Source of the DNA: a virus
Taxonomy: Duplodnaviria; Caudoviricetes
Virus record (IMG/VR): IMGVR_UViG_3300025150_000002
Coordinates: 96,001-160,000 of that record
Length of the DNA stretch: 64,000 nucleotides
Strand: one strand, 5' to 3'
Below the pieces are notes generated by a model. It was not told the DNA's origin and did not search any database. It saw nothing but the letters and a program-made list of their open reading frames with translations. Positions 1 through 64,000 of the stretch are shown here, piece after piece; within the stretch, counting starts at the first letter, position 1, and the number at the start of each line of letters is the position of its first letter. The position numbers and the translations under genes are program-made.

Positions 1-115
1 ATAACTGTTGATGCGAGAACTAGTCGAGGGTCTACAGCACTATCGGCTGCATCACAGACTAATTGATGCACACTAGAGGTTGACCTCGTAAGTGATCAGT
101 GCGTATGCTCGGTAA

Positions 116-1228
116 ATGCAGCGCGTCGTTCCTATCAAACTCAATGAAGATGTTGATCTTAGGGCGACGATTGAGTCGTTTAGACTCGTTCAGCAGCGCG
201 TCTCGGATCTAGCCTTTGCGACCGGGTCATGGGATTCGGCGATCGCGCTCCACCGCGTCGCCTACCCACATGTCAGAGGAGCGCTCAAGTCGCAGCTCGT
301 CTGCACAGCGATACGCCTTGTGGCCTCCGATTACGCTCGGCTTCGGCGGCTCAGAAAGCGTATCCACGGCGCGATTCACTTCAGCAAGCCGAGGGCTCTG
401 TTCCTGATCGGGAAGGGGAAGCGGGACGCGTGCCCGCCTCGAAAAGAAACCATACGGATCTGGACCGTGGCCGGGCGGAAAGACATCGGCTTTACCATTC
501 CGAAGGAGTTCGAGAGCTTGCTGAAACGGGTCACGTCCTACGACACACTAGCTGTCAGCATCAAAAGGGGACGACTCGTCGCCTCGCTCTCGGTGACTCT
601 CAAGGCGCCGGATCGCAAGGGCTCGCGCCCGGCCGGCGTTTCGGCAGGTCTCAGAAACGATATAGCAGCAGTGGACGCCTCCGGACGAGCGCTCCGGATC
701 GTCACAACAGCCCAAACAGTGATGGAGGAGACAACCCAGAAAACCAAAAAAAGACTTGAGCGACGTCTAGCTGCACGAAAGGCAGATGGGTACGAAACAC
801 GATCCGTGCGACGTGCCCTCAAACGGCTGAGCAGACGGCGTCACCTGCGAACCAGAGCGTTTTGCCACGTAGCGGCAAACGAGCTGATCCGCTGGTTGGA
901 TCTAGATGTGATCGTGGTAATGGAAGATCTTAGGCGGCCGCCACCGTCGCGGAGGAAGTCTTCCAGCAGTAACATCCCGCACTACTACGAAGGCCTTCGA
1001 CGGAGGCTTGAGGAGAAGTCGGAGGCTGCGGCTATCCCGGTCCACTATGTGAGCGTCACCGGTAATGCTCGGAGGTGCTCGGTCTGCGGCGACGCCGGCA
1101 CGATCGGCAGACGCGTGTTTAGTTGCGGGTCCTGCGGCAGCAGTGGTCCACTGAGCAAGAATGCCGCACTGAACATCAGGAACAAATTCACGGTCACACG
1201 GCCGTGGGCTGCTGTCAACCAGCCCTGA
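116..1228 (+). CDS. tnpB: TnpB-family (IS200/IS605) protein with inactivated RuvC, TldR-like
   Basis: TnpB layout: RuvC-I region GVSAG (normally GxDxG), RuvC-II VMEDL, CxxC..CxxC zinc ribbon (CSVCG..CGSCG), RuvC-III SKNAALNI (normally DxNAAxNI). No tnpA adjacent within the window. Confidence 0.88.
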   Translation: MQRVVPIKLNEDVDLRATIESFRLVQQRVSDLAFATGSWDSAIALHRVAYPHVRGALKSQLVCTAIRLVASDYARLRRLRKRIHGAIHFSKPRALFLIGKGKRDACPPRKETIRIWTVAGRKDIGFTIPKEFESLLKRVTSYDTLAVSIKRGRLVASLSVTLKAPDRKGSRPAGVSAGLRNDIAAVDASGRALRIVTTAQTVMEETTQKTKKRLERRLAARKADGYETRSVRRALKRLSRRRHLRTRAFCHVAANELIRWLDLDVIVVMEDLRRPPPSRRKSSSSNIPHYYEGLRRRLEEKSEAAAIPVHYVSVTGNARRCSVCGDAGTIGRRVFSCGSCGSSGPLSKNAALNIRNKFTVTRPWAAVNQP

Positions 1229-1272
1229 AGCTCGACAACGGGTAAGTGGCCTTGGTCACAGTTGATGAAAAG

Positions 1273-1968
1273 CTACTTCTGTCGCCAACGTGCTGAAAAC
1301 ACGTTGCGCCCCTTTTCGGTAACGGAGCTTGACTTTGATAGAGCTGCGACCTCGGCGTCGAGCCGGCCCCAAATGATCGTTCGAGGGAACCCGCCTAGCC
1401 CGTATTCAAGCCGTTGCGCAAGGAAGGGAACGTCGGCTAGAACCTTGCCATTGATCTTGGGGAGCGTGGCGTCGAACGCCTGAGGTGTCCTTCCGATCGT
1501 AGCCAGTTGTGACCTGATCTCGATCATCTCAGCGAGTCGAGCGCGGCGGTGAAAGTCAGTCTCTGACTCGGATGACGGCCTTACGAGCATATCGCCGCTA
1601 AAACCATCAGTTACTGCTGGAATGGTATCTAGTGTCCACGGGCTGTGTTGAGATAGAACACCAGCTACGTCGTCTCCACTAGAGATCCAAATCAGGCTAC
1701 GGTCAGCCACTATGCTCCCGTAGTCGATCTCGTTGACTCGGGCCTCGACCTCGAATCGGTCCTTGGCGACCTCCACAACAACGATGGACTTCTTGTAGAT
1801 GTCGTACCAACCACCATCATTGGGAATCAACGCGACGACCCGGTCACGTAGTCTGTAGGCGAGCTCCTTCGCGGAAGACTGCATTGCGACCTTACCGGCC
1901 GCTGGAACGCTAGTCTTTAGCTGCTCGATCTCTTTGACGAGCTCTTTGTCGTCAATCCAGAACCGCAC
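1273..1968 (-). CDS. hypothetical protein, possibly virion morphogenesis (neck/head completion)
   Basis: 231-aa ORF directly downstream of the portal gene; function inferred only from position. Confidence 0.6.
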   Translation of the reverse strand: MRFWIDDKELVKEIEQLKTSVPAAGKVAMQSSAKELAYRLRDRVVALIPNDGGWYDIYKKSIVVVEVAKDRFEVEARVNEIDYGSIVADRSLIWISSGDDVAGVLSQHSPWTLDTIPAVTDGFSGDMLVRPSSESETDFHRRARLAEMIEIRSQLATIGRTPQAFDATLPKINGKVLADVPFLAQRLEYGLGGFPRTIIWGRLDAEVAALSKSSSVTEKGRNVFSARWRQK

Positions 1969-1971
1969 GAG

Positions 1972-4900
1972 CTAGTGCCGACCGTGTCCCCGCCCACGGC
2001 CCTGCGGTACCAGCTTGCCGTTACCGTTGCGAGACATGTAGGTGTGCTTGAGCTCTCGAATGAAGTGTTCGGTCTGGGTCAACCTGTGGGCGAGCGACTT
2101 GTTCTCGATCATGGCCTTCCGGAGAGAGTCTTGGATCTCAGCGTCGCGAGCCCTAGACTCCCGGTCCAGACGCTCTTCCAGACGCCGAGCCTGGTCATAG
2201 CGCTTCCATTCATTCTGGGTGTTGGGCCGCCCCGCCACTCCAGGGGGCGGTCCGATGTCCATCGGGGGCGGTGGACCTCCAGCCCCACCGGCGAGGGCTG
2301 GGCCCTCCATAGGCAGCCCGCCGGGTCCACCCGCACCACCACCACCACCGCCTGCGTCGCCCATCAGCTTCTGCTGCTCAGCCTGCTTCTTCATGTCCTC
2401 TTCGCGCTGCTTCTCGATCACATCAATCTCGTCGTCACTGAGCTTGAGGATTCGCTCCTGGATGTAGCGCATAGACACGAAAGGCTGGACGCGCGTGGCG
2501 AAGTCAGCCCGAGCGTTCTTGATCTCGTTGTGTGCCAACTCGTAGATCCCCGACGGAACCGTCATCATGACCTGAAGGTCTTGGTTGAACGGGTTGATAC
2601 CGCGCGAAGCCAGGTCGATTTGGATCAACCGACGAATAGTGTTCTTCATCTCGCGCTGAATACCCATGGTCACACGGGCGGCCCGAACGTCTTCGAACGA
2701 GAGGATCGTCTTAGGAGGCGGAGCATCGTCCTGACCGAGGTAGCTGCGCGGAACCTTGAGCACGCCGTGCAGCTTTCGGGCGAAGTACTCGACATCCTCT
2801 GTGGCCTGGTAGTCGGGACCCTGTAGTACTTCGACGCGGGCCAACTCGCGGTTCTCGCGGACTGCAATGAAGAAGTCCTGCATGTTGTCCATCGGGTTGT
2901 AGCGCATGTCCAGGCGCTGCGTGTTGTGGACAAACACACCAGCGGTCAGGGCGAAGTTGTGATAGTCCTCCACGGTGATGTCGTAAACATCCTCAAACCC
3001 GTCCGGAGTTACGCTGACCACTGTGTGGTTGTTCTTGCCGGCACCGACCAGTCGCCTTTCCTTCTTCTTCTGAGGCCCGCTCTTCCGCTCACCAGTTCCT
3101 GCAACCTGCTCCTTGTAATCGGCGAAGCTCTTGAAACCGCGCCGCTTCAAAAGCGCGGTCCAGCAGCCGCGACTCAACTTGGGCTTGATGGTTGTAGGCA
3201 GGTCCGCATAGATCCGAATGAAGTCCTCTTGCCCGTTGAGCCACGCGACCATGTCCTGGGACGTGATGGTCGGGTCGTTGTGCAGTTTCTGGTCCACCAT
3301 CGCGAAGACCAGGTTGTAGAGGCAATCAGCCCGCTCTGTCTTAGTGGCGGCCGCCTTTTTGTTGGCCTCGCTAATCTTCTCAGGATTCTCCTCGCGCCAA
3401 TCACGGATACGCCCGTATAACTCCTGCTTGAACACCGGATCATTCTGGGCCCTCTCTTTGAGAGCCTTCCGGGCCGCCTGGAGATGAATGGGGTGCCGAC
3501 CACCGGCGTGGTCTCCGGGGGTGATCGGTTCCAGATTTGACGGGTGATTGTTCTCCTTGTTTTCGTCACGATGATGGACATGAAGACCCTTGGCCTTGTA
3601 GTCCGGGTCAATCAGCTCCTCTGTGACCATTTGATGGACGTAGCGCTGCTTACCAAGCCCCGTGTCCTTGTACTTCCAGTAGTGCTGCGTCTCCTTGCTA
3701 CCGCGAGACAGGTAGAGGGGCATGAGCGACTCACCCTTGACGAGGTCTTGGGCCTGCTTGTAGGAGCCGTTTCGCAGCAGGAAGGGGTGGTCTCCTGTGC
3801 ATCGAACGATGGCGCCGCTGTCTACCACGACCCGGTAAACGGCCTTCTTCTTGCCTGAGAGGCCAGCGGCCGTGATCTTGCCGGGAACTACCCTGTGCCG
3901 CTTTGTATCGTAAGAGAATACGTAGTGGTGCTTCCCTTCCTTAGCGAGCCTGGGCACCTCCTCCGCCAGATCGCGCATCGACCTGTCCTTACCATCGAGA
4001 CAGGTGACCGGGGTTTCACCGGTGAGGCAGCGCGGGTTCACGAGCTTCTGCTTGCGCATGTCCTGCTTGGCCTTACGCAAGAACGAGTCGACCTTGTCCG
4101 AGGGTATATCAGTGACGTCGATGTAAAACGCGAAGCGTGCTGGCGCTCTTGTGTTATGGACACAAACCCCGTCTGCGATGAAGTTGTGCTCTTCGTCTTC
4201 GACGCCGATGTCCCAAATATCATCGACGCCGACCACTTCGACTCCACGCAGGGGCTCTGTCAGTGGCTGCTGCTTGAACGTGATGTCCATGCAGTAGGAC
4301 GTAGTGCCCTTCAGCGGCTGGGTCGACCCTGCGATGGTGCGGCCACCTTCGCGGGTTCGCTCGCGCACGAAGGTGACTACCAGTCCTAGCTGCATCGCGA
4401 GCTCGCGCACATCTTCGAGGAGTTGCTTGTTGCACAACTCGAAGCGCGCCTTTTCAAATCGGGTCTTGCGGCCCTCCCTGCGCGGGATGATGTGGGCGTC
4501 CGCATCAGCGAGACCACGGATCATCGCGAGCTTGATCTCTGGACTCGCGCGGAACACCCACTCAGGAAGGCGCTTGTCGTGGGCCCCCGGAATGAATCCA
4601 TTGAGAAGCATGAACTCGGCGAACTTGCTTGAGACAAATGAGTAGGCCCCGAGGCGGTAGTCCTGGTCATTGACCAGCTTCACACCTGGAACATAGCGCT
4701 CGAACAGGCCCTTGTAGCGATCGTTGATTTGGTCGTCCTCGCCCAGGGCAAATCCGATCTCGTTCTGTGAGACGAACCCGCCCTTTTGAGTCCTGGTGGT
4801 GATGAACCCGTCACCAAGCATAAAGCCCCACCACCGGGCGAAGTCTTCGTCGACTACATCTGGGACAGTGACTCCCTTTACCGGGATTCCGCGATCACCG

Positions 4901-6681
4901 CCCCAGTGCTCCTCGACATCGAGGTGCTCGTCGGTGTAGCCGTTAGCTTCAAGTAGCGCTACCGCTGTCTCTGTCTTCAACTCGTAGTCGCCGTTGAAGA
5001 AGTCCCTGGCGCGGTAGTGGTGAACTCCCATCGACCTAGCGATGTCCGGATAAGTCTGCCTACGCACGACCTCGTTCGGAGACCGCAGTCTCGCCTTCGA
5101 GTGAAGGTCAGGCTTCTTGAGTTCGATCTCCTCCCAGTCGTCAGTGTTCTTCTTGGGGGTCACGAGGCGGTGGCGCGTCGGGTCGAGATCTTTCACCTCG
5201 ACGTACTTCAAGAACCTGGCCTTGGGGCGGCCCTTACCCTGCCCGATGATCTCCTCAACCAGGACTGGGTGGGTGGCGTTCGCGTACAACTCGCGATGGT
5301 CACTGAAAACCCGGTAGATCTTGTCCTGCCCGTTGTGCTTCTTGTAGCAGACCCGGGTCTTCCGGAGCTTGTCCTCCTTGGTGAAGGAGTAGACCTCATC
5401 GCCCTCTTCAAGCTCCCTGATGGCCTTCCGTCCTTCGGGGGTCCAGATCTGCGAATCGCCGCGTAGGCAGAGCTTGTAGATGAGCATGGCATCTTCGAGG
5501 AGGACGAGCCGCTTCCAGATCCACCGTGCTCCGTCAGCTACACCGTAGCCGTATGGGCAGCGGCGAACCGTGCCTCGCAACCGTGAGTGCAGGACCTGCC
5601 ACTCCTCGAAAAGCGCTACGTGGTCAGGCACCTTAGTCTGGCCCGCGAGCATGCCGCGCAGGTCCGTGGCGTCCTGAGTGAATTTACCGGTGACGTCCTG
5701 AACGTAGCCGATGAGCGCGCCGTTCGACTGCTCCACGCGCCTCATGGTCGGGACTGGCAGGGAGTTTAGGCCGACGACACCATTCTCGGTGACCAGAACC
5801 TCTTCGTAGTTATTGCCCATCTTCACGGTCGTGTAGACCATGCTCCAGATATCGTCCTCAATCCTCAAACGCCTGTTGAGGAGCGTATCAGTCATGTCCT
5901 TGATGGCTTCGTCGCCCGAGTGAACCCATACGGTCTTGCCTGTGTCGATGTCTGGCTGGGTAGCATCGTTGGTGAAGTAGTGATGTGCGCTGTTATGCAC
6001 AACAACTCCGTTGGCAACGAAGTTCTTGGTCCCGGTTGAGACGTCGTAGACGTCTTCTTCTCCTGCCGGCTGGGCCGCCTGGACGACACGCAGGGTCCCT
6101 GAGATTGTGTGCAGGAAGGAGCACATTCCGTGCGCCTCGAAGCCTGCCCACGTGGAGACGACTACCGTCCCCTCGGTCATGTCAGATGCGTTGATGTAGC
6201 CGTGTTCAACCGTGAGGAACTTGTGATCTGGTGTACACCGGATGTTCTCACCGTTACTGAACCCGAGCTGCACGACTGGCTGCTTGTTCCCGGTCACACG
6301 CGGGTTATTGGTGACCGTCTTTGTAAGTCGCTGCGTCTTGGTGTCGTAAGCGAGGATCTCTACCCCACCACCGTTAGCCGCCAGATCGTGTAGACGGAAG
6401 GGCTTGATGATCGAACCATCAACCACATAGATCAGCGTGTCGCCGGTAAGGCAGTTGATGTCCGGGTAGTCATCCATCTGCTCGTAGTCGGCATACCTGT
6501 CCATCAGGTTCTGCGAGACCGAGAGCAGCCCGCCTACATCCTCTCGCCCCCACACCGAGAACATCGAGGTCGGGATGTGCTTTTCTGCATCAGCAGAAGG
6601 CGATTCGGCCCTGTCACGTTCTGCGCGCTCTCGGCCAAAAACTTGGCGAAGGTAATTCAGCGCATCGTCTCGAAGTGCCAT
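1972..6681 (-). CDS. T4 gp20-type portal protein precursor containing three inteins
   Basis: Removing three Hint segments restores gp20-like motifs YEQMDDYPDIN|SAHHYFTNDAT, LEDAMLIYKL|TRAPARFAFYIDV and KQKLVNPR|TQRLDMRYNPM; about 607 aa after splicing. Confidence 0.88.
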   Translation of the reverse strand: MALRDDALNYLRQVFGRERAERDRAESPSADAEKHIPTSMFSVWGREDVGGLLSVSQNLMDRYADYEQMDDYPDINCLTGDTLIYVVDGSIIKPFRLHDLAANGGGVEILAYDTKTQRLTKTVTNNPRVTGNKQPVVQLGFSNGENIRCTPDHKFLTVEHGYINASDMTEGTVVVSTWAGFEAHGMCSFLHTISGTLRVVQAAQPAGEEDVYDVSTGTKNFVANGVVVHNSAHHYFTNDATQPDIDTGKTVWVHSGDEAIKDMTDTLLNRRLRIEDDIWSMVYTTVKMGNNYEEVLVTENGVVGLNSLPVPTMRRVEQSNGALIGYVQDVTGKFTQDATDLRGMLAGQTKVPDHVALFEEWQVLHSRLRGTVRRCPYGYGVADGARWIWKRLVLLEDAMLIYKLCLRGDSQIWTPEGRKAIRELEEGDEVYSFTKEDKLRKTRVCYKKHNGQDKIYRVFSDHRELYANATHPVLVEEIIGQGKGRPKARFLKYVEVKDLDPTRHRLVTPKKNTDDWEEIELKKPDLHSKARLRSPNEVVRRQTYPDIARSMGVHHYRARDFFNGDYELKTETAVALLEANGYTDEHLDVEEHWGGDRGIPVKGVTVPDVVDEDFARWWGFMLGDGFITTRTQKGGFVSQNEIGFALGEDDQINDRYKGLFERYVPGVKLVNDQDYRLGAYSFVSSKFAEFMLLNGFIPGAHDKRLPEWVFRASPEIKLAMIRGLADADAHIIPRREGRKTRFEKARFELCNKQLLEDVRELAMQLGLVVTFVRERTREGGRTIAGSTQPLKGTTSYCMDITFKQQPLTEPLRGVEVVGVDDIWDIGVEDEEHNFIADGVCVHNTRAPARFAFYIDVTDIPSDKVDSFLRKAKQDMRKQKLVNPRCLTGETPVTCLDGKDRSMRDLAEEVPRLAKEGKHHYVFSYDTKRHRVVPGKITAAGLSGKKKAVYRVVVDSGAIVRCTGDHPFLLRNGSYKQAQDLVKGESLMPLYLSRGSKETQHYWKYKDTGLGKQRYVHQMVTEELIDPDYKAKGLHVHHRDENKENNHPSNLEPITPGDHAGGRHPIHLQAARKALKERAQNDPVFKQELYGRIRDWREENPEKISEANKKAAATKTERADCLYNLVFAMVDQKLHNDPTITSQDMVAWLNGQEDFIRIYADLPTTIKPKLSRGCWTALLKRRGFKSFADYKEQVAGTGERKSGPQKKKERRLVGAGKNNHTVVSVTPDGFEDVYDITVEDYHNFALTAGVFVHNTQRLDMRYNPMDNMQDFFIAVRENRELARVEVLQGPDYQATEDVEYFARKLHGVLKVPRSYLGQDDAPPPKTILSFEDVRAARVTMGIQREMKNTIRRLIQIDLASRGINPFNQDLQVMMTVPSGIYELAHNEIKNARADFATRVQPFVSMRYIQERILKLSDDEIDVIEKQREEDMKKQAEQQKLMGDAGGGGGGAGGPGGLPMEGPALAGGAGGPPPPMDIGPPPGVAGRPNTQNEWKRYDQARRLEERLDRESRARDAEIQDSLRKAMIENKSLAHRLTQTEHFIRELKHTYMSRNGNGKLVPQGRGRGHGRH
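2923..4029 (-). mobile_element. portal intein 3 with HNH endonuclease (369 aa)
   Basis: CLTGET...CTGDHPF...VFVHN/T; HNH motif HVHHRDENKENNHPSNLE. Confidence 0.93.
4153..5469 (-). mobile_element. portal intein 2 with LAGLIDADG endonuclease (439 aa)
   Basis: CLRGDS...ATHPV...VCVHN/T; LAGLIDADG-type motifs WWGFMLGDG and MIRGLADADA. Confidence 0.93.
5992..6453 (-). mobile_element. portal intein 1, mini-intein (154 aa)
   Basis: Starts CLTGDT, block B CTPDHKF, ends VVHN followed by Ser; no endonuclease domain. Confidence 0.93.
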
Positions 6682-6720
6682 ACGAGTTCCTGTATTCCAG
6701 ACAGTTAGCTCGCGTCTACT

Positions 6721-7452
6721 CTAGCAGGACGGGAGCTCCAGAAACACACCTGAAACTGCCAACGAGCCCATAGATCGGACAGATGCGGTGAATACTTCTT
6801 CCAACGAGCCTGGTGTGACACGCGTCACCTTGTGGTTCCGCCGACCGCGCTTTCCGACGATTTTGGCCATCTTCGGTGATGCGGCAGCGCACTCATCCAG
6901 GATGTCTTTCGCTAGATCGAGCGCCTTGATGATCTTATTCCGGTGACGCTTTTTAGCCCGATTCGGGTTGATGATGATATTCAGGTTGTCGGGGTGGTAG
7001 TGCTTTCGGTTCTTGTCGATGTGCTCGACTGTGGTACCTGGGCCGAGCGGGTGCCCGAGCTTCCACTCGGCGATAAGTCTAGCGATTTTCCGCTTTACGT
7101 AACGACCAGGGATCCTGTAGGTCGGATAACCATAGACATCTTCTTCGAGGTAAAGGGGGAGCAGCGAGTCGCCTGGGACTAGTTCAGGGGGCATCTTCCG
7201 TTCGCCAGACCGCATGACGAATCGGGATGATGGCGAGACCTGAAGCTTCGCTCCGTCGTCGAGCACGACCTCGAACAGTTGCTGAAGTCCGATCGACTTA
7301 ACCCCGCCCACTTCACCTAGAAAGAAGGTCCCGGAAGACCACACAAAGGCCGTCTCGGTGTAGTCAGGGTTTAGGACAGTTCGATTCGACAATTCCGAGA
7401 TTTTGGTTGGGCCAGACACCGTCTCGATGCACATGTCGCCGCGCAATCCCAC
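6721..7452 (-). CDS. free-standing degenerate intein (Hint plus HNH-like), no exteins
   Basis: Block A-like (M)GLRGDM lacking Cys1, block B SPSSRF lacking TxxH, HNH-like VEHIDKNRKHYHPDNL, block F/G-like NHKVTRVT..EVF..VSGVFLE lacking terminal HN; own GTG start with GAGG upstream. Confidence 0.72.
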   Translation of the reverse strand: MGLRGDMCIETVSGPTKISELSNRTVLNPDYTETAFVWSSGTFFLGEVGGVKSIGLQQLFEVVLDDGAKLQVSPSSRFVMRSGERKMPPELVPGDSLLPLYLEEDVYGYPTYRIPGRYVKRKIARLIAEWKLGHPLGPGTTVEHIDKNRKHYHPDNLNIIINPNRAKKRHRNKIIKALDLAKDILDECAAASPKMAKIVGKRGRRNHKVTRVTPGSLEEVFTASVRSMGSLAVSGVFLELPSC

Positions 7453-7460
7453 CGAACCCT

Positions 7461-8747
7461 CTACAGTCCTGCCATCAAAATGGGCTCACGTGTGAGCTCA
7501 TCCTGGCTCTCCGGCTTCACCGTTTGCTCAGCCCCTGACGCATCGATCACCGTGAGGCCTCTCGCCGATATCACCATCCGGAACGGGGTGATCCCGACGT
7601 ACCTCCTGCCGGCTCCCTTCTTCAAGTAGGCAACCGTAAGATGTGGAATGTAGTTCGGGCGAGTCGGCGGTCTGGAGTTGGGCAGCTTGGCGATTTTCTG
7701 GTGAAGCTCTCGAATCGAGTCGCCGATGACTTCGATGTAGAGTACGTCGCGCTCTTCGTGCTCGAAGATGTTGAACGTGCCCAGCATGGCCCTGATTGGC
7801 CTGCCGTAGTCCTGAACGATTTGCTGGATAGCTGAGAGATCTCGCTTGTCGGCGCCGTAGTAGACCGTCACATGGGGCCGGTGCTCCAGCTTCAGGATGT
7901 TGTCCTCAGGGATGTTCTTCTGGACCCAGCCAGGAATGCGAACTCGCAGGTAACCGAAGTCGACCTGGGTCTGCAGGAAGTTCTCGTCCTGCTGCTCACG
8001 CTCGAACTGAAGGTCCTCGAATAGACACCCCTCCGTCAACTCAGGCTTGTGGCGAAGGTGGGCTACGAGCTCCAGGAACACCTTACGGACGATAGAACCA
8101 GAGCGACTCATTTCGCGGCCTGCGTGACCGCGCCCAAGAATCACGTTAGCCGCAACTTCGGCAAAGGCCTCCGCAGGGTCTGCGTTCGCGTATTTGCTGG
8201 GGAAAGAGTCAGACACCTTCTTCGTCTTCAGCCACCCCCTGAACAACTCGGGGTCACTCCCATAATGCTTGTTGAAGAAGAACCAAAGGCTCGACTTCTC
8301 TGGACGACTCTGCACGACTTTCGCCAGCGCGTCGGCGGCTGCCGGGTCATAAGGTCTCCCGACGACCTCACACAGAGTTGCCCACAGTTCACGGGCGTCG
8401 TCACTCATGTGCTTAACCCATATTCTGTGCATCGTCTCATGGACGATGGTCCACAGATAGTCAGCGGCTCCACGAATAGGTGGGTAGAAGATGACTGACT
8501 TGTCATCTTTTGGAAAGTAGCGCCCGTTGGCCCGCTCATCGTCCTTTCGGTGAACAATCTCGATCTTGCCGCCGAAGTCCTTGTCCGAGAAGCCGAACGC
8601 GCGCATCTTTTCGACGGCTACGTAGATCGCGTTGAGGAACTGTCCTACCTCCTCAGACGGTACCTCACCGTCAGATCCCGGCTGCATAGGTCCGGGTGTG
8701 CGGACGCCTGGCGTGAGCAGTCGGAACGCTGAGATAATTCGGTCCAT
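7461..8747 (-). CDS. zincin metallopeptidase-like domain fused to 2H phosphoesterase
   Basis: HExxH (VHETMH) plus SKYA..DPAEAFAE in the N-half; two HxT motifs (PHVTV, PHLTV) in the C-half. Confidence 0.78.
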   Translation of the reverse strand: MDRIISAFRLLTPGVRTPGPMQPGSDGEVPSEEVGQFLNAIYVAVEKMRAFGFSDKDFGGKIEIVHRKDDERANGRYFPKDDKSVIFYPPIRGAADYLWTIVHETMHRIWVKHMSDDARELWATLCEVVGRPYDPAAADALAKVVQSRPEKSSLWFFFNKHYGSDPELFRGWLKTKKVSDSFPSKYANADPAEAFAEVAANVILGRGHAGREMSRSGSIVRKVFLELVAHLRHKPELTEGCLFEDLQFEREQQDENFLQTQVDFGYLRVRIPGWVQKNIPEDNILKLEHRPHVTVYYGADKRDLSAIQQIVQDYGRPIRAMLGTFNIFEHEERDVLYIEVIGDSIRELHQKIAKLPNSRPPTRPNYIPHLTVAYLKKGAGRRYVGITPFRMVISARGLTVIDASGAEQTVKPESQDELTREPILMAGL

Positions 8748-9022
8748 CAGTAAAGCTCGTCGGCGCTAAGGTCTTCCCCAGTATAGCCCGGAGTGGACGC
8801 ACGCATCGCCATCACCTTACGGACCAATTCGACGGGAAAGGTCTCATAAGAGCCGTCGAGTAGTTGGATTTGGGCGTATAGACCATCGAGCACGACCTTT
8901 CTGGCCGAGAAAAACGTGCTCTTGTCGTCGAGGTCCGCGAGTTCAACCTCGACGCCCCAAGCAAGGCCCATTTCCTCAGTCGAAAGCCGAGGCTCAAGAT
9001 CCTCTGGATCCACAGTGCCCAT
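8747..9022 (-). CDS. hypothetical protein
   Basis: 91-aa ORF whose stop overlaps the next start; operon-like packing. Confidence 0.6.
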   Translation of the reverse strand: MGTVDPEDLEPRLSTEEMGLAWGVEVELADLDDKSTFFSARKVVLDGLYAQIQLLDGSYETFPVELVRKVMAMRASTPGYTGEDLSADELY

Positions 9023-9036
9023 TCAGTTCATCCTCC

Positions 9037-9231
9037 CTACGGGATCGTCTCGGTCAACACCCTCGGACCGCCCTGAGAGCCCTGCGCCTCAAGGACCTTC
9101 TGGAAACGATGAGCTGCGGCTTCGTCGACCTCGACTCGGGTGCGCCCGCCGGTCTCGTCCTCCATCGTGACGAACCAGCTCACCGTACCACCGGAGAGAA
9201 GAGACTTGTCTACACTAATGACGCGATTCAT
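9037..9231 (-). CDS. hypothetical protein
   Basis: 64-aa ORF with RBS-like GGAG before the downstream gene; operon packing. Confidence 0.55.
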   Translation of the reverse strand: MNRVISVDKSLLSGGTVSWFVTMEDETGGRTRVEVDEAAAHRFQKVLEAQGSQGGPRVLTETIP

Positions 9232-9257
9232 TATGTACCCCTAGAGGAGGTCAGGTT

Positions 9258-10073
9258 ATGGAGCATCACGACCATTCTAGCGAGTGTGGTGCTCTGGGAC
9301 ACCAAGTCTCTTCCATAACTACAACTACGGCCACGAGCACCTTGCCCTCTTTCCGGGTATATGTAGATATGGGAACAGACCAACCCGTGGGGCGCGCAAA
9401 CACCGCCGTGACCTTCGAAGCAGCAGATGGAAGCCAGAAGACCTGCATCGACTCTCTGAGAGACGACGCCCACTATCGCTTCTCCTGCAGGTGTGGCTGC
9501 GGCGCTCAGTTCGCTGGATACGGTCGCGACATCAAGGCATCCGGCAAGATCGGCCGAGATGGAGGCAGTATCACATCAACACCTGACGCGGGCGAGTCCC
9601 GGTCAGAGGTTGCCCACGAGGTTCGAACCATGCGCTCCCCACTGCGTCCCTTCGTCTCTGACCGCTACCTGATGAAGGCCATCTTCAAGCTCACGGACGA
9701 CGAGATCGATGCGGCACGCGCGAACGAGCCCGATCCTCTTGAGGGGAAGGGCGTGAACCTATCGGAGCGCAGGCCGCCAGCTATCGCCGACGAGGTCTAC
9801 TCTCTGTCTACCGGAAAGGGTCCGTTCACGCTCATTGACCACGTCAGCAAGAGCCTCAGTGACGAGGATGGCGCATCTCACACGGTGGTCTGCGGACTGC
9901 TGCGGAACGCGGCCGGCAAACTGGTGGTGGTCCCGTTGGCCGACTTGGTCCTCGCTTCCCCGGACCGCGAGTTGCGGCGCCCGTCGAAGGGCTCCTGGGT
10001 CATGCTGACCCTCGCTATGATCTTGTCCTTGGCGATCGGGTCCGGGATCGCACTCGGCTACTTCTGGCCCTAA
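9258..10073 (+). CDS. hypothetical membrane-anchored protein
   Basis: GGAGG upstream; C-terminal hydrophobic helix WVMLTLAMILSLAIGSGIALGYFWP. Confidence 0.65.
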   Translation: MEHHDHSSECGALGHQVSSITTTTATSTLPSFRVYVDMGTDQPVGRANTAVTFEAADGSQKTCIDSLRDDAHYRFSCRCGCGAQFAGYGRDIKASGKIGRDGGSITSTPDAGESRSEVAHEVRTMRSPLRPFVSDRYLMKAIFKLTDDEIDAARANEPDPLEGKGVNLSERRPPAIADEVYSLSTGKGPFTLIDHVSKSLSDEDGASHTVVCGLLRNAAGKLVVVPLADLVLASPDRELRRPSKGSWVMLTLAMILSLAIGSGIALGYFWP

Positions 10074-10417
10074 GGAAGCGTCCCCGACCGTCGTCTACGG
10101 GTATAGTGCTTCGCGCACAGCCCGCGAGCTCGCACCTTAGCTTCGCAGTGCTCCTCTGAGCAAACCGTCTTGCCGGTCATGTACTCGCGGTCGGGGCGCA
10201 GTTCGCCGAACAGCTTGATCTGTCGAGCGTGCTTGCGGCAATGCCCGCCGCTGACCCGGTCGTCGTCACATCCGTCAGCATCACACACCTGCGGCCCGCC
10301 GCGCTCGGCCTCCAACGTGAGGTGTCCGTGGCGTAGGACCTGCATGTAATGTCTTTTACAGTAGCCCTTGGCATACGCAAGACGGTCGCAGTGCTCGACA
10401 ACGCAGTAGCCGCTCAT
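10070..10417 (-). CDS. protein of three tandem C-x4-C-x8-10-G-x-C-x2-H zinc-binding repeats
   Basis: CVVEHC..KGYCKRHY, CDADGC..GGHCRKHA, CSEEHC..RGLCAKHY. Confidence 0.75.
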   Translation of the reverse strand: MSGYCVVEHCDRLAYAKGYCKRHYMQVLRHGHLTLEAERGGPQVCDADGCDDDRVSGGHCRKHARQIKLFGELRPDREYMTGKTVCSEEHCEAKVRARGLCAKHYTRRRRSGTLP

Positions 10418-10464
10418 CAGTCGTAGTATACAGGGAACCCCCCGACTGATGCTAATGGTGGATC

Positions 10465-11049
10465 ATGAGAAGACTACTGCTGGTAACACTGATGCTCTCT
10501 GTTACGGGATGCTCCGCCCTCAAGGAGCGCACCGGAGAATACGTGACCGAGTCGGTCGTCGATCACATCGCCGAGAAGGTCGACCAACGTCTAGAGAGGC
10601 GGGGTCTTTCCATCTCGCAGATCAAGGGCGTCACCGACTTGAACGACGATGGCGTCGTGGACATGGCCGAGGTCCGGGAGACCGCTAAGCTGGCTGGGCG
10701 CGAAGTCGCCCTCTCAGAGGCTGAGCGCTGGAAGCGAGAGTCTCAGGAGGAGTTGAAGGCCGCGACCAAGCAGTTCGTCACTGCCGACGACCAGTCTACG
10801 GTCAAGTCAAAGCTACAAGACTTTTGGAACTACCTGTTGGCTACAATCGGAGCTCTGGTGGCCACGGTCGTCAGCTACCTTACCAAACAGGTGTTCTCAG
10901 CGAAGAGCGATGGCCGCCGAGATGCCGAGATCGCAAAGGCCGCCGCTAGAACGGACGCGCTCGAACGCCTACTAGGTCGAGACCTGAACAATGATGGCCG
11001 TATAGGGTCTGACAGAGACCAGTCGCCTACCCCTGAGGCCTTGGCGTAG
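10465..11049 (+). CDS. lipoprotein with internal transmembrane helix (u-spanin-like topology)
   Basis: Signal MRRLLLVTLMLSVTG|C with lipobox; TM FWNYLLATIGALVATVVSYL; two DxNxDG motifs. Confidence 0.65.
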   Translation: MRRLLLVTLMLSVTGCSALKERTGEYVTESVVDHIAEKVDQRLERRGLSISQIKGVTDLNDDGVVDMAEVRETAKLAGREVALSEAERWKRESQEELKAATKQFVTADDQSTVKSKLQDFWNYLLATIGALVATVVSYLTKQVFSAKSDGRRDAEIAKAAARTDALERLLGRDLNNDGRIGSDRDQSPTPEALA

Positions 11050-11064
11050 CGGCTGCGAAAACGC

Positions 11065-11298
11065 TCATCGCGCGTCCAGTTTGCCGAAGTATCGCGGCTT
11101 TACCGGCACGACCGCCTGCTCCGCGCACCACTTAAGGAAGTCGCGGACAGGGGCGGGTAGCTCAACCCCCTCAACATCGGCGTCCCTTAGCGACTCGGCA
11201 CCGACCAGGGCGATGAGCTTCTTCTCGCCACCACAGAACTGCGGCCCCAGGAGGTAGACCTCGTTGACCGGAACGAAGTCCTCGGTCATGCCGACCAC
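11065..11298 (-). CDS. hypothetical protein
   Basis: 77-aa ORF with phage-like codon use; no motif. Confidence 0.45.
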   Translation of the reverse strand: MVGMTEDFVPVNEVYLLGPQFCGGEKKLIALVGAESLRDADVEGVELPAPVRDFLKWCAEQAVVPVKPRYFGKLDAR

Positions 11299-11532
11299 GC
11301 AGTGCAGAGAATAGAAGGGTTCGTTCGTAATGGTGCCCTAACCTCATCCTGGGAAGACATCGGGTAGTTCGTCTTCACCTATCGTCTACCACAACCAGTA
11401 GAAGACTTGGAAGCGTGTCGAGAGCGGTCTTACACGCACGCTCAATGAAACCACACAGGCGGCTGCTGACGGCGCAGAGCCGACACCATTCGCCCCAAAC
11501 GGGGGCGGCTATCTGGCAGTGTTGGCAGTAGC

Positions 11533-11721
11533 TCACTGGAGTCTGTCTCGAATCTCCATGAGCTCCATCATGGACCGCTTGAGAGCCTCGTGATACGGAC
11601 TGTTGTATTCGTCATACCCACAGCAGTGGTTGACGACGATTTCACTTATGTCCTTGACCGCGCCCTGGATCTTCTCCAGGGCCGCGTTTAGATGCTCGTC
11701 AGCAGTCGTTTTTACGCTCAT
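11533..11721 (-). CDS. hypothetical protein
   Basis: ATG at 11721 immediately after the HU stop; helical 62-aa product. Confidence 0.55.
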   Translation of the reverse strand: MSVKTTADEHLNAALEKIQGAVKDISEIVVNHCCGYDEYNSPYHEALKRSMMELMEIRDRLQ

Positions 11722-11722
11722 G

Positions 11723-12025
11723 CTAAGACGGCTTGTAGCTGTCCGCCAACCTCTGCTTGAGCTCCTTGCCGACCTTGAAGCCGCACACCTTGGTGGCTGA
11801 CACCTCGACCGGCTCGCCGGTCTTAGGGTTGCGCGCTGTCCGCGCCTTGCGCTCCTTCGGGGTGAACACACCGAAGTCGCGGAGCTCGATCCGCTCGTCG
11901 TTCACCATCGCGCCTCCGATCGAGTCCAGGAACTGCTGGATCACGTCGGAGATCTCGTTCTTCTTGATGGCTGGCAGCTGGTCCGCGACTCGCTCGACCA
12001 GGTCCCGCTTGGTAACAGTCTTCAT
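11723..12025 (-). CDS. HU/IHF-family DNA-binding protein
   Basis: MKTVTKRDLVERVA...RIELRDFGVF...RKARTARNPKTGEPVEV..KVCGFKVGKELK; start reassigned to ATG 12025 after AGGAG. Confidence 0.95.
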   Translation of the reverse strand: MKTVTKRDLVERVADQLPAIKKNEISDVIQQFLDSIGGAMVNDERIELRDFGVFTPKERKARTARNPKTGEPVEVSATKVCGFKVGKELKQRLADSYKPS

Positions 12026-12074
12026 GGTGGCTCCTATGTCCTTTCGGTTTCCTGTTTTACCCGATCTCTGGTCG

Positions 12075-12698
12075 CTACGACACCACATCTTGGTAGCTGA
12101 GCGCTGCTGATGCCCTTAGGACCTTCTCAGCATCCGCAAGCTCGCTAGTCTGCACTACCTCCAGAACCTTGATAACGTCCAACTGACTGATGTCATAGCC
12201 TTTACGGGCATAGCGTAGCAGTCGACAGACCGTGTTCACTACACAAGTTGAGTCGACGTAACAGACTGTGAGCTTTGAGTTTAGCTCGTCGGGCTCGAAC
12301 AAGTGGTGTGCCACACCCGCGTGGATGCTCGTGAGTGCCACTCGACAAACGCTGAAATCGATCTTCCCCAGAGCGTCCTGCAACTCACCACCCTGGTAGT
12401 TCTTGAGTAGCTGGATGTAGAGCTTTGAGCCGTATCCCTTGTAGGTGAAGGAGAACTCGGTCTCGCGTACGAGGCAGGCGCCGTCGCGCTGAAGCTGCTC
12501 GCGCGCCTTATTGATCGCACTGTCGGATAGACAGATCACATCGATGTCAGAGGGCTTAGGGCTACACTCTCGTGGTGAGCACGCCCACCTAGCATAGCCA
12601 CCCGTGATGAAACAGTCGGTGCCTTCCAGTGCCCGAATCAGGCTCACGACCGGCGGATGGATCCTATGAACCGTCGCAGTATTCCACTCAGACATCAA
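12075..12698 (-). CDS. Pol-beta superfamily nucleotidyltransferase (CCA/poly(A) polymerase head-like)
   Basis: ITGGYAR...SDIDV, IDFSVC, RLLRYARKGY motifs. Confidence 0.75.
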   Translation of the reverse strand: MMSEWNTATVHRIHPPVVSLIRALEGTDCFITGGYARWACSPRECSPKPSDIDVICLSDSAINKAREQLQRDGACLVRETEFSFTYKGYGSKLYIQLLKNYQGGELQDALGKIDFSVCRVALTSIHAGVAHHLFEPDELNSKLTVCYVDSTCVVNTVCRLLRYARKGYDISQLDVIKVLEVVQTSELADAEKVLRASAALSYQDVVS

Positions 12699-13219
12699 AG
12701 TGTGTCTCCTAGATTGGTATCGAATGTCACGACCTCGGCCTTACCTCGCGTGACCGTGAAGCCCTTCGATTGAAGGGTCCGCGTCACCTCGCGAATAGCT
12801 TCGATAGCCTCTTCGCTTGTGGGGCGTCGCGTGGTGAGGATCAGGTCGTCCTGGTGCTCCTCGCCCGAGGTATCCATACCAAGCCGAGCCCCCCACCAAC
12901 CATCACCCTTCGCGGCGAGCAGTGAGCCGCCAGCCGGGTCATGCCTTACAATCACGTGGCATTCGACGTAGTGCGCGTTCACGCCTATTCCCCGTGGTCC
13001 GGTCGAGTTTTCCTCTAGACGCCCGACCGCGTCGATCACCAGTGCTGAGTACTGGAGTCGCAAGTAAGATCCGCCGCCCTCACACGACATGCAGGCTTTA
13101 TCGAGTGCATAAGGGTTGCAGCGCTCGCACTTCCGCCAGATAGCCTCCAGGTAAGGCCTGCGCTCGTTCTCAGAGAGCGCCTTCAGATCGGCTCTAAAGA
13201 CTGGTCCGGGCGGATTCAT
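12695..13219 (-). CDS. hypothetical protein with two CxxC motifs
   Basis: CERC and CMSC; overlaps neighbours at start and stop codons. Confidence 0.55.
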   Translation of the reverse strand: MNPPGPVFRADLKALSENERRPYLEAIWRKCERCNPYALDKACMSCEGGGSYLRLQYSALVIDAVGRLEENSTGPRGIGVNAHYVECHVIVRHDPAGGSLLAAKGDGWWGARLGMDTSGEEHQDDLILTTRRPTSEEAIEAIREVTRTLQSKGFTVTRGKAEVVTFDTNLGDTL

Positions 13220-13932
13220 GAGGTTATCTCCATCACCAATGATGAGTGCTTGCGCCGAAGACCTTCAAGGATCTCGCCAACGGTCCATCGATACTCGCCA
13301 TTCTCGTAGACTGCCATCCCACGATGGATAGCCTGGTGGTGTGTCGGACAGAGGAAGATCTCTGGGCTGTTCTTGTCGCTACCGCTCTTAGTGAAAACAA
13401 TATGGTGAACATCGATGCAGATGTGCTCAGGACACGGCTCACCCGAAACAAGGCGACCTTGGCACTGCTGGTAGTCGCTCAGCAATCGCTTGTAAAATTC
13501 CGTCTCTACTCGCTTGTAGTGGATCTCGCTGTGGTTTCTGCTATCCCCGTTGCGGTCGCACCACCACAGATTCCCACTATCGCGGTTCGGAACGAGAACA
13601 AGCTCGTTGCACTCGGGCAAGCAGCACGGCAAGAACTCGCCGGGTCCACCCCTCGCGTTGTAGCGCTTGATGTGTTTCCGACAGCACGCCAGCTTAGTTG
13701 ACTTGAACGGAAACATCACGTCGCACTCGACCAGGATGCACTTGACCATCGTCTTGTAGACATCGGTCTCCTGGGACAGCCACCGATAGACGTTGGTGTA
13801 GGAAGTTCCGTAGCGCTCTCCGATCGACTCAAGCGTCTCCCTCGACAACGCCCTACGAATGACGTCCTCGCGGTGCTCGTTGAGGACGCTGTATCCCTTG
13901 GTCGTGACCCACGTGCCAGGCTTTCTACCCAT
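13216..13932 (-). CDS. HNH homing endonuclease with N-terminal HTH
   Basis: IDVHHIVF...IFLCPTHHQAIHRG; N-terminal ESIGERYGTSYTNVYRWL HTH. Confidence 0.8.
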   Translation of the reverse strand: MGRKPGTWVTTKGYSVLNEHREDVIRRALSRETLESIGERYGTSYTNVYRWLSQETDVYKTMVKCILVECDVMFPFKSTKLACCRKHIKRYNARGGPGEFLPCCLPECNELVLVPNRDSGNLWWCDRNGDSRNHSEIHYKRVETEFYKRLLSDYQQCQGRLVSGEPCPEHICIDVHHIVFTKSGSDKNSPEIFLCPTHHQAIHRGMAVYENGEYRWTVGEILEGLRRKHSSLVMEITS

Positions 13933-13935
13933 CGC

Positions 13936-13957
13936 TCGTCTCCATCAGTGGAGACGA
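13936..13957 (-). promoter_or_regulatory. hairpin sequestering the RBS of the HNH gene
   Basis: TCGTCTCCA-CTGA-TGGAGACGA 9-bp stem containing GGAG, 3 nt before the ATG at 13932. Confidence 0.65.
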
Positions 13958-14031
13958 TACCAGTCCTAGCTACGAGCATCAAGGCTTTGATGTGCTGCTG
14001 TCAGCTAACACCTTTTGACGTAAGTCCTTAT

Positions 14032-17000
14032 CTAGTGCAATTCGTCCCATGTACGCCCCGCACGCGCGTCTGCGGTGAAAGGCACCCTCATTCCGGTCGC
14101 GACGCTCTCCATCGAGGTTTTCACCAATCCGCAGAGCTCCTCTTTCATGGCACGGGGCCCTTGGAAGATGAGTTCGTCGTGGACCTGAATCATGAACCGG
14201 AACTTGGCCCACAACTTCGACTCGGCGGGCCGCGAGTTGGCGACCTTATCGTTCCGGGCGTCGTAGAGCTTGATCATCGCCAACTTGATCAGATCCTGGC
14301 AGCTGTTGTGGGTGAAGAACCCCGCCGCGATGTAGGCATGATTGTCACCGTGAATCTCGATGTCATAGGTCGGTGACGATCCTACATGCTCGACCGAAAC
14401 CACCTTGTCCCACCCATATCCCAGCACCTCCTTGGGACCGGGCTCATCAATGTAGTCGAGAACGGCCTCAATCATGTTCTCGCCTGCGTTTCCTGTCCTG
14501 GCATGTCCGATGTAGGTCTGGATTCTACGGCGCATCCTTCGATCATCAAACGCTGTAGATGATCCCTGCCGCGAAGCGAGCGCAGGCGCTCTGGAGGCCA
14601 GCTCGGCCACAGCCGACACAAACGACCTAGGCAGCTCCCGCCTTGGAGCACGGGTCGCAATAAGCTGGAGAGCGCCCGCCAGGGTGGCCGCCTTCCTTGG
14701 GTGGCGAAGAGGGACCCACCTGTTGAAGGCCTGAAATCCACGATATGAGACATCAAGTCGATACTGCTTGGTCATCCCTCTCTTCTTGCCCGTTCGCGCC
14801 ACGTCGAGCTCGCGGATCGCGCAATCAATCCCGAGAGAACTGGCGAGTTTCCACGCACCTTCAACAAGCTCGCGAACGCGAGAAGAGTAGTTGATGGTCA
14901 GGGATGTATAGGTCTTCTGCTTGTAGCTGAGAACCGACCCGTCAGTGTCGATCAGACCGGCGAGCACAGCGCCTCGCAGTTCGGGACTGGCTGTGTAAGC
15001 CCACTTCGGGATCCTCTTAGCCTGCTTAGAAACGCAGTCCAACCCGAGGATCATCAGGTTTGAACGAGCGCGACTACTGTTACAAACCAGGTCCCTGACC
15101 TTTCCTCCGCGATTCGTATTCCTAAGTCCCCAGCGGAGCTTCTTGCGCGCTGTCTCGCCCTGCGACCTCAAAACCGACTCTTCTAGAGATTCAGGCCAGC
15201 CTGGATCTCTTGCCGATGCCGCCAGGGTAAACCCTTGGGATGACCCGTAGTAACCGTCACCGATGAGTGCACCGACCAAATATGCATCGTCGACGGACGC
15301 CCCATGATCGTCATCACCGCCTGCCGCCAGCACATCGTGCGTGGCTAGCATATCGCCCGAGTCGAGCTCCGACGTCTTGGTCCACACCATTCGCAAGCCA
15401 TCCATGGTCGCGAACCTGTGATCTGCAGAACAGGTGATGGTCCTGCCGCTCGACAGCGTTACCTTAAACACGTCTTTCACGCCGGAGTCGATGACGTCGT
15501 AGTCACTGGTGAATTTCTCGCCGTCGAAAATCGGCAGCCTGTCCGTCGCGAGGTCCTCGATGCTCACGTAGCCCTGCTCTGTGAGAACAGGAGTAGATGG
15601 AGTCACACACCCGCTGACGCGGAACTGGATCGCCTTAGTACCTGCGACGTAGTCATTCTTCTGCCAGTCGGTATCAAGCCGGCGCCGACGTCGCGCAATG
15701 TTGTAGGCGATGTAGTTGTCTTTGACGAGCTGGTTGATGGTCCGCTCATGCCAAGAGGCGATTCCAGGGTAGGCCTGATGCCAGAGCTCGATCAGCCGCT
15801 GGCCGTAACCGATCTGCGGGTTACCGTCCTCATCGAACAGACCTGCATAGATGCAGAACTTGGGTGCTCCCATGCGGTAAAGCAGCCCGAAGTTGCTGTC
15901 CAATACAGCAACACTGTTGCAAATCATCGCAGTTCGTTCGGGCTCGTAAACGTCGAACACTGGGGCCTCCCCAGCATCGGTCACGCTGCGAACTTTTGCG
16001 GTCCAAATTCCAGCGTCTCGATATGCCTTGATCTCGTCCGGTAGCACGTCCTCTAGTAGCTCCAGTCGAGTATCGCCAAATCGAACTGGGCTCTTCTTGC
16101 GGCGGATCACCTCGCGCAGCTTGTCTTTCCTCTTACGCTTGGTCTTGTCGTAGATCGATTCCAGTAGGACCTCTACGCCATCCAAGAACCGGTTGGCGTA
16201 ATCAGCGCTCTGTGGGGCCATGGCCTCCAGGAGCTTGTCAGACTTCTCAGTTGACACGAATCCGACGCGTTCAGCGAACCGCTCGATATCGCGCTGTCGT
16301 CTGACCGTCCAGCACCAGTAAGGTTGCTCTCCCTTTAGGGTGGGCCGCATTTCACTATGGATAAACCCGAGGATGTCGATGTTCATCATCTCGGCGTGGA
16401 TTTGACGAATTAGCTTCTCGGACTTGCTGGTATAGACGATCGCAAAGCTATTTCTCGCCTTTCCAACCGCCTTTACAGTACCGTCGCCCTCGAACAGAGC
16501 CCGGAAGAACTCGCGCTTCAGCGACCACGGTGCACTCCTCACACACCTCGGAATGTCCTTCTCACCAGAGCAGGATTTGAACCCGAGATGGGCCATCCAC
16601 AAATTCAGCTTCTTTGAGGCTACTGTATAGTGCGTAGCCTCCTTATCCAGTGGATGATGTTCAGTGATGGTCCTATCGTTTACCACCAACCTCCAACAGC
16701 CGATGAAATCCTCGACCATCTCTACTGAGCAGTCACCAAACCCGAAGGGCATCTGATAGTAACCGCGAGACTCATCAGTTACCATCCGCCCCTCGGACAC
16801 GAAGTAGCCGAAAAACCGAGCAACCTCTGGCGTCATCTCGGTCGGAAGATCAATATCCTTGAGCGCATTCCCTCCGACCACATCAATCGATGGTAGGGCC
16901 ACGTCCTTTCCGTGAACATCACGACCGGTCATGATCAGGCATGGGTCATCGGGCCGCAGATCAGCAGCCATCACTCGTTCGACCTTTCCGCCTCGCATCA

Positions 17001-20000
17001 CAAAGAATTCGTGGTCCGGCGTGGCCGTGAGCTTGATCCCGTATTCGAGGTTCACATCGACGACGGAACGAACTCCAGGGCTCCAGGTCGAGTCGGTGTA
17101 GCGAATCTGACCATCGTCAGACATGATCCCGATACGCTTCTTGAACCTGTCCGGCTCGGTCACCACCTCGCCCATCTCAAGCAGCCCGTGCTCTGTAAGG
17201 AGCATGGCGTCAGCGGTCACGCAGTTCTTTGCCAACGGATTACGCTTAACTTGGACGTCCTCTGCAGTTCGTTGGTGAAGGTCGACGTGTCGGCAGCGCT
17301 TCTGATGCTCGATGTTTGACAGGCCGCACCCGGGACAAAGCGCCGGGTTGCTGTCGGTGTCCGGCAACCACCCCTCAGGCTGCCACGTGTGGCCGCACTC
17401 GTTGCAGGACCAGTTCAGGTAGCGATCGCATGCTGCGCCGTCCTTGTTCCTGCAATGACCGGTGTTCAAGAACACCTCGATCATGTTGAGCTCGTTTGCC
17501 AGGTGGGCTGCCATCCGCAACTCCATCTGCGATTGGCCGCTCACCAACCCATTCTCTAGGACATACGTGTGTGTCCCCTCGACGGTGATCTGCCAAACCT
17601 CCCGCGAACCCACCGGAGTAATCGACACGATTCGATGATTGTCTGATTTCGCGCGGCCTCGATTTGCGCAGGACCTACCGCAGAACCTTGCTGCGCTCTT
17701 CGTAGGCAGGAAATCCTGGTTACATGTTAAGCACGCTTTAGTCCCTGGCTTACCAGACGTAAAACACTCGCGGGAGCAGAACCGAGTCTTTTTTCCGTCA
17801 CTTCTGTAATAGACCACCCCGCACCGGGCGCAGGTCAGGTCACAGCCGTTCTCGCGTGACTTGTGATAGCACGCTCTGCTACAGAACTTACCGTCTGCAG
17901 AAGGTGGTTGGTAAAACGCACTGCCGCAGGAAGCGCAGTTAGTCACGGCTCCCTTCAGGTTCCCGTGATTTGGGTTTCCGTCTGCTTTATAGGATCGACG
18001 GTTCTTCCTCTGGCCTTCGACTAATTGCTGCTTCTTTCGCCGGCGCTGAGATAGGGTGGCCGCGTCCCACCAGCGCTGAGCCCCCTGCCCCCTGTTCTCT
18101 CGGCTGGGCAACCACCGCAGATTAGCACCTCTGTTATCAAAGGTGTCTCCGTTGATGTGGTCGGCATCGTGGCCCTCAGGACGTTCCCCGTGAAAGTGCT
18201 CAGCGAGTACGATGTGCTGAAACGCAGCAACCCCGCGAACCGCCCACATCTTATATCTACCTAGCTGTGTCTCGCGCACGTGAGCCAAGCGATCCCCTGG
18301 ATTCAAGTACTTGGTCTCAACGAGACGTCCTCCGTATGTCATCCATTTATGATCCTCGGTACAAATCACCGATGACCCGTCTTCTAGAACCAGTTCTACG
18401 CACGGAGCAATACCGACCTTGCCACCGGCAACCACTGGTCGAATCTCTAGACTTCTCCCATCGGCAGATGACAACACCGGAGTCTCTGTAGCTGCTACCT
18501 CTTCAATCGGCATGACCCCATTGACGGTGACAATCGGGGTCCCAGCGACCAAACAGTAGTCGGCGTCTATCAGGCATAGCTGAGATCGTTCCTCGTCGTA
18601 ATCGTTCTCTAGATGGGCGCAGAATGCCTTTCGGATCAGATCCTTGTCCCGTGGTTGGTTCATAAGATTCACGGGGTCCGCCGAGTTGTGATTGACGAAC
18701 CCTTGAGCCAGGTAGCTGTGGTCACCCTCTACGGTGATGTCCCAGACATCTTCGACGCTGACTGGAGTGATGCTGGTAACTCGTGCCCAAGTTCGGACGC
18801 GATTCTCTTGATCACCGTAGGGAGGGCCTTGTCGATCTGCTTCGTAGTGAACCTCACCACTCGGTAGCCAAGTTCCTTCGCCTTCTTCGCCTTCCGACGA
18901 TCCCTGGCCTTGGTCTTCTCGCACTTCCGGTGAAACTCGCCATCGACCTCGACCAGTAGTTTCTTTTCTGGCCAAGCGAAGTCCGCTTGCCAGTTCTTGA
19001 AGAAACAGAACAGACGCCGATGCGGGATTCCAGCCGCCGTCAAAGCTCGTGAGAGTCTCATCTCCCGACGATTGGCAGAAAAGGTTAGATGGGACTTCTC
19101 GATCTCCCCGCGCTCGATCAGAGCCTGCATGAACGATCCGCTCTGCTTGACCGCACTCGCTAGAGACATCAGTCTCTGATACGCCTCTACCAGGGAGGCA
19201 AACGCCTTGGCCGGGTCGGTCGACAGCTTCGATACTTGTGGACATAGCGCCGCAAGAGCTTTGTACTCGGTATCCGTGAGCCTGCTGATCCAGGACATCG
19301 TTCCGTGAGTGTGCGCTGAAATCCCGTGATGTCGCATGTCCATCAGGACAATGGATTCCCCCACCCCAAGCTGATCTGCGATCTCGACCGCCGACAGACC
19401 CCTGGACACCTCGGTCTCCAAAAGATTCTTGGGGAAGAACGCCTCCTCGTTCCTCTTGGATGCGCTCAGGAGCCTGCCGTGCTTCACTGCCAGGTCGTCG
19501 GAGAACTGCTTGTAGGTCTTGACCGCCCTGATCAGGGCCTGATGAGATACGCCGAAGGCTACCTTGGCCTGCTCTTGCGTCAGATTGCTGTCGACGAAGA
19601 TCCTCTTGAACGACGCCTTCGAGAGTATGAATCCCTTCGAGCGATCTCGGCGAACCCATGTCGGCTCGTCGGGAAGGATGTCCTCCAAGTCCGGGAGCTT
19701 GGTAGGGTTCCCCCGAAACAGTTCGGGGAACTCCCATCCGTACACTGCCTTGCAGGTCAAGCTGATCCCATCCGACAGCCCGTACAACTTGGCCTTCTTG
19801 TAGACCGGCCTCGGGTCCTCGGCGTAGACCCTGATGAACGAGGGTCGATCTAGCACCCAACGTCGTTGCCTGACGGGCCGCCTTAGTCTCACATACCTCG
19901 GCTCGAAGCAGCCGGTCCCCTCGTTCGAGGTCCTTGAGATCACGCCACCCATTGTTGGTGAGGAATCTGTGGTCCCTTGTGCATCTGATTCGATTTCCGT

Positions 20001-21417
20001 CATCGGTCACCACCTCGAACATCAGGTCTGGGCCCTTGTTGAACAGGTTCAACACTCGCCCCTCCCGACCCTCATGGGTGATGATCATAACATCAGTTCC
20101 TGCAAACCGACCAAGTTCTGAGATTCTGACTGAACGACGGAAGTTCTCTCCTCTCAATCGGATAGAGAGCTTTGATGTCCCAGAAATGCAGCTGAGGCGA
20201 CCAATGACGGTCCCCGTCTGTCTAAACCGAGCGTAGATCCGACCCTTGTTGTCTGGATCGTTGGCGAGCGAAATCAACTTCTTGCAGAAGCTGCTGTCGA
20301 TAACGCTGAGCGAACGATACTTCAGCAGCTTGCCGACCAGTGGAAACTGATCCTTGCGGTGTTTGATGGCCTTGTCGCCGGTACCGTACTGTTCGAGCTC
20401 CTCGTTGTAGTCGACACCTTTGGTGGGTAGCCCCAGCCCACCCTTCTCTGGCGGGTTGTAGAGGAAGTCGGACACCTGCTTAGGCGAGCGCAGATTGGGG
20501 ACCCAGCCAACAGTCTCCTTGAACTCGTTCAGGATCTCCTGCTGCTCTTTGTTGATCCGCTCCTGAACAGTGACCAGCCACTCCCAATCAATAAAGCAAC
20601 CAGTGATCTCCATCTCCATGAGGATCCGCTGGATCTTCATCTCGATCTTCCAGTAGATCTTCTCCAGGTCGGAGTAGACGCCGGGCGTGTCGTCTAGTGG
20701 TGAGCACCACTCGCCCTTGTGCTTGCGCGGAGGGTCCTGCTTCCGCATGGAGTTTATGGCCCATTTCCAGAGCCGATAGGTCCAGGCACAGTCGTCGGCA
20801 GCGTAAACGCCCAGAGGCTTCTTGTTCGCGAAGCCGAAGGTGGCTTGGCCCCCAAAGGCTTCACTGTAGGTGGTCATCTTGTGGCCGAAGACCTGATCGA
20901 CTCGTGGCTTCAGACCATAGCGCCTCAGCCGTTCGTCCGCGATGTAGTCCGCGAGCATGCTGTCAGCGATGACGTTGTTGACGATCAACGGCTCGTCGAG
21001 ACCGCTCTTTAGGTAGAGGAAGGCGTCGTCGAAGATACCGTTGTGGCGGACCGCAATGATGTGCTTGAGGTCCCACAACTCTCGAAGCTGAAGCATGGTG
21101 GAGCGCTGATCAACCGGTTCACGAAGCGCACGCACTTCGCCATCAACCGTGTGCTCCATCGTTCCGTCCGTAAACGGAAACCAGGCGCGAACTGGTCGCT
21201 GCGATGGATTCTTTTCGTTTGGGACGTAGAAGGCTACACCCTCTATACGATCCTTACGGGGCGACAGCCCTGTTGTTTCCAGGTCGTATGAAAAGACGCC
21301 TTCTTCTTCGGCGCGCTCAATCAGATACGGGACGGAGACATCGCAAGTATCGGTAGGGTCCCAGGAGTTACCTTCTTGGTTGGGCTTAACTTTAGCTTTG
21401 GACCTAGCCACCAACAC
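14032..21417 (-). CDS. polA: family A DNA polymerase precursor with four inteins
   Basis: 3'-5' exo YDLETTGL; spliced motifs IGRLS|SADPVNLMN, DADY|SQMELR (A), AKN|SNFGLLY (B), VSG|SCQDLIK, QVHDEL (C); about 741 aa after splicing. Confidence 0.95.
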   Translation of the reverse strand: MLVARSKAKVKPNQEGNSWDPTDTCDVSVPYLIERAEEEGVFSYDLETTGLSPRKDRIEGVAFYVPNEKNPSQRPVRAWFPFTDGTMEHTVDGEVRALREPVDQRSTMLQLRELWDLKHIIAVRHNGIFDDAFLYLKSGLDEPLIVNNVIADSMLADYIADERLRRYGLKPRVDQVFGHKMTTYSEAFGGQATFGFANKKPLGVYAADDCAWTYRLWKWAINSMRKQDPPRKHKGEWCSPLDDTPGVYSDLEKIYWKIEMKIQRILMEMEITGCFIDWEWLVTVQERINKEQQEILNEFKETVGWVPNLRSPKQVSDFLYNPPEKGGLGLPTKGVDYNEELEQYGTGDKAIKHRKDQFPLVGKLLKYRSLSVIDSSFCKKLISLANDPDNKGRIYARFRQTGTVIGRLSCISGTSKLSIRLRGENFRRSVRISELGRFAGTDVMIITHEGREGRVLNLFNKGPDLMFEVVTDDGNRIRCTRDHRFLTNNGWRDLKDLERGDRLLRAEVCETKAARQATTLGARSTLVHQGLRRGPEAGLQEGQVVRAVGWDQLDLQGSVRMGVPRTVSGEPYQAPGLGGHPSRRADMGSPRSLEGIHTLEGVVQEDLRRQQSDARAGQGSLRRISSGPDQGGQDLQAVLRRPGSEARQAPERIQEERGGVLPQESFGDRGVQGSVGGRDRRSAWGGGIHCPDGHATSRDFSAHSRNDVLDQQAHGYRVQSSCGAMSTSIEAVDRPGQGVCLPGRGVSETDVSSECGQAERIVHAGSDRARGDREVPSNLFCQSSGDETLTSFDGGWNPASASVLFLQELASGLRLARKETTGRGRWRVSPEVREDQGQGSSEGEEGEGTWLPSGEVHYEADRQGPPYGDQENRVRTWARVTSITPVSVEDVWDITVEGDHSYLAQGFVNHNSADPVNLMNQPRDKDLIRKAFCAHLENDYDEERSQLCLIDADYCLVAGTPIVTVNGVMPIEEVAATETPVLSSADGRSLEIRPVVAGGKVGIAPCVELVLEDGSSVICTEDHKWMTYGGRLVETKYLNPGDRLAHVRETQLGRYKMWAVRGVAAFQHIVLAEHFHGERPEGHDADHINGDTFDNRGANLRWLPSRENRGQGAQRWWDAATLSQRRRKKQQLVEGQRKNRRSYKADGNPNHGNLKGAVTNCASCGSAFYQPPSADGKFCSRACYHKSRENGCDLTCARCGVVYYRSDGKKTRFCSRECFTSGKPGTKACLTCNQDFLPTKSAARFCGRSCANRGRAKSDNHRIVSITPVGSREVWQITVEGTHTYVLENGLVSGQSQMELRMAAHLANELNMIEVFLNTGHCRNKDGAACDRYLNWSCNECGHTWQPEGWLPDTDSNPALCPGCGLSNIEHQKRCRHVDLHQRTAEDVQVKRNPLAKNCVTADAMLLTEHGLLEMGEVVTEPDRFKKRIGIMSDDGQIRYTDSTWSPGVRSVVDVNLEYGIKLTATPDHEFFVMRGGKVERVMAADLRPDDPCLIMTGRDVHGKDVALPSIDVVGGNALKDIDLPTEMTPEVARFFGYFVSEGRMVTDESRGYYQMPFGFGDCSVEMVEDFIGCWRLVVNDRTITEHHPLDKEATHYTVASKKLNLWMAHLGFKSCSGEKDIPRCVRSAPWSLKREFFRALFEGDGTVKAVGKARNSFAIVYTSKSEKLIRQIHAEMMNIDILGFIHSEMRPTLKGEQPYWCWTVRRQRDIERFAERVGFVSTEKSDKLLEAMAPQSADYANRFLDGVEVLLESIYDKTKRKRKDKLREVIRRKKSPVRFGDTRLELLEDVLPDEIKAYRDAGIWTAKVRSVTDAGEAPVFDVYEPERTAMICNSVAVLDSNFGLLYRMGAPKFCIYAGLFDEDGNPQIGYGQRLIELWHQAYPGIASWHERTINQLVKDNYIAYNIARRRRRLDTDWQKNDYVAGTKAIQFRVSGCVTPSTPVLTEQGYVSIEDLATDRLPIFDGEKFTSDYDVIDSGVKDVFKVTLSSGRTITCSADHRFATMDGLRMVWTKTSELDSGDMLATHDVLAAGGDDDHGASVDDAYLVGALIGDGYYGSSQGFTLAASARDPGWPESLEESVLRSQGETARKKLRWGLRNTNRGGKVRDLVCNSSRARSNLMILGLDCVSKQAKRIPKWAYTASPELRGAVLAGLIDTDGSVLSYKQKTYTSLTINYSSRVRELVEGAWKLASSLGIDCAIRELDVARTGKKRGMTKQYRLDVSYRGFQAFNRWVPLRHPRKAATLAGALQLIATRAPRRELPRSFVSAVAELASRAPALASRQGSSTAFDDRRMRRRIQTYIGHARTGNAGENMIEAVLDYIDEPGPKEVLGYGWDKVVSVEHVGSSPTYDIEIHGDNHAYIAAGFFTHNSCQDLIKLAMIKLYDARNDKVANSRPAESKLWAKFRFMIQVHDELIFQGPRAMKEELCGLVKTSMESVATGMRVPFTADARAGRTWDELH
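14305..15609 (-). mobile_element. PolA intein 4 with LAGLIDADG (435 aa)
   Basis: CVTPST...CSADHRF...LVGALIGDG / LAGLIDTDG...FFTHN/S. Confidence 0.93.
15898..17223 (-). mobile_element. PolA intein 3 with LAGLIDADG, C-terminal Asp (442 aa)
   Basis: CVTADA...ATPDHEF...FFGYFVSEG / FFRALFEGDG...NSVAVLD/S in motif B. Confidence 0.88.
17533..18555 (-). mobile_element. PolA intein 2 with HNH, C-terminal Gln (341 aa)
   Basis: CLVAGT...CTEDHKW...DHINGDTFDNRGANL...three CxxC..FCSRxC repeats...ENGLVSGQ/S in motif A. Confidence 0.9.
18685..20190 (-). mobile_element. PolA intein 1 (502 aa); endonuclease region is non-protein-like filler in this frame
   Basis: CISGTS...CTRDHRF...VWDITVEGDHSYLAQGFVNHN/S. 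Confidence 0.92.
18729..20003 (-). CDS. Vsr/DUF559-like PD-(D/E)xK endonuclease with HTH, nested in the +1 frame of PolA intein 1
   Basis: WQADFAWPEKKLLVEVDGEFH...RDRRK...LGYRVVRFT; HTH LSAVEIADQLGVGESIV. Real start uncertain (19952 or 19892). Confidence 0.85.
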   Translation of the reverse strand: MTEIESDAQGTTDSSPTMGGVISRTSNEGTGCFEPRYVRLRRPVRQRRWVLDRPSFIRVYAEDPRPVYKKAKLYGLSDGISLTCKAVYGWEFPELFRGNPTKLPDLEDILPDEPTWVRRDRSKGFILSKASFKRIFVDSNLTQEQAKVAFGVSHQALIRAVKTYKQFSDDLAVKHGRLLSASKRNEEAFFPKNLLETEVSRGLSAVEIADQLGVGESIVLMDMRHHGISAHTHGTMSWISRLTDTEYKALAALCPQVSKLSTDPAKAFASLVEAYQRLMSLASAVKQSGSFMQALIERGEIEKSHLTFSANRREMRLSRALTAAGIPHRRLFCFFKNWQADFAWPEKKLLVEVDGEFHRKCEKTKARDRRKAKKAKELGYRVVRFTTKQIDKALPTVIKRIASELGHELPASLQSASKMSGTSP

Positions 21418-21454
21418 CTCCCGGCTCTAGCTCTTTTACCCGACTCGGCTACAA

Positions 21455-21490
21455 ACAGAAACAGCGCGGCATAAGCCGCGCTGTTTCTGT
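21455..21490. terminator. 16-bp perfect inverted repeat between ssb and polA
   Basis: ACAGAAACAGCGCGGC-ATAA-GCCGCGCTGTTTCTGT. Confidence 0.7.
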
Positions 21491-21506
21491 CGTAAAAGGC
21501 CGAGAC

Positions 21507-22376
21507 TTAGTAGTTGATCTCGGCCTCAGAGGCCGCGCCGGCTGCGCTGGCAACGGCGGCGCTCGCGTCACCCGAGTCGTCGTCATCACCGCCCTTGATA
21601 GCGGAGCCATCGCTGCGAATGTCCTCAGCGACCTTGGTCAGCTGAGCGTGGCTCTTCGGCTTGAGCACGATGTCGTAGTTGATCGGCTGGATGAACCGCT
21701 CGACCGGCATGCCGTACTCGGCGGCCCGCTTCTCGAACTCAGCCTTCATCTGCTCGTCGTCGAGCTTCTGCGTGAAGTACCAGACGTCGCCGATCCGAGG
21801 CGAGTCCTTGTACGAGACGACCTCACGCCCATCCTTCATCTCCTTCAGCGGCTCGGAACGAGTGACCTCGAAGAGCGAACCACGGAACCCCTGAGCACGA
21901 TCACCGTTGGCGTTCATGCGCTGAGTCCAGGTGTTGGTGATCAGGATCAGCCGACGTAGATCGGTGTAGGTCACCGAGCTCTTCTTGCCGTCCTTGGTCC
22001 GCTCGAAGGTGTACTTGTTCCGGTCGATGCCGGTCAACACGACGTACCAGCTCGGATCCTTGTTCAGAACCTCACAGACAGGGCAGGGACGCGGATCCGC
22101 AGCCGTCTTCGGGCACACGACGATGTTGTCCTTCGTGCCACGGAGGTTGAACATGTGGATGTTGACGCTGTAGGCGTCATCGGTACTGGCGATGTCGTCC
22201 AGTGTGAGGATCGGCTGATTCTTGGTGCCAGGCCGGAGCTTCAGCGCCTTGACCTGCTTCAGCTGGGGTCCATTGCTCCCCGTGATGGATTCGGACAGGT
22301 AGTAGAGCGCCTGTTCGTTGTTGCCTCGACCACCACCACGCTTCGGTGGTGGACCTCCTGCTCCACGATGTGCCAT
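21507..22376 (-). CDS. single-stranded DNA-binding protein, gp32-like
   Basis: HxF..VVCP...CPVCE zinc motif, acidic low-complexity C-tail, located upstream of polA. Confidence 0.65.
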   Translation of the reverse strand: MAHRGAGGPPPKRGGGRGNNEQALYYLSESITGSNGPQLKQVKALKLRPGTKNQPILTLDDIASTDDAYSVNIHMFNLRGTKDNIVVCPKTAADPRPCPVCEVLNKDPSWYVVLTGIDRNKYTFERTKDGKKSSVTYTDLRRLILITNTWTQRMNANGDRAQGFRGSLFEVTRSEPLKEMKDGREVVSYKDSPRIGDVWYFTQKLDDEQMKAEFEKRAAEYGMPVERFIQPINYDIVLKPKSHAQLTKVAEDIRSDGSAIKGGDDDDSGDASAAVASAAGAASEAEINY

Positions 22377-22455
22377 GATGATCTTATCCTTTCTGCCTGT
22401 CCCTCTGGGACCTCGGCTGGTTTACCGGCATCAAAACGACATCGGCTGATCAGGG

Positions 22456-24117
22456 TTATACCCGAATAACCTGACGCTCTTGCAGGACTTTCTTTAGCAG
22501 GTCGTAGAACGTAGAGAGGAGCCCACTTACGTCCTGTACAACCACGGTGTTATCGTAGAAGCGCTTCACATCATCACCCCCAACGCCAATACCGAAAACG
22601 GTGATTCCAGCAGACTCGATTCGGCTAATCGAAGTTCGAAGATGAGCGGCCAGAACCTCATTGTTCTCTGGTTCTGAAGCCGGTGTCCCGTCTGAGAACA
22701 CCATGAGAACGGGTCGATCGCCGTGGTTGGGCTTGGAGAGCATTCGCTTTGCGGCCCACAACACAGCCTCACCATCAATGTTCTCGGAGCAATGCTCGAA
22801 GAGCGCAAGTGATAGAAAGTTCGCTCGACAGCTTCGGAACGGCCTGTTGTACGGCTTGATGACTAGGTGACTGAGTGCTCGCAGCCGATCAAACTCGGGC
22901 GCCGGAGCAGGAGTCCGCTTGGACGTCGTGAACGCGAGCACCTCGTTGGGGACCCCAATGGCGTCCAAGGTGGATGAGACAGCGGCGGCAGCCTGGGCCG
23001 CAACAAACAACCTGGTTCGGAAGACCAGCGGTTCTCCTGGAGTGGCCGGGTCTCGTGCTGGCCTCGTCATAGACGCCGAACAGTCAACGAGGATCGTCAC
23101 AATGGACCGATTGGACAATGTCGGTCGGCTTCTTTTGTGAATCCGGTCATCGCCAACCCCGTACCGCCACAACCTTCGGTCGTCTAGCCGTCCTCGGCGC
23201 TGAAACCGCTCAACACCGAGCCCAGTAGACCGGAATTGCATCATCAGACGACGACGAAGAATTGGTGCCGTCTTCCGAACCCCATCGAAGAACACCCCAT
23301 ATAGATTGTCGATGGGGAATGATGGCCGGCGAATCATGTCCGATCTGTCTTTATCTGTCTTAGCCCGGTAGGAGCCCGGCGTCTCACCTCGGCTGATCTG
23401 TTGTATGGACTGCTTACGCTCGGTGGCCGGGCTCACGACGAACTCGTCGAGCTCCCTGGCCGCCGCGTTTTCGATAGCTTCCCGTGACTTAGCCCGAGAC
23501 TTCTTGATCGGCTCCCAGCACCAGGTGTCTGCGACTTGTTTCGCAATCTTGACCACATCCATCGTCGATTTAGTGGCTTGAGCCGCCGTCGCGATCTCAC
23601 CGATCTCATCAAAGTAGGAGGATAGGTCTCCTCCCAGTTGTGTAATAGCGTCGGCCGGGTTGTAGCCATAGGCTACGAGGCTCAGGGCGCACAGCGCGCG
23701 CGACCGCCTGTTTAGCTCATCGTCCGACTTGTTCTCGGCAATCCGGGCCACCGCTCGACGATTCGATCGTTCGAGGTTCTCCCCACAACCAAGCCACTCG
23801 TTGCTGACGAGCCGCTCGATGCGCCCATCCTCGATAGCGTCAACTATCTTGCGGACCAGCTTGCGCTTGACCGACGAAAGTGCGCCCGGATCGGTATGCA
23901 GGATGTGCCCCAGCTCGTGATCGCAATCACTGCGCAGGTCCTCGATCGCTTCATCAGATAGCTGATCTGGAACGGGCCGCAAGTGAATGACCCTGTTAGT
24001 CAGGTCAGCCCACGGGGCGTCGGCATCGAATAAAACGGTTACATCAGTCCCGGACAACGTAGACGCAACAACCTCCTGCGCCGACATTAGGTGACCAGGA
24101 TTGATCGCGCGGTTCAC
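22456..24117 (-). CDS. CobT-like VWA protein
   Basis: N-terminal HELGH, GRLDDRRL, MIDAS ILVDCSASM, VFSDGTP; GTG start overlaps the RNase H stop. Confidence 0.85.
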   Translation of the reverse strand: MNRAINPGHLMSAQEVVASTLSGTDVTVLFDADAPWADLTNRVIHLRPVPDQLSDEAIEDLRSDCDHELGHILHTDPGALSSVKRKLVRKIVDAIEDGRIERLVSNEWLGCGENLERSNRRAVARIAENKSDDELNRRSRALCALSLVAYGYNPADAITQLGGDLSSYFDEIGEIATAAQATKSTMDVVKIAKQVADTWCWEPIKKSRAKSREAIENAAARELDEFVVSPATERKQSIQQISRGETPGSYRAKTDKDRSDMIRRPSFPIDNLYGVFFDGVRKTAPILRRRLMMQFRSTGLGVERFQRRGRLDDRRLWRYGVGDDRIHKRSRPTLSNRSIVTILVDCSASMTRPARDPATPGEPLVFRTRLFVAAQAAAAVSSTLDAIGVPNEVLAFTTSKRTPAPAPEFDRLRALSHLVIKPYNRPFRSCRANFLSLALFEHCSENIDGEAVLWAAKRMLSKPNHGDRPVLMVFSDGTPASEPENNEVLAAHLRTSISRIESAGITVFGIGVGGDDVKRFYDNTVVVQDVSGLLSTFYDLLKKVLQERQVIRV

Positions 24118-24668
24118 CAGGTGTCCTCGTCCCCCCAGAAATCCCAATCGACCGTTGTGTGTACCGTCTTCTGGTTGTTACAGAGCTGGTCTGCCTCGTT
24201 GTTGTAAGTGGTGAAGTCGGAGTGATCCTTCTGGTGACCGCCGTGATGGATAAACTTGATCGATGTGAACTTCCGCTCATCGATGACCCGCCGAATCTCA
24301 GCAAGTGCGTCGGCTACATTATCGCTGTTCACGCGCCAGGCACCGGCCAGCCACGCTCCTGTGCCGATGTAGTCGTGGACTACGACAAGCGGGCGCTCTG
24401 GGTTCACGACGCTCAGCCCGATCAGCAGCGACCAAAGTTCGGGTCCGATGTTCGCGCTCTTCGCGTCACGGTGCTCAGCGATACGCGTGATCGTCTTGGC
24501 GAACGGGTCAAGGATCACCGCCGCATGCCAGCCGCTGGAGCTTCCGTCGATGAACATCCAGATGTTCGAGTGATCGAGCTTGCGATCCGCACGGAGCCGA
24601 AGCCAGTTTGTCTTGTATTTGACCTTCGCGGCCTTTTCGCTAGTGGTCTCTACGAACTTGATGATCAT
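24114..24668 (-). CDS. ribonuclease HI-like protein
   Basis: FIDGSSS, GPELWSL, VVHDYIG, GHQ...YNNEADQLC. Confidence 0.82.
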   Translation of the reverse strand: MIIKFVETTSEKAAKVKYKTNWLRLRADRKLDHSNIWMFIDGSSSGWHAAVILDPFAKTITRIAEHRDAKSANIGPELWSLLIGLSVVNPERPLVVVHDYIGTGAWLAGAWRVNSDNVADALAEIRRVIDERKFTSIKFIHHGGHQKDHSDFTTYNNEADQLCNNQKTVHTTVDWDFWGDEDTW

Positions 24669-24760
24669 TCTGGGCCGCCGAGGTCTTTGAGCTTCCTCTT
24701 GATCGCCTGCTTCTTGGCAGCGCTCAGCCGGTCGATGAACAGGGTGCCGTCGAACATCAT
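24665..24760 (-). pseudogene. orphan duplicate of the peptide deformylase C-terminus (31 codons)
   Basis: MMFDGTLFIDRLSAAKKQAIKRKLKDLGGPE* versus def HLMGTLFIDRLSPARKHAIKGKLRRL. Confidence 0.85.
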
Positions 24761-25383
24761 CTGGCCTCTTTTACCCGTCGAATGGCGTCACCGATGATCA
24801 GCATCTCATCAGGGGTGAATCGGTCACCCCTGGCGATGTTGCATTCAACACAACAACTAACTACATTATCCGATTCGTAACCACGCTTGTTATCTAGGCG
24901 ATCGAGGCCGATGCCGGCTTCCACATTGTTCGTCAACTTGCAGTAGTAGCACGGCGCTTGAACCAGCTCTTCGTATAGGTCTCGCTTCAATGCCCACTTT
25001 CTACCGGACCGCTGAGCGTTAGCTCTGACATAGTTAAATCGTCCACCACCACGCTTTGTCTTAGCAGCGGACTTTCTCTGCGACTCGCGTCGAGCTTCAG
25101 CGGACGCTTCCAGATAGTAGGAACCCTTTTCACTCTTGAGGTATCGCACTACCCCTCGTTTGTTTCTTTCGAGGTGATCCTTACACCTTGTCTTTCCCTC
25201 GACAGCAGCGGTATTACAGTCGTAGCAGATGCCTGATGCCCGACGTGCTCCTCGCGCGTCGACGTAGCGTTTGTGATAGGCGCGATGGTAGTCAAGGTGC
25301 TCTTGGCACCGTGCGTATCCGGAAACAGGTGGGCTTGTACAGTCCCTGCAGCGCTTCCGTCTACTCGTTCTTCCCTTCGCCAT
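24757..25383 (-). CDS. HNH homing endonuclease
   Basis: CYYC...GIGLDRLDNKRGYESDNVVSCCVECN; N-terminal CxxC..C..H repeats. Confidence 0.85.
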   Translation of the reverse strand: MAKGRTSRRKRCRDCTSPPVSGYARCQEHLDYHRAYHKRYVDARGARRASGICYDCNTAAVEGKTRCKDHLERNKRGVVRYLKSEKGSYYLEASAEARRESQRKSAAKTKRGGGRFNYVRANAQRSGRKWALKRDLYEELVQAPCYYCKLTNNVEAGIGLDRLDNKRGYESDNVVSCCVECNIARGDRFTPDEMLIIGDAIRRVKEAR

Positions 25384-25912
25384 GCTTTCTCCTCAGTCTG
25401 CGCAGCTTGCCTTTGATGGCATGCTTTCGAGCTGGAGAGAGCCTATCGATAAAGAGTGTACCCATCAAGTGATCGTATTCGTGCAGAAAGCACCGAGCGG
25501 GTAGCCCATCAAGCGAAAATTCGTTTGTCTCTCCGTCCGTGTTCATGCAGCGGATCTTGATTTCCCTTGGACGAACCACCTTTCCGGATATGCCCGGCAC
25601 CGAGAGACATGCCTCGTAGGCCTCGTTCGTGGACTTAGACCTTTCGATGATCTCAGGGTTCAGAAAAATCAGTCCGTCTCGTCTTTGACCGGAGAGGTTT
25701 ATTGCCAAGACCCGAGCGTGCCACGCAACCTGTGGCGCAGCCAGCCCAATACCTTTGGCCTCGTGCATGAGGTCCATAAGCGCGAGGCACTTTCGCCGGA
25801 TGTCGTCTGTTATCTCCGTTACGGGCTGGGACTTGATCCTCAGGCGCCTATCTGGGTAAGTGAGGATCTCCCACTCGTTACCACCCACAGCTGGGTCGCT
25901 CGTGTCGGTCAT
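25361..25912 (-). CDS. def: peptide deformylase
   Basis: GIGLAAPQV, EACLSV, HEYDHL motifs. Confidence 0.96.
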   Translation of the reverse strand: MTDTSDPAVGGNEWEILTYPDRRLRIKSQPVTEITDDIRRKCLALMDLMHEAKGIGLAAPQVAWHARVLAINLSGQRRDGLIFLNPEIIERSKSTNEAYEACLSVPGISGKVVRPREIKIRCMNTDGETNEFSLDGLPARCFLHEYDHLMGTLFIDRLSPARKHAIKGKLRRLRRKHGEGKNE

Positions 25913-27105
25913 TGCTTCCTTGCCGATGTGCCGTAGATCCGGTTCACGAAATCATCGATGTTCTGGAGATCCGAACTCGTCGCTCGGTTCTGAACCGCAA
26001 ACCTCCAGGCATCCTCAGGAGTAAACCCGGCCGCCACGTTGGAAGCAACGGCCAGAGTACGGCGCATTGTCATGCAGAGCATGATCTTGTCGTTAGCGAA
26101 CGCTCGTCGCAGCTCCGTGGCCGCCTTGATTATCAAGGCGGCTTTAGCCTTGGGCAGGCCTGTTCGCCTACACAGGATGAGCTGCTCGGTCTCGTGCGGG
26201 AGGTAGTCGACCTTGATGTAGTTCGGCCAACGATCGAGGAAGGCCTCGTCCTGGAACGCCCGGCCGTGGTGGATACCACGATCATCGCCACGTCCCTCGG
26301 TGTTCTGTGTTCCTACAGCTCGGAAGTTCCTATGAGGTACGATCACGCCCTCATACCCCATTCGAGCGATCCGCATGTCCTTACGGTCCAGGGCCCGATA
26401 GAGGGAGTAGCATGCCTCTGCTGGGGCCGCGTCAACTTCGTCGAGGAGAAGCCCGTAGCCCTTGCCGACAGCCTCGGCGCAGGATGATGGGGTGAACACC
26501 GTATTGCCATCGACCAGATCGATGGCCCCCTCGAAATCGTCGGCGGACATCGAAGGAGTGCAGGAGACGATCTCCAGTCGTTGATCCCTCTTAGAAAAGA
26601 GACGTTCGACAGCCTCGGTTTTCCCAGACCCAGAGGGTCCTATCAGGAGAACCGGTAACCCGCGCGCCACGAACGATTCCATATGGGGAAACCATTCCGG
26701 CTCTACATAGAAGCTCGGATCAACGACCCCTTCAGTCTCGGCGGGTAAAGCGCCAGGGATGGGCGAGAACGTCTGCCGATTGAGCGAGCCGTCTGCGGCA
26801 ACGTAGAACGCGACCCCGCGCCGGGCCGCAGCCCTCACGAAGTATGGATGAATGATCAGTCCGGCCAGATCGGCAATCGAGAGGAGCCGAACAGCATCCT
26901 CAGGAGAGATCGTGGACTTTCCATGATTGAGCAGCTTCGAGACGAGCTCGTTGCAGTGATCCGGGTCCAGTACGGACTCCGCGTTCCTGCGAACAAGTTC
27001 GTTGAGCACGCCGAACGGTGATGTGGCGAGACCAGCTAGACCCTCAGAGTCAGCCGTAAGCTGCTCCAGCAGATTGGTCGCCGGTCGTGCTCGGCTCTTA
27101 GACAT
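25909..27105 (-). CDS. CobS/MoxR-like AAA+ ATPase
   Basis: GPSGSGKT, LLLDEVD, GTQNT, AFLDRW; putative partner of the CobT-like VWA protein. Confidence 0.88.
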   Translation of the reverse strand: MSKSRARPATNLLEQLTADSEGLAGLATSPFGVLNELVRRNAESVLDPDHCNELVSKLLNHGKSTISPEDAVRLLSIADLAGLIIHPYFVRAAARRGVAFYVAADGSLNRQTFSPIPGALPAETEGVVDPSFYVEPEWFPHMESFVARGLPVLLIGPSGSGKTEAVERLFSKRDQRLEIVSCTPSMSADDFEGAIDLVDGNTVFTPSSCAEAVGKGYGLLLDEVDAAPAEACYSLYRALDRKDMRIARMGYEGVIVPHRNFRAVGTQNTEGRGDDRGIHHGRAFQDEAFLDRWPNYIKVDYLPHETEQLILCRRTGLPKAKAALIIKAATELRRAFANDKIMLCMTMRRTLAVASNVAAGFTPEDAWRFAVQNRATSSDLQNIDDFVNRIYGTSARKQ

Positions 27106-27178
27106 TCAATTCTCCGTACAGCTCATCCGCCGTAACTACTTATACCTGTAGCTGCAATCGATAGTTACGCTCGTAGGC

Positions 27179-27856
27179 ATGGGAAGGCGCAAGCGGCCGA
27201 TCTTCGAATTCACCATCTTGGATGCGATCCGACTCGCTGTATTGCCGGAAAAACACAGAACTTCCGCAATGGCCGCCCTGCTGATAACCATCGAAATCGA
27301 CATCCCTGTTCCGGTGGTGGGAGCGCGGCAGCTGGCCGCCTTTCTCACAACGACGCTCGACGATGCGAACGAGATGGTCTTGGACATCCTCGCAGAAGTC
27401 AGGCGTCAGCTCGACATCAGGATGGACCGTGCAGACAGCAGACTCCGGCTGAAAGCGGCGCTGGCCATGGGGTCTCAGGTTTCGGTTGCAGAGCGTGTCA
27501 ACAAGATAGGACCGCGCATTTTCGGACCATCGGACACCTGGACATCAATCGGTCGCGTATCGTCTAAGGTTGAAAGACCAACCTTCAATTGGATGCATCG
27601 GGTGAACCACTGCTTGGTAGCAGGAGTCGATGCCTCCATAGGTGCCGACTTGGTTACCGGTTTCGTCTACATGGCTCACCGAGGGGGCCCGTGTAGATTC
27701 GGCCGGCTGCCTCGTCAGGTGAAAACCATAGATGAACTGTGTCTCGTGCTCGGGCTTCACCCTCGACTGCTGGGGACGAAGCAAGTCAGGGTCGATTGGG
27801 CGCACCGGGCGTTCATCGTCGCCGAAACTAACCGTCTGCCGTGGGTTTATCCTTAG
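27179..27856 (+). CDS. hypothetical protein
   Basis: 225-aa ORF heading a plus-strand cluster. Confidence 0.6.
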   Translation: MGRRKRPIFEFTILDAIRLAVLPEKHRTSAMAALLITIEIDIPVPVVGARQLAAFLTTTLDDANEMVLDILAEVRRQLDIRMDRADSRLRLKAALAMGSQVSVAERVNKIGPRIFGPSDTWTSIGRVSSKVERPTFNWMHRVNHCLVAGVDASIGADLVTGFVYMAHRGGPCRFGRLPRQVKTIDELCLVLGLHPRLLGTKQVRVDWAHRAFIVAETNRLPWVYP

Positions 27857-27875
27857 GGTATAACTGGAAGACAGT

Positions 27876-28235
27876 ATGAGCCTTAGAGACGATCTTCCAA
27901 AGCGGTCCATCACCAATGCGTTCCTGATTTGGCGTGTTCCTCGGACCATGCCGATCGAGCTGTCGATGTTGCTGAAGAACATCGCTGAGGACATTGAGAC
28001 TGCGAGCGAGGAGTGTAACTTCGACTATGCGTTCTTCTCGCGTCGCGAGAAGCCGGAGAGGTCCATCAAGTTCCTGCTTCAGCGAAACCTCCTGACGAGA
28101 GAGGGAGGCCTGATCTCTCGCAACGCAAGAACGAAGCGCTACGTGGACCGACTTCCCGCTGGCGTCGTCAAGCTCGTCGACAGGCTCCCGATCGGAGACC
28201 CGCTAACGCTACTTGCCGGGGCGGGCGACGAGTGA
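27876..28235 (+). CDS. hypothetical protein
   Basis: Preceded by GGGTATAA motif; stop overlaps next start. Confidence 0.65.
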   Translation: MSLRDDLPKRSITNAFLIWRVPRTMPIELSMLLKNIAEDIETASEECNFDYAFFSRREKPERSIKFLLQRNLLTREGGLISRNARTKRYVDRLPAGVVKLVDRLPIGDPLTLLAGAGDE

Positions 28236-28615
28236 CGGAGCTGAGTGTCTGCGAGCGCCACCTTCTGATGAAGGCAATGATCGTGCGACGAGTGCCGAAC
28301 GTGGTTTGGATAAAAAGCCAGTTGCTGATGGAGGCGCTTCAGGCCGACTACGAGTTGGTCCGGTCTAAAACTCCAGAGTATTACTACGCAGAGTGGAACT
28401 GGTGGATAAGCCGTGAGGTTGATGAGTGCATTGAGCAGGAGTTGATCTCAGACGGCATCAACAAGAAGACAGGCAAAGGGCCCACGAACCACGGATTCAC
28501 CAGAACAAGCTTGGGAAACACCTACCTCAGGACGCTAGAGCCTAGACTCGCTGAGGCCCTGGACTTTATGCCGATGTCGGATGTCGGTGTACTGGACTTC
28601 CTCAGCCTGATCTAG
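28232..28615 (+). CDS. hypothetical protein
   Basis: GTGA overlap with the upstream gene. Confidence 0.6.
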   Translation: MTELSVCERHLLMKAMIVRRVPNVVWIKSQLLMEALQADYELVRSKTPEYYYAEWNWWISREVDECIEQELISDGINKKTGKGPTNHGFTRTSLGNTYLRTLEPRLAEALDFMPMSDVGVLDFLSLI

Positions 28616-28654
28616 GACCGAACATCAATCTCCGCAGGTATAAGCTCGTGGGAG

Positions 28655-29506
28655 GTGAGCGTGACCGACTCCAAACCACGTAAGCACAGGCTTTTCATTG
28701 TTGGCGGCAAGGGCAGGAACGTGCCGCCGTGGCTCTCTGCAGCCTTCGACTACGAACAGTTCGAACAGGATCACGCGAAGACCAGAACGCTAGAGCCTAG
28801 CGTCCGACCAGACGCGGTGGTTGTTCTTAGCTCGTGGGTGGGTCATGAACACTTCTACGGGGCGCGAGACCTCGCGGGGAGGCTGAGCATCCCCATGATC
28901 CTCTCACCTGGAGGGTGGTCTACATCACTAAAGGCGGCTGCTGACCTTGGCATCGAATGGTTCATCAAGGACATCGAGCGGGCGCGCACATCCGGCGGAC
29001 TACCAACCCCAACGGTCGAGGCGCTCGACGAGTTCGTCGACAACGCCTGGCGTGAGGCCTACAATCGAGAGTGGGCAGCCCGCGAGGCTCTCACCCAGCG
29101 TTACGCTAAGGAGCGTAAGCGATCAGAGCGCCTTGAGGCCGAGCTCACCAAGCTCAAGGTGACGGAGGCAGCCGCCCAACGTGTCATAGCCGAGATCCGC
29201 GCAGCGGCGGCCCTCCAGCGAGCTGAGATGGAGCGGCACAACGAAGAGGTCCAGCATCGCAGTGCCCGAGTAGCGGACGCGCTGGCCGAGCACATGAACA
29301 CTATGAAGGAGCTATTCGAGTCGGTCGACGAGACTCACGCAATGCTAGTCAAAACTACATCACATGTGCACGGCGTGAGAAACGACGCTCAGAGGAAGAT
29401 GGATTTCCTGAGGGCCGCACTCAAGGTCGCCGAAGAGGGCACCCCGTCTCGCATCGTAGCGACAGAGTCTCCTATATCTGCTTCCAATTTGGAGATGGGC
29501 TCGTAG
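28655..29506 (+). CDS. DUF2325-like domain plus coiled-coil protein
   Basis: LFIVGG...VVVLSSWVGH N-domain resembles DUF2325; long heptad-like C-half; GGAGG RBS. Confidence 0.6.
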   Translation: MSVTDSKPRKHRLFIVGGKGRNVPPWLSAAFDYEQFEQDHAKTRTLEPSVRPDAVVVLSSWVGHEHFYGARDLAGRLSIPMILSPGGWSTSLKAAADLGIEWFIKDIERARTSGGLPTPTVEALDEFVDNAWREAYNREWAAREALTQRYAKERKRSERLEAELTKLKVTEAAAQRVIAEIRAAAALQRAEMERHNEEVQHRSARVADALAEHMNTMKELFESVDETHAMLVKTTSHVHGVRNDAQRKMDFLRAALKVAEEGTPSRIVATESPISASNLEMGS

Positions 29507-29518
29507 AATACGAGCCCA

Positions 29519-30241
29519 GTGTCCGACCCCGGCGAACCTCCATACCTTCCTATCAGCTCAGCTATCTACTGCGGTGACGCTTTCAGGCTCATCAAGCAGG
29601 TGGAGCCAGGGTCTGTACGTCTGCTCTTAACGGACCCACCATACGAAATCAGCCAGGACAACAACCTACACACGATGGGCCGCCGGGGTATCGACTTCGG
29701 AACATGGGACCACGTGTTCGATCAGACCGGGTGGCTTGAGGACGCGGTACGCACCTTGATGAAGGGCGGGTCGTTGGTGGTCTTCAACGACTGGAAACTG
29801 CTCGGAATAATTGCGGCACACCTGCAGTCCCTCGGGATGGTGGTGAAGCGCCAACTTATATGGCGCAAATGTAATCCCATGCCACGCAACATCTTACGCG
29901 TTCCGGTTCAGGCTAGCGAGTTCGCTCTGTGGGCCGTGAAGCCAAAGGGTAGGTGGGTCTTCCACAAACGCCCAGACCGACCCTACGAGCGTGGCGAGTT
30001 CGACTACCCTGTAGTTCGTGGGTCGCCGCACCCGACGAAGAAACCTGATGGCCTGTTCCAAGACATCATTGAGATGTTCAGTGATGAGGGGGACCTTGTT
30101 CTGGACCCGTTCGCGGGTTCGGGCACAACGGCCGTCGCAGCTCAGCGCACGAGGAGACGCCACATCAGCTTCGAAAACGACCCTAACTACTACGACCTTG
30201 CTGTAGCAGCACTTGAAAAAGTGATTCCAGTCAAGCGGTAA
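29519..30241 (+). CDS. DNA amino-methyltransferase (beta class, likely N6-A)
   Basis: LLTDPPY before HPTKKP and VLDPFAGSGTT. Confidence 0.92.
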   Translation: MSDPGEPPYLPISSAIYCGDAFRLIKQVEPGSVRLLLTDPPYEISQDNNLHTMGRRGIDFGTWDHVFDQTGWLEDAVRTLMKGGSLVVFNDWKLLGIIAAHLQSLGMVVKRQLIWRKCNPMPRNILRVPVQASEFALWAVKPKGRWVFHKRPDRPYERGEFDYPVVRGSPHPTKKPDGLFQDIIEMFSDEGDLVLDPFAGSGTTAVAAQRTRRRHISFENDPNYYDLAVAALEKVIPVKR

Positions 30242-30261
30242 ACAGAGAATATGCAGGAGTG

Positions 30262-30378
30262 GTGACTGTGAGACACGGAGACCGACGGAAGACTCTTACT
30301 GCTCCAGAGTACGCAGCCTGGTCGGCCATGCGATCACGCTGTAGTGGCGTTGGTATTGGCGCATGGGAAGACGCATGA
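30262..30378 (+). pseudogene. truncated remnant of a phage HNH-associated endonuclease
   Basis: RHG...TAPEYAAWSAMRSRC matches the common HG..T.EY..W..M..RC phage nuclease motif, then stops after 38 aa. Confidence 0.55.
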
Positions 30379-30446
30379 TTCCCCCAGCAGCACACCTCAC
30401 CGGGGGCACCACCGGTAAGTTCATCGTCGTCGAAGGCAACATCGGG
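30375..30446 (+). pseudogene. relic 5' end of deoxynucleoside kinase, fused in frame to the HNH ORF
   Basis: MIPPAAHLTGGTTGKFIVVEGNIG versus downstream dNK MPIDIPAACSHLSDAQRGAFIVVEGNVG. Confidence 0.85.
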
Positions 30447-30500
30447 CCTGTTGACGACGGTATGGCGTCAATGTTACCTTCTCGTCTTCGGAGGTGGCAG

Positions 30501-31004
30501 ATGTCGCAAAGGCAGCGAAAGCCTTGGACCGAGGACCGTAAGCGCCAAGCGGTCGACCTCTACGAGACTGGCGTCTCAATGCATGCCGTGGCCAGAGCCA
30601 TGGTCACGTCGGTGCGCCATGTTCATCGTGTGCTGAACGAGCGCGGTGTGGTCAGGTCGAAGTCAGACCTTTACCGAGGAGACGGAAACCCGGCCTGGAA
30701 AGACGGTAGGCGCGTCGTTGGCGGCTATGTCTACCTCTACAGACCCGAGAGTCCGATGGCGACAGAGGCCGGCTACGTGGCTGAGCATCGGCTAGTCGTA
30801 TCTGAGTCTGTTGGTCGTCCTCTCAAGCGTGGTGAGGTCGTGCATCACAAGAATGGCGACAAGGCAGATAACCGACTGGAGAACTTGGAACTCTTTGCGT
30901 CGAACGCCGAGCATCTGCGTCACGAGCTAACGGGCCGGTGCCCGGAATGGACCGAAGACGGGAAGCGGCGCCTCCGAGAGGCGCGCAACAGAGGTCGGGG
31001 GTAG
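30501..31004 (+). CDS. HNH homing endonuclease with HTH
   Basis: GYVAEHRLVV...VVHHKNGDKADNRLENLEL; GGAGG before ATG 30501. Confidence 0.9.
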   Translation: MSQRQRKPWTEDRKRQAVDLYETGVSMHAVARAMVTSVRHVHRVLNERGVVRSKSDLYRGDGNPAWKDGRRVVGGYVYLYRPESPMATEAGYVAEHRLVVSESVGRPLKRGEVVHHKNGDKADNRLENLELFASNAEHLRHELTGRCPEWTEDGKRRLREARNRGRG

Positions 31005-31009
31005 CAGCG

Positions 31010-31711
31010 ATGCCGATTGACATACCCGCTGCTTGCTCACATCTGAGCGACGCGCAGCGAGGCGCTTTCATAGTCGTAGAAGGGAATGTGGGGGTTGGCA
31101 AAAGCTCGTTCAGCGAATCACTGACTCGGCTTCGCGGCGAAGGTGCGCAGCTGTTCCCCGAGCCAGTTGATCGGCCCGCCTTCCGTGTGCTCCTCGACCG
31201 CTACTACAAAGAACCCGCACGCTGGGGATTCACGTTCCAGATGTACGCGCTCAAGGAGCGGTTCAAGCAGCACACCCTCGCAGCGGAACTTGTAGCCCAC
31301 GGGATCGACGTAGTCCAGGACAGGAGTATCTACGCTGACGGCTGCTTCGGTCGCCTCGTCCACCTCGACAAGAATATGACCGTAGAGGAGTGGGACATCT
31401 ACGCTGAGACCTTCGGCGCGCTCAAGCGCTTTCTGCGCTACCCCGATCTACTTGTCTACCTACGGGCCGATCCGGAGATTTGCCATGATCGAACCAAACG
31501 GCGAGGACGCAAGGAGGAGTCGGGTGTCCCTCTCGATTACCTGAGACGCCTGCACGACGAACACGAAGCCCTGGTGGATGCCATGAGTCGCTTCACTCGT
31601 GTAGTCACCTTCGACTGGAACGAGTTCCAGGAGGCTGATCTGGTCAATGGGAAAATCGACGAGGCGCTCAACGAAGAAGTGCGGTTCATGCGTGATTTCA
31701 CGCGACTGTAA
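31010..31711 (+). CDS. deoxynucleoside kinase (dNK family)
   Basis: VEGNVGVGKS, QDRSIYAD, YLRADPEIC..R..RGR..E. Confidence 0.93.
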   Translation: MPIDIPAACSHLSDAQRGAFIVVEGNVGVGKSSFSESLTRLRGEGAQLFPEPVDRPAFRVLLDRYYKEPARWGFTFQMYALKERFKQHTLAAELVAHGIDVVQDRSIYADGCFGRLVHLDKNMTVEEWDIYAETFGALKRFLRYPDLLVYLRADPEICHDRTKRRGRKEESGVPLDYLRRLHDEHEALVDAMSRFTRVVTFDWNEFQEADLVNGKIDEALNEEVRFMRDFTRL

Positions 31712-31725
31712 GGCTGGAGGCACTG

Positions 31726-32181
31726 ATGAACATCTTCTTACGTGGGGACCGGGCAGTCCCCATAATCATCGCCAAGAGGCTTATCCGAAAAGAACCGAAG
31801 ATCACCAAAACCCGCCGATTCGTCGGGTTTAGGCAGGGGTTCGGTACCTTGGTCTACAAAGCGATCGAGGTCTTACAGGAGTGCTTCTGGGACGAGGAGC
31901 AGGATGTCGAGGACCTGGGCGAGAGCGAGGTTGTCCATTACGCCATCGACGTAATGGATGATCCCGGCTCAGGTGCTCCGGAGCTCGTGGTCACCAAACT
32001 CCACGGTAAGGCTCGTCCAGGGTGTGGCGTCTACTGTGAGGTGATAACCCCAGTCCTGGAGGACGATGATCGGTCTGATCATCCTTACGCCCCGAACTCG
32101 GAGTTGAGTGGGGCCAAGCTAGTCCAGCCCAAAAAGCAGAGGCCTGGTCACACGGGGCCGCTACCTCCGCCGCAGATCTAG
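31726..32181 (+). CDS. hypothetical protein
   Basis: GGAGG RBS, 151 aa. Confidence 0.6.
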   Translation: MNIFLRGDRAVPIIIAKRLIRKEPKITKTRRFVGFRQGFGTLVYKAIEVLQECFWDEEQDVEDLGESEVVHYAIDVMDDPGSGAPELVVTKLHGKARPGCGVYCEVITPVLEDDDRSDHPYAPNSELSGAKLVQPKKQRPGHTGPLPPPQI

Positions 32182-32183
32182 CG

Positions 32184-32216
32184 ATGGAGCTCATGCGTGT
32201 ATGGTGCGGCCCATGA
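32184..32216 (+). pseudogene. relic 5' end of thymidine kinase
   Basis: MELMRVWCGP* versus tdk MQMLKVFCGPM; its TGA overlaps the ATG of the LAGLIDADG gene. Confidence 0.7.
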
Positions 32217-33067
32217 GCCACAGTCCAAGGCCGATCATCTATCCTGAGATGGGTCGAGAGCTCGCCTACTTCCTCGGCCTCTTCCTCGCAGACGGCTGTT
32301 TCGAGCGCCGAGGCCGGGACTACGATTACAGCACTGTTGCCATCTCTCTGCGCGAGTCGGATGGTTACATCCTTGATGAACTAGGTGAGTGGTTGAGCGG
32401 ATACAAGCTGCGTCCTCGGCTGGGACAAATGAAGAGGGGTCCATCGGCATCAGCCGCAGCCGAGGATCGCAAAAGGTTGCGGTTACACTCAAAACTCTTT
32501 GTCGAGTACCTGACTTCAGAGCTCGGAATCCCAGTGCAGAACAAGGGCAAGCTTATGGGAATGCCGTCTCAGATCAACAATGAGATGGCTTCAGACTTCA
32601 TTCGTGGGGTGTTCGACGGCGATGGTCACATCGCCTATCTTCCAAGTGGAAAGTTCTACGTATGTACTATGGGAGCGCTACTGCTACTGGAGGACATAGC
32701 GCGCAAGCTGGCCGAATTGACCAGTGTTAGGCTATTAAGGCCGACAAAGCACAATTCTGGGGATGTTCACATCCTGCACTATTACAGTCGCGCCGAAGCC
32801 CACGCCGTGTGCGAATTTCTCTACCAGGACCACCCGAGGTTCTTCATGGATCGAAAGCGCAATACCTGGCTGAGCTTTGTCGAGGAGAGATCATTGCCCA
32901 TCAAGCGACCCGTTCGGTGGGATGACGATGAGACGGAAAGACTTATGGCGCTCAAGCAAGATCGCACGAGCCATGGGGTGATAGCCGAGGTCCTGGGTAG
33001 ATCAACCGCGTCTGTGACACAGCGCCTCCACGCCCTGAGAAAGTCGGGAACCTATGCAGATGCTTAA
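32213..33067 (+). CDS. free-standing double-motif LAGLIDADG homing endonuclease
   Basis: LAYFLGLFLADGCF and DFIRGVFDGDGHI; C-terminal HTH/Myb-like segment. Confidence 0.92.
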   Translation: MSHSPRPIIYPEMGRELAYFLGLFLADGCFERRGRDYDYSTVAISLRESDGYILDELGEWLSGYKLRPRLGQMKRGPSASAAAEDRKRLRLHSKLFVEYLTSELGIPVQNKGKLMGMPSQINNEMASDFIRGVFDGDGHIAYLPSGKFYVCTMGALLLLEDIARKLAELTSVRLLRPTKHNSGDVHILHYYSRAEAHAVCEFLYQDHPRFFMDRKRNTWLSFVEERSLPIKRPVRWDDDETERLMALKQDRTSHGVIAEVLGRSTASVTQRLHALRKSGTYADA

Positions 33068-33659
33068 AGTCTTCTGCGGTCCGATGTGCGCCGCCAAAAC
33101 CACCGGGGCACTACACGCGGCACGGCGCTATGCCCGTCATGGGAAGCGCGTGGTCTTGATAAGACCGGCCGGTAGTCGCCGTGCTCACGAGGGCGATCCT
33201 GAGGCTCTGTCGACCAAGAATGGTGAGTCGTTTCCTAGCTTCGACGTAGAGCGGGTCGAGGACATCTTCGAGCGCTCACGGGGTGCAGACGTAGTCTGGC
33301 TCGACGAGCCGAACCACTTCAGGCACGAGTCTAGGTTATTGCACATCATCCCTGAGATAAGAAGGTCGTCCATTATCCTTGTCTCCGGTCTAGGGGCCAC
33401 ATCAGAGCTAGAGCCCTTTGGAAGCTCAATGCCGTTCTTTCTTGCTACGGCCGATGATGTGCAATGGAGGTCGGCAGACTGCGACCTCTGCCAAACCCAC
33501 GGTACAGCGACAAGGAGCCTCTACATCGGAGAGGCTCCTAAGTCAGGTCAGTTGAAGGCCGGTGGAGCGGAGAGCTATAGACCCGTGTGTCCGAAGTGCT
33601 GGACGTCCGCAACGGCGCTCAGCCCATCAGAGCGATGGGCCGTGTTCGCCGCGTCCTAG
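33054..33659 (+). CDS. tdk: thymidine kinase
   Basis: CGPMCAAKT, VWLDEPNHF, VSGL, CDLC...YRPVCPKCW lasso/zinc motif. Confidence 0.92.
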   Translation: MQMLKVFCGPMCAAKTTGALHAARRYARHGKRVVLIRPAGSRRAHEGDPEALSTKNGESFPSFDVERVEDIFERSRGADVVWLDEPNHFRHESRLLHIIPEIRRSSIILVSGLGATSELEPFGSSMPFFLATADDVQWRSADCDLCQTHGTATRSLYIGEAPKSGQLKAGGAESYRPVCPKCWTSATALSPSERWAVFAAS

Positions 33660-34327
33660 TCCTCATCCTCGTCGTGGATCAGGCGATAGCCGATAGCCTT
33701 ATCACCGACGCTCTCATCGGCGAGCCTGGCCTGACGGGCGCTCTGAATCGGAACTCCCTTGTTCCTCAAAGAGTTCACCTTCGTCGACACGTGGTCGGCT
33801 GCGGGTAGGGCACCCATTCGGACCAGCAGCTTCGGCGTAGTGAACATCGGCCACCGCTGGATGAGGATGTCCACGAACTGCTGCTCCTTCTCGGAGAGAT
33901 CTCGTGTGGGCGTGAACGACCCGGGGTAGCCCTTCGCCTTGGCGGGGCCGGAGGCGTTGGTCCGCTGTGCGACCTTCTGCTTCTTGGCCGGAGGCTTCTT
34001 GGCCGGAGGCTTCTTGGTCGACTTCTTGGCGGCCACCGCCTCCTTCGGCTTCGCAACGGCGAACTGGTCCGCCTGCTTGTCCACCTGCTTGTCACGAGAC
34101 ACCACGACCAGTCGCTCCAGGTCGGCGCTGAACCCGTGGATCTCCGACTGCTGGTCGATGTAGTCCTCTAGTGTGCATAGGACGTCGAGCATCCTCGCCG
34201 CTCGGGCCGCCGCAGCGTCTGAGAGCTGCGCCGTCAGCTCGGCGATGACGGCCGCGCTCTCCTCATCCTCCGAGACGAACTGGCGAAGAGCCAGCAGGGT
34301 GTCACGAGTGCTCATGTACTTGTTCAC
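33656..34327 (-). CDS. hypothetical DNA-binding protein (Lys/Pro-rich linker, C-terminal winged helix)
   Basis: KKPPAKK repeats; VSTKVNSLRNKGVPIQS..GYRL wHTH-like end; GGAGG before GTG 34327. Confidence 0.65.
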   Translation of the reverse strand: MNKYMSTRDTLLALRQFVSEDEESAAVIAELTAQLSDAAAARAARMLDVLCTLEDYIDQQSEIHGFSADLERLVVVSRDKQVDKQADQFAVAKPKEAVAAKKSTKKPPAKKPPAKKQKVAQRTNASGPAKAKGYPGSFTPTRDLSEKEQQFVDILIQRWPMFTTPKLLVRMGALPAADHVSTKVNSLRNKGVPIQSARQARLADESVGDKAIGYRLIHDEDED

Positions 34328-34329
34328 GA

Positions 34330-35184
34330 TTATTCCTCCGTGGGGGTTGGGGTGCCTGACAGGTCGTTTATACCCAAGGCCCAACACCTCCGAAGTGCGG
34401 CAATGACGCCTTCGCTCAAATCGTAACCGAGCGACCTCATTCCGCGACTGGAAGCCGCGTAGCACGTCGTTCCTCCGCCTACGAACGGGTCGAATACCGT
34501 TGATCCGGTCGGAATCCCGCTAACAGTTATGAGCTTTACGGCGAGCTCAAGAGGAAATTCGTGCCTGTGCATCTTCTTGGTCGTCGACCCAGTCGTCTCA
34601 TACGGCAAGTACCAGATATCGCCAGGACAATGAACAGCATCAGATGCGCTTTTCCACCGCTTGATGTTCGTCTTGTCGGCGTAGGCGACGCCCACACCCT
34701 TGGCTTTTCTGTTGAGCGGAACGGCGCTCTTCTCGGGTTGCTTGATGAAGCAGATCACGTACTCCCAGCAGTAGTTGAGTAGGTGGTCTGAGTTGATCGG
34801 CTGGAAATGTCCCCGCGATACCACCTCAGTTCGCGCCTTGTTCCCACAGGACTCGCATTTCTCGACCCATCCGCCCACAGCGATGGACTTGACCCAGATG
34901 ATCGTCTGGCCGGGCGCCAGTTGACCGCCTCCTCCAGCAAGGATCTCTCGTTGAACATCGAACGGTCTATCGAGCTTCTCCTTGATCTGCCCGAAGATCA
35001 CGTAGGCGCGGCCGCCCGGCTTCAGGGTCCGGGCGAACACACCACCCAACTTACGCATAAGCTCATCGGTGTAGCCGTTCCTCTTGAAGTAGGGTGGACT
35101 GGTGATGATCAAGTCACAGCTGAGATCCTGAACCTCAGGACAGCCGTCTGCCACATCACCCACGTAGAATGAACCTTTAGCCAC
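34330..35184 (-). CDS. DNA amino-methyltransferase (beta class, likely N4-C)
   Basis: IITSPPY, HEFPLEL, VFDPFVGGGTT. Confidence 0.9.
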   Translation of the reverse strand: MAKGSFYVGDVADGCPEVQDLSCDLIITSPPYFKRNGYTDELMRKLGGVFARTLKPGGRAYVIFGQIKEKLDRPFDVQREILAGGGGQLAPGQTIIWVKSIAVGGWVEKCESCGNKARTEVVSRGHFQPINSDHLLNYCWEYVICFIKQPEKSAVPLNRKAKGVGVAYADKTNIKRWKSASDAVHCPGDIWYLPYETTGSTTKKMHRHEFPLELAVKLITVSGIPTGSTVFDPFVGGGTTCYAASSRGMRSLGYDLSEGVIAALRRCWALGINDLSGTPTPTEE

Positions 35185-35277
35185 GGGAGCACCTCCGAGT
35201 TCTCATACTACAGGCCTACTCGCCGGAGTACAAGTCCGCACCCGACGATTCGTGTAGGATCCAGACAGGAGTAAGAG

Positions 35278-35607
35278 ATGGGCAAAATTAGGAGCGGACT
35301 AGAGGCCGGACGTTACGCTTACAGCGCACACTCACTCCTACTATCGGGCGACATCGTAGAGGTGTTTATCGGCAGGTGGGAGACCACGTCCGAGACCTCT
35401 CGCGTCTTGAAGAAATACCCGATAGAGGAGACAGTTGATGAGGGTGAGGTGCTTTGCACGATCAAGCTCCGACGCCCCATCTCACTAGACGAGTATCGAG
35501 AGGTTCACCGACCAGAGATCAGACCGATGGTCCGCAGCGTCGGTGCGGACGTCTCGATGGTCATGCTTCCGGCCAATATGGTCTGCACCATCCCAGATTC
35601 CATGTAG
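35278..35607 (+). CDS. hypothetical protein
   Basis: AGGAG RBS, 109 aa. Confidence 0.6.
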   Translation: MGKIRSGLEAGRYAYSAHSLLLSGDIVEVFIGRWETTSETSRVLKKYPIEETVDEGEVLCTIKLRRPISLDEYREVHRPEIRPMVRSVGADVSMVMLPANMVCTIPDSM

Positions 35608-35616
35608 GAGTTACGT

Positions 35617-35862
35617 ATGAGCGATATGCCCGAGCCAACCCGCATCAAGGTGTCTTTCGGCGTCGACGTCGACATCAAGTTACTGAACGAAATCAAGGCG
35701 CGGCTTGAGAACCTACGTCCTGGGTCGGTGGACTACTGCGTGGAGTGGGACAGGCTCAAGGCCCACTACACCCTTTTCCAGTCACGGCTCGATGGGGAGT
35801 GCTCGGCCTACATGAACATCGCCAAGGAGCAAGCTCGTCAGCTATTCGGCCTCTCCGGGTAG
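35617..35862 (+). CDS. hypothetical protein
   Basis: AGGAG RBS, 81 aa. Confidence 0.6.
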   Translation: MSDMPEPTRIKVSFGVDVDIKLLNEIKARLENLRPGSVDYCVEWDRLKAHYTLFQSRLDGECSAYMNIAKEQARQLFGLSG

Positions 35863-35900
35863 AAGTAGAGGACTAAGGACGCACCCCTAGAAGGACGAAC

Positions 35901-36410
35901 ATGAGCGGTAACATCGGAGTGGAGATGACGGTCCTCCGTCCAGAGGGGCGAGATGACTTGATGAAAGGCATGGTTCTCAGGCGAATTCGAGATGGTGCAC
36001 CCCTAACCCGTAGCCAGCTCGACGTCGCTATCGAGCAAGACATCATCGAGATCCAGCGCCAATGGCGTCAGTTCGACTTCGAGGCCTACACTGGTGTGGA
36101 CCTGGATACCTTCTACAAGGCCATGATGGTCGGGATGCTCCTGAACGAGCGACAGGTCGACGAGAGCACCTCGGTTTACGAGCGCGGTCAGCTTGCAGGT
36201 GAGTTCGAGGCTGGTCTCTCTGACGATATGGAGTGGTTGATCGATTCGCTCCCAATGTCGACGCGTGGGTTCTTCGACAAGCTGAAGCAGAACCCGGAGC
36301 GCGAGATTTCTGCCCAGGAGTTCCTGGACAGTCTCGACAAGACGGTGGTCGAGGATCACCGCAACAAGCTCAAGGGCCCCGACATCTCCGACCACCAGCT
36401 TCGCGCCTAG
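35901..36410 (+). CDS. hypothetical protein
   Basis: AAGGA RBS, strong GC3 bias. Confidence 0.65.
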   Translation: MSGNIGVEMTVLRPEGRDDLMKGMVLRRIRDGAPLTRSQLDVAIEQDIIEIQRQWRQFDFEAYTGVDLDTFYKAMMVGMLLNERQVDESTSVYERGQLAGEFEAGLSDDMEWLIDSLPMSTRGFFDKLKQNPEREISAQEFLDSLDKTVVEDHRNKLKGPDISDHQLRA

Positions 36411-36416
36411 GAGCTC

Positions 36417-36650
36417 TTGGTGTTCCAGGTAAACGACCGAGTCAGAAAGCGATTCTGCTTCGGAGGGACCTCGAAGCGCTTCAACCCTGAGGGTACCGTT
36501 GTCGGCATCAACGGTAGGTGGATCCACGTCTTGCACGACAAACCAGTGTACCCTCAGGGTATGGTAGCTGCTCAGCCAGATAGGTTCGACTATCTGGCTG
36601 AGGAGCTAGAGCACATCAATCCGCTGTTACGGATTGCCTTCGAGAACTAG
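36417..36650 (+). CDS. hypothetical protein
   Basis: AGGAG RBS; ends LLRIAFEN like several small phage ORFs here. Confidence 0.55.
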   Translation: MVFQVNDRVRKRFCFGGTSKRFNPEGTVVGINGRWIHVLHDKPVYPQGMVAAQPDRFDYLAEELEHINPLLRIAFEN

Positions 36651-38035
36651 TTGGCAAGAATCTTCATGAGGGCTCCCCACACACGCTCCTGCGCGTCCAG
36701 GTCCTCAAGGAAAATCGCCTCCATTTCCTTCTGTGTCTTGGCCTCCACGCCCATCAGCTCGTAGCCGGTGCCGGTCTCCTTCTTCTTGAGGAGCTCGTAG
36801 CGCTTCGCGTACTCCCACAACCAGATGGTGTTATCGGTGTCTCCGACGCGCCGACCGTGCCCAGCCCGCATCCAGTAGTGGAAGGTCCCGTAACGGCCTG
36901 GCGGACAGATGCCAGAATCGGTGACCTTGCACTCGATCTCGATGAAGTCGGAGGTGTCGTCCTCGCCGGGCTTCCACTTGCCTCCGAACTTCGTGACGTG
37001 GTCCTTGTAGCCACCCTTTCCGTCCGACAGAAGGTAGTGCTTCTGTCGCTTCTGGAACTTGATGTCACAGGCGCTGGTGTAGCCCTGACCGAGTCCACCC
37101 GGCATGACATCCGGGTTGCCGAACGCCGATGTCTTGTTGCGAATCTGGTTGATGCAGATGACGGTCGGCTTTCGGGTGCTGAGGATGTCTTTGCTCACCA
37201 GCGAGCAGACCCACTTGCGCATGGCTGAGTTGACCAGCATGGCGTTCCGCCCGATGGTCTTACCCTTCTCGGCGGCCTTCTGAAGCTCGTCGGCGCTGGT
37301 GATCTGTGCGATCGAGTCGATGATCACCAGCCCGATTCCGGCGTCGGACCGCAAAGCAGCGTCGGCGATGTCGACGACCTGCTCACCGCCTTTGGGTGAG
37401 ACCATAGCAAGTCGCTCTGGGGCGATACCGTGGGCCTCAGCCCACGGCCGGTTATCCGAGATACGACCCTCGACATCCACGTAGAGACACTTGGCGTAGA
37501 TGAACGGGCCCACGCACTTACACAGCAGACGGTGCTCGAAGCAGCGTCCGCAGTGGTTGGAGGTGAAGGCCTCGGCACAGTTCAGCGCCGACCCGGTTTT
37601 GGCACTCTTGGGCACTCCCCAGAACCGATAAAGGCGGCCTCTGCGGAGGCCTCCGTAGCACAGACGGTCGAGGACGAAGTTACCGGTCGACATGACCGGC
37701 GTGCCATCTACTGGTAGATCAGACGCCCTTTCGATGGAGCCAGGCCACCGCTCTTGGGCCGCAGTCATCCAGGCGTCGAACGGATCGGGTTCAACCTCGT
37801 CCTTCTTCTTGCGGCCCGCCTTCTTCTTGGTCTTCTTGACCTTTGCGGCCGGTTCGGTCTCACCATCCTCGTCAGCGTCGGGTTCGTCCGACTGATCAGA
37901 CGAGTCATCTGCTGGCTCGTCTGCTGGTTCTTCGAAGGCCTCATCAGCTTCAACCGTGTCTATGGCGGCAGGAGCATCAGTGATCTTCTTGGAGGTTGAT
38001 CGCTTCTTGGTTGTCTTCTTCTTCTTTTTAGCCAT
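36647..38035 (-). CDS. RecA/UvsX-like recombinase
   Basis: STGNFVLDRLCYGGL..G, Walker A variant GVPKSAKT, YVDVEG, IIDSIAQ, ICINQIR, PGG; Cys-rich insert CGRC..CKC. Confidence 0.88.
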   Translation of the reverse strand: MAKKKKKTTKKRSTSKKITDAPAAIDTVEADEAFEEPADEPADDSSDQSDEPDADEDGETEPAAKVKKTKKKAGRKKKDEVEPDPFDAWMTAAQERWPGSIERASDLPVDGTPVMSTGNFVLDRLCYGGLRRGRLYRFWGVPKSAKTGSALNCAEAFTSNHCGRCFEHRLLCKCVGPFIYAKCLYVDVEGRISDNRPWAEAHGIAPERLAMVSPKGGEQVVDIADAALRSDAGIGLVIIDSIAQITSADELQKAAEKGKTIGRNAMLVNSAMRKWVCSLVSKDILSTRKPTVICINQIRNKTSAFGNPDVMPGGLGQGYTSACDIKFQKRQKHYLLSDGKGGYKDHVTKFGGKWKPGEDDTSDFIEIECKVTDSGICPPGRYGTFHYWMRAGHGRRVGDTDNTIWLWEYAKRYELLKKKETGTGYELMGVEAKTQKEMEAIFLEDLDAQERVWGALMKILAN

Positions 38036-38062
38036 GGGTTCCTATCAGCGATTCGTAAGGGG

Positions 38063-38455
38063 TTAGATCGCGATGTCGTCCAGGGCCTTCTTGATGATCG
38101 GGATCTCGCGCATGACGCGCTCCTTCGCCATTCGATAGGCGAGCTCGATCGCGTCTGGGAGCTCCTCCTTGTAGCAAGGGAGGTAAACGCCTACCTCTAC
38201 GCCCACAGACTGAAAGCTGCGAGATAGCTTGACAGGCACGCTGACGTGGGCGACGGCGGGTGTGGTGGCGAAGATCTGCACCTCAATGACTTGCTCAGTA
38301 GAGGCCGAGTCTTGGTCGACGCCATCAAGCTTCACGGTGCGCTGAACGACGACCTTGGTCTCGGCGGTTACAGGGACCATCGCAGCCTCAAGAGCTGCAG
38401 GATCCTTCGTAACCTCAGGTTCGTCAATTACTTCGGTAGTCGGTTCATCAAACAT
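38063..38455 (-). CDS. hypothetical protein
   Basis: Probable ATG at 38455 after GAGG; strong GC3 bias. Confidence 0.6.
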   Translation of the reverse strand: MFDEPTTEVIDEPEVTKDPAALEAAMVPVTAETKVVVQRTVKLDGVDQDSASTEQVIEVQIFATTPAVAHVSVPVKLSRSFQSVGVEVGVYLPCYKEELPDAIELAYRMAKERVMREIPIIKKALDDIAI

Positions 38456-38972
38456 TGAGGTCCTCGGTGTAGTCACTGACGATCGGAATGGGCCGGTCGC
38501 TTAGTTGAGTTGTCTGCCAAGACTCTTTTACCCGGAGTGACCACTCATCGAGCCGACCACTTTTTGACACGACTTGGGCAATCAAGAAAACCACGAACTC
38601 AGCAGGATACCAACGTCGCCCGAGAGAGTCCTTTGCGTAGTTGAGCGGAATGTAGCCTTTCTTTTCCCAATTCACAATCGTACGAGCAGAAACCCCCAAC
38701 AAACTGGCTACCTTGCCACTGCTCAGCAGCGTGACGCTGATCCCGTTCATCACGATGAGCTTGTCACGGTTGAACGATCTCCTCCGATCGCTTCCGCTCT
38801 TCTTTTTTCTCTGCCTACGCACGGATGCCTTGATGCTCTCCTGGTAGGAAGGGTCGTTGGCGTAACGCTCGCGGCGCCGCTTAAGGATCCTCTCTGCTTT
38901 CCTGCGGTCCTCCCGCCACCGCCTGCGCGACTCGTCCCGGCGAATAAGACTGATGATTGGGTCGTTGGTCAC
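38448..38972 (-). CDS. MerR/excisionase-like HTH protein
   Basis: SSGKVASLLGVSARTIVNWEKKGYIP...GRRWY. Confidence 0.75.
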   Translation of the reverse strand: MTNDPIISLIRRDESRRRWREDRRKAERILKRRRERYANDPSYQESIKASVRRQRKKKSGSDRRRSFNRDKLIVMNGISVTLLSSGKVASLLGVSARTIVNWEKKGYIPLNYAKDSLGRRWYPAEFVVFLIAQVVSKSGRLDEWSLRVKESWQTTQLSDRPIPIVSDYTEDLNV

Positions 38973-38974
38973 GA

Positions 38975-41734
38975 CTAGCTGGGGTTCCTGGTGATTCTGG
39001 TCACCTTGATTCCGAGCTGAGCATAGGTGTCGTAACGTCGATCAGCCTTTCGGATGGCGTAGTCTACGTTTTCGTAAGGATCGATGGCCAACAACGGGCG
39101 CCGGTCGGCCGGACCCTTATCGCGGAGACGTCCAATAGGCTGGAGTGGCTTTCCTGGAGGAGTCGCAAAGAGAAGCGTATCGATGTGAGGGATGTTCATG
39201 GCGTCGCGGCCGAACGCGTACGTGCAGAAGATCACATCACCGCTCATCGCGTCGTCGAGCTTGGAGCCCTTCAGGCCGCCAACAAGCAAGGTGACATTTG
39301 TGTCCTCATCGAGGAGCAGGAGCTCGTCAGACGCGTCGGGGGAGGATGCATCGGGGGAGGATGCGTATACCAGTGCGTCTAGGACGTTTAGCCTGGCCGA
39401 GAAATTCTCCTTCAGAGCCTTAAGGTGATCCTTCAACCGGGCGAAAACCAAAACCCGTCGCCCTTTACCCCGCATCTTGACCAGCTCATTTACGAGGAAT
39501 TCGTTGCGCCGTGTGTCCTCGGCCAACATCTTGTCGTACTTGAGAGGGTCCGGCATTGGTTCGCCGCTAGGGGTCCTCTTCCACGAGTTGGTGTATTCCC
39601 GCACCTCGTAGCGCTTTTTGTAGAGGACCTGGACGACATCCGGCTTCGGCGTCGCCATGACGACCTTATGGATGATTGGACCGAAGTGCCACGTTACGAG
39701 TTTGTCCAGGCCGTCATCCCTAGTAGGGTCGGCCGACATTCCTACCCTGTAACGTGTAGGAAAGAGCTTCATGACCTCGTTCCACTGCGGTGCACCGAAT
39801 CGGTTGCAGTTGTGGACCAACAGCCCATTGGCAACAAACGAGTGGTGCTCATCAACTTCCAGGTCAAACACGGGGTCATATACTGAAGCGTCTTCTACGA
39901 TCCTCGTAATCGTCGGGAAATTTGTAACGCATGGAAGGCGCAGCGTAATCTCTGACAATCCGTAGCCACTTGATGGCTTCTCTGACTTTGAGTTTGATGA
40001 TCCAGTACTTCCCTTTTGATGGGTACACTGAGCCATCGACCTTGAATCGGTCGTAGATGTAGTCCCGGAGCAGGCACACTTCGTCTTTGGAGAAGCCCTC
40101 AGTGTGAAATCTGATACCACCTCTTTGGCAGTTCCCATCGTCCATGTACCACCACGCCCATCCCTCATCAGAGATCGCAGATAACCACGCCGGGTTGACC
40201 TGTCTGCCGGGCCCGACACGGTCTCGCACTGAGAGCAGTGATGGGTGGGTGCAACTTGTTCCTCTGTAGAGGACATCTCCGTAACCGTGGTTCTCTTTTT
40301 CTCTGACCTGGACGTGCAGTCCGACAAGTCGTTGGGCTTTGTAATACGCCCAGTCTTTTTGTCGTGGACCATGGTTGAACACGATCCCTGGATAGACGAT
40401 TCCCCGCCCTCGGCCCCCTCCTGATCTTCCTCCGGTCCTGGAGGTGTTTGAGTAAAGAGCGCTGTCTCCGAGCAGTGTTCCGTAGACAAGTCCAAGGCAG
40501 TCGTCTGAGAGTGGGCGCCTGACGCCTTTGCAGCCGTTGTGCCCCAACACAACGCGCGGCCATTTGTAGTTCTTGATTCGAGCTCTTTCGAGGTCTGCTC
40601 GGACGCGCAGCTGTTCCCCACAGCCACAGGCACAGAATGGCGCTGATTCGTTGAGAATCCGGATTCGCTCTTCCCAGTCAATTGATCTGCGACGATTGTG
40701 GTGCCCCCGTACGAACCGTCGTCTTCGACCCCGTTTGTCACGTCTTGGGACAGACTCTCCGCAACCGCACTCACAGGCGATAGTAGCCGCATCCCCTCCT
40801 TTAGATTTTGAGCCTGAATCCAGCCTCGATCTGTCCGAATCAGGTGTTCTGGAGTGCATCGAAGAGTGACCCCTTCCGATGTTTCGATCGCCAGAGTCCT
40901 CTTCACACCCTTTGGAACCCATCTAATGATCCTCCGATAAGTCCATCGCTCATGATACTCATCGTAACATAGCACTGAACTGGCACCGGAACCAGGAATA
41001 TCTTTGATGGGCACTTTACCCACATCCGTGTCGATGAGGGAGTCACCAGCGATGCACTCGTCAGCCACGATCACGCCAAACTGGGCGTAGAGCTCGGGCG
41101 GGTATTCCTTCTCGCTGAGCAGGCTCTGCACCATCATGATAGTGACGGGGCGTCCTAGATCGCAGCGATCACGCTGAACAATCCCTATCTCCTCATCATT
41201 GAGTCCGAACAGCCATTTGGCTGTTTCGACCCAGTTCTTGACCATGTGCTCGTTATAGACCAACACACCAATGGTGGTGTTCAGCCGGTGGCCGATCGCA
41301 TATCCGAGGATTGTCTTACCGCACCCGGTGGGGGCGCACAAAATACCGCCGGAATGTTCCTTCAGATGCTTGACAACCATCTCTACGGCGAGCGGCTGGC
41401 CTCGTTTCGAATCGAGGACTGCGTTGAACGGTAGGTTCGTTGGTCGACCGTCGACCCACTCGAATTTGATGTCGTGGTTTCCGAGCTTTCGCTTACTGAT
41501 GGATTCAGCGAAGAAGAACCTGGGGATCCAGAAGTAGCCATCCTTCTTGTAAAAGGCTTCCACATCGATAGCAGGCGCGTCGTTCCACGACTTCATCTGT
41601 AGCGTTAGCCGCTCTTGCATGTCTAACTGTACGTCTACCTTGAGCTTCTTGGCCAGGATGCCAAGATAGCCTTGTAGCCGATACACATCAGGCTCAGAGG
41701 TCGTAGACATAACAGTCGGGCCTCGCACTCCCAT
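38975..41734 (-). CDS. UvsW-like SF2 helicase precursor with one intein
   Basis: CAPTGCGKT, VADE|CNRFG, GMSADPTRDDG, QPIGRLR. Confidence 0.9.
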   Translation of the reverse strand: MGVRGPTVMSTTSEPDVYRLQGYLGILAKKLKVDVQLDMQERLTLQMKSWNDAPAIDVEAFYKKDGYFWIPRFFFAESISKRKLGNHDIKFEWVDGRPTNLPFNAVLDSKRGQPLAVEMVVKHLKEHSGGILCAPTGCGKTILGYAIGHRLNTTIGVLVYNEHMVKNWVETAKWLFGLNDEEIGIVQRDRCDLGRPVTIMMVQSLLSEKEYPPELYAQFGVIVADECIAGDSLIDTDVGKVPIKDIPGSGASSVLCYDEYHERWTYRRIIRWVPKGVKRTLAIETSEGVTLRCTPEHLIRTDRGWIQAQNLKEGMRLLSPVSAVAESLSQDVTNGVEDDGSYGGTTIVADQLTGKSESGFSTNQRHSVPVAVGNSCASEQTSKELESRTTNGRALCWGTTAAKASGAHSQTTALDLSTEHCSETALFTQTPPGPEEDQEGAEGGESSIQGSCSTMVHDKKTGRITKPNDLSDCTSRSEKKRTTVTEMSSTEEQVAPTHHCSQCETVSGPADRSTRRGYLRSLMRDGRGGTWTMGTAKEVVSDFTLRASPKTKCACSGTTSTTDSRSMAQCTHQKGSTGSSNSKSEKPSSGYGLSEITLRLPCVTNFPTITRIVEDASVYDPVFDLEVDEHHSFVANGLLVHNCNRFGAPQWNEVMKLFPTRYRVGMSADPTRDDGLDKLVTWHFGPIIHKVVMATPKPDVVQVLYKKRYEVREYTNSWKRTPSGEPMPDPLKYDKMLAEDTRRNEFLVNELVKMRGKGRRVLVFARLKDHLKALKENFSARLNVLDALVYASSPDASSPDASDELLLLDEDTNVTLLVGGLKGSKLDDAMSGDVIFCTYAFGRDAMNIPHIDTLLFATPPGKPLQPIGRLRDKGPADRRPLLAIDPYENVDYAIRKADRRYDTYAQLGIKVTRITRNPS
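39809..41056 (-). mobile_element. helicase intein (416 aa); central region is non-protein-like filler in this frame
   Basis: CIAGDS...CTPEHLI...VFDLEVDEHHSFVANGLLVHN/C in Walker B. Confidence 0.92.
39876..40922 (-). CDS. LAGLIDADG homing endonuclease nested in the -1 (+2) frame of the helicase intein
   Basis: GLVYGTLLGDSAL and GWAWWYMDDGN, FHTEGFSKDEV, two CxCGCGE repeats; probable start ATG 40859. Confidence 0.9.
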   Translation of the reverse strand: MGSKGCEEDSGDRNIGRGHSSMHSRTPDSDRSRLDSGSKSKGGDAATIACECGCGESVPRRDKRGRRRRFVRGHHNRRRSIDWEERIRILNESAPFCACGCGEQLRVRADLERARIKNYKWPRVVLGHNGCKGVRRPLSDDCLGLVYGTLLGDSALYSNTSRTGGRSGGGRGRGIVYPGIVFNHGPRQKDWAYYKAQRLVGLHVQVREKENHGYGDVLYRGTSCTHPSLLSVRDRVGPGRQVNPAWLSAISDEGWAWWYMDDGNCQRGGIRFHTEGFSKDEVCLLRDYIYDRFKVDGSVYPSKGKYWIIKLKVREAIKWLRIVRDYAAPSMRYKFPDDYEDRRRRFSI

Positions 41735-41788
41735 AACCAGTTTTACCCGAGTTAGAGGGCGGAGTGATAAGCCTCTGAAAGATATAGA

Positions 41789-42895
41789 CTACGAAGATGG
41801 TGTATTCGGGTCGAAGTATGGGAGCGGCTTAGACCACTCGATACGACGTCTGATGACCCGAGCCTCATCAAACAGCTTGTTTATGATGGGGTAAGGCAAG
41901 ACCGAGGGGTCTATCTTCATTCGAACGGGCTTACCATCTGCGGTCGAATCAATGATGGGTCCCCACGGGCACTCCATCAGCTTGACCGGCATATGTCCGT
42001 CAAGAATGTAAGCAATCTTGCTAGCCATCGCATGCCCCGCCGGATCGCCATCGGTGAAAATACAAACAAATGGCGGCTTGCAGCTAGCCAGCGTTAGCGC
42101 ATGGCGATCGGTGAACCCCTCACCAAGAGAGGCGGCGACGCACGCCTTGCCGTCGAGCGCCTGCCATGTATTGAGCGTGTCAATGCACGACTCGACGACA
42201 ACAACAGGCTTACCGTTCTCCAACATGTGAGCGCCGAAGAGATTCTTCGCCTTATCGAGTCCGCCGTAGTTGTGGTGTGTGTGCTTCGCCCTATCACTGA
42301 CAGCGCGACCAACAAGTCCAACCAGGGTTCCGTCGCGCCGACGGACAGGAAAAACAAGGTAGCCGTTCTCCTTATCGTAGCCAAGTCCCCACACCCTAGC
42401 CGTCTCAATAGAGATGCCGCGCTCGATGGCGTATTGAGGCAACCTCCCCGCAAACGGCTCAAAGGCGGACTCCGGAATAGCCTCTCGATCACGGATGGGC
42501 GATTTGGTCTCCTTAAAGGTCTGTTCATCTTGGAGCCGCTGCTTGAGTCGCTTGACCTTTCCGTTGAGCGAGACGAACTCATAGGCAGACACGTCTGCGA
42601 GTAGGGCGGTCAAGTGCGGGGCGCTCCCGCGCACCTTTACAGCCTCGCGAACTAGCTTGAGAAGACTCCCGTGAAACCTGCAGTTGCCGCTGAAACAGCG
42701 GACACGGCTCGGTCCGTCATCCGACACCTCAATGGAGCAGGACATGTTGTCGTCGTTCGGATCACCGTGGCGCACGATCGCAAGCGGACAGGACACCGAT
42801 ATATTTCGCGACCCGTTGACGCCCACGGCACTACGGACTCGGCCGTAGGCGAGCTGGAAGGTGTCACAGATCTTGATGATGCCTGCTTCGTCCAC
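41789..42895 (-). CDS. DnaG-like (Toprim) primase
   Basis: N-terminal Cys/His zinc motif, YLVFPV..G.LVGLVGR, VVESCID, FTDGDPAG. Confidence 0.85.
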   Translation of the reverse strand: MDEAGIIKICDTFQLAYGRVRSAVGVNGSRNISVSCPLAIVRHGDPNDDNMSCSIEVSDDGPSRVRCFSGNCRFHGSLLKLVREAVKVRGSAPHLTALLADVSAYEFVSLNGKVKRLKQRLQDEQTFKETKSPIRDREAIPESAFEPFAGRLPQYAIERGISIETARVWGLGYDKENGYLVFPVRRRDGTLVGLVGRAVSDRAKHTHHNYGGLDKAKNLFGAHMLENGKPVVVVESCIDTLNTWQALDGKACVAASLGEGFTDRHALTLASCKPPFVCIFTDGDPAGHAMASKIAYILDGHMPVKLMECPWGPIIDSTADGKPVRMKIDPSVLPYPIINKLFDEARVIRRRIEWSKPLPYFDPNTPSS

Positions 42896-42904
42896 TATGT
42901 CCTG

Positions 42905-45532
42905 TTAGTCGATCAGGATCGACTCCTCGTCGAATGGAGGGTCGTCGTCGTCATCAGCTCCGCCTCCGGCGTTCGTGCTGTCGAGGCTATCACCCGACCC
43001 CTCCTCGACCTTTTCGAGGATCTGGATTTCGTCGTAGTTGTGAGTGCCGGGATCGAAGTGAATCTCCAGATCAACGGTCTCGAACTCGCGTGCCTCCATC
43101 CCTCGGATGATCCTCCGCTTGTTTCCTCGGAACTCGGTGTTTCCGAAGATACCGTCGATGGCATCCGCGTAGTCGCCTACAGCCTTGGCGTAGGCCACAG
43201 CATCAGCCTCGGCATTCATATCACCCTTCTTGACCTGACCACTAAGCTGAGTGGTCGTGACGACGGGAATGCCAAACTTCGCAGCGATGTCAAGCTTGAT
43301 CGACTTGATGTTGTGGACCATGCGCTCCCACATCTGCATACGGGCGTTCTTAACGTCCAAGATGTAAAAGGAGTCGATGAAGACAGCCTTAGGCCGATAC
43401 TGCGCGACAAGCCCGACGATATCGTCGGTGGTTCGGGCGCGATCTGAGGCGACGATCACGATGTGAGGGCGGCTGTGATCCGCCTGCTTCATCTCGGCGG
43501 CCCACTCGAAGAAGCGCTTCTCCTCCTCTTCAGAGAGCTTTCCAGACCGGAACTTCTCATAGTCGAGTTTGTTGTGAATAGCGAAGAGCCGACGACGAAC
43601 CTGCTTGGTCGGCATCTCCATTGAGACAACCAGCAGGCACTCACCAGGCCCGAGCTCCGGATCTCCCTTATTTGTGACTGCGGTCCAGATGTGGTCAACC
43701 CACTTCAGCAAAAGCCACGTGTTATGGACGATCACATCGTTAGCGATGAAGCAGTGAGTTGGGATCACGGTCAGATCAAAGACTCGTCTCTCACCAACGC
43801 TCTCGACCATCACGATCTCATCCCACGTGATGTTGTCGTCGAGAACCCATCTGAGGTCTGAGTTGTAAACGTCGCAGAAGGCTTCAAACACCTTCCTCCG
43901 AATGCGGCCCGACTTGTAATCCAGGACGTGGCTCTTCTGGAACGCGAAGTCGTAGCCGAGCTCCTCTCCAACCTCCTTGACCAACTCAGGCCGGTCCGAC
44001 ATCTCGGCCTTGATCTGGTCCCAGAGCTCCTCGTTACGGATCCAGCCGACTCGGCTCCGGCCCTGAAACTTGATCTCCTGGAGCTTTGCTGCCTTCGGCC
44101 CGATGAGGTGCTGTCCAACCGTCTGCTTGAATTTCTCGATGTGCTCCATGCGGATCACCACCTCGGAGTAGTCGCGCTCACCGTCCCTGGTGTTCCGGTG
44201 AATGGTTCGCACTCTCGAAGTGACGCCGAACCTGAGGAGCAGGTGCTGAACCTGATCAGCCATCTTGCGAGAGCCGGTGGAGTAGCTGACAACCCCCTTC
44301 TTCTCAACCGATCCATCACACGACCACAAGCGCCCTAGAAAAAGGGCCAGCTGATGATTCGGAAGAGAGAACACAGCGTCAGGAATCGTCTTGTCGATTG
44401 ATAGCTTTCCGTGAAGGTTGTAAGACTTCAGCAGTTCAACGACACCGTTTCTTCCTCCGTGGAGTGTTACAACACGATGATTTCCAGGCTCATACTCATT
44501 GAGAGTGTGATCGGTTGTAGAGAGCGCCCCGTCCATATCCTCGACAATCTCTGGCACCGCACTTGTAAATGTAGGGGTCGATGGCTTGGTGCAACCACCC
44601 TCGGCGATCATGTAGGCCAGCACCTTGATGGTTGCTGGTTCCATACACACAGGCGTTATCGGCTCAGGAAACACCGCCACAGCTGCAGTGTGATGTCCCT
44701 CCTGGAGCTCGTCGATCCTCTTCCAACCCGTAGGAGTCATCAACGGGTGTTCTGGCGTAGCGATAAGCGATCGACCGGACCTCCATGTGATCTTGAGACA
44801 TTCCTTGATTCCCATATCGAGGTAGGCATCCGGTGACACACTGCGGAGAGGGGACGCCTTATCCCACGTGTGGAGCTGCCGAGTCCCCTCTCTGACAAAC
44901 TCCTCAATGGGAAGTTGCACGCCTGTTCTAGCACAAATCACTGGAGTATCAGGACTTAGGCACTTGCCGGACTTTCGCTTAGCTAGGAGAACGGTGACCT
45001 CACCAGCCTGAAGGCCCAGGCTCGCTTTGTCACGAGACGGCCAGGGTGACGAGAACCCGAGCAGTCCACCATCGCGGCTCTTTGCGTCGAGGTAGTCGTC
45101 TTCGATTTCTGAGATAGCAGCCGCCGAGTTGGTGCTTATCACCGAACCAAGGCTCCAAGTGGTCTCCTTGACCAGGTCTCCTAGCGCGTCCCGGGCGGCG
45201 AACGGATCCTTGTAGACTTGCTCCGTGATCAGGTCCAGTCCGTCGGCCAGCTTATTCTGCAGCGTACGACGCATGATGTCTTGCGCGCATAGATCGACAT
45301 CAAATTCAACGGCTGTCTCTTCGATGTCGATCGAGTAGTGCTGCCGAATCGTTGCCACGTTTGGCATCTTGCCCTTCGGCAAGAACACCTCCTCGAACGC
45401 GACGAAAATAGTGCGGTCATCGGCAGCAAGGATAAATTCTGCCTCGACCCCCATCGTTTTCGCCTTCTGAAAAGCGGGCACGCCGCCTTGCATAATGCTG
45501 TAGATGAGTGCCCGGTCTGGGTGGGTGTCCAC
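42905..45532 (-). CDS. DnaB-like replicative helicase precursor with one intein
   Basis: AKRKSGK|TWLL, VSMEM, VFIDSFY, TTQLSG. Confidence 0.9.
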   Translation of the reverse strand: MDTHPDRALIYSIMQGGVPAFQKAKTMGVEAEFILAADDRTIFVAFEEVFLPKGKMPNVATIRQHYSIDIEETAVEFDVDLCAQDIMRRTLQNKLADGLDLITEQVYKDPFAARDALGDLVKETTWSLGSVISTNSAAAISEIEDDYLDAKSRDGGLLGFSSPWPSRDKASLGLQAGEVTVLLAKRKSGKCLSPDTPVICARTGVQLPIEEFVREGTRQLHTWDKASPLRSVSPDAYLDMGIKECLKITWRSGRSLIATPEHPLMTPTGWKRIDELQEGHHTAAVAVFPEPITPVCMEPATIKVLAYMIAEGGCTKPSTPTFTSAVPEIVEDMDGALSTTDHTLNEYEPGNHRVVTLHGGRNGVVELLKSYNLHGKLSIDKTIPDAVFSLPNHQLALFLGRLWSCDGSVEKKGVVSYSTGSRKMADQVQHLLLRFGVTSRVRTIHRNTRDGERDYSEVVIRMEHIEKFKQTVGQHLIGPKAAKLQEIKFQGRSRVGWIRNEELWDQIKAEMSDRPELVKEVGEELGYDFAFQKSHVLDYKSGRIRRKVFEAFCDVYNSDLRWVLDDNITWDEIVMVESVGERRVFDLTVIPTHCFIANDVIVHNTWLLLKWVDHIWTAVTNKGDPELGPGECLLVVSMEMPTKQVRRRLFAIHNKLDYEKFRSGKLSEEEEKRFFEWAAEMKQADHSRPHIVIVASDRARTTDDIVGLVAQYRPKAVFIDSFYILDVKNARMQMWERMVHNIKSIKLDIAAKFGIPVVTTTQLSGQVKKGDMNAEADAVAYAKAVGDYADAIDGIFGNTEFRGNKRRIIRGMEAREFETVDLEIHFDPGTHNYDEIQILEKVEEGSGDSLDSTNAGGGADDDDDPPFDEESILID
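43721..44962 (-). mobile_element. DnaB intein with LAGLIDADG (414 aa)
   Basis: CLSPDT...ATPEHPL...LAYMIAEG / FLGRLWSCDG...VIVHN/T in the P-loop. Confidence 0.93.
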
Positions 45533-46188
45533 TAGGACTCCTGTTCGGGATCGTTGCCCTTACGCCAGTTAAACCCTCTTACGCTGATCGAGTAGAAGCG
45601 AGAAGGGTCGACCAGAATAGAACTGACAGATGGGTATTGTTTGATCAGCTCGGGAACCGGAAGGTTCGTTGTGATATAGGTGACGAGCCGGTCGTCGTAG
45701 CGACGTCTAATCAACTCTTCGATGATCCGGATGTCCCCGGCCTTGTAACCGCCGGAGGCGAGCTCTGTACCGAGATCATCGATGGTCAGTAGCTGACTCC
45801 TTGTCAGCACTTCCCAGATCTCAATCCCATCACTGTTGGTCTCTGTCCACCGCTTCTCATAGGCGTGCTCAATGGAGGATGCTAGGCGGTGATAGCACTG
45901 GCCCCCGCGTGCCATGGCGGCCTTGAGCATTATCGATGCCACGCTGGTCTTTCCGTATCCGTGGTTACCCACGAACACGGCACCCTTGCCATTACGCTCA
46001 TCTCGCGGAAGGTTGCTGATCATGCTGATCAGCTTCACCTTGTGTGAGCAGGTATCCGGGACTCTTTGAACGCTCACCGGCCAGTAGGAGCGTCCGATCC
46101 CCGCGTTGCGGAGCATGGCCTTGGTGACCGAGAACGATGGTTCGGGAGAAAGCGGTCGGTGATAGAACTCAAGATCGCCATCAGGCAT
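45532..46188 (-). CDS. DnaC/IstB-like helicase loader ATPase
   Basis: GNHGYGKT, LTIDDLGTE, RYDDRLVTYITTN. Confidence 0.88.
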   Translation of the reverse strand: MPDGDLEFYHRPLSPEPSFSVTKAMLRNAGIGRSYWPVSVQRVPDTCSHKVKLISMISNLPRDERNGKGAVFVGNHGYGKTSVASIMLKAAMARGGQCYHRLASSIEHAYEKRWTETNSDGIEIWEVLTRSQLLTIDDLGTELASGGYKAGDIRIIEELIRRRYDDRLVTYITTNLPVPELIKQYPSVSSILVDPSRFYSISVRGFNWRKGNDPEQES

Positions 46189-46196
46189 AACCGTAC

Positions 46197-47783
46197 CTAC
46201 CCGTTGATCTGAGCACGGACGGCCGCAAACGGATCGTCATCATCATCACCGCTGGTGGTTTTACCCTCACCATCTACGACAGCCGAAGCCTTTCCGTGTC
46301 GCTTCGCGTAATTGTCCGCGTAGGCACTGTAGCGAACAGAAGGTGGTGAAATGATGCCCACGCCGATCAGCTGAGCCAGTCGATCGGCGTTGCAGTAAAA
46401 CTGCTCGTAGTTTGGGTGTGGTCCGCCAGCCCACTTGAAGAACATCTTTGAGCGCTCGATGTTCTCGTAGTCGTCCACGAGTACCTGGATCATCTCGTAG
46501 AGCTGCTTCCGGTCGTAGCGCTTCAGGAGCTCGCTGCCCCACTTCATGTATTTCCCATCCGGGGCCTTAGCGAGACCAGCAGAAGGGAAACGGGTGAGAA
46601 CCACCCTCCTGAAGTGGGTGAAGACCTGCCACGGGTTCTTCGGAACCTCGTCTACCGTCTCGGGGTCCGGGGTCGCCTCCTCGTAGATCTTCGAGGTGTC
46701 GGGTGAGATACCCTTGTCGCCGCCTGCGGAGCCTCCTACTGGGCTCCTACTGGTGACCACGTCCTTGATACCAGTTCGTGGTGTTCCCTTGCCCCTGACG
46801 CGCTCCAGACGCGCCCGGCGCTCCTCCTCTTGAGCCTTGGATGGCCTAGCCACATCGGTCTCCTTTTCTGACGCAGCGCGGCGTACAGACTCCGGTGCGG
46901 CGCGGCGTACAGACATCTGCTCTTGGTCACTTGTTGCGGTAGCGGTCGCGCCGCGCGTACGAGGGGGGACGCCCAAGGCACTCTTGTGCCTTGGTCCGTC
47001 CATCCCGTAAGGGATATCTAAGCTCTTCTCTAGAAGTTCATCTGTACCGGGGAGCAGTGGGTTGCCAGTACGGTGGCAACTGGTTGCCAGTACTACTGGC
47101 AACTGGTTGCCAGTACGGTGGCAACTGGTTGCCAGTACTACCCCCCCTAGTACTGGCAGTGGGTTGCCAGTACTAGGTGGTTCACCCCCCAAAATTACTG
47201 GCAACCCACTGCCAGTACTTGAGTCCGGCAGCCTCACGTTTGCAGCCAGTTGGGTGGCTCCATCATCCCGAGGGTCATCGCTTACGTGCGTCTCACCCTC
47301 ATCGGCAGGTGTCTCCAGCGTGAACCCTCCGGTATACGTCTCGGGTCGTCCGGTCCGCCTCACGGCCTGTCGAGGTCGATAGGGACGACGCTGGAGGGTT
47401 TTCACGCCGCCCGAGGTCTCGACGTAGGTCTTGGCGTCCAAGAGTCGGTTTGAGAGAAGCTCCTCTGGAGACATTATTGGAGGGGTCTCGTTGATGATGT
47501 AGACCGGGTAACGGTGGTCGTTGCCCACCGGCTGGATGGAGATCAACCCAGCGCGTTCGAGACTCCGTGTCGAGTTGAAGATGGTGCGCTCCGAGACCTT
47601 CATGATCCCTGCGAGGCACTGCTTGGTAAGCCTGCAGATCCTCGGCTCATTCGACTTGGTCTTCCGACAATAGGAGACCATGATCATGAATAGTCTTAGG
47701 TCGTTGCTGGTGATGTCTGGAGACCTAATGATGTCGTCAAAGACCTGCGAGAACAGGCGGGTCGGCTTCTTGTTGTCGCTCAC
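46197..47783 (-). CDS. replication initiator (N-terminal wHTH, internal iterons)
   Basis: LAGIMKVSERTIFNSTRSLERAGLI wHTH; embedded repeat cluster; lies upstream of DnaC/DnaB/primase. Confidence 0.75.
   Translation of the reverse strand: MSDNKKPTRLFSQVFDDIIRSPDITSNDLRLFMIMVSYCRKTKSNEPRICRLTKQCLAGIMKVSERTIFNSTRSLERAGLISIQPVGNDHRYPVYIINETPPIMSPEELLSNRLLDAKTYVETSGGVKTLQRRPYRPRQAVRRTGRPETYTGGFTLETPADEGETHVSDDPRDDGATQLAANVRLPDSSTGSGLPVILGGEPPSTGNPLPVLGGVVLATSCHRTGNQLPVVLATSCHRTGNPLLPGTDELLEKSLDIPYGMDGPRHKSALGVPPRTRGATATATSDQEQMSVRRAAPESVRRAASEKETDVARPSKAQEEERRARLERVRGKGTPRTGIKDVVTSRSPVGGSAGGDKGISPDTSKIYEEATPDPETVDEVPKNPWQVFTHFRRVVLTRFPSAGLAKAPDGKYMKWGSELLKRYDRKQLYEMIQVLVDDYENIERSKMFFKWAGGPHPNYEQFYCNADRLAQLIGVGIISPPSVRYSAYADNYAKRHGKASAVVDGEGKTTSGDDDDDPFAAVRAQING
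47055..47220. repeat. iteron-like direct and inverted repeats, probable replication origin
   Basis: Repeated GTTGCCAGTAC and its inverse TGGCAAC/TACTGGC; translated as TGN(P/Q)LPV(L/V)L repeats. Confidence 0.8.
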
Positions 47784-48103
47784 TTCGCACCCGCGCTGGC
47801 CAACTGTCTAAGGAGACTGTACCCGTTGTCCAAGTGAAGCACTTCGATGTGCAACCAGGTTGAACCTTTGTCGACGCTGAGAAGCTCTAGCCCTACAAGC
47901 TTCTTCAGACCCTTGCGGACCGTAGAGACGCTGAAGTGGGTCTCCTTGGCGAGCTGGTCATAGCTGCCGTAGTCAGAGGGGTTGTGGTAATGAGTCCGAT
48001 ACTCGGCTGCGACGAAGAGGTAGATCAGCTTCTCTGAAGCTGTCAGGCCTGCATCACGAATGATGCGACCCGTTACCTCCGTCAGCGGTCTACGCCTTGG
48101 CAA
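47780..48103 (-). CDS. small winged-HTH protein
   Basis: LTASEKLIYLFV...LAKETHFSVSTVRKGLKKLVGLELL. Confidence 0.75.
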   Translation of the reverse strand: MPRRRPLTEVTGRIIRDAGLTASEKLIYLFVAAEYRTHYHNPSDYGSYDQLAKETHFSVSTVRKGLKKLVGLELLSVDKGSTWLHIEVLHLDNGYSLLRQLASAGAK

Positions 48104-48440
48104 CGAACTGCTCCGACGAGCTATTAAGCGTGATCAACCCGGTGTAGGGACCGCGCCTACTCTCGCGGGAGATAAACCCACGCTCCTCAAGTCGGACGAG
48201 CACTTCGGCCACTGTTCGCTTGGCGAGGCCGGTTCGATCGGCGATACCATCAAGACCATCGTCGATTTCTTTCGACTCGGTGCACAAGTCCATCAGGACA
48301 GCGAACACCCTAACCTCAGACGAGGACAGAGTCCGATCGCTTACAAGTTGTCGAGGGACACGAAGATACCCATGTTCGCTGATAGACACACGAACCTCTA
48401 ATCGATGAGTATTTTGTTGAACCTGGGCGTTACAGCCCAA
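48090..48440 (-). CDS. small winged-HTH protein (start uncertain)
   Basis: LSSSEVRVFAVL...IADRTGLAKRTVAEVLVRLEERGFI. Confidence 0.75.
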   Translation of the reverse strand: MGCNAQVQQNTHRLEVRVSISEHGYLRVPRQLVSDRTLSSSEVRVFAVLMDLCTESKEIDDGLDGIADRTGLAKRTVAEVLVRLEERGFISRESRRGPYTGLITLNSSSEQFVAKA

Positions 48441-48446
48441 GGGGCG

Positions 48447-48474
48447 AGTCTAGAAAGACTGGCAAGAATTGCAA
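48447..48474 (-). promoter_or_regulatory. sigma70-like promoter for the replication operon
   Basis: TTGCAA-N16-TAGACT on the minus strand. Confidence 0.4.
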
Positions 48475-48815
48475 GTCTTTCTCTTAAGACATCACAAACC
48501 AACAGCCGCAACTGAAGACACAGCTTCGACTTTTATCGGGACCGCCAGGCTGGTCTTGCGGTGATGACGTGTGACCGCCAGTTAACCGTGCTTCTAGGGA
48601 GACGACGGGCGCCGATAATACGACGGAGTTCGATAGCGTTGGTGAAGTGACCACCTCGAACCACGCAATCCAACAGATGGTCGAACTGGCACGACAGATA
48701 ACCGCCGTCCAACGACGGGCCGTGCACCAGGTCAAGTGTGTGGAGCTCGAATGCCCCTGACTCGTAGTCGATGAACCCTCGCGATGAGAACGTGACTAAC
48801 CCCTGAGTGATGAGA

Positions 48816-50726
48816 TTACGCCAGCGAGCGAGATCGCCATGAAACCCGACATCCACCATTATCCCAGGCTCCCCTGGCGGCTCGCCTGATGCCTGTCTCA
48901 GGACCCGACTCGAATCCCCAGGCACGTCCGCGCTGTTGTGCGTCGGGGGTGTATGGAAGATCTGAGGCGACGGCTGACGGCCAATAGGATCGGACGGACG
49001 GCATTGTGAACCAGGTGAATTCTCCGATGAGAGATCGGTTGGCCGGGGCGCGACCCTGTAGACATCTTGATTCTTGTTCAAGCATGGCCGCAGTAGCGGC
49101 TCGGATAAAGCTGTCGTCTCTGGAGAGGAGAGGGGTCCACTTCTCGACGAGGCTTGCGATGATGGAGTCGGGGTGAAGGTGGGCTGGAAAGATTGTGCTA
49201 AGTGCGGCACCTCCAGGCCGCCCTCGTTCCAATTCCGTCATCTGGCTCGTCGAACAGGCGCGGATCTCTGATGACGATACTGGCTGTGTCACAGGGCCAG
49301 CTGAGGCCTCGGACCGCGACTCTGACGCCACCGTTGTAGGCTCTGTGGATTCTGGCGAGCTCCCGCTCCCAGATTTCACGTGGGTAGATGCGACTGCTGT
49401 TGATGGGATGGATACAGGTGAACGGGCGGCTGATACGAAAGGGTGGTCACCTCGCTCTCCAGGCGGATCGGAGTCCACAATCTGTTGGTGCTGAGCTGAG
49501 CTGTTGCCAGATTCGTTCTGCGTGCCAGGGCACGTGGGGGTAGGACGGTCCTCTGATACAAGCTCCTGGATCTGAAGATCGTTCAGGAACACGGTCATCG
49601 TAGGGTCCGGGCAGACCTCGCCATGAGCGACGAACCCGCTCACCGGAGCACCAGACGTGTTCTCGGACCACATGCAGCGCGTCCACTCGAAGACATTGCC
49701 GCAGTTGTCGTGGAGGCCCCAGTTGTTGGGGTCCTTCAGACCAACAGCCTTGTGCCCCTCTTCCCAGTCTCCACCGAACCAGGCGATCTTCTCTAGATCA
49801 CTGTCGTTGTCTCCGTTCGGATAGCGAGTGGTCGTGCCAGCCCGTGCCGCGTATTCCCACATAGCCTCTGACGGGAGCTGAAAGCCGCACCTTTCACCCT
49901 TCGAGTTCCAGAGCCAGGACTGATACGCCTTCTCTACCGGCTCAGAGAAGATCAGCGCACCGAACTCGCTGATGTCCACCTCACCATCGCTACGACGTGT
50001 GATGGGACCAAAAGGCGTGAGGTCGGCGATTCCGAATTCGACATCAAGCCACCGCACGTAGTCGGATCGCTTGTCGCCCTTTCCCACCCGGAAGAGGGCG
50101 TTGAAGCGCCTCGCGAAGTCGATGCGATTGATCCAGTCCTCGACCTCGCGACACCGGTCCCAACTGACGGACTCGACAGGGTGGTCGCCCCAAAGCCGTT
50201 CATGATCGTCCGCTAGGTCCAGACGCACGGTGTCTGGAATTGATGGAACGCTTCGAGAGTCCTCTGATGTCGAGAACTCGGGGTGCAACTCCTCGACCAT
50301 TGCCCTGGTAGGGAAGTGGGATGGAAACTCACCCGTGACCCGATGCCACTCGCGGCCGGTCCACGGATATTTTGCCATCAAGAATGGCTCGTCGAAGACC
50401 CTCCGAACTGGAGCTGGAGGGTCCTCGTTTTCGTCTTCCTCATCGTCTTCGATGTCCTCGTCTTCGATGGATCGAGTAGGGCCCATCATGAACTCGCCGG
50501 CCGGGAGCAACACGAAGAGCATCCCGGTTGTCTTGTGACGAAACTCGGCAAGTCCCTGAGCATTCAGCCCCGCCGCCGAGTAGAGGGTCGTCTCCTCTAC
50601 TCGAAGGTGGTAGGGGATTTCGGCCCCAGACCGGCTAATTGCTGAGATCAGCTCTAGAAGATCATCGTGGGTTCTAGAGGAGTTGCTGTATCGGCGTTCT
50701 GCGTCGCGCAACCTGGCATCAGACAT
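48816..50726 (-). CDS. FGE-sulfatase (C-type lectin fold) domain protein with degenerate C-terminus
   Basis: LPAGEFMMG, MAKYPWT, HPVESVSW, LPSEAMWEYAARAG, NNWGLHDNCGNVFEW; similarity collapses afterwards. Confidence 0.75.
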   Translation of the reverse strand: MSDARLRDAERRYSNSSRTHDDLLELISAISRSGAEIPYHLRVEETTLYSAAGLNAQGLAEFRHKTTGMLFVLLPAGEFMMGPTRSIEDEDIEDDEEDENEDPPAPVRRVFDEPFLMAKYPWTGREWHRVTGEFPSHFPTRAMVEELHPEFSTSEDSRSVPSIPDTVRLDLADDHERLWGDHPVESVSWDRCREVEDWINRIDFARRFNALFRVGKGDKRSDYVRWLDVEFGIADLTPFGPITRRSDGEVDISEFGALIFSEPVEKAYQSWLWNSKGERCGFQLPSEAMWEYAARAGTTTRYPNGDNDSDLEKIAWFGGDWEEGHKAVGLKDPNNWGLHDNCGNVFEWTRCMWSENTSGAPVSGFVAHGEVCPDPTMTVFLNDLQIQELVSEDRPTPTCPGTQNESGNSSAQHQQIVDSDPPGERGDHPFVSAARSPVSIPSTAVASTHVKSGSGSSPESTEPTTVASESRSEASAGPVTQPVSSSEIRACSTSQMTELERGRPGGAALSTIFPAHLHPDSIIASLVEKWTPLLSRDDSFIRAATAAMLEQESRCLQGRAPANRSLIGEFTWFTMPSVRSYWPSAVASDLPYTPDAQQRGRAWGFESGPETGIRRAARGAWDNGGCRVSWRSRSLA

Positions 50727-50750
50727 ATGCTGCTCCTAGACGTAGACCTT

Positions 50751-52424
50751 TTACCCGAAAAGGGAGAAGAAACCTCGCTTTGCTCCGGTGATGACGACTG
50801 TGAAGCTGGCGCTGTTGTTCAGGGTGCGTCCGTCGACCACCAGCCGCACCAGCCCCTTGACCTTGTTGCGGCCCAGATCACTGGTCGTCCAGGTCAGCCG
50901 GTGGCGAAGACCGTCCGGGGATGTCGCGTAGCGCTGGGCCACACCCCTCAGGGCGCAAACCTTCCACGACCTACCACCATCGAGCGAGTAGTCGATTGAG
51001 ACCGTAACGGGCCGCGAATCGCTGTTACGCAGCACAAAGGTGAGCTCCAGGTCGCCCTTTCCGGCGAACGACCCCTCCTTGAACCAGGCGTAGGTCAGGC
51101 CGGTGCTCGCGATGTCGTGGGTCTGACCGCCGACCGACCCGCTGAGCTTGAGGAGCTCGTCGCTGTTGAGCGGGCCGCGAAGGTAGCTGTAGGCCCACCG
51201 AATCTTGGTCACGGCATGATCGCCGGCTCGCTTGAGCACCAGGAAGTGACGCTGGGGGATCGCCGACAGCGTAGCCTGATCGACGTTCCGGTTCTCCAGC
51301 TCCTTCTTGAGGTCGCGGGCGCAGTCCCGAGGACGAAGGTTCCCGAGGAACCAGGTACCGACGTTGGTCAGCGCCTTGTAGTCCATGTCGTTCGGGTTCT
51401 GAGTCCCGATCAACATGCCGATACCCTGAGCACGGCCCTGCGCCAGGAGGGTGCAGATCGGCTTCTTGGTCGGGGGATTCTTCGGGTAGGGCGGCAGGTA
51501 ACCGCGCGCCTCATCGATTACGACGAGCAGCTTCAGCTTGTTGCTCGCCGGCATGCGGAACATGTAGTCGACAATCGATGACAGCAGCATCGCTGCGAAG
51601 AACTGCCGCTCGTTCTCGTCCAGGTGGCGCAGGGTGAACACCGACACCTTGGGCTTGTCGGATCCTACATACCTGTCGACCGACAGGGGACCACCGTCTA
51701 GCCACTTGGCCGCCTGACGGCGGAAGCCGACAATGGACCGCGCGATCTGCATCCGGCGCTTCTTCGGGAAGAAGTCGTCCAGCTTAAGACCATCGATGGT
51801 CTGGAACTTCGCGGGCGGGTTGTTGAGCACGGCGGCCCAGGTCTCCAGTCCGGCGGGGGTTTGCGTCTGCCAGGCGTCGACCACGACATCGGTCAAGAGC
51901 ACGTTTGCCGGGTCCGTCATGGGGTCGGCCGTGTGCCCGATCGCGCTAAGGATCGATGCGACAAGCGATGCGGCCCGATCACGCAGCGCCTGCTCGCTGT
52001 GATCCCCAACCGGACGGTCAAAGGAGGCCAACACGTTGACGGCCTGTCCGCCACCCTGGGTCTTACCCGGCGCGTAGATGGTGACCTCGGCTGAGTCTTT
52101 CCACCTCTTGACGTTAGGTGCCAGGTGACCAAGCTCATCACGGGCGCGCTCCGCCGCCTCTACTGGATCCTTGCCGTCCTCCATCCAGGGGGTGAACTCC
52201 TCGCTGGTCAGGTTGGGGAATGCGAGCGCCAGGTTGGTGAGGTCGCCCTTAGGATCGATCACGATCGCAGAGGCACCGCTGAGGACAGCCTCCTCAATGA
52301 TGGCGACCGTGGCTCCGGTCTTACCCGAGCCCGTCTTCCCCAGAACCACACCGTGGGTCGTAAGGTCAGCCGGGTCAATGGTCAGCTGCGATCCATCGTT
52401 CGTGTATCCGATCAGCATGGTCAT
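50751..52424 (-). CDS. HerA/FtsK/DUF853-like P-loop ATPase with C-terminal beta domain
   Basis: HGVVLGKTGSGKT, IVIDPKGD, VIDEARGY, QGRAQG..GTQNP. Confidence 0.85.
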   Translation of the reverse strand: MTMLIGYTNDGSQLTIDPADLTTHGVVLGKTGSGKTGATVAIIEEAVLSGASAIVIDPKGDLTNLALAFPNLTSEEFTPWMEDGKDPVEAAERARDELGHLAPNVKRWKDSAEVTIYAPGKTQGGGQAVNVLASFDRPVGDHSEQALRDRAASLVASILSAIGHTADPMTDPANVLLTDVVVDAWQTQTPAGLETWAAVLNNPPAKFQTIDGLKLDDFFPKKRRMQIARSIVGFRRQAAKWLDGGPLSVDRYVGSDKPKVSVFTLRHLDENERQFFAAMLLSSIVDYMFRMPASNKLKLLVVIDEARGYLPPYPKNPPTKKPICTLLAQGRAQGIGMLIGTQNPNDMDYKALTNVGTWFLGNLRPRDCARDLKKELENRNVDQATLSAIPQRHFLVLKRAGDHAVTKIRWAYSYLRGPLNSDELLKLSGSVGGQTHDIASTGLTYAWFKEGSFAGKGDLELTFVLRNSDSRPVTVSIDYSLDGGRSWKVCALRGVAQRYATSPDGLRHRLTWTTSDLGRNKVKGLVRLVVDGRTLNNSASFTVVITGAKRGFFSLFG

Positions 52425-52518
52425 AGTCTGTTCTGCCTTTTAGGTGATCTCGGGTATCACCTGATAGGCGAACTGGTGCGGATGCATCGAGTTATCCGAA
52501 GGGGATCAAGCCGTGGCC

Positions 52519-53040
52519 ATGAACATCAAGGAATTTTTCAAGGCGAGGGACGACTCTGATCGAAGAAGTCGGTTCAACCCTAACCGTAACCTTCGGCTGT
52601 CCTATGTTCGTACGGAGCCAAAGGGATGGCCGCTGACACGGCCTGCCACCAGTATCGAGTGGGCGCATGTGCTCAAGGTTATGATCATGCGCCGCGTCCC
52701 GAAGTCGGGACCGATACATCAGATCAAACTGATCCGGTACGTATCAGAGGACTTGTTGGCCGCCAGCGCGGCGGGCAAGATCTACGTAGACAATGACTTC
52801 GTCGAGATGCGAAGGGTCATGGGAGTCTTCGAGAACATGTGCGGACGAGATAGGACGCTGCGCACAGCCCCTTTCATGGAGGATCCGGATATGGCCTATG
52901 AAGCACCAGCTGTTTACAGAACGGACGCGGCAGATCGCTGGCTGGAGAGGGTCCCGGTCGTCGTTATGGCGGTTGTGAACCAACTCCCAACTACGAGTGT
53001 ACTCGACATGATGGTCCAGGCATTGTTGGATGATGAGTAG
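52519..53040 (+). CDS. hypothetical protein
   Basis: About 173-aa ORF with plausible RBS. Confidence 0.6.
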   Translation: MNIKEFFKARDDSDRRSRFNPNRNLRLSYVRTEPKGWPLTRPATSIEWAHVLKVMIMRRVPKSGPIHQIKLIRYVSEDLLAASAAGKIYVDNDFVEMRRVMGVFENMCGRDRTLRTAPFMEDPDMAYEAPAVYRTDAADRWLERVPVVVMAVVNQLPTTSVLDMMVQALLDDE

Positions 53041-53251
53041 GGAACCCATCCCCCGAGTGGACCACCGTTTTTGTGGTTTTGATGATCTTCCAGCTCCCTG
53101 AGCTGGGTAGCCCTAGCACGGCCGACGCGACGGCCTTTAGCGCGGCGTCCTCGCTGGTGAACGCCCCAGCATTGCAGAGCAGGACCCCACGTCGACTAAA
53201 CAGGAGCAGGGTGTAGTTGACATCGTTGGGTTGATCCACATCAGGTCCTTG

Positions 53252-53680
53252 TCATATCTCAGCCAGCTTGTCCAGGATGTTGATTTGTTTGGCCGTTGGG
53301 CGTGGTACGGAATCCGACACGAACATCGGCGTGTTGAAGTCTACTGTGATGCCACCCTCTGGGTGGCGCGCGTAGGCCTCGCAGTGACGGATGGCTTGTA
53401 GCACGTCCCAGGCAATCTTGCCCCTCTCCGAAGGGCAAGAGGATATTCCGTAGGAGTGACTTGGTCCGCCGGTTAGGTCTGGGAAGATGCTCACTTTCAC
53501 CTCCTCCATGAGGGCCTCGATCTTGCCTACGTCGATGTCTTGGCAGAAGAACTGCTCCCTGATGGTGTGAAATTGTCCGATGTGGATCCGGGCGAGCACG
53601 TCAAGCGCGGTTACGACCACTCGTGCCTGCTCAGGGGTGAGGGTCACTCGGATAAAGTAGTTCTCGTCCCGTTGGGTCAT
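53252..53680 (-). CDS. hypothetical protein
   Basis: ATG 53680 just after the GGTATAAA motif; ends ILDKLAEI. Confidence 0.6.
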   Translation of the reverse strand: MTQRDENYFIRVTLTPEQARVVVTALDVLARIHIGQFHTIREQFFCQDIDVGKIEALMEEVKVSIFPDLTGGPSHSYGISSCPSERGKIAWDVLQAIRHCEAYARHPEGGITVDFNTPMFVSDSVPRPTAKQINILDKLAEI

Positions 53681-53746
53681 GGACGATTTATACCGCGTAC
53701 GGTTGTCGGAGGCGCCAGGTAGAAGAACAGTGAAGGGGTGCGGGAA

Positions 53747-54214
53747 ATGAGCCAACCGACTAGAGACCCTAAGGTGGTGGCGAAAGCGGCTGCTAAGGCT
53801 CTATCGCGCGAGTATGAGGCCTCGCTGACCGACGAGCAGAGGCAAGACCTCGCCAAATGGTGGATGCTTAGCATGGCTCGAAGAGAGCCAATCCGCACAA
53901 CATCAACTGATACTTCGGAGTCGGGGTTGACCGAGAGCTACGAGCCCGCGAAGGCGTTCGCCGAGCTACCTTCTGCGGTGCAGAAGCAGGTCAAGAAGCT
54001 CCTGTCGCAGTACAGCACCGATAAGATCTATGACATTTGCCTGGGCCTAGCGCCTCGTATTCGTAGTTTCGTCAAGCGTATCTGGAAGCGAGAGGACAAG
54101 AACGGCGAGGACTGGCCCACTATTGCGAGTGAGATGGCTGAGACAGCTCACAAGATCCTGATGCATCGGATTGACATCGTCCTTTTCTTCGGTGTGTGTG
54201 GAGCGAGACGGTGA
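53747..54214 (+). CDS. hypothetical protein
   Basis: Helical 155-aa ORF. Confidence 0.55.
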   Translation: MSQPTRDPKVVAKAAAKALSREYEASLTDEQRQDLAKWWMLSMARREPIRTTSTDTSESGLTESYEPAKAFAELPSAVQKQVKKLLSQYSTDKIYDICLGLAPRIRSFVKRIWKREDKNGEDWPTIASEMAETAHKILMHRIDIVLFFGVCGARR

Positions 54215-54501
54215 GGTGCCATCCGAGGATCGGATGTGTCGGATGACTCAGGCCAGACGCGAGTGCGATGCGCTTCTGACCGTCTTCGCGCATTATTTCA
54301 CCATCGGATCTAGCACGAAGCTTGCGGCTAACTGCACTACTTACGCGATGGCAGATAACAAGGCACAGCTCCTGGGCGGGCTGATCGATGTTGTCGACTC
54401 CGGGCGAATCGATCCACAGCGAAGAAGATCTCGGGTCAACGCCGCCATGAACCTAATCAAGACCAACGGCTGGAAAATGCCTGAGAGAGATAAGTGATCT
54501 A

Positions 54502-54966
54502 GTGGCTAAGCGGAAAAAGAAGAAGAGCGCCGTTGCCGGACTGATGGATCTCATGGATGATGAGGTCGTAGAGCCGGTTTCTGATCAAGCTTCTGAGCCG
54601 GCGCACGCCGCTCCGAAGAAGGAGGCCGCTGTAAGCGCTCCAGGAACCTGCGGAGTGTGCAGCCAGATCAGGACCATCGCCTACTACGATGCCGACGAGA
54701 ACTTGGAGCTACCTGGTCACCCAGATCGAATCGATCGACCGATCTGCGTTGACTGCGCCGCCGACTACGAGCTTCGAGATAAATGCGCTTACGCTGTTTT
54801 TGCGGCTATGCGCGTCGCGCTAGAGAAGCAGGGGCTGGGGGCTTACGAGGTGGATCAAGCGATTCAAGTCGCCTGGAGGTCCTTCATGGTCGCCAGTGAT
54901 AGCGCCGCCCTCATCAAAACCGCCAAGCAGCTCAAGGTCAATCACCCCTGGCTGAACAAGAAGTGA
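54502..54966 (+). CDS. hypothetical protein with CxxC motifs
   Basis: CGVC and CVDC; basic N-terminus. Confidence 0.65.
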   Translation: MAKRKKKKSAVAGLMDLMDDEVVEPVSDQASEPAHAAPKKEAAVSAPGTCGVCSQIRTIAYYDADENLELPGHPDRIDRPICVDCAADYELRDKCAYAVFAAMRVALEKQGLGAYEVDQAIQVAWRSFMVASDSAALIKTAKQLKVNHPWLNKK

Positions 54967-55018
54967 TCCCTCCCTTAGTCTAAGGGGAGAAGGTAGTCTC
55001 CATTTAGGAGGCTACCAA

Positions 55019-55795
<777 letters not shown>

Positions 55796-55796
55796 T

Positions 55797-56168
55797 GAAA
55801 AGAGCGCCGGGAGTCGAACCCGGGAGACCACCCATGGTGTCCTGTCTAAGTCGGACATGGGTGTGTAGTCGACAACCCTGAAACCAGTTAGCCAGGCAGT
55901 CTCGCATACGAGGTGCTAACGAGCAGGCGGCCCATTTGCACGACCCAACTCTCCCTCGACGTCGCTTTCATTATGAGCCCAACCAGTAACAGGTATCACC
56001 ACGCCGCCACCTTACGGCGTCTCCGCTCTTGTTGATGCCAGGAACTCTCATCCTGGGGAGGCTTGACGATTTTCTAAAATCGCCACTTACCCGGACTTAC
56101 ACCGGTCCACCGGCCCTAGCACTAGTGTTGCTCAAGAAACCTTCTCCCTCGTCCCCATTATCGCCCCT
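55797..56168 (-). ncRNA. tmRNA-like RNA
   Basis: T-arm CCGGG-TTCGACT-CCCGG, 3' CGCTCTT pairing with 5' AGGGGCG about 370 nt upstream, pk1-like CCGGtGGAC-CGGt-gtaa-GTCC, UAAGU|GGC resume-like site; ORF-poor interval. Confidence 0.55.
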
Positions 56169-56307
56169 GACGGGGTCTATTAGTTCGAGGCATCCAGTCC
56201 CTGCACCGGTCGCTAGGGGATCGGCACGCGGCCGTCATTCCGCGCTTACACCAACAGAGGTAGCGTAGCTCGGAAACATCCACTTCCAGTGGATTACCGC
56301 CCCACCT

Positions 56308-56574
56308 CTACCTCCATTTTACCCCGAACCGACGAGGGCGTCGTGTCGTACGAGGGTCGATCAACTCATCCAGGACTGTTCTCTCTTCGAGGATCAGACC
56401 AGCGGAAAAGCCGAGAGCTTGAGCGACCAAGGCGACATCGCGCAACCGCACGTCTTGATGTCCGCGTAAGACGTCCCTGACCGTTCGACAGCTAATACCA
56501 AGGATCCGAGCGAGTTCCCGGGGCTTCAGGCCTCGATCTTCGAGCTCGGCGCGGAGCAGGGCGGGTCCAGGCAT
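56308..56574 (-). CDS. XRE/Cro-like HTH regulator
   Basis: GLKPRELARILGISCRTVRDVLRG...VAQALG. Confidence 0.8.
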   Translation of the reverse strand: MPGPALLRAELEDRGLKPRELARILGISCRTVRDVLRGHQDVRLRDVALVAQALGFSAGLILEERTVLDELIDPRTTRRPRRFGVKWR

Positions 56575-56924
56575 CGGTGTCCCTCCGCAGCCATCCTATC
56601 CAACACTCCGGGCATCAGTGCGAGCTTGGCCGCCTTTATGGAGAGATAGTGTCTAACCGGCACGCCGTCGATGAAGATCCCCCATACCTTCTTGCTCTTA
56701 CGGTATCGGATCTCACCGTTGGTGACCTCAAGCGACTTGAAGGGGGTGACCACGCACACCACGTATCGCGTCCGAAAGCGTCTCTTGCTGCGTCGGCGCA
56801 GCACAAATGAGCCTACTGGGTGTGCATTCCGATCGATGTAACGATCGTTGCTGCGGAAGAAGTCTACCCAGTGAAGAGTCGGGTGCTGCTTGATGTCCTC
56901 GTGCCAGTCCGTGAGGTTGTTCAT
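56571..56924 (-). CDS. hypothetical protein
   Basis: Probable start MNNLTD; stop overlaps next ATG. Confidence 0.55.
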
Positions 56925-56981
56925 CGGCTCGTCCTGTCCCAAGTCAACGCCCGGTATAATCTGATCAGCACCGGAGTTGCC

Positions 56982-57170
56982 ATGTCTTCTACCCTAGATC
57001 AGCGTATCCGAAGCGTCGAAGCTATCCTGGGCTTCGAACTTCGCAGCTACCAAGACCAGGCCCTTCGGGCTTTAGGTGCCGGGAAGAACGTCATCCTTCA
57101 CGTTCCAACTGGTGGCGGGAAGGAAGGCTACTTTGTGCTAGACTCTCTTTCAGAGGAGGTCGGTGTATGA
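56982..57170 (+). pseudogene. relic intein-free 5' end of recQ-like helicase
   Basis: MSSTLDQRIRSVEAILGFELRSYQDQALRALGAGKNVILHVPTGGGK then unrelated tail and stop overlapping the ATG of the full gene. Confidence 0.9.
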
Positions 57171-60100
57171 GCCCGATAGAGGGTCGCATTGAGTCGGTGG
57201 AAAGGCTTCTGGGATTCCAGGTCAGGTCATACCAAAGGCAAGCCCTCACAGCCCTGGGTCAGGGCAAGAGTGTGATTCTTCACGCTCCTACAGGCTGCCA
57301 CGCGCCTGGTCAGCTGATTCTGATGCACGATGGCTCGACCAAGAAGGTCGAGGACATCAAGAAGGGCGACCTTCTTATGGGGCCCGATAGCAAGCCCCGT
57401 CGCGTTACTAGGCTGATTCGCGGTCGCGGTCGAATGGTCAAGGTCCACCCGAAGAAGGGCGAGCCGTTTGTGGTCAACGAGGATCACATCTTGACGCTCG
57501 TCCGGACCGGCGTGGTCAGGACTCCGTCTGATGGTTCCAGGAAGCGTCGAGACTTGGGAGGTGAGCTCATCGACGTCAAGGTCAAGGACTGGGAGACCTG
57601 GTCATTGACCCAAAAGCACATCCACAAGCTCAAGCGTACAGGCGTCACTTTCCGTAGTCGAGCGCCACTCCCATTGGACCCATATACGCTCGGCATCATC
57701 ATCGGAGATGGGTCTATCAAGGACGGTACTCCTGGGGTCACCACCGCTGATTCTGAGATCGAAGAGGTTCTTGTGGCCTGCGCTGAGCGTCGGGGCCTTT
57801 ACATCAGAGAGGAGGTTAAAGCGGGAAATGCGGCTACGACCTATCGCTTGTCTTCTGGGCACCGGAAGCAAAGGGGCCGTGCCGGCGGAACGAACTCACT
57901 GACTAACGATCTTCGCCAACTCGGTCTCTGGGGCAAGGGTAGTTCGGACAAGTTCATTCCGGGGACCTACAAGGTTGCTTCCAGAAAGAGCAGACTCGAT
58001 CTCCTCGCAGGGCTCATCGACGCGGATGGCTATCTACATCACAACAACCACGTCCTAACTACTGCTAGCGAACAACTCGCAGCAGACGTTGCTTTTGTCG
58101 CCCGGAGTCTTGGGTTCGCAGCCTATATCTACACCACCTCGAAGAGGTGCCAGACTGGCTACGAGGGCGACTACTTCAGGGTCTCTATTACTGGCGACAA
58201 CTCCATCATCCCTTGCAGGCTTGAGAGGAAGACAGCCTCTCCGAGAGGCCAGGAGAAAGACCCTACGAGGACGGGCTTCACGCTTGAGGATGTTGGAGAG
58301 GGAGAGTTCTACGGGTTCTCCCTTACCGGTGATGGTCGATTCCTGCTCGGTGATTTCACCATCACCCACAACAGTGGTAAAACCGTGGCCTTCCAAGGTG
58401 CGCCATACGTGTCTCCGCACCCGGGGATAACGGTAATCCTCTACCCTCTTCGCGCCCTGGTGAAAGACCAGTCGCGACGGTTCAGCGAGCTTGGGCTCCC
58501 CAGCGTGACGCTCTACGGTGAGACTCCGACCACCGAGCGGGCCGCAATCTACGACAAGATCCTCTCAGGCTCTACCAAGATTCTGCTCACGACGCCTGAG
58601 TCCTTCGACATGAACAGGAAGTTGCAGGACGTCCTCAGGCAGCGCGGCGTGTCTGTTTTGACCGTCGATGAGGCTCATGCCTATGAGGAGTGGGCTGATG
58701 GATTTCGGCCCACCTACCGTCGGGCCGGAGCCGTCGCGAGGAGTGTCGGCGTCAAGCAGTTCCTGCTGTGCTCCGCCACTCTTACCGGTAAGGGCTTCCG
58801 AACCGCCTGCGACACCATCGGAGTGTCCAACTGGACCATCGTTCAGATCCCTCCACTGCGCTCGAACTTGATCTACAGGGACCTGAGCCAGCCTGAGAGC
58901 GAGATCCTCTGTCGGGCCGTAAGGGGCGATGGGCTGGAGGCCCCCGGGATCGTATTCTTCACGACCGTCAAGCGTCTGGAGGAGACGGCGTCCTTCGTTG
59001 AGACAAAGACTCGCCGGAAGGTGCTTCGTTATCACGGCGGCATGGCCGGCAAGGCGCGTCGAGAGGCACAAGAAGAGTTCATGACCACCGATACCTGGAT
59101 CTTTGCGACCAAGGCATTCGGTATGGGAATCGACAAGGACAACATCCGGAACATCATCCACTGTCAGTTGCCGAGCTCGGTTCTGAGCTACGCGCAGGAG
59201 TGCGTTCACGGCGACACGCCGGTGATGACGTTGAACGGAAACCGCCCAGCGCGAGACATCAAGGCGGGCGACCAACTGGCCGGCTACGACCCGGTTACTG
59301 GTGAGGTGGTTCCGGCAGTCGTTAAGGAACTCTACCAGGGCAAGACGGGTGACTGGCTCGCCGTTCGGACCTCGGCTGGTGATGAGATTGTGGTGACGAA
59401 GAATCATCCGTTCATAGTGAACGGTGGTGAGGTCCGTGCGGACCAACTCAAGGTCGGTGAACGCTTGGCGACGCTCAGCAGTTCCGCTCAGGTTGACCGT
59501 CCAATGCTTACGGCCGACTGTCTGATTGCCGATCAGACGTTCGCTCAGGTCGAACCTGGTCTTATCGATGCTCTTCGAGACAAGCTGTCTCCGACCGAGC
59601 TCGGTCAGATGTTCGGACTCTCTCGCCACCACGATTACTCCAGCTATCGTCGTGGTAAGGCGATCAAGCTCTCTGGACTGCAGGCCGCCGGCGACGCTGC
59701 TGGTATGCCTCGGCAGCAGATCTATAGTCGCGTTCTTGCGCTGAAGTCCCGGAGTGGGAAGCCTGTTCGACTGCCTCTCACGCTCGATGACGCCGAACTG
59801 GGGTGGTTCGCCGGTATCGTGGCGACTGACGGCTACATCTACCGGTCGGACAAGTCAGGGTTCGGTAGTTGGAAGATCAAGCTCACGAATACGAATCACG
59901 CGATCGTTGACAAGTTCGCCGGAATCGTGAAGCGGTTTGGACTTCACTGCCACTCTTACATCAGGACTCATCGATCTGACGCGTTGTCGAAGCGCCCGGC
60001 TCACTGCGCCGAAGTTTCGAGCCCTGTGCTCTGCGACCTACTCAACCATCTCGGTATCCACGATGGTCGCAAGAGCACGACCGTGTCTTGTTCTGAAACC

Positions 60101-61435
60101 GCGCTGAGTGCTGGAAAGCTGTTCAAGGCCGGCTTTGCGGCGGGTGTCATCGATGGCGACGGGAACCTGAGTCCTCCGAGGAGCAGCAAGCCACAGGGTA
60201 AGGTGCGGTTTCACACCGCGTCCTGGCGCTTTGCATCGTGCTTCGCCAAGCTCCTCCATAGTCTTGGTATCCACGTTCGGTTGTCGACCGAGGACTACTT
60301 AGACAACGCGCACATCATGAAGTGCTCAGTCGATTCCGGCTACAATGGCGAGATCGGGCGTTTTGAGTCGCTGCGGCGGTTCGCGGACTCCGTTGCCCCG
60401 CATCTGGTCAAGCGGATGTTTCCGGTCAAGCTGATGAGCACGGATGCACGCGAGAGCATTGGACCGATCATCGTTTCCAGGGTCATCGAGATCCGCGAGC
60501 TCAGCACGGATCTGCCGGAGTCGACGTTCAACTGGCGTGTGGAGCCGCACCATCTTCTCTGGACCGCGAACACGCTGACTCACAACTGCGGAAGAGCTGG
60601 TCGTGACGGTTACGAGTCCAACTGCTTCTTGACACAGGAGGAGCACGGCCAGTCGGCCCACTTCCTCATTGATATGAGCGTGCCGTCTATCGGGCATGTT
60701 AGGAAGGTGTGGAACGTTCTGCAGGTCATCGCGCTCGACTGGCCCGGTTGGTTCGAGGTTGATTGGCCGGATGTGGCGGCCCGAACCGGTCTGAGCCTTC
60801 CGGCTGTTCAGGCCTGCGTCAGCTGGCTTTTCACCGGGAAAATGATCGAGAAGAAGCAGAAGCGGTTGGCGTGGAAGTTCACCATTCATGACGAGTCCGA
60901 CGCCAAGGCGATCAAGTACAAGCGGAAGACCCCAGAGCTCCTCGATGCGCTTCGTGGAGAGGCGATGGTCGATCAGGGGCCCGCTGTGTTCGAGCTCAAG
61001 CCAGACGTCTTGTCCGAGGTAGTTGGACAGCACTTCTCCAACTGGCAGGCCAAGCTTAGGAAGATGAACGAACTTGACATCATCCGGATCGAGGAGCCCC
61101 CGAAGGGGAGATCCAGTTACCGGTTCCTGCACGGCTCGTTCCACTTCGCCCAGGGGCAGAAGCAGTTGGAGAAGGCCCGGTCCAGTGCCTTCGAGCGGCT
61201 GGCAGCCATGCGAGACCTTCAGTCGTGTGCGGCCCACAAGCGTCGAGACTTGATCGAGGACGCGATCTCTTTGAAGCTCCCTCCCATGGAGGGCCTGGAG
61301 ATCCTAGACACCGATCACACCGAGCCGGACCACACCGCCGAGCAGAAGGTCACCAAGCGACCTGTCATCAAGGCGGCGAAGCTAGCAGATGATGATCCGT
61401 TTGCCGAGGACGACGAGTTCATCGTCCCCTTCTAG
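57167..61435 (+). CDS. recQ: RecQ-like helicase precursor with two inteins
   Basis: HAPTG|SGKT, LYPLRAL, TTPE, VDEAH, SATL, ATKAFGMGIDK, YAQE|CGRAGRDG. Confidence 0.93.
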   Translation: MSPIEGRIESVERLLGFQVRSYQRQALTALGQGKSVILHAPTGCHAPGQLILMHDGSTKKVEDIKKGDLLMGPDSKPRRVTRLIRGRGRMVKVHPKKGEPFVVNEDHILTLVRTGVVRTPSDGSRKRRDLGGELIDVKVKDWETWSLTQKHIHKLKRTGVTFRSRAPLPLDPYTLGIIIGDGSIKDGTPGVTTADSEIEEVLVACAERRGLYIREEVKAGNAATTYRLSSGHRKQRGRAGGTNSLTNDLRQLGLWGKGSSDKFIPGTYKVASRKSRLDLLAGLIDADGYLHHNNHVLTTASEQLAADVAFVARSLGFAAYIYTTSKRCQTGYEGDYFRVSITGDNSIIPCRLERKTASPRGQEKDPTRTGFTLEDVGEGEFYGFSLTGDGRFLLGDFTITHNSGKTVAFQGAPYVSPHPGITVILYPLRALVKDQSRRFSELGLPSVTLYGETPTTERAAIYDKILSGSTKILLTTPESFDMNRKLQDVLRQRGVSVLTVDEAHAYEEWADGFRPTYRRAGAVARSVGVKQFLLCSATLTGKGFRTACDTIGVSNWTIVQIPPLRSNLIYRDLSQPESEILCRAVRGDGLEAPGIVFFTTVKRLEETASFVETKTRRKVLRYHGGMAGKARREAQEEFMTTDTWIFATKAFGMGIDKDNIRNIIHCQLPSSVLSYAQECVHGDTPVMTLNGNRPARDIKAGDQLAGYDPVTGEVVPAVVKELYQGKTGDWLAVRTSAGDEIVVTKNHPFIVNGGEVRADQLKVGERLATLSSSAQVDRPMLTADCLIADQTFAQVEPGLIDALRDKLSPTELGQMFGLSRHHDYSSYRRGKAIKLSGLQAAGDAAGMPRQQIYSRVLALKSRSGKPVRLPLTLDDAELGWFAGIVATDGYIYRSDKSGFGSWKIKLTNTNHAIVDKFAGIVKRFGLHCHSYIRTHRSDALSKRPAHCAEVSSPVLCDLLNHLGIHDGRKSTTVSCSETALSAGKLFKAGFAAGVIDGDGNLSPPRSSKPQGKVRFHTASWRFASCFAKLLHSLGIHVRLSTEDYLDNAHIMKCSVDSGYNGEIGRFESLRRFADSVAPHLVKRMFPVKLMSTDARESIGPIIVSRVIEIRELSTDLPESTFNWRVEPHHLLWTANTLTHNCGRAGRDGYESNCFLTQEEHGQSAHFLIDMSVPSIGHVRKVWNVLQVIALDWPGWFEVDWPDVAARTGLSLPAVQACVSWLFTGKMIEKKQKRLAWKFTIHDESDAKAIKYKRKTPELLDALRGEAMVDQGPAVFELKPDVLSEVVGQHFSNWQAKLRKMNELDIIRIEEPPKGRSSYRFLHGSFHFAQGQKQLEKARSSAFERLAAMRDLQSCAAHKRRDLIEDAISLKLPPMEGLEILDTDHTEPDHTAEQKVTKRPVIKAAKLADDDPFAEDDEFIVPF
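57296..58372 (+). mobile_element. RecQ intein 1 with LAGLIDADG (359 aa)
   Basis: CHAPGQ...NEDHIL...LGIIIGDG / LAGLIDADG...TITHN/S in the P-loop. Confidence 0.94.
59201..60586 (+). mobile_element. RecQ intein 2 with LAGLIDADG (462 aa)
   Basis: CVHGDT...TKNHPF...FAGIVATDG / AAGVIDGDG...TLTHN/C in motif VI. Confidence 0.94.
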
Positions 61436-61440
61436 TACAG

Positions 61441-61475
61441 AGAGACAGCCACGACCTGTGGTCGTGGCTGTCTCT
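61441..61475. terminator. 16-bp hairpin between convergent genes (bidirectional terminator)
   Basis: AGAGACAGCCACGACC-TGT-GGTCGTGGCTGTCTCT. Confidence 0.8.
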
Positions 61476-61494
61476 TCCACGTTAGCGGTGTTGG

Positions 61495-62034
61495 CTAGTT
61501 AGCCGACACGTCGGCCGAGTTGTCGGCCGACACGCTCGACGCGGTAGCCTCGGCGAAGTAGTGCAGGCCACGACGCTTTCCCTCGGTCCGGATCTCACCA
61601 GCCTCGCGGGCCGAGTTGAGGATGCGACGGATCACAGCCTGGGGCAGGCTTACCGCCCCCTCGATGTCCGTCATGTTGCAGCCGGCGTTGCTGCGGACGA
61701 AAGAGAGCACCACGTCCGGCCTGACTGGCTTCCGCTTGGTCTCCTTGACCAAGGCGATCTTGGGGGAGTCCCCCTTCTTGGCCACCTTCTTGGCAACCTT
61801 CTTGGTCACCTTCTTGGCAACCTTCTTGGCCACCTTGGCCTTCTTCTCGACCTTCTTCTTGGTCGACGGCTTGGTGCGAGGCGCGTTCTTGGTGGTAGTA
61901 ACCGACCCGCCGCCTACGGCGATGGCAGTGGCCCGTTGGGCCACGTAGGTTGCACCTGCCTTGAACACCTTGGGCATCTGCTTCGCCATCTCTGGCGTCG
62001 CCGTGAAGACAACGTATCCGTTCGAACTACTCAC
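61495..62034 (-). CDS. histone-H1-like Lys/Ala-rich protein with C-terminal winged helix
   Basis: (KKVA/T) repeats; DVVLSFVRSNAGCNMTDI...GEIRTEGKRRGLHYF; AGGAGG before GTG 62034. Confidence 0.75.
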   Translation of the reverse strand: MSSSNGYVVFTATPEMAKQMPKVFKAGATYVAQRATAIAVGGGSVTTTKNAPRTKPSTKKKVEKKAKVAKKVAKKVTKKVAKKVAKKGDSPKIALVKETKRKPVRPDVVLSFVRSNAGCNMTDIEGAVSLPQAVIRRILNSAREAGEIRTEGKRRGLHYFAEATASSVSADNSADVSAN

Positions 62035-62263
62035 TGAGAATCTCCTCCTTTGAGGGACTTGATTACGGGTGCTGGAAATCAACACCCAAGATCGCCGACC
62101 ATTCGGCGGTTATTGGAGACGGGAGCCCGTAGCCCTCGTCATGCCTGATGGTTTACGCATCCCACTCACTAGGACTCTACATCTACTAATCGATCGTCAC
62201 CAGTAATACCGGGACTTTTTACGACAAATCAGATGCGGTCCATCAGTTAATCTTGCAGAACAC

Positions 62264-62788
62264 CTACCTGGTTGACCTCTTCGAGGTTCTTGAGGGTCGC
62301 GACGACCTCTTGGTTGACCGCTTGGGCCGCACCTGCATCTGCTTCGTGCGGGCGTAGCTGATACGCTTCTTGTCCTCCCGAAGGGATCGAATCTCGTTGA
62401 GTTGACCCTCGATGAAGGTGGCCCACTTGTCACCACGGTCGCCCCGGTCTCTGGCGATCAGGAACTCGGTCCACAGGACGCGGGCCACATCCGAGAGCGG
62501 TTGGCCGCGCTCCACGGCGTAGGCCCTCAACTTATCGGCGATCACCTCGGGCACGGCTGCGCCGAGATGCGCCAGCGGTCTCGGGAAGAGGCGCCCCAAG
62601 GGGGCTGTCGCTATCTGCTTGTCACTGGCCTCGTGGATCTCAAGCCGCACAAGCACCGTTACGGTCCTACCACGGGCCTCCTCAGACCGCCTGGCGCGGT
62701 TAATCGCAGCTCCGTAGTGGTCGAGCTCGGATTGGGTAACCTCGATTGAGGTGGACTCCAGTGAGTAGTTGAGGTGCATCTCGTTCAT
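62264..62788 (-). CDS. hypothetical protein, possible ribbon-helix-helix segment
   Basis: AAGGA RBS, GGTATAAA motif upstream; ADKLRAYAVERGQPLSDVAR. Confidence 0.6.
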   Translation of the reverse strand: MNEMHLNYSLESTSIEVTQSELDHYGAAINRARRSEEARGRTVTVLVRLEIHEASDKQIATAPLGRLFPRPLAHLGAAVPEVIADKLRAYAVERGQPLSDVARVLWTEFLIARDRGDRGDKWATFIEGQLNEIRSLREDKKRISYARTKQMQVRPKRSTKRSSRPSRTSKRSTR

Positions 62789-62969
62789 CGTTCCTTTGTT
62801 GATTTCGGGCTAATCTGACGGTTTTATACCGCCGATGGTGTTGGGATCGCCTAATGACCGGGTGGATTATCTGGTTTTTCGGCTGGACTTTAGGCACCAA
62901 CTCCTTTCAGCACAAGAACTTGAGAAATCTCCGGAAAGGCTTGTTATCCAATCCGAGATCGCTATAACA

Positions 62970-63310
62970 GGGGCACTCAGCAGTTGCTGGGGGTCGTTTC
63001 GCCTCTTACGAGTGGTGTGCGGTCGTGACTGGGACGGACTTCAGCTTCGGCTAAAGTAGACAACGGTTGAGGGTGACGCCCAGGAGTCCGAGGTAATGCT
63101 CACTCCGAGGAAACGAGCTCGCTGAGGGTAAGGCCCTCAGAGGCGACACCAAGGCGGGGATGCGGCGCAGGGACCGGGTAATGCCGACCAGGTGGTAAGC
63201 GACTAGCGCTACGAATTACACTCTCAAAGTGTGGAGCGTAGAGCCGAAGGCAACTGATGGGATACGGAGAGAGGCGGATCAGGGAAACCTGATCCGCCTC
63301 GCTTCATTTT
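62970..63310 (+). ncRNA. candidate large structured non-coding RNA
   Basis: ORF-free; TTGTTA-N16-TATAAC at 62941-62968; several GNRA-capped hairpins; ends in the 13-bp GAAA hairpin GAGGCGGATCAGG/CCTGATCCGCCTC. Confidence 0.45.
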
Positions 63311-63382
63311 GCTCAAACGGTGGGAGTCTGGTAGCATCACTTAGCAGAGCGATGTGGTTGTAAGACCCGTAGGAGCAAAGTG

Positions 63383-63964
63383 ATGTCTGGATTTGCAGTC
63401 AGCGGCGAAGAGTCCGACCAGGTATTGGTTCCGTCCAGCCACTCGACTATCAACCACACAGGAATCCCCGGCGTACCAGCTGCCGAGACCTTCACCAGCG
63501 GTGTTCACGCCTCTACTGACCACACGGGCATAACCGGCGTCAACAACTTCGACTCGACACTACACGCATTGACGGACCATTCTGTTATTCCTGGTGCAAA
63601 CGGTGGCCTGGCCGTGGGTACGTCCACGACGGTGCCCGCCAACACCCTCACCGCCGACGGCCACATGCTGATGATCTCCTTGCGCGGTACGGGCACTTTA
63701 GGGATGTCCAACGTCACGCTCAACGGGCAGGTCATCGCGCAGTCCGTGGCCTCTCTAGGCGGGGACCCTTGGGGTGGCACCCTCCTCGTCACCCGCACCG
63801 GTGGCTCGTCAGGCTCGGCGACAGGCGCAGTAAGCGACGCCAACAACGGGCGAAGCTGCGTGGGCGTTGGCGGCGTGGGGAGCCTGAACTGGGGCGGCGC
63901 GCAAGTCATCGCCGTCAACGGCGGTGCGACCATCAGCGCCGTCGCCCTGGTCGCGTTCCGCTAG
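63383..63964 (+). CDS. Gly/Thr-rich putative virion fibre or decoration protein
   Basis: Three repeats of xxHTGIxGV-like motif; AGGAG RBS. Confidence 0.55.
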   Translation: MSGFAVSGEESDQVLVPSSHSTINHTGIPGVPAAETFTSGVHASTDHTGITGVNNFDSTLHALTDHSVIPGANGGLAVGTSTTVPANTLTADGHMLMISLRGTGTLGMSNVTLNGQVIAQSVASLGGDPWGGTLLVTRTGGSSGSATGAVSDANNGRSCVGVGGVGSLNWGGAQVIAVNGGATISAVALVAFR

Positions 63965-64000
63965 CGTCGTGGCGGATGTGTCTGTAGAAGACCGCCTAGT

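Follow-up and report, generated by a model that had tools for sequence, protein, structure and literature searches.

The closest described systems to the locus analysed here are TldRs, RNA-guided DNA binders of which 506 proteins in several independent clades have been reported, with three named associations (oppF, fliC_P and csrA); their guide RNAs (gRNAs) combine a scaffold of about 97–100 nt with a guide of 9–16 nt and a seed of ~6 nt (10.1101/2023.11.30.569447). TldR function has been demonstrated only for the fliC- and oppF-associated clades, and as of 2026 the roles of most clades were unclear (PMC13622181). In the canonical IS200/IS605 TnpB–omegaRNA systems, exemplified by ISDra2 (10.1101/2023.03.14.532601), the guide is flanking DNA, and the omegaRNA coincides in part with the gene's 3′ end and with the element's right end (RE). 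Our locus lies in a window of 64,000 nucleotides, bases 96001–160000 of an IMG/VR phage record with a length of 203.5 kb and a completeness of 89%. T4-like phages carry a further kind of insert, the free-standing homing endonuclease genes of the seg/mob type, which sit in intergenic positions between conserved structural genes, have their own promoter and are polymorphic in presence and absence between related phages.

Judged on the operational definition of Wiegand et al. (10.1101/2023.11.30.569447), the locus has, as far as its sequence tells, the characteristics of a TldR: a TnpB fold, loss of two of the three RuvC residues throughout its clade with intact-triad TnpBs as nearest kin, no tnpA and no recognisable left end (LE), stable and clade-specific neighbours, and an adjacent guide RNA whose scaffold descends from omegaRNA. 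The fliC_P clade is likewise phage-borne (Wiegand et al.; Xiao et al., PMC13622181). Our locus differs from the described TldRs in that it belongs to another branch of the TnpB tree (25–40% identity to anything named, with no TldR name among the matches), resides in a T4-like 200-kb phage in which no lysogeny signal was seen, lies inside a neck/tail module and not beside a regulated cargo gene, keeps the zinc ribbon and C-terminus, and has a guide that is ancestral transposon flank (the stop region of the neighbouring gene) instead of a match to a promoter elsewhere. The locus appears to represent a previously undescribed branch among the TldR-type binders, and we consider it moderately probable that it is an immobilised, domesticated TnpB–omegaRNA module of the TldR type that binds DNA without cutting it.

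With canonical IS200/IS605 systems the locus shares the protein architecture, a guide derived from flanking DNA, an omegaRNA overlapping both the gene's 3′ end and the right end, and a promoter layout common to the intact relatives. It differs from them, and from what is expected of an active IS200/IS605 TnpB, in lacking the catalytic Asp residues and hence the D-E-D triad, in lacking TnpA and a recognisable left-end hairpin, and in being a single copy in one context, at a syntenic position fixed over deep divergence. Upstream of the gene, inspection by eye shows no recognisable counterpart of the GC-rich LE hairpin that the intact relatives carry, and of the RE nothing but the RNA scaffold is left. 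The Cas12 hacker preprint (10.1101/2025.01.20.633832) was considered as a further comparison and set aside as not relevant, since it describes active phage Cas12.

Table 1. Features of the tldR-like locus, in window coordinates.
Feature	Position	Strand	Details
Sigma-70-like promoter	80..109	+	TTGACC (80–85), 18-nt spacer, TATGCT (104–109)
tldR-like gene (TnpB homologue)	116..1228	+	370 aa, ATG start; RuvC-I Asp to Ser176, RuvC-III Asp to Ser347
Ser176 codon, RuvC-I catalytic Asp position (GVSAG)	641..643	+	From alignment
Glu270 codon, retained RuvC-II catalytic Glu	923..925	+	Invariant in 60/60 aligned sequences
Zinc ribbon CxxC...CxxC (Cys321, 324, 337, 340)	1076..1135	+	Four Cys invariant in the 60-sequence alignment
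Ser347 codon, RuvC-III catalytic Asp position (SKNAA)	1154..1156	+	From alignment
Predicted omegaRNA/gRNA scaffold (at least)	1184..1266	+	Hairpins 1190–1205, 1206–1225, 1230–1243 and 1246–1259, then AGUUGAU
Predicted guide GAAAAGCUACUUCUGU	1267..1282	+	From the end of conservation in intact relatives; 16-nt length assumed by analogy
Convergent neck-region gene dn231	1273..1968	-	231 aa; stop and last codons complement the predicted guide

Since the 370-aa protein matches the Pfam family PF07282 (Cas12f1-like TNB) above the cut-off (4e-9, residues 292–354) and the NCBIfam model guided_TnpB under that model's cut-off (4.6e-18), we conclude that it is a distant TnpB. Aligned to solved TnpB/Cas12f chains, its GVSAG corresponds to GVDLG, its MEDL to VEDL and its SKNAALNI to DENAALNI, which assigns the RuvC-I and RuvC-III Asp positions to the two Ser residues of Table 1 and shows that the RuvC-II Glu is retained. 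The AlphaFold2 model is confident (mean pLDDT 89.3), and its top full-length Foldseek matches are ternary complexes of Cas12f and TnpB (E 4e-16 to 2e-13, the former for Cas12f, the latter for ISDra2 TnpB). The gene product is a full-length TnpB/Cas12f-fold protein with two of the three RuvC catalytic residues gone. In good agreement, the original prediction had described a full-length TnpB with both Asp residues replaced by Ser and with the RuvC-II Glu and zinc ribbon intact. It had also pointed out that no tnpA lies nearby; neither a Y1 transposase (PF01797) nor a serine recombinase (PF00239) was matched anywhere in the 203.5-kb record, in which the TnpB-like gene is present in one copy only.

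A protein search recovered 66 relatives of the 370-aa protein. In the tree, the proteins that have lost two catalytic residues form a monophyletic dead clade (support 100/100), which is joined at 99/95 by a sister clade with 46–50% identity; a large group of ordinary TnpBs with intact triads, at 36–40% identity, branches outside these two.

The gene sits, as originally predicted, in a phage structural gene region. Upstream of it, on the minus strand, are the genes for the tail sheath (976 aa) and for proteins of 100 and 290 aa; downstream, again on the minus strand, follow the 231-aa gene dn231 and an intein-laden T4-type portal, so that the tnpB-like gene is the sole plus-strand gene in this arrangement. 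Pfam and PHROG searches with dn231 gave no match, and the protein atlas gave weak leads only, to YomN or HK97 gp10-like proteins; for the 290-aa protein, a protein-atlas lead suggests a T4 gp15-like sheath stabiliser. The order of sheath, ~100 aa, ~290 aa, tnpB-like gene on the opposite strand, ~231 aa and usually portal is constant: it was found at five viral dead-clade loci, in the deepest members of the dead clade and also in sister-clade members, some of which have the D-E-D triad intact, and the same non-transposon neighbours recur at all dead-clade and sister loci examined. When the gp15-like protein was used as the query, the insert was present at every locus with at least 64% identity, and at six loci where this protein has 44–49% identity the 231-aa and 290-aa genes are adjacent on one strand, ~45 bp apart. 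In contigs from four DNA runs aligned to the locus, which covered it patchily, no joint that skips the gene was found. The fixed order, together with the uninterrupted junction in distant phages, shows a single insertion followed by vertical inheritance. An ancestral IS200/IS605-type tnpB inserted ~6 nt past the neck gene's stop codon and upstream of the gp15-like gene, and this insertion dates to the ancestor of these T4-like groundwater phages.

Nucleotide conservation in the last 15–20 codons of the gene and in the 45-bp spacer is far above that in the rest of the gene, and the predicted scaffold overlaps the final 15 codons and the stop codon. Owing to a 1-nt indel in a hairpin loop, the nucleotides GGCCGTGGGCTG are translated as RPWAA in dead-clade members and as KAVGC in sister-clade members; since the same nucleotides are kept in two frames, the constraint is on the nucleic acid and not on the protein. 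When the four hairpins were aligned, 99.4% of cells were paired, sliding the partners collapsed the pairing, and six pairs had changed on both sides, a number matched by 0 of 500 shuffles. A covariance-model search, one of the checks put forward with the original prediction, was run on 65 loci from intact relatives with model R1, built from this 89-nt element, and gave 63 hits behind tnpB, located at 62 of these loci; these hits range from E 2e-18 to 1e-2 and contain whole stems with compensatory changes. As the same element stands 3′ of nearly all intact tnpB genes, it is the omegaRNA scaffold of the family. The original prediction had likened the 3′ end to a degenerate IS605 right end/omegaRNA: the sequence that it quoted is present and its assignment to omegaRNA holds, but the degeneracy does not, with the window's own scaffold scoring 103 bits on the covariance model, and the scaffold is fully preserved. 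An Rfam search of positions 1–3000 matched no family and returned noise only, at E>1.

The sigma-70-like promoter of Table 1 is the only promoter-like site in positions 1–2000. Its TTGACC and the AGTGCGTAT block are invariant across dead-clade and sister loci, and the intact outgroup elements share the layout CACTAG...TTGAC...TAGTGGTATAAT...ATG. Because only 6 nt separate the end of the promoter from the ATG at 116, and a Shine-Dalgarno sequence is not visible before this codon, the mRNA is probably leaderless, with its start deduced from the promoter position. No plus-strand terminator was found after the scaffold, and among public sequencing runs we found no RNA run that carries the sequence of the locus.

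In the intact relatives, conservation ends directly after ...(A/G)TTGAC, and the copies of one IS found in three contexts diverge one base past TGAC. Since conservation ends after ...TTGAC, the guide is predicted to begin at 1267, which is where it had originally been expected, antisense to the 3′ end of the convergent gene. Guide bases 7–9 complement the dn231 stop codon and the remainder is antisense to its last codons. The first nine guide bases read NAAAA(G/U/A)CUA, with 6-nt spacing, at all phage loci of the dead and sister clades, whether catalytically intact or not; the later bases are variable yet pyrimidine-rich because the C-terminus of the neighbour reads RWxQKK. The A-rich hexamer after the stop codon of the neck gene is found in insert-free phages too, and the conservation of the guide is therefore no independent evidence of targeting. 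The guide is nothing more than ancestral flank, and the coding constraint on the C-terminus of the neighbour (RWxQKK-stop) accounts for much of its conservation.

Tentatively, the TAM (target-adjacent motif) would lie within TCCAT, family-wide NCCAY, as judged from the left-end flanks of intact relatives, namely one multi-context IS aligned by eye. The original prediction had suggested a search of phage promoters with the guide, and this search found no TAM-flanked second site above chance in the 203-kb genome: apart from the locus itself, scans for CCAY or TTGAY followed by the guide did no better than those with shuffled guides, and counts of 12–18-mers across 1255–1320 were at chance level. 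The best free-scan match (13 nt) falls inside a 635-aa ORF at genome position 4985, a 12-mer match at 187747 is likewise in coding sequence, and the guide-core 8-mer AAAAGCTA occurs twice in the phage genome versus 2.8 expected. The second of these copies, which agrees with GAAAAGCTA at 9/9 positions and lies directly 3′ of a tRNA-like gene around genome position 193556, was judged to be due to chance. A 134-kb related phage searched with its own guide gave the self match only. At the insert-free junction of distant phages, 6/9 of the first guide bases match and no CCAY stands beside the match, a comparison made with phages too diverged for base-by-base alignment of the junction; the start of the gp15-like gene and its conserved upstream motif are a few tens of bases away from the match. 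This uninterrupted neck-gene/gp15 junction of insert-free phages is the only known DNA that has other sequence directly upstream of a guide match, and it was the homing target of the nuclease-active ancestor. As the sole such DNA, it makes a rival co-infecting genome a candidate target; this is our leading guess, albeit a minority one, with a host site ranked second.

The failure to find a DNA target in the scans of the phage genome speaks for a role centred on the RNA itself: an early transcript, made of the scaffold and an antisense tail that crosses the stop codon and runs into the neck and portal genes, would regulate late mRNAs in cis, and the protein would stabilise or process the RNA and have no DNA target. 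The convergent orientation of the gene relative to the late structural genes, the missing plus-strand terminator behind the scaffold and the guide's perfect complementarity, by construction, to the 3′ end of the neighbour all suit such a role. However, every RE-flanking guide is antisense to its adjoining sequence, and the antisense relation therefore carries little weight. Furthermore, conservation extends over the entire protein and takes in the N-terminal WED/REC part that in TnpB holds the guide–DNA duplex, and a mere RNA chaperone would need neither this part nor the zinc ribbon. We regard an RNA-centred role as unlikely.

A dead ribonucleoprotein could also act by recruitment instead of repression, bringing recombination, transcription activation or packaging to its target. 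There are precedents in Cas12k, which serves transposases, and dCas12f, which serves sigma factors, and exaptations of dead TnpB/Cas12 relatives are described in two reports (PMC13472631; 10.1101/2025.08.27.672191); the association of our gene with virion genes, and not with a regulated promoter, would fit as well. No candidate partner gene travels along with the tnpB-like gene, however, and the genes around it are ordinary neck and tail genes, which insert-free phages also possess, side by side; this makes recruitment quite improbable.

The two lost residues are absent from the entire dead clade. All 34 of its full-length proteins, with 57–71% identity, lack both Asp residues and keep the Glu: at the RuvC-I position they have Ser or Ala (34/34), where the outer-clade TnpBs have Asp, and at the RuvC-III position Ser (33) or Gly (1), where both sister and outer clades have Asp. 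The dead residues and the synteny are thus conserved among the relatives, a point on which the original prediction had asked for evidence. In the sister clade, members P0038, P0040–43 and P0045 retain D-E-D, and the RuvC-I Asp is replaced by Ser in L008, by Asn in L009, L010 and L059, and by Gly in L060; in all five, the RuvC-III Asp is retained, as are the protein and the RNA. The RuvC-I Asp was thus lost again in at least two further lineages of the sister clade, and with the dead clade counted, at least three lineages have independently lost the catalytic site at this locus, the sister Ser and Asn forms being close relatives that could share one loss. This repeated loss agrees with binding without cutting being selected for, or at least tolerated.

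Could the protein nevertheless still be a nuclease and the gene a selfish homing element, with other acidic residues or a partner nuclease taking over the cutting? Homing endonucleases and inteins are abundant in this 203.5-kb genome, the sister clade at the same locus is partly D-E-D, and an acidic residue, Asp or Glu, that only the dead clade has is conserved there at position 182 (NDIA or NEVA; Ala in the outer clades), six residues after the lost RuvC-I Asp. In the model, however, residue 182 opens the next strand (171–177, 182–186), so that its side chain probably lies on the other face from residue 176; two of three catalytic positions are gone, there is no acidic substitute for the RuvC-III Asp (PxSKNAA), and any single mutation of the DED triad abolishes TnpB/Cas12 cleavage (10.1101/2023.11.30.569447). 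We consider retained cleavage very doubtful.

Pairwise comparison of dead-clade members gave a median dN/dS of 0.107 (range 0.07–0.19) with synonymous sites near saturation, and the ORF is unbroken in every relative seen, including the 34 full-length dead-clade proteins. A value of about 0.11 rules out a decaying IS and contradicts the relaxed selection that the original prediction had named as its potential refutation. That the gene is a functionless remnant which cannot be lost because it lies between essential genes, as the single copy and the missing TnpA and LE hairpin might suggest, is the least probable account of all, because stops and deletions would have accumulated and because the promoter and RNA are conserved along with the protein. 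Since the insertion, the element has lost its transposase partner and, in the dead clade, two of three RuvC catalytic residues. Purifying selection has continued to act on the protein, on the promoter of the gene and on the guide-RNA scaffold of the family. On the strength of this selection and of the fixed syntenic site, the gene is domesticated, as was originally proposed.

For the TldR-type module that we favour, we envisage that host RNA polymerase would transcribe the gene from the sigma-70-like promoter as a leaderless mRNA, whose 3′ part (1184–1266 plus the guide from 1267) would be bound by the TnpB-like protein. The resulting complex would bind, and could not cut, DNA in which the family TAM stands next to a match to GAAAAGCUA..., and once bound it would act as a roadblock or repressor. 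A regulatory role of this kind is what we infer; for repression itself, our confidence is roughly even.

One specific form of this module would be an allele-specific phage–phage weapon, with the guide frozen on the neck-gene/gp15 junction and directed at co-infecting relatives that lack the insert. Because the junction of the carrier is split by the insert, the complex would bind only such relatives; it would sit beside the gp15–sheath late promoter and shut down tail production of the rival. The locus resembles the seg/mob genes in its intergenic insertion, own promoter and presence/absence polymorphism, and the junction in the rival genome is the ancestral target. It differs from them in that recognition would be RNA-guided and in that the nuclease is gone in the dead clade, and homing by cleavage is therefore not possible there. 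We hold the weapon reading to be a long shot; if it is true, the repeated RuvC loss at this locus reflects selection for binding without cutting.

Taken as it stands, the natural series at this one genomic site comprises TnpB with its triad intact, independent losses of the RuvC-I residue and a deep clade that lacks two residues, and the guide-RNA scaffold and first nine bases of the guide are common to all these forms. How a homing nuclease turns into a binder without nuclease activity can here be compared directly between close relatives. The locus also offers a compact 370-aa protein with a ~83-nt scaffold, and it would be the first such module within the virion-gene block of a large T4-like phage. 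Finally, it raises the question of RNA-guided binding in phage–phage competition.

In the sister clade, whose members occupy the same locus as the tnpB-like gene, the RuvC-I Asp has been replaced independently by Ser, Asn and Gly (L008, L009 and L060), with the RuvC-III Asp retained in all three genes; in other members of this clade (L144, L145) D-E-D is intact. Six residues past the lost RuvC-I Asp, the acidic character of residue 182 (window 659-661; Asp or Glu, within NDIA or NEVA) is conserved in the dead clade only, and this position is Ala in the other clades. This residue could be a leftover ligand for metal, or could be unrelated. Within one dead-clade subclade (proteins P0028-P0035), the second zinc knuckle reads C-x-C rather than C-x-x-C because of a one-residue deletion, and the zinc ribbon may be decaying there.

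Features in and around the tnpB-like locus and its counterparts in relatives
Feature	Location	Strand	Remark
Sister-clade genes at the tnpB-like locus	L008:5139-6260, L009:5735-6856, L060:1-1110		RuvC-I Asp gone
T4-type portal gene	window 1972-6681	-	1569 aa, intein-bearing
HNH endonuclease gene, free-standing	window 6721-7452	-	directly past portal
2'-5' RNA ligase superfamily gene	window 7461-8747	-	past portal, with HNH gene
Inverted repeat CATCA-N5-TGATG	L002:9984-9998		conserved; just upstream of window's first base
TTGCCGCATAGAAT	L134-L139, about 3930-4000		conserved; 10-12 nt before gp15-like start codon
GAAAAGCTA, other copy	G000:C1:193548-193556		outside window; just 3' of tRNA-like gene

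The portal gene owes its length to inteins inside it: its domain matches comprise two Intein_splicing domains, LAGLIDADG and HNH. Intein load differs among relatives, where portal ORFs range from 760 aa to >1560 aa. Both genes past the portal are kept in relatives.

The second GAAAAGCTA is the sole other copy in the genome, and its opposite strand again reads TAG-CTTTTC; with about 0.8 copies expected, we judged it a chance occurrence.

The CATCA-N5-TGATG repeat lies between the gp15-like gene start and the promoter of the tnpB-like gene, and beyond it are further conserved blocks, CTAGTCGAGGG and GATGCACACTAG. Possible roles for these elements are as operators or as the gp15 late promoter. 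TTGCCGCATAGAAT, which is common to the insert-free relatives, may represent a late-promoter element of this phage group.

Follow-up and report, generated by a model that had tools for sequence, protein, structure and literature searches.

A putative def-specific HNH homing endonuclease gene, with a substitute gene end, in the 3' part of a phage deformylase gene

Gene organization at the def locus

The locus described here lies in the window, by which we mean the whole 64,000-nt stretch of phage DNA that was analysed. An HNH gene and a mini-ORF stand between the deformylase gene (def) and an RNase H-like gene (rnh) (Table 1). The cobS-like gene ends in a 4-nt overlap with the def start; it is the upstream neighbour of def and occupies the same place in all relatives. 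The cobT-like gene is the end of the coupled gene string; it probably begins at 24117, in an overlap with the rnh stop, and a 553-aa cobT-like gene was called on identical DNA. The gene after the mini-ORF may encode an RNase H-like protein, as suggested by the PHROG match and by a Pfam RVT_3 match (E 0.0027) that is under its cut-off. A promoter and terminator scan of the region gave nothing over the shuffled background.

Table 1. Features of the def locus in the window.
Feature	Position	Strand	Evidence or remark
cobS-like AAA+ ATPase gene	25909..27105	-	Pfam AAA_5 E 8e-19 and CbbQ_C
def, whole ORF	25361..25912	-	183 aa; Pfam Pep_deformylase E 2e-47
def body, codons 1-149, to HEYDHL (metal-binding motif 3)	25466..25912	-	Pfam and alignment
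Replacement def tail, codons 150-173 (MGTLFIDRLSPARKHAIKGKLRRL)	25394..25465	-	in frame with def body
def tail extension RRKHGEGKNE*	25361..25393	-	stands where native GGPE* would
HNH gene, 208 aa	24757..25383	-	PHROG endonuclease/HNH matches
Relic mini-ORF, 31 codons	24665..24760	-	repeats def C-terminal helix
RNase H-like gene (rnh)	24114..24668	-	PHROG 531 RNase H E 7.5e-9
cobT-like VWA gene	22456..24147	-	Pfam CobT_C E 3e-22

All three metal-site motifs of the deformylase (GIGLAAPQ, EACLS, and HEYDH) are in place and line up with those of homologues, with His144, Glu145, and His148 invariant in the alignment, and the Pfam Pep_deformylase match spans profile positions 3-155 of 156. The insertion point lies directly after the HEYDHL codons, and the C-terminus of the product reads ...HEYDHLMGTLFIDRLSPARKHAIKGKLRRLRRKHGEGKNE*. 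Because the replacement tail continues the reading frame of the def body, the gene would encode a full-length deformylase with a basic C-terminal helix, with no splicing. The last ten def codons form the leader of the HNH gene, with a ribosome-binding site and an ATG 23 nt before the def stop, and the two ORFs overlap by these 23 nt in different frames. Since the tail extension holds both a Shine-Dalgarno-like GAGGAG and the HNH start, we regard it as HNH leader that is read as the end of def.

The mini-ORF (translation MMFDGTLFIDRLSAAKKQAIKRKLKDLGGPE*) is joined to the genes on either side by two ATGA junctions. Its ATG (24760-24758) overlaps the TGA of the HNH gene (24759-24757), and its TGA (24667-24665) overlaps the ATG of rnh (24668-24666). 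It starts with ATGATG(TTC) at the junction and then continues as a native def tail from GAC GGC (24665-24751) to the ending LGGPE*. A Shine-Dalgarno-like AAGAGG is located 4 nt ahead of its ATG. The two tails, the intervening HNH gene, and both overlaps had been described in the first-pass annotation of this DNA, and all of them are in the sequence at the positions given there.

The def-HNH-relic arrangement is confirmed not to be an assembly artefact. At least eight contigs that were assembled independently have identical DNA, one of them an NCBI record of 355.7 kb, and contigs of four further sequencing runs bridge both junctions with no differences; a 2025 hot-spring sample is among the sources. 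No HNH-less variant and no joint skipping the HNH gene was found in the contigs of the four DNA runs, although contigs drop rare variants. Because all contigs of this phage are identical, they do not demonstrate current mobility. One candidate for an HNH-less form (L008) was rejected: its DNA is identical to that of the window and only the gene calling differs.

The two def tails and the HNH-less relatives

The replacement and relic tails have 17 of 23 residues in common (BLASTP E 4e-9 for that single comparison), with a nucleotide identity of 0.56. Different codons are used at 13 of the 17 identical residues and the same codon at 4/17, which bears out the earlier description of two tail versions with different codons. 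In comparisons that rest on one relic sequence, that of the window, the relic has a nucleotide identity of 0.81 to L182, the nearest HNH-less relative, with 15/19 same-residue codons identical, whereas the value for the replacement tail is 0.56. The divergence of this relic from L182 is no greater than that of the def body, and the relic matches the P0002 C-terminus at 23 of 29 residues (E 2e-7). The LGGPE ending is found in 25 of 31 close def homologues. As judged from its sequence, the relic is the native def tail.

The replacement tail is clearly different from native tails in general, with nucleotide identities of 0.47-0.64; it differs at 36-53% of the 72 positions and, in addition, at the codon after HL. 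Same-residue codons are identical at 31/99 positions between the replacement tail and native tails, compared with 147/260 among the native tails themselves. GC3 is approximately 0.5 in the replacement tail and 0.55 in the HNH gene, and 0.84 and 0.76 in the relic ORF and rnh, respectively. The replacement tail had initially been called "recoded". The use of different codons holds, but in view of the HNH-like low GC3 and the amino acid changes, it is better described as diverged and probably donor-derived.

The replacement tails of the window and of L005, another HNH-bearing lineage, have several unusual codons in common (CAC TTG, GAT AGG, and TCT CCA GCT), where native tails have CTN, GAC CGN, and AGC. 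The replacement tails nevertheless differ among the three HNH-bearing lineages; that of the window and that of L005 have a nucleotide identity of 0.62. In L005, the distal stretch of the replacement tail (SPAKKLSIKKKL) agrees in amino acids with the native tails of P0010 and P0030, the nearest relatives of L005, so part of a replacement tail may be local and not imported. Sliding identity plots indicate that the def body is a similarity mosaic, in which the nearest relative changes along the gene. The left boundary of imported DNA is not placeable in this mosaic, as the compared relatives are 70-80% identical to the window, and the identity of 0.75-0.80 between L005 and L014 is too low for a sharp boundary in that pair. 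Other atypical def tails were seen in P0034, P0041, P0006, P0025, and P0044.

Five syntenic lineages without the HNH gene are represented by DNA (L003/L004, L014, L094, L179, and L182). In all five, the gene order is cobS-def-rnh, with neither HNH gene nor mini-ORF, and def ends with ...LGGPE* on the rnh start. The rnh homologues of 179-182 aa overlap the def stop in L003, L014, L094, L179, and L182. The def tails of all these lineages are of the relic type, as the first-pass annotation had anticipated; the upstream-type tail was not found in them. None of the HNH-less relatives examined has a tail duplication. The window, L005, and the P0026 contig carry the HNH gene; in each of them it separates def from the gene that comes next, and it is followed by an ORF of 31-32 aa wherever the contig reaches that far. 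Gene callers report an ORF of 30-32 aa at the relic position on the window DNA and on the P0026 contig. In the P0026 lineage, whose HNH protein is 59% identical to that of the window, the 32 aa ORF has the same two 4-nt overlaps. In a tree of def bodies, the HNH-bearing alleles are scattered, with most forks unresolved; HNH-bearing P0009 is sister to native-tailed P0010 with a support of 100/96.

Relatives of this locus were also sought more widely. No match was found when the region was compared by megablast with cultured and deposited phages, nor in IMG/VR searches with the cobS-like protein and P0034. Searches of IMG/VR and of JGI metagenomes with a def alignment each returned at least one close relative among the matches listed, in lists that a pattern shared with bacterial def genes had filled. 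An alignment of the C-terminal half matched bacterial def genes only (up to 55% identity) in GTDB genomes, and no phage relatives.

The HNH protein, its homologues, and a mirror-image case

The product of the HNH gene is supported as a free-standing HNH (beta-beta-alpha-metal) endonuclease by sequence matches and by its predicted fold. The protein matches PHROG 3322, 1035, and 3118 (endonuclease/HNH) with E values of 8e-11 to 3e-6, and no Pfam model matched. A phmmer search linked it to the restriction enzyme PacI (E 9e-4). The AlphaFold model (pLDDT 88) gave PacI (E 1.7e-4, probability 1.00) and the Gme HNH nickase as the top Foldseek matches. The N-terminal part contains two CxxC...C..H modules and the C-terminal part the nuclease domain, in which the motif is a DRLDN...N variant and not the classical His-Asn-His. 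The ORF is intact and the protein is conserved over 12 homologues, with invariant Cys and Asn positions.

The HNH family comprises 13 proteins. Gene context is known for seven lineages of close homologues; in six of them, which cover three unrelated phage types, the gene starts 14-26 nt inside the def 3' end. Such overlaps are found in L005, the P0026 contig, T4-like phages (L174-176 and L192), and a low-GC phage (L193). The homologue P0130 does not adjoin def. No relic was found at the T4-like and L193 loci. In tblastn searches of deposited phages with the HNH protein and def, only distant matches were obtained; HNH genes of E. coli siphophages encode a nuclease domain with 49% identity to that of the window protein, and no def-HNH pair was seen.

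A more distant homologue in L016 is located at the 5' end of def, with the order relic def head, HNH gene, and new head. Compared with the HNH-less L015, the identity is 0.865 for the relic head, 0.59 for the new head, and 0.83-0.92 for the body. It rises from 0.59 to 0.83-0.92 over codons 50-65, and the junction is at motif 1 (GIGLAAPQ). The L016 relic head is as intact as the relic tail of the window. Because HNH homologues occupy the def 3' end in unrelated phages and this mirror case occupies the 5' end, both mobility and specificity for def are supported.

Proposed mechanism, alternatives, and known systems

The HNH gene is very probably that of a free-standing, def-specific homing endonuclease, which resides in the def 3' end of a giant groundwater phage and carries a rescue gene end. 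The mobile unit would, with high probability, consist of the diverged def tail and the HNH gene, with the def body probably serving as the upstream homology arm. In a mixed infection, the nuclease would cut HNH-less def alleles near the sequence encoding HExxH-L|D-G, a putative site that is placed from the right-hand junction alone. Repair of the break would draw on the HNH-bearing genome, in which the def body supplies the homology on the left and the relic tail together with rnh supplies that on the right. The def copy of the element itself would be spared because its tail differs at approximately 44% of positions, including the codon after HL, where Asp or Glu is changed to Met, Thr, or Ser. 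The old tail copy would likewise be spared because the HNH 3' end replaces its upstream half-site.

Most simply, the intact frame of the relic and its coupling to rnh are inherited features that keep downstream translation going. The overlap of the relic stop with the rnh start would come from the native def-rnh junction, and an intact relic is expected without selection if it serves, and is renewed, as the downstream homology arm. The first-pass proposal of intron-less homing with an imported gene end gains support from the HNH-less relatives, from the native character of the relic, from the def-linked homologues, and from the mirror case. Its further proposal, that the relic releases a ribosome-binding peptide, found no support.

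Three other readings of the locus were weighed. It is highly improbable that the def tail was duplicated in tandem in place and drifted, and that an unrelated nuclease gene landed there later, with no gene end travelling. The native-like amino acids of the L005 distal tail and the dissimilarity of the replacement tails among the three HNH-bearing lineages would be in keeping with such an origin. However, the new tail has fewer codons in common with its own relic (4/17) than native tails have across lineages (147/260), its GC3 fits the HNH gene and not the host genes, and no relative has the duplication without the HNH gene. The association of the HNH family with def ends in unrelated phages and the replaced head in L016 also argue against it. 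We consider it rather unlikely that homing is a matter of the past and that the layout is a fossil around a nuclease that is now a fixed, immobile passenger or domesticated. The ORF is intact and conserved in 12 homologues with invariant Cys and Asn, its predicted fold is confident, the relic and junctions have no decay, and alleles with and without the HNH gene are interspersed in the def tree. These observations outweigh, in our estimate, the absence of polymorphism (all contigs and four runs are identical, including the 2025 hot-spring sample), the lack of a matching Pfam HNH model, and the variant DRLDN...N motif, which would suit a fossil.

The third reading is compatible with the homing model and adds a function to it: the mini-ORF would be kept by selection, either because its peptide competes for the deformylase site on the ribosome or because its translation feeds ribosomes to rnh. 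In E. coli, PDF docks on the ribosome close to uL22 through its C-terminal helix, and in the window the frame of the mini-ORF is intact, preceded by AAGAGG 4 nt before the ATG, and joined by an ATGA overlap to the gene on each side. The P0026 lineage, in which the HNH protein is only 59% identical, has a 32-aa ORF that overlaps its neighbours in the same way, and the divergence of the relic from L182 does not exceed that of the def body. Such intactness would be expected anyway if each homing event keeps the recipient's until-then functional tail as the downstream arm; the L016 relic head is equally intact, and the T4-like and L193 loci have no relic. Selection on the relic therefore appears unlikely to us. 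Similarly doubtful is a combined scheme, in which a natural modular home-and-rescue drive attacks an auxiliary gene at the codons of its catalytic motifs, coming from one side or the other (with a new tail at motif 3 or a new head at motif 1), and the leftover end is kept as a translated mini-gene. This mini-gene would act as a ribosome relay to the downstream gene or yield a helical peptide that sits where deformylase docks on host ribosomes.

Homing with a carried gene end, our preferred reading, would have a parallel in organelles. The layout is known from fungal mitochondria, and the element would be a phage counterpart of the mobile endonuclease ORFs (mORFs) there that is, as far as could be found, new for phages. 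mORF gene hybrids were described for atp6, atp9, cox2, and nad3 in Glomus sp. (Beaudet et al. 2013, PMC3630166) and for atp6 in Allomyces macrogynus (Paquin et al. 1994, as cited in PMC3630166). In these hybrids, as in the window, an endonuclease ORF is located in the 3' part of a conserved gene, a foreign C-terminal piece is in frame with the gene body, and the native C-terminus survives downstream. The identities to relatives of the relic and the inserted copy are 91-98% and 64-81% in Glomus (PMC3630166), and 81% and 56% here. In contrast to the mORFs, the element is in a phage genome and not an organelle, its target gene is def, and its nuclease is of the HNH type instead of LAGLIDADG or GIY-YIG. 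The HNH gene is a separate, frame-shifted ORF with a 23 nt overlap, whereas the atp6 and nad3 mORFs are in phase with, or fused to, the host gene; fusion is likewise absent in atp9 and cox2 and is thus not universal (PMC3630166). The relic here, unlike those of the mORFs, is an ORF that shares stop/start overlaps with both neighbouring genes.

The element also resembles the free-standing Seg and Mob enzymes of T4-like phages, in that a nuclease gene lies beside or inside a conserved phage gene and is sporadic among relatives. The starts of segC, segF, mobA, and mobC overlap the upstream ORF by 11-24 bp (PMC2988022), compared with 23 bp here. Flanking DNA is co-converted in T4-type intronless homing, and gene-splitting insertions are represented by mobE in Aeh1 nrdA and mobA in T4 gene 60 (PMC2988022). 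In the T4 cases, the target gene either stays intact or is divided into two pieces that both work, whereas here it is whole via an imported end and the old end is left over. The word stem "duplicat" does not occur in the review of T4 homing (PMC2988022). In the literature collection that was searched, no phage endonuclease was found that comes with a duplicated or replaced end of a gene, or that is linked to def, which does not prove absence.

Synthetic home-and-rescue and cleave-and-rescue drives target an essential gene with a nuclease and carry a recoded, cleavage-resistant copy of the part that is cut; the carriers keep the gene function and are immune to cutting. These drives are engineered, CRISPR-guided, and used in animals, whereas the phage element is natural and protein-guided, and the likeness is one of logic only. 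On the homing interpretation, phage homing endonucleases could enter the middle of a conserved gene with the help of a diverged, presumably cut-resistant gene end and would need neither intron nor intein; the fungal mitochondrial mORFs have the same solution, which was reinvented in the synthetic home-and-rescue drives. A small HNH family would be specialised on phage def, with putative target sites at two different catalytic motifs. Such elements may explain odd phage deformylase C-termini and short "orphan" ORFs in annotations of huge phages.

At the protein level, the best match by both sequence and fold is PacI (PDB 3LDY), with an identity of only 17%. PacI is a restriction enzyme and not a mobile-element nuclease, and it is without a counterpart of the N-terminal CxxC modules of the phage protein.

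Organization of the def region

The window was taken from a 203.5 kb IMG/VR virus record, and many assemblies from groundwater and aquifers contain the same phage, one copy being a 355.7 kb NCBI contig. A cobS-like ATPase gene, the peptide deformylase gene def, an HNH ORF, a mini-ORF, an RNase H-like gene (rnh), and a cobT-like gene form an overlapping string on the minus strand. The def gene encodes a full peptide deformylase, with all three metal-site motifs present (Pfam and alignment), and shares its final 23 nt with the HNH ORF. The ATG of the mini-ORF lies on the HNH stop codon and that of rnh on the mini-ORF stop codon, with an ATGA overlap in both cases. The C-terminal helix of def is repeated in the mini-ORF (17 of 23 residues identical, E 4e-9), and 13 of the 17 identical residues are encoded by different codons. 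The layout described by the first-pass annotation, with its differently coded second tail, was correct in every detail when the coordinates and overlaps were re-read in the sequence.

Features of the window and of a mirror-image locus
Feature	Coordinates	Strand	Remark
Family-A DNA polymerase gene	14032-21417	-	2461 codons
cobT-like gene		-	last in string, after RNase H-like gene
RNase H-like gene (rnh)	24114-24668	-	
31-codon mini-ORF	24665-24760	-	
HNH ORF	24757-25383	-	
def	25361-25912	-	Pfam E 2e-47
cobS-like ATPase	25909-27105	-	
HNH_3 ORF	30363-31004	+	begins ...GKFIVVEGNIG, copy of dNK P-loop start
Complete dNK (deoxynucleoside kinase)	30938-31711	+	carries GAFIVVEGNVGVGKS
LAGLIDADG_3 ORF	32201-33067	+	Pfam domain
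tdk (thymidine kinase)	33054-33659	+	Pfam domain; start inside LAGLIDADG_3 ORF
Mirror-image def case	2510-3995		L016 (IMG/VR IMGVR_UViG_3300032053_009476)

An assembly artefact was ruled out, because the region is identical in eight independent assemblies, except for two mismatches in one contig, and an additional four runs yielded contigs that span both junctions with no difference. None of these eight contigs, nor any from the four runs, represents an HNH-less variant of the phage.

Origin of the two def tails

The metagenomes contain about 40 def homologues with 64-78% identity. The mini-ORF end, KLKDLGGPE, matches the ...KLKRLGGPE end of 25 of the 31 close homologues in the alignment, whereas the window def end, KLRRLRRKHGEGKNE, does not. 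In five relatives with DNA (L003/L004, L014, L094, L179, and L182), cobS, def, and rnh are arranged without an HNH gene or a mini-ORF, and rnh starts within the def TGA by a stop/start overlap. The mini-ORF (hereafter the relic) had been expected to be the native def tail of HNH-less relatives, and these five relatives and 25 homologues bear this out. The relic had also been credited with preserving translational coupling. The stop/start overlap is indeed present, but because the HNH-less relatives have the def TGA on the rnh start, it is the plain native def-rnh junction.

Identity of def tails over 72 nt, starting just past HL and running through KLxxL
Comparison	nt identity	Same-residue codons identical
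Relic vs L182 (nearest HNH-less relative)	0.81	15/19
In-frame tail vs native tails	0.47-0.64	31/99 (natives pooled)
In-frame tail vs own relic	0.56	4/17
Native tails vs each other	0.61-0.81	147/260

By composition, the new in-frame tail belongs with the HNH gene, because its GC3 (~0.5, against 0.55 in the HNH gene) is below that of the relic ORF (0.84), rnh (0.76), and the def body (~0.7). In about 25 relatives in the def alignment, LGGPE and its stop codon are coded CTN GGN GGN CCN GAR TGA (L003, 5490-5516). In some lineages the rnh start, which overlaps these codons, has its GGAGG-like ribosome-binding site within them, and the residues may be conserved to suit the downstream gene.

The L016 locus presents the arrangement in mirror image. 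A 54-codon def head, ending in GIGLAAPQVV and a stop codon, is followed by an HNH homologue (251 aa, 34% identity, three CxxC modules) and by a full def gene that has diverged over its first 55-60 codons (GIGLSASQVGW). Identity to the HNH-less L015 is 0.865 for the relic head, 0.59 for the new head, and 0.83-0.92 for the body, and GC3 is 0.69 in the relic, 0.51 in the new head, 0.45 in the HNH gene, and 0.64 in the body. The junction is located at metal-site motif 1 (GIGLAAPQ). Judging from these sequences, the end-replacement logic appears to work from the 5′ side of def too, at this motif. It is therefore very unlikely that the def end of the window was duplicated in place and the nuclease inserted later by chance.

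The window def is itself a mosaic when compared with L003, L005, and L182. Over codons 1-60 it comes closest to L005 and L182 (0.74-0.85 nt identity); over codons 86-135 the closest is L003, with 0.82-0.87 over codons 100-130 versus 0.60-0.75 for the others. This pattern points to recurrent recombination within the def genes of these phages, and the segments are possibly old co-conversion tracts.

The HNH family and a proposed route of insertion

No Pfam model matches the HNH protein. It matches PHROG endonuclease and HNH families and also PacI by sequence, and its confident structure model (pLDDT 88) finds its best fold matches in PacI and the Gme HNH nickase. With 13 proteins, the family is small, and P0130 is the only homologue, among the contexts examined, that lies away from def. 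The P0026 contig carries a 182-aa def with an atypical tail, a 206-aa HNH protein, a 32-aa ORF with a 4-nt overlap at each end, and more genes after it. In L005, the def tail is atypical in another way, and the homologous HNH begins 26 nt ahead of the def stop. In the T4-like phages L174-176 and L192 and the low-GC L193, which are otherwise without similarity to the window, HNH homologues (49-53% identity) begin 14-26 nt inside the def end, and the relic is absent. The three HNH-bearing alleles are scattered in the def-body tree, where P0009 is sister to the native-tailed P0010 (support 100/96, very short branches). Unusual codons (CAC TTG, GAT AGG, and TCT CCA GCT) recur in both the window and the L005 replacement tail, at sites where native tails have CTN, GAC CGN, and AGC. 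The residue after HL is Met, Thr, or Ser in all five HNH-followed def genes, and Asp or Glu in most HNH-less ones.

Read from the right junction, the insertion point is directly after HEYDHL, and native def homology picks up again at (T)TC GAC GGC. Because the def extension past KLRRL contains GAGGAG, five nt ahead of the HNH ATG, the HNH leader is read as the def end; AAGAGG lies four nt upstream of the mini-ORF ATG. We propose that the nuclease would cut HNH-less def alleles near the boundary between motif 3 and the tail. A carrier would then be the repair template from which the new tail and HNH are copied; homology would be provided by the def body on the left and by the relic tail and rnh on the right. 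The new tail would be too different for cutting, and the relic would be spared by loss of the upstream half-site. Should the relic serve as this right-hand arm, every invasion would keep or renew the recipient's own functional tail, so that relics would look undecayed without selection on the peptide. An action of the 31-aa peptide on ribosomes, suggested in the first-pass annotation, is considered unlikely. In the T4 seg and mob genes, the start codon usually overlaps the upstream gene by 11-24 bp, an arrangement thought to hold nuclease translation low (PMC2988022).

A second, distant HNH homologue (L002, 961-1821; G000:C1, ~25.2-26.1 kb; 286 aa, several CxxC modules, 40% identity over the nuclease domain) is located between structural genes of the same phage, away from def. 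The HNH-less def of L179 (3001-3525; P0011) has the native LGGPE end and, at the presumed target site, the carrier-type CAC TTG ATG GGC (HLMG). This allele may be resistant by nature, or the HNH may have been lost from it through recombination between the two tail copies. Other atypical def tails in the alignment (P0034, P0041, P0006, P0025, and P0044) include ...KLKGKNK, ...KLRDSK, and ...LEDHYGR; the GKNK end resembles the GEGKNE end of the window, and an overlapping 178-aa ORF follows in P0044. These may be further carriers.

Known systems and other homing elements

The window element most probably belongs among the free-standing homing endonucleases of phages. Its architecture is that of the gene hybrids formed by mobile endonuclease ORFs (mORFs) in fungal mitochondria (atp6 of Allomyces; atp6, atp9, cox2, and nad3 of Glomus), in which a C-terminus of foreign origin arrives with the endonuclease ORF, while the native one stays downstream and is closer to relatives (PMC3630166). 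In contrast to the replaced def end and relic of the window, the T4 elements are reviewed with target genes intact or split only, and the word stem "duplicat" is absent from that review (PMC2988022). The literature searched contained no phage case of this architecture and no link with def. The window element is a phage, HNH, presumably def-targeted version of the known mORF-type layout, in which the nuclease ORF has a frame of its own and the relic is joined to its neighbours by stop/start overlaps. In logic, it parallels the engineered home-and-rescue drives, as their counterpart in nature.

Homing elements have colonised this genome heavily. The HNH_3/dNK region (30363-31711) resembles the def case: a gene end, here the 5′ one, seems to have been replaced in the same way. 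In L003, the dNK gene adjoins a methylase gene without an HNH. Precomputed Pfam matches on identical DNA place several inteins, bearing HNH_3 and LAGLIDADG domains, in the DNA polymerase of the window; the L003 polymerase has 1147 aa and one LAGLIDADG.

Follow-up and report, generated by a model that had tools for sequence, protein, structure and literature searches.

A LAGLIDADG endonuclease gene at the P-loop codons of a phage thymidine kinase gene: a putative homing cassette with a replacement gene start

Genes of the tdk region and the endonuclease

The sequence analysed here (the window) is a stretch of 64,000 nucleotides, bases 96001–160000 of a 203.5-kb IMG/VR virus record (IMGVR_UViG_3300025150_000002; 203,521 bp; CheckV 89%), and positions are given as those of the window. 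The region around the thymidine kinase gene (tdk) is a plus-strand operon, and no sigma-70-like promoter or intrinsic terminator was detected within 29400–33800. The features, with the basis of assignment in brackets where one applies, are as follows:

29519–30241, plus strand: N6/N4 DNA methylase gene
30363–31004, plus strand: HNH gene
31010–31711, plus strand: deoxynucleoside kinase (dNK) gene
31726–32181, plus strand: hyp151, a conserved upstream gene of 151 aa, preceded by its own ribosome-binding site, GGAGG (synteny by tblastn in 19 related loci)
32184–32216, plus strand: relic, native tdk codons 1–10 (32184–32213) closed by TGA and now a 10-codon mini-ORF (starts of relatives)
32214–33083, plus strand: insert of 870 nt under whole-codon parsing, comprising the endonuclease gene and replacement tdk codons 1–10 (breakpoints from alignment of relatives' tdk starts)
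32213–33067, plus strand: predicted free-standing homing endonuclease gene, 284 aa, or 288 aa from an in-frame ATG at 32201 (Pfam, phrog and PDB profiles)
33054–33083, plus strand: putative replacement (cassette-borne) tdk codons 1–10, MQMLKVFCGP (likeness to P0024/P0028, body tree, AU test)
33084–33659, plus strand: native thymidine kinase body from Met-11 of the GPM P-loop (Pfam TK, invariant columns, 2orw)
33054–33659, plus strand: tdk, the whole live gene, 201 aa

As the initial annotation had proposed, a LAGLIDADG gene is inserted at the P-loop codons of tdk (CGP/M), with the native ten-codon start stranded upstream, and the complete tdk restarts over the end of the homing endonuclease gene (HEG), its ATG lying at 33054 and the HEG stop at 33067. 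The upstream gene hyp151 had no family match in Pfam or PHROG. The tdk, nuclease and upstream proteins (clusters P0001, P0229 and P0231, with the nuclease taken as 32201–33067) are shared with 7–8 public contigs, the longest of which is 368,865 bp; the phage genome may be larger than the 203,521-bp record, or the 368,865-bp contig may be a concatemer.

The protein encoded at 32213–33067 matches Pfam LAGLIDADG_3 at 2.6e-9, with a weaker match (17.8 bits) to the other (first) LAGLIDADG domain at 32261–32398, and phrog_4645 at 1.9e-22. A profile of this protein together with eleven distant homologues matches PDB 2dch, PI-SceI and I-DmoI, and the C-terminal 50 residues match Myb repeats in a PDB profile. 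All family-invariant columns are retained, including the aspartates of both LAGLIDADG motifs (..GLFLADG.. and ..GVFDGDG.., at D31 and D139, both invariant in alignment A2), and the presence in one chain of two such motifs, each ending in a catalytic acidic residue, is a feature of the family. The ORF is predicted to encode an intact, free-standing double-LAGLIDADG endonuclease with a Myb-like helix-turn-helix tail. Free-standing homologues start 11–12 residues ahead of a conserved P-x-M and end just past the helix-turn-helix; since the termini of the window protein align with theirs, the cassette seems to have no spacer on either side of the endonuclease. The best relative of the nuclease, P0079, has a long C-terminus that was considered as a fused tdk start and turned out to be a second helix-turn-helix repeat. 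The G+C content of the gene, 54.5% vs 58.4 ± 2.4% for the genome (4th percentile), is mildly low and hints weakly at a foreign origin.

Across the whole genome there are 15 matches to LAGLIDADG_3, mostly within very long open frames (up to 2464 aa), e.g. the window ORFs 14032–21417, 1972–6681 and 57167–61435. These matches in long frames point to many putative inteins in large replication and structural genes.

The two starts of tdk

The segment 32184–32216 reads ATG GAG CTC ATG CGT GTA TGG TGC GGC CCA TGA and encodes MELMRVWCGP followed by a stop. The TGA of this relic overlaps, as ATGA, with the ATG at 32213, from which the LAGLIDADG ORF extends to 33067. The live tdk has its ATG at 33054 (MQMLKVFCGPM), ahead of the endonuclease stop by 14 nt. 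Among 5.8 billion proteins searched there were 77 tdk homologues, whose N-termini follow the consensus M-x-[LVI]-[ML]-R-V-W-C-G-P-M. One homologue that is 64% identical, P0031, is encoded on a contig of 400 kb that NCBI lists under a Nitrospira MAG, and this filing is either a hint of the host or a case of a phage contig binned with a bacterium.

The resemblance of the ten-codon ORF to a tdk start, noted in the initial annotation, proved close: i) homologue P0026 begins with precisely this peptide (MELMRVWCGPM), ii) the DNA of the ten codons shares 26/30 nt with the tdk start of relative L015, and when every 30-mer of the 203.5-kb genome, on both strands, was compared with the tdk starts of twelve relatives, the relic ranked first genome-wide (26) and the live start second (22), the background maximum being 21, and iii) a loose 7-residue motif, searched in a six-frame translation of the whole genome, hit the relic and the live start only, while it occurs once per locus in relatives. 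Because of the identity with P0026, the 30-mer rank and the uniqueness of the motif, a chance resemblance is excluded.

Related tdk loci gathered with the tdk alignment comprised 1 viral, 30 metagenome and 0 genome loci. In the 19 loci with both genes, hyp151 is followed directly by tdk, and a tblastn search with the endonuclease gave no match in 19/19. The insertion site therefore shows presence/absence polymorphism, the nuclease being present in the window and in 0/19 relatives. In the window, the relic begins 2 nt past the hyp151 stop, with spacing and flanking sequence as at the tdk start of the HEG-less locus L021, where the junction reads ...CAGATCTAACG ATG GAG ATC ATG CGA... vs ...CAGATCTAGCG ATG GAG CTC ATG CGT... 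in the window. Because these HEG-less junctions match in position and in sequence, the relic is the ancestral tdk start, still in its original place. The alignment with tdk loci of related phages suggested in the initial annotation thus identifies the native start. It had also been set beforehand that the similarity would be taken as chance if HEG-less relatives had no such sequence at that position; M..MRVWCGPM is present there, and the check speaks for the relic as a true tdk start.

The HEG-bearing tdk belongs to a single lineage: all 8 public contigs with the tdk of the window also carry the HEG and represent the same phage population. With this one lineage, mobility at the tdk site is a matter of inference. 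A DNA search of the phage collection with 31700–33700 gave no match, and protein searches of that collection gave distant TK and LAGLIDADG matches only. Searches of viral contigs with single proteins yielded nothing useful for related loci, and neither exact nor degenerate DNA patterns of the LKVF-type start of the live gene were found in viral contigs. Many tdk homologues are called from Met-11 (MCAAKTT...) and were considered as further insertions; in L018, whose N-terminal sequence pairs it with P0047, the gene begins further upstream with an ordinary GTG, and to judge by this one locus the Met-11 starts are probably gene-calling artefacts.

At the junction, the sequence is GGN CCN ATG TGC in relatives and GGC CCA TGA GCC in the window. 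Past the ATG, tdk homology is absent (5/15 nt), and the position of the joint is ambiguous by 1–3 nt (A or ATG). Two parsings are equally good. In parsing A, the wobble base of Pro-10 was lost and the native Met-11 codon became the nuclease start. In parsing B, ten whole codons ending in CCA remain, the insert is 870 nt long, Met-11 of the native gene is encoded at 33084, and of the nuclease ATG just the A is native. The initial reading, that one base is missing and the methionine of GPM has become the HEG start, is a valid parsing, but the whole-codon parsing with the 870-nt insert fits equally well. To the left of the joint, the live start differs from the relic by TGG to TTC at –11/–10 and GGC to GGT at –4, and GGT was found in none of the relatives aligned at the tdk start.

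The live tdk matches Pfam TK (PF00265) at 6.5e-19 over positions 3–176 of 176, keeps 43/43 invariant columns, and has the strand beta-1, P-loop and zinc-binding cysteines of a full-length TK1-type kinase. It aligns from residue 4 with the Thermotoga thymidine kinase 2orw of the PDB (2.6e-23), from which it follows that strand beta-1, which leads into the P-loop, is encoded by the ten codons. The relic and live codons 1–10 have 17/30 nt in common and differ at 13/30. With L007, the relative whose gene body is most similar, the relic agrees at 23/30, live codons 1–10 at 16/30 and live codons 11–20 at 27/30; since identity flips from 16/30 to 27/30, there is a sharp breakpoint at codon 10/11.

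The ancestries of the two starts also appear to differ. Among 49 homologues, the identity of the relic 10-mer follows that of the gene body (Spearman 0.79, p 1e-11), vs a Spearman coefficient of 0.28 for the live 10-mer, and with the eight homologues having the nearest bodies the relic shares 7–8/9 residues and the live start 3–5/9. The sole good matches of the live start are P0024 and P0028 (8/9, with Q2, K5 and F7 in common). In a maximum likelihood tree of the gene body (residues 11 onward), P0024 and P0028 fall in a well-supported clade with P0025, P0031, P0032 and P0033, which have Q at or near position 2 and MRVW instead of LKVF, and the window gene falls elsewhere. Forcing the three LKVF genes together was rejected (delta lnL 64.6, AU p 3.2e-7), the group having been defined from the 10-mers, i.e. 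from data outside the tree, but named after the tree was seen; ten codons are also a short segment for such comparisons. Because the relic follows the ancestry of the body and the live start groups with another clade, the relic and the body are probably co-ancestral and the live start was probably imported from elsewhere as a segment of ten codons, most likely from the Q2 clade. The LKVF start in P0024 and P0028 hints at spread of the element. No homologue of the endonuclease above 35% identity, itself aside, was found among 1.8 billion representatives, and therefore the P0024 and P0028 phages are probably without a close copy.

These comparisons also bear on the possibility that nothing was imported, the codons having been copied locally upon insertion of the nuclease and the live copy having then changed fast, by escape from self-cleavage or through the ORF overlap. 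The 14-nt overlap of the live start with the nuclease ORF could drive such change; moreover, K5 and F7 are conservative changes, F7 is present in the HEG-less L021 too, and the live start is not a family outlier in nucleotide sequence (mean 15.7/27 vs a family mean of 17.9). But it would be the unselected relic that is still consensus (10/10 with P0026, 26/30 with L015) and the selected copy that differs at 13/30, and Q2, K5 and F7 of the live copy are common to P0024 and P0028, which belong to another clade with native Q2. We consider local duplication followed by divergence to be quite improbable, and prefer the import of the live start. The initial annotation had described an insertion with terminal duplication; the start is indeed present twice, but the second copy does not appear to have been duplicated on the spot, given 17/30 nt in common and a live start that was probably imported.

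A P-loop is a classic site for inteins and introns, residue +1 would be Cys or Ser, and the genome is rich in LAGLIDADG inteins, so it was also considered whether tdk is a split gene, with the ten codons as exon 1 or N-extein and the nuclease within a group I intron or an intein. Against this, a complete tdk with its own ten N-terminal codons lies downstream, and the endonuclease is in another frame, after a stop. No group I intron was matched in Rfam at E values up to 1, and neither junction has unusual RNA structure (z-scores –0.5 and +0.4). The ORF starts about 20 residues ahead of the first LAGLIDADG motif, which leaves no room for intein splicing blocks, and its C-terminus is a helix-turn-helix. 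Neither a ribozyme core nor an in-frame insertion with Hint blocks was found, and both group I intron and intein were rejected as classifications. A split gene and a chance resemblance, taken together, are hardly credible beside an inserted cassette that has replaced the start of tdk.

Similar layouts at other genes

The initial annotation had counted the tdk insertion as a third instance of its kind, and a check of the dNK locus and an examination of def upheld that there are several such cases in the window. At dNK (window 30363–31100), the HNH ORF at 30363 starts with a relic of the dNK start that ends in EGNIG, inside the P-loop. L007 (327–1130) has the same dNK relic and a homologous HNH gene, 60% identical, on the opposite strand, so that two lineages have the layout at dNK. 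In both genomes the dNK relic groups with HEG-less genes, and the live dNK starts of both share a recoded P-loop, GTA GAA GGG AAT GTG GG, i.e. GTAGAAGGGAATGTGGG. Since the live starts share this recoding and the relics group with HEG-less genes, the replacement start appears to travel with the nuclease at dNK.

A short ORF at 30259–30378, just upstream of the dNK relic, contains ..TAPEYAAWSAMRSRC.., which we take to resemble an N-terminal motif of phage HNH/AP2-type endonucleases; this ORF may be a remnant of an older invader.

In L015 (1389–2815), the N6/N4 methylase gene has a 5' relic of about 45 codons that ends at the SDPP of DPPY. After the relic come a Cys-rich, HNH-like ORF of 187 aa and, beyond it, the whole methylase gene, a layout that is absent from the window. 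L005 and L016 have a methylase relic by tblastn match alone. On the minus strand of the window (24665–25912), an ORF of 208 aa, HNH-like at its C-terminus and without a Pfam match, comes after def, and past this ORF a 31-codon mini-ORF repeats the tail of def after the HEYDH motif. The arrangement at def looks like a 3' version of the tdk layout.

These loci weigh on the view that the tdk locus is a one-off recombination scar, in which an ordinary intergenic nuclease gene upstream of tdk was involved in one microhomology join that stranded ten codons, the relic having no role in mobility or expression. It is in line with this view that there is a single HEG-bearing tdk lineage and that the junction is ambiguous by 1–3 nt (A or ATG), which is typical of microhomology joins. 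However, the layout of relic, nuclease and whole gene recurs at dNK in two diverged phages, at the methylase gene of relatives and at def; in addition, the tdk relic is still a perfect consensus start that ends exactly at the stop/start overlap, and the nuclease has no leader of its own. A one-off scar is, in our judgement, unlikely.

A broader proposal is that the large phages of this uncultured clade host a so far undescribed class of homing cassettes, which enter the codons of catalytic motifs with no need for splicing (P-loop in tdk and dNK, DPPY in the methylase and HEXXH in the deformylase), each with a recoded, cleavage-resistant gene end. In the 5' versions, the stranded start would be used as a leader mini-ORF feeding the nuclease, so that nuclease expression would be tied to the invaded gene. 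To this generalization we give an even chance.

The putative homing cassette and its known counterparts

For tdk itself, we think it likely that the locus holds a homing cassette that replaces a gene start, consisting of the nuclease gene and diverged tdk codons 1–10 placed between codons 10 and 11. The nuclease would cut HEG-less tdk alleles near the CGPM codons, and repair from cassette-bearing genomes would copy in the nuclease gene together with the replacement start. The recoded bases of the replacement start, among them TGG to TTC and GGC to GGT, would shield the new allele from cutting. The resulting live kinase would consist of foreign codons 1–10 and native codons 11–201, making splicing unnecessary.

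Regarding expression, a Shine-Dalgarno core precedes 43% of the long ORFs in the genome vs 10% of random positions. Of the genes at the locus, hyp151 has GGAGG, and the start codons of the relic, of the nuclease (32213) and of tdk are without the core motif. An alternative in-frame nuclease ATG at 32201, formed by GTA TGG of the relic, has GGAG 11 nt upstream, and public gene calls use both nuclease starts (284 and 288 aa). The tdk gene of HEG-less relatives begins 0–3 nt past the hyp151 stop or overlaps it, and because of this abutment translational coupling of hyp151 and tdk is suggested for these phages. In the window, coupling of the nuclease through the ATGA overlap is plausible, and a translation chain from hyp151 through the mini-ORF and the nuclease to tdk is likely from the gene arrangement. 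In such a chain the nuclease, having no leader of its own, would receive ribosomes passed on from hyp151 through the mini-ORF at the ATGA overlap, and translation of tdk would be re-initiated at the ATG 14 nt before the nuclease stop.

Free-standing homing endonucleases are well known in phages, examples being the seg and mob genes of T4 ('intronless homing'), mobE in nrdA of Aeh1 and the mobA-gene 60 cassette. The tdk case resembles them in lying in a nucleotide-metabolism operon, in its patchy distribution among relatives and in having a conserved target gene. It differs in layout, since the known phage genes lie between genes, split a gene into two subunits or involve ribosomal bypass. In the phage literature searched, no described case with a replacement gene start and a stranded relic was found.

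The nearest counterparts are eukaryotic. WHO elements at the yeast FBA1 gene cut this gene and put a resistant copy in place of its 3' end, and the old FBA1 end is left as a fragment that doubles as a homology arm (Coughlan et al. 2020, eLife, PMC7282813). The tdk cassette shares with them a LAGLIDADG-type nuclease beside a full target gene, a diverged gene end, a fragment on the far side, conflicting trees and the lack of splicing. WHO elements replace a 3' end in the yeast nucleus, use an intein-zinc-finger fusion and supply a resistant copy, whereas the tdk cassette would replace a 5' end of ten codons in a phage, with a free double-LAGLIDADG nuclease having a Myb-like tail, and is known from sequence. 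Also unlike in WHO elements, the stranded fragment of tdk appears to act as a translation leader for the nuclease.

In fungal mitochondria, mORF hybrids occur at atp6 of Allomyces and at atp6, atp9, cox2 and nad3 of Glomus; these mORFs insert with a foreign C-terminus and the native one remains alongside (Beaudet et al. 2013, PMC3630166). C-terminal duplications beside HEGs have also been described (PMC6279837). Like the tdk cassette, mORFs combine a LAGLIDADG or GIY-YIG ORF with a foreign gene end, the native end being nearer to relatives. In mORFs, though, it is the C-terminus that is replaced and the ORF is often in frame, whereas in tdk it is the N-terminus, and the ORF is out of frame with an ATGA overlap. 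Three features of the WHO and mORF type are present at tdk: the nuclease lies between a full target gene and a stranded fragment of the same gene end, the fragment appears native and the live end foreign (conflicting trees), for ten codons only, and relatives differ in presence or absence of the nuclease at this site. By analogy with these systems, the target of the tdk nuclease should be naive tdk near codons 10/11, with the live start shielded by its base differences. The tdk layout thus appears to be a 5', phage version of a homing element known from yeast and fungal mitochondria.

If so, the stretch of a phage enzyme gene that is most conserved, and hence most widely shared, is open to a homing endonuclease that has neither intron nor intein but brings a replacement start with it. 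The principle of WHO elements and mORFs, known from nuclei and mitochondria of eukaryotes and from 3' gene ends, would then hold for viruses and for 5' ends as well. For annotation, the 10-codon ORF would be recorded as a relic, tdk as a hybrid and the nuclease start as ambiguous (32201 or 32213). The locus also suggests a natural target pair, the naive and the recoded P-loop sequence, for a new LAGLIDADG specificity. More generally, such cassettes offer a way in which gene starts may undergo very short horizontal replacements, and an explanation of tiny ORFs that annotation pipelines leave unexplained.

Follow-up and report, generated by a model that had tools for sequence, protein, structure and literature searches.

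In the window, a stretch of 64,000 nucleotides from a 203 kb groundwater phage genome, a helicase gene very probably harbours a composite mobile element, in which a cis-splicing intein is combined with a separate LAGLIDADG homing endonuclease gene (HEG) that overlaps it in the -1 frame. The same bases code for both products on the minus strand, on which all features of this gene given below lie.

The host gene (38975..41734, intein included) is an SF2 (ResIII-type) phage DNA helicase gene, whose product matches Pfam ResIII (E=2.2e-12) and the PHROG 16 DNA helicases (E=1.3e-24). By translation, the precursor is 919 aa long and the spliced helicase 503 aa. The intein (39809..41056; 416 codons, 416 aa), bounded by CIAG...LVHN|C, interrupts helicase motif II at ADE|CNR (VADE|CNRF). 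Cys1 (CIAGDS), the block B sequence TPEH, the C-terminal VHN and the +1 Cys identify it as a class 1 intein, and its score against Pfam Intein_splicing lies above the cut-off of 35.8 bits (41.3 bits, E=1.8e-10). From AF2 models and homology, an N-terminal Hint splicing region (residues 1-96; 40769..41056) and a C-terminal one (residues 378-416, ending in HN before the +1 Cys; 39809..39925) were delimited. Both segments were modelled as all beta, the former as beta strands with a pLDDT of 74-94 and the latter with a pLDDT of 85-88, and together they are predicted to form the Hint beta fold. The N-terminal region is 48% identical to those of helicase locus L006 and dnaX locus L003, and the C-terminal region 62-65%. 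The intact motifs, together with the splicing of the homologous Ssp DnaX mini-intein, suggest that the helicase intein splices; this mini-intein of 150 aa, with its central region removed, is splicing-competent (PMC3443213). Splicing across a disordered linker of 281 residues is assumed here by homology to Ssp DnaX.

A locus scan identified one intein-free orthologue of the helicase gene, at 2344-3837 of locus L029 from a syntenic related phage. The spliced helicase shares 71% identity with it over 489 columns, and L029 lacks exactly the intein segment. Removal of the intein restores a colinear helicase, as expected of a precise in-frame insertion into the conserved motif II. The junction reads ADE|CNRF in the window and ADE|VNRF in L029; with Val in place of Cys at +1, the L029 site may not be permissive or cleavable.

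The HEG (39876..40922; 348 aa plus stop) is nested in the intein between its splicing blocks B and F; it is read from the intein's own strand at an offset of -1 (+2) relative to the intein frame, and it overlaps the N- and C-terminal Hint regions by about 51 and 16 codons, respectively. An earlier reading of the bare sequence (the first-pass annotation) had recognized two CxCGCGE repeats and a LAGLIDADG nuclease in this shifted frame, and both were recovered: the translation contains ACECGCGE and CACGCGE, YGTLLGDS, WWYMDDG and FHTEGF, and matches Pfam LAGLIDADG_2 (PF03161) with E=1.9e-16 (60.9 bits; cut-off 25). In a PDB profile search the HEG product retrieved I-WcaI (6x1j, E=1e-15) and also I-SceI, and its AF2 model (mean pLDDT 78) was aligned to the same two enzymes by Foldseek with TM scores of 0.70-0.71 and a probability of 1.00. 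The product is thus predicted to be an I-SceI-like monomer with two LAGLIDADG helices, each carrying a catalytic acidic residue. LAGLIDADG motif 1 (LGLVYGTLLGDSA; 40455..40493), with the putative catalytic Asp153, overlaps a helix modelled at residues 140-151, and G148, L151, G152 and D153 are invariant in 12 homologues. Motif 2 (GWAWWYMDDGN; 40131..40163), with the putative catalytic Asp261/262, overlaps a modelled helix at 252-262, and A256, W257, W258, D261, D262 and G263 are invariant in the same set. Upstream of these lie two Cys/His motifs. In the first, CxCGCG...RGH (residues 50-75; 40698..40775), a putative zinc/DNA-binding module, C50, C52, C54, G73 and H74 are nearly invariant in the 12 homologues, and a beta hairpin was modelled (block-mean pLDDT 68-86 across residues 41-80). 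In the second, CxCGCG...GH (residues 97-128; 40539..40634), the same holds for C97, C99, G100, C101 and H128, and a weak match to DUF6527 was obtained. The closest nuclease homologue, P0003, is 52% identical (protein level only).

Opposite the HEG, the intein frame is occupied by a filler (residues 97-377; 39926..40768). The first-pass annotation had described this frame as open with a Ser/Thr/Gly-rich centre; it contains no stops, and the filler measures 281 residues, with 14.9% Ser, 13.9% Thr and 9.6% Gly as against 4.2, 5.2 and 6.9% in the exteins. It was modelled with a pLDDT below 50 and without secondary structure, and is predicted to be disordered; comparison of the filler sequences among homologues gave no significant similarity. 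When synonymous codons were resampled with the nuclease protein held constant, 4.8-6.1 stops were expected in the host frame across the intein, as against the 0 observed (P=0.005-0.00075). In the reverse resampling, with the host-frame protein held, a -1 ORF of at least 340 codons arose in none of 3000 trials. A stop-free host frame has P<=0.00075 in each of eight loci, with a range of 0.005-0.00075 for the window itself. These results show selection that keeps the splicing frame free of stops, as in the earlier proposal that a free HEG may have invaded a mini-intein and that stops were then purged from the splicing frame. As part of the composite-element explanation, which as a whole we hold with high confidence, the filler would be a linker whose sole requirement is the absence of stops.

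Blastn of the helicase gene against 50,697 phage records gave no match, and relatives were recovered by protein-level searches only. The same -1 offset with a stop-free host frame was found in FoX3, L006, L026/L027/L028 and the dnaX loci L003/L005, a set that includes four other phage-type helicase loci, Xanthomonas phage FoX3 and cyanobacterial-type dnaX genes. In terminase inteins the nuclease is out of frame with the other offset. The companion case that the first-pass annotation had reported from the same genome is real and distinct: a PolA ORF of 2463 aa encloses, at 18729-20003 and in the +1 frame, the coding sequence of a DUF559 nuclease (E=1.1e-9). Its suggestion that out-of-frame nested nucleases recur among inteins is borne out by these helicase and dnaX (-1), terminase and PolA cases. 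Homologues with the LAGLIDADG simply in frame and stops in the filler frame had been named as evidence against the idea; in the close homologues, however, the nuclease is out of frame and the host frame open, and in-frame nuclease relatives were found only in SNF2 helicases, a different host, on long branches.

In nine pairwise comparisons the bases are conserved in step with the nuclease frame, codon position 2 more strongly than position 1 and position 1 more strongly than position 3. Nuclease identity is 33-61% (36-43% in pairs with the window), whereas the filler, encoded by the same bases, is 12-38% identical (15-25% in pairs with the window). This pattern shows purifying selection acting in the overlap on the nuclease frame and not on the filler. 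For the window copy the argument runs through relatives of 30-57% identity, since the runs examined hold a single sequence variant.

The -1 ORF might instead be a relic, the trace of a past invader that is now unexpressed or inactive and is inherited vertically as a tolerated linker. The sequence does not vary among the runs that contain the element, and a search of the same phage genome for a second or free-standing copy, which would bear on recent local invasion, gave none, the element being present once. In addition, the sole empty orthologue has a Val at +1 expected to be non-permissive, and dnaX mini-inteins that have lost the nuclease have been reported (bioRxiv 10.64898/2026.09.14.751524). 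However, the ORF of 348 codons is intact and retains all invariant residues, including both catalytic Asp and the eight Cys/His positions; the Shine-Dalgarno (SD) sequence and the position of the start codon are shared with relatives; among relatives, the codon positions are conserved in the order expected from the nuclease frame; and stops would be expected to build up in a -1 frame that is unprotected by host translation. We consider a relic improbable, and prefer a composite element with a functional nuclease gene.

The Hint regions and the nuclease of this element appear from sequence comparison to travel as one unit between helicase and dnaX genes. Between helicase and dnaX elements, identity is 40-48% for Hint N, 54-65% for Hint C and 41-43% for the nuclease, and the exteins are unrelated (hmmsearch scores of L003 and L005 are not independent, the profiles having been built from their sequences). 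In the HEG tree the dnaX nucleases are sister to the helicase-borne L027 with weak support, so that dnaX falls within the forms carried by helicases. The direction of transfer is not established, because the tree is unrooted or midpoint-rooted and its deep nodes are weak.

Signals at the head of the ORF suggest that the HEG is initiated independently. The most likely start codon is ATG 40922 (40920..40922), with an SD-like GGAGGA 7 nt upstream (40930..40935). The GGAGGA sits in the host-frame codons CGG AGG ATC (RRI), and the ATG is formed by AGA TGG, the codons of the invariant 'RW' of Hint; an in-frame TAG immediately precedes it. L006, L026 and L028 likewise have a start codon here; in L028 GGAGGA stands at the same distance before a GTG, and in L026 AGGAGGA precedes an ATG. 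The first-pass annotation had instead proposed ATG 40859 (40857..40859), for which GGAAGGGG does lie 10 nt upstream as claimed. This ATG arises from the block B 'RC' codons (CGA TGC), and its position is kept in Pectobacterium phage Ymer, where it is the annotated start, as well as in L003, L005 and L028. Neither position is conserved across all relatives. Within this clade ATG 40922 appears the better supported of the two candidate starts. An AAGGAGG that had been put forward alongside ATG 40859 is present at 40795..40801, and no function could be assigned to it. As a ribosome-binding site it stands 2 nt before a host-frame ATG (the Met in NLKEGM) and has no HEG-frame ATG, GTG or TTG downstream until 40550 to serve; it is not conserved in homologues, and no conserved slippery site accompanies it. 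A sigma-70-like internal promoter was sought on the minus strand and none was found. In the minimum free energy fold of the RNA around the starts, computed for this phage alone, both SD/start regions are partly paired (z=-2.4), too weak a signal to support a claim. None of the listed sequencing runs that hold the stretch is on record as RNA.

Programmed -1 frameshifting could also yield the nuclease, as an N-extein-HintN-nuclease fusion with the SD-like elements as stimulators. All helicase and dnaX relatives do carry the nuclease at -1, and the window has a host-frame heptamer A_AAG_GGT at 40913-40907 with GGAGGA 16 nt upstream. However, L006, L003 and L005 have no slippery heptamer, and that of FoX3 lies elsewhere; the SD sequence and start codon head the ORF directly after an in-frame TAG; and the fractured relatives, Ymer and the IMG/VR locus L007, encode the nuclease as a gene of its own preceded by an SD sequence, in L007 also by a promoter-like sequence. 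A fusion would moreover waste helicase precursor, and frameshifting is in our judgement very unlikely. That two compensating indels shifted an ordinary in-frame LAGLIDADG domain, as the first-pass annotation had cautioned, has only the prior plausibility of such errors in metagenome assemblies in its favour and a negligible probability. Contigs from four other runs, which represent separate samples and studies and include a hot-spring metagenome of 2025, align to the stretch without a gap and differ from it by no more than one base (in one contig of run X7). The offset is shared by eight or more homologous loci of unrelated origin, and the stop-free host frame would be a coincidence (P<0.001 per locus).

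If the composite element works as proposed, the helicase mRNA would be read straight through the contiguous class 1 intein, and the Hint segments (96 + 39 residues) would associate and splice the helicase together across motif II (ADE-CNRF), the 281-residue linker between them being a junk peptide. The -1 frame would be a separate gene for a monomeric, I-SceI-like endonuclease behind two Cys3-His motifs, made most likely by internal initiation at ATG 40922 with its GGAGGA, or alternatively at ATG 40859. The nuclease most likely cuts intein-free helicase alleles at DE|C, and repair would copy in intein and nuclease together; the intein-free L029 and the presence of the element at DE|C sites of unrelated genes are consistent with such cleavage and homing. 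The unit of Hint and -1-frame nuclease would have passed from one P-loop NTPase to another at their Walker-B/motif-II 'DE|C(H)' sites.

Annotation routinely overlooks such genuine dual coding of about 1 kb on one strand. As gene callers return the long helicase ORF and nothing else, the nuclease goes unrecorded, and in phage FoX3 a single helicase CDS has been annotated across the region. Inteins with an out-of-frame nuclease, for which cyanobacterial dnaX and a small number of actinophage genes were the main examples, now extend to phage SF2 helicases, where the same unit of Hint and nuclease occupies look-alike catalytic sites in unrelated P-loop NTPases. Together with fractured relatives and an intein-free orthologue, they make a tractable set for the merger of HEGs with mini-inteins and for the origin of split inteins. 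The compact Hint pair (96 + 39 residues), if it tolerates an unstructured insert of 281 residues, could serve as a tool. More tentatively, with the balance of our judgement somewhat against it, one old mobile unit may have resided mainly in phage SF2 helicases, seeding the cyanobacterial dnaX intein through similar 'DE|C(H)' sites, and split helicase inteins (T1-like and Pectobacterium phages) may derive from the contiguous overprinted form once linker stops were tolerated. If true, this would provide a natural homologous series for the origin of split inteins and answer the source question left open by the 2026 dnaX preprint.

The architecture of an out-of-frame HEG and the model for its origin are not new; the helicase intein is a relative in a new host gene and reveals no new principle. 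A dnaX intein with an out-of-frame endonuclease was published by Gorbalenya (1998, NAR 26:1741), according to two preprints that cite it but place the dnaX nuclease ORF on different strands, antisense in one and same-strand in the other; in the dnaX loci L003 and L005 it is same-strand and at -1. Invasion of a mini-intein by a free-standing nuclease gene has been proposed in 2025 and 2026 preprints from the Gogarten lab (bioRxiv 10.1101/2025.01.02.630785; bioRxiv 10.64898/2026.09.14.751524), and a +2 ORF under purifying selection was described in dnaX inteins (Phillips, DeSimone & Gogarten, bioRxiv 10.64898/2026.09.14.751524). The Ssp/cyanobacterial dnaX intein shares with the helicase intein a homologous Hint, a homologous nuclease (41% identity) with twin CxCGCG motifs and an I-WcaI/I-SceI-like core, the -1/+2 offset, a stop-free disordered linker, and a site that follows the Walker-B/motif-II Asp-Glu and has Cys at +1. 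The window element is not a dnaX intein allele, because its host is a phage ResIII/SF2 helicase, carried by a 203 kb groundwater phage, and not a bacterial clamp-loader subunit; its likely HEG start also lies further upstream, at the 'RW' position, with a strong SD sequence. A published survey of phage inteins likewise found nucleases outside the splicing frame with the in-frame region unstructured, and advanced the same model of invasion by a free-standing gene. Its same-strand out-of-frame nucleases were only of the EndoVII-like type, and its hosts were DNA polymerase, minor capsid, terminase and thymidylate synthase genes, whereas the window holds a same-strand LAGLIDADG_2 nuclease in an SF2 helicase.

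Fractured genes consist of split inteins with a free-standing HEG between the halves (Dassa et al. 2009, PMC2677866). The fractured helicases of Ymer and L007 share the DE|C site and homologous Hint halves and nuclease with the window, and in Ymer the nuclease overlaps both intein halves at the same -1 offset. The host frame, however, has 13 stops in Ymer and 0 in the window, and in L007 the parts are separate genes. With its host frame free of stops, the window intein is contiguous rather than split and should therefore splice in cis, not in trans. I-SceI and I-WcaI (PDB 1r7m, 6x1j) resemble the window nuclease in predicted fold, in both LAGLIDADG catalytic motifs and in belonging to Pfam LAGLIDADG_2 rather than the intein-typical LAGLIDADG_3. 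Unlike these enzymes, to which it is 18-20% identical, the window nuclease is extended at its N terminus by about 135 residues, which include two Cys3-His motifs, and its gene is nested in an intein and not in a group I intron.

The helicase gene (38975-41734, minus strand), whose parent IMG/VR virus record of 203,521 bp comes from groundwater and aquifer metagenomes, is a single ORF of 919 codons. Both ends of this ORF match ResIII/SF2 helicases and PHROG 16 'DNA helicase', and the middle matches Pfam Intein_splicing. The intein (39809-41056, minus strand) comprises 416 residues, from Cys227 (CIAGDS) to Asn642 (LVHN) followed by a Cys, which reproduces the first-pass bounds exactly. It is inserted within helicase motif II (VADE|CNRF), and the helicase DNA at the fused, intein-less junction reads ...GCTGACGAG|TGCAACCGA.... 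In the predicted model, the splicing segments Hint N and Hint C (intein residues 1-96 and 378-416) are modelled with confidence as beta structure, while residues 97-377 are predicted without structure (pLDDT 25-49). The Ser/Thr-rich filler reported earlier in the open intein frame was borne out, with 14.9% Ser and 13.9% Thr in the host frame over the nuclease-coding DNA, and significant similarity is absent from it among homologues.

The nuclease ORF (39876-40922, minus strand, 348 codons) is read one base earlier than the host frame (offset +2, i.e. -1). As proposed in the first-pass annotation, it encodes a LAGLIDADG nuclease: it matches Pfam LAGLIDADG_2 with E=1.9e-16, and a PDB profile search with the nuclease and 11 homologues gave I-WcaI (6x1j) at E=1e-15, as well as I-SceI. 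The AlphaFold2 model of the nuclease (mean pLDDT 78, with disorder at residues 1-44) superposes on I-WcaI and I-SceI with TM 0.70-0.71. Both LAGLIDADG helices and the acidic residues D153 and D261/D262 are invariant in the family, and likewise the two N-terminal CxCGCG...GH motifs. In the homologue alignment, GGTW(T/M)M at host-frame intein residues 302-307 is the sole conserved island of the filler, and is the host-frame shadow of the invariant nuclease motif WWYMDDG.

Two compensating assembly indels, raised earlier as a possible source of the overlapping frames, are excluded to the extent that contigs allow, because independently assembled contigs from four other runs (different samples and studies, including one 2025 hot-spring metagenome) cover the stretch gap-free and differ from it by one base at most, in a single contig of run X7. 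X7 and X8 contigs that differ elsewhere match the window at 39806-39845 alone (40 bases, 5 differences), where the intein ends (NGLLVHN|C); these matches presumably reflect related inteins carried by other organisms of the same aquifer samples. Chance was assessed by resampling synonymous codons at local codon usage with the nuclease protein held fixed, where 4.8-6.1 host-frame stops were expected and the probability of none was 0.005-0.00075. In the reverse resampling, 0 of 3000 trials gave a -1 ORF of at least 340 codons. The codon-position pattern fits selection on the nuclease protein and none on the filler, since nucleotide identity in nine pairwise comparisons peaks at nuclease-codon position 2 and is lowest at position 3, which is host-frame position 2.

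Relatives were collected by tblastn and protein searches followed by context look-ups. A -1-frame nuclease within a stop-free host frame was present in each of the helicase of Xanthomonas phage FoX3 (a helicase annotated as a single CDS), the IMG/VR helicase locus L006, the helicase loci L026, L027, and L028, and the cyanobacterial-type dnaX genes L003 and L005. The probability of zero stops was at most 0.00075 in each tested locus of this layout. Compared with L006 or the dnaX locus L003, the window shows 48% identity in Hint N, 62-65% in Hint C, and 41-43% in the nuclease; of the exteins, those of dnaX are unrelated and those of L006 just 27-33% identical. The deposited FoX3 annotation has one 'putative DNA helicase' CDS (MT161383.1, 26902-29268), and the RefSeq copy gives the feature beneath the match the label 'head morphogenesis'; the intein and the nested 252-aa LAGLIDADG ORF (L001 2815-3573) are both without annotation. 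In an unrooted maximum-likelihood tree with weak deeper nodes, the window nuclease clusters with the nuclease homologue P0003 and those of L028, L006, and L026 (support 94/91), and the dnaX nucleases form one clade (97/94), sister to the helicase-borne L027 (87/75).

Other layouts were also observed. Pectobacterium phage Ymer has 13 host-frame stops between the Hint halves. In L007, a fractured helicase of the same family (2498-5186), the N-half terminates in Hint N; next come an intergenic TTGACT...TATATT-like sequence and GGAGG, a promoter-like element and an SD belonging to the free-standing nuclease gene behind them, and then the C-half, whose ATG directly adjoins the nuclease stop (TAAATG). 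Both are 'fractured gene' versions, a layout described by Dassa et al. 2009 (PMC2677866). In phage GpA_ATPase large-terminase genes (L009/L010, 2549-5830; L016, 2330-5989; L017, 2681-6433), inteins that start with Ser after 'DE' carry PF03161 nucleases out of frame at the other offset, the host frame being the nuclease frame +2, and these host frames are stop-free against 8-32 stops expected. PF03161 nucleases are in frame in the SNF2-helicase inteins L018, L020, and L021.

The first codon of the nuclease ORF is ATG 40922, preceded by an in-frame TAG and with GGAGGA 7 nt upstream; this ATG is formed by the invariant Hint Arg-Trp codons (AGA TGG) and the GGAGGA SD by Arg-Arg codons (CGG AGG). 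At the equivalent position, L028 has GTG with GGAGGA at equal distance, L026 has ATG preceded by AGGAGGA, and L006 has ATG. The start first proposed, ATG 40859, is formed by block B Arg-Cys codons and is kept in position in Ymer, L003, L005, and L028; Ymer is annotated as starting there, with GGAGAGG preceding the codon. ATG 40859 is still a credible alternative or second start. The AAGGAGG element proposed with it is located at 40795-40801 as described, but stands 2 nt before a host-frame Met with no nuclease-frame start downstream, and was rejected as a nuclease start signal. Internal initiation on the helicase mRNA would be the most economical reading of nuclease production; a conserved -1 slippery heptamer was not found, with candidates in only two of five loci and at different places, and no sigma-70-like internal promoter was detected. 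In the window, the predicted RNA fold around both candidate starts (40840-40990, minus strand) has -54.6 kcal/mol and is more stable than shuffles (z=-2.4), with the 5' part of GGAGGA and ATG 40859 lying within stems that might limit nuclease translation.

The helicase intein is an insertion in one of two related phages, because the helicase of L029, a 134.7-kb IMG/VR contig on which DnaB, primase, helicase, and downstream gene are syntenic, has no intein and aligns colinearly through the site (ADE|VNRF). This helicase (2344-3837, 497 aa) is 71% identical to the predicted 503-aa spliced sequence of the window, and its natural empty-site DNA reads ...GATGAG|GTGAAC.... In the empty allele, Val (GTG) stands in place of the +1 Cys (TGC) that is obligatory in the intein-bearing allele; either co-conversion brought in the Cys together with the intein, or the site of the Val allele is non-permissive or immune. 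The adjoining DnaB-type helicase gene of the window (42905-45532, minus strand, 875 aa) contains an ordinary in-frame LAGLIDADG intein, unlike the syntenic, intein-free L029 DnaB orthologue (26-1153, 375 aa).

The companion case in PolA also held. The PolA ORF (14038-21426, minus strand, 2463 aa) contains four Intein_splicing stretches and in-frame LAGLIDADG_3, HNH_3, and Hom_end domains, and one PolA intein holds in its +1 frame an ORF of 424 aa (18729-20003, minus strand) that matches DUF559/Vsr-like nucleases with E=1.1e-9. Overall, the first-pass observation was confirmed and its interpretation supported, with corrections to the start signals: ATG 40922 with GGAGGA is the likelier start, and AAGGAGG is dropped. 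The helicase intein is a solid documented example with some bearing on the origin of the dnaX element, and shows no new principle.

Inteins with out-of-frame nucleases are of a kind already known. According to two preprints, an alternative-ORF nuclease within the Synechocystis dnaX intein was proposed by Gorbalenya 1998 (NAR 26:1741). For cyanobacteria, Phillips, DeSimone & Gogarten described a dnaX intein with an out-of-frame (+2 ORF) LAGLIDADG nuclease that resembles 6X1J by AlphaFold3, and reported that the +2 ORF is under purifying selection; they were unable to determine where this nuclease came from ('a phage or other endogenous HE') (bioRxiv 10.64898/2026.09.14.751524). Gosselin, Arsenault & Gogarten reported actinophage inteins whose LAGLIDADG or VSR-like nucleases are antisense, or whose EndoVII-like nucleases are out of frame, with free-standing nuclease genes invading inteins as the origin model (bioRxiv 10.1101/2025.01.02.630785). 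The dnaX intein likewise carries an out-of-frame LAGLIDADG nuclease, whereas the host gene here is a phage SF2 helicase. To these, the present case adds a contiguous intein of phage SF2 helicases that shares homology with the dnaX element and has its LAGLIDADG gene out of frame on the same strand, together with the empty orthologous site, the conservation of start signals, and a series in which contiguous and fractured forms are homologous.
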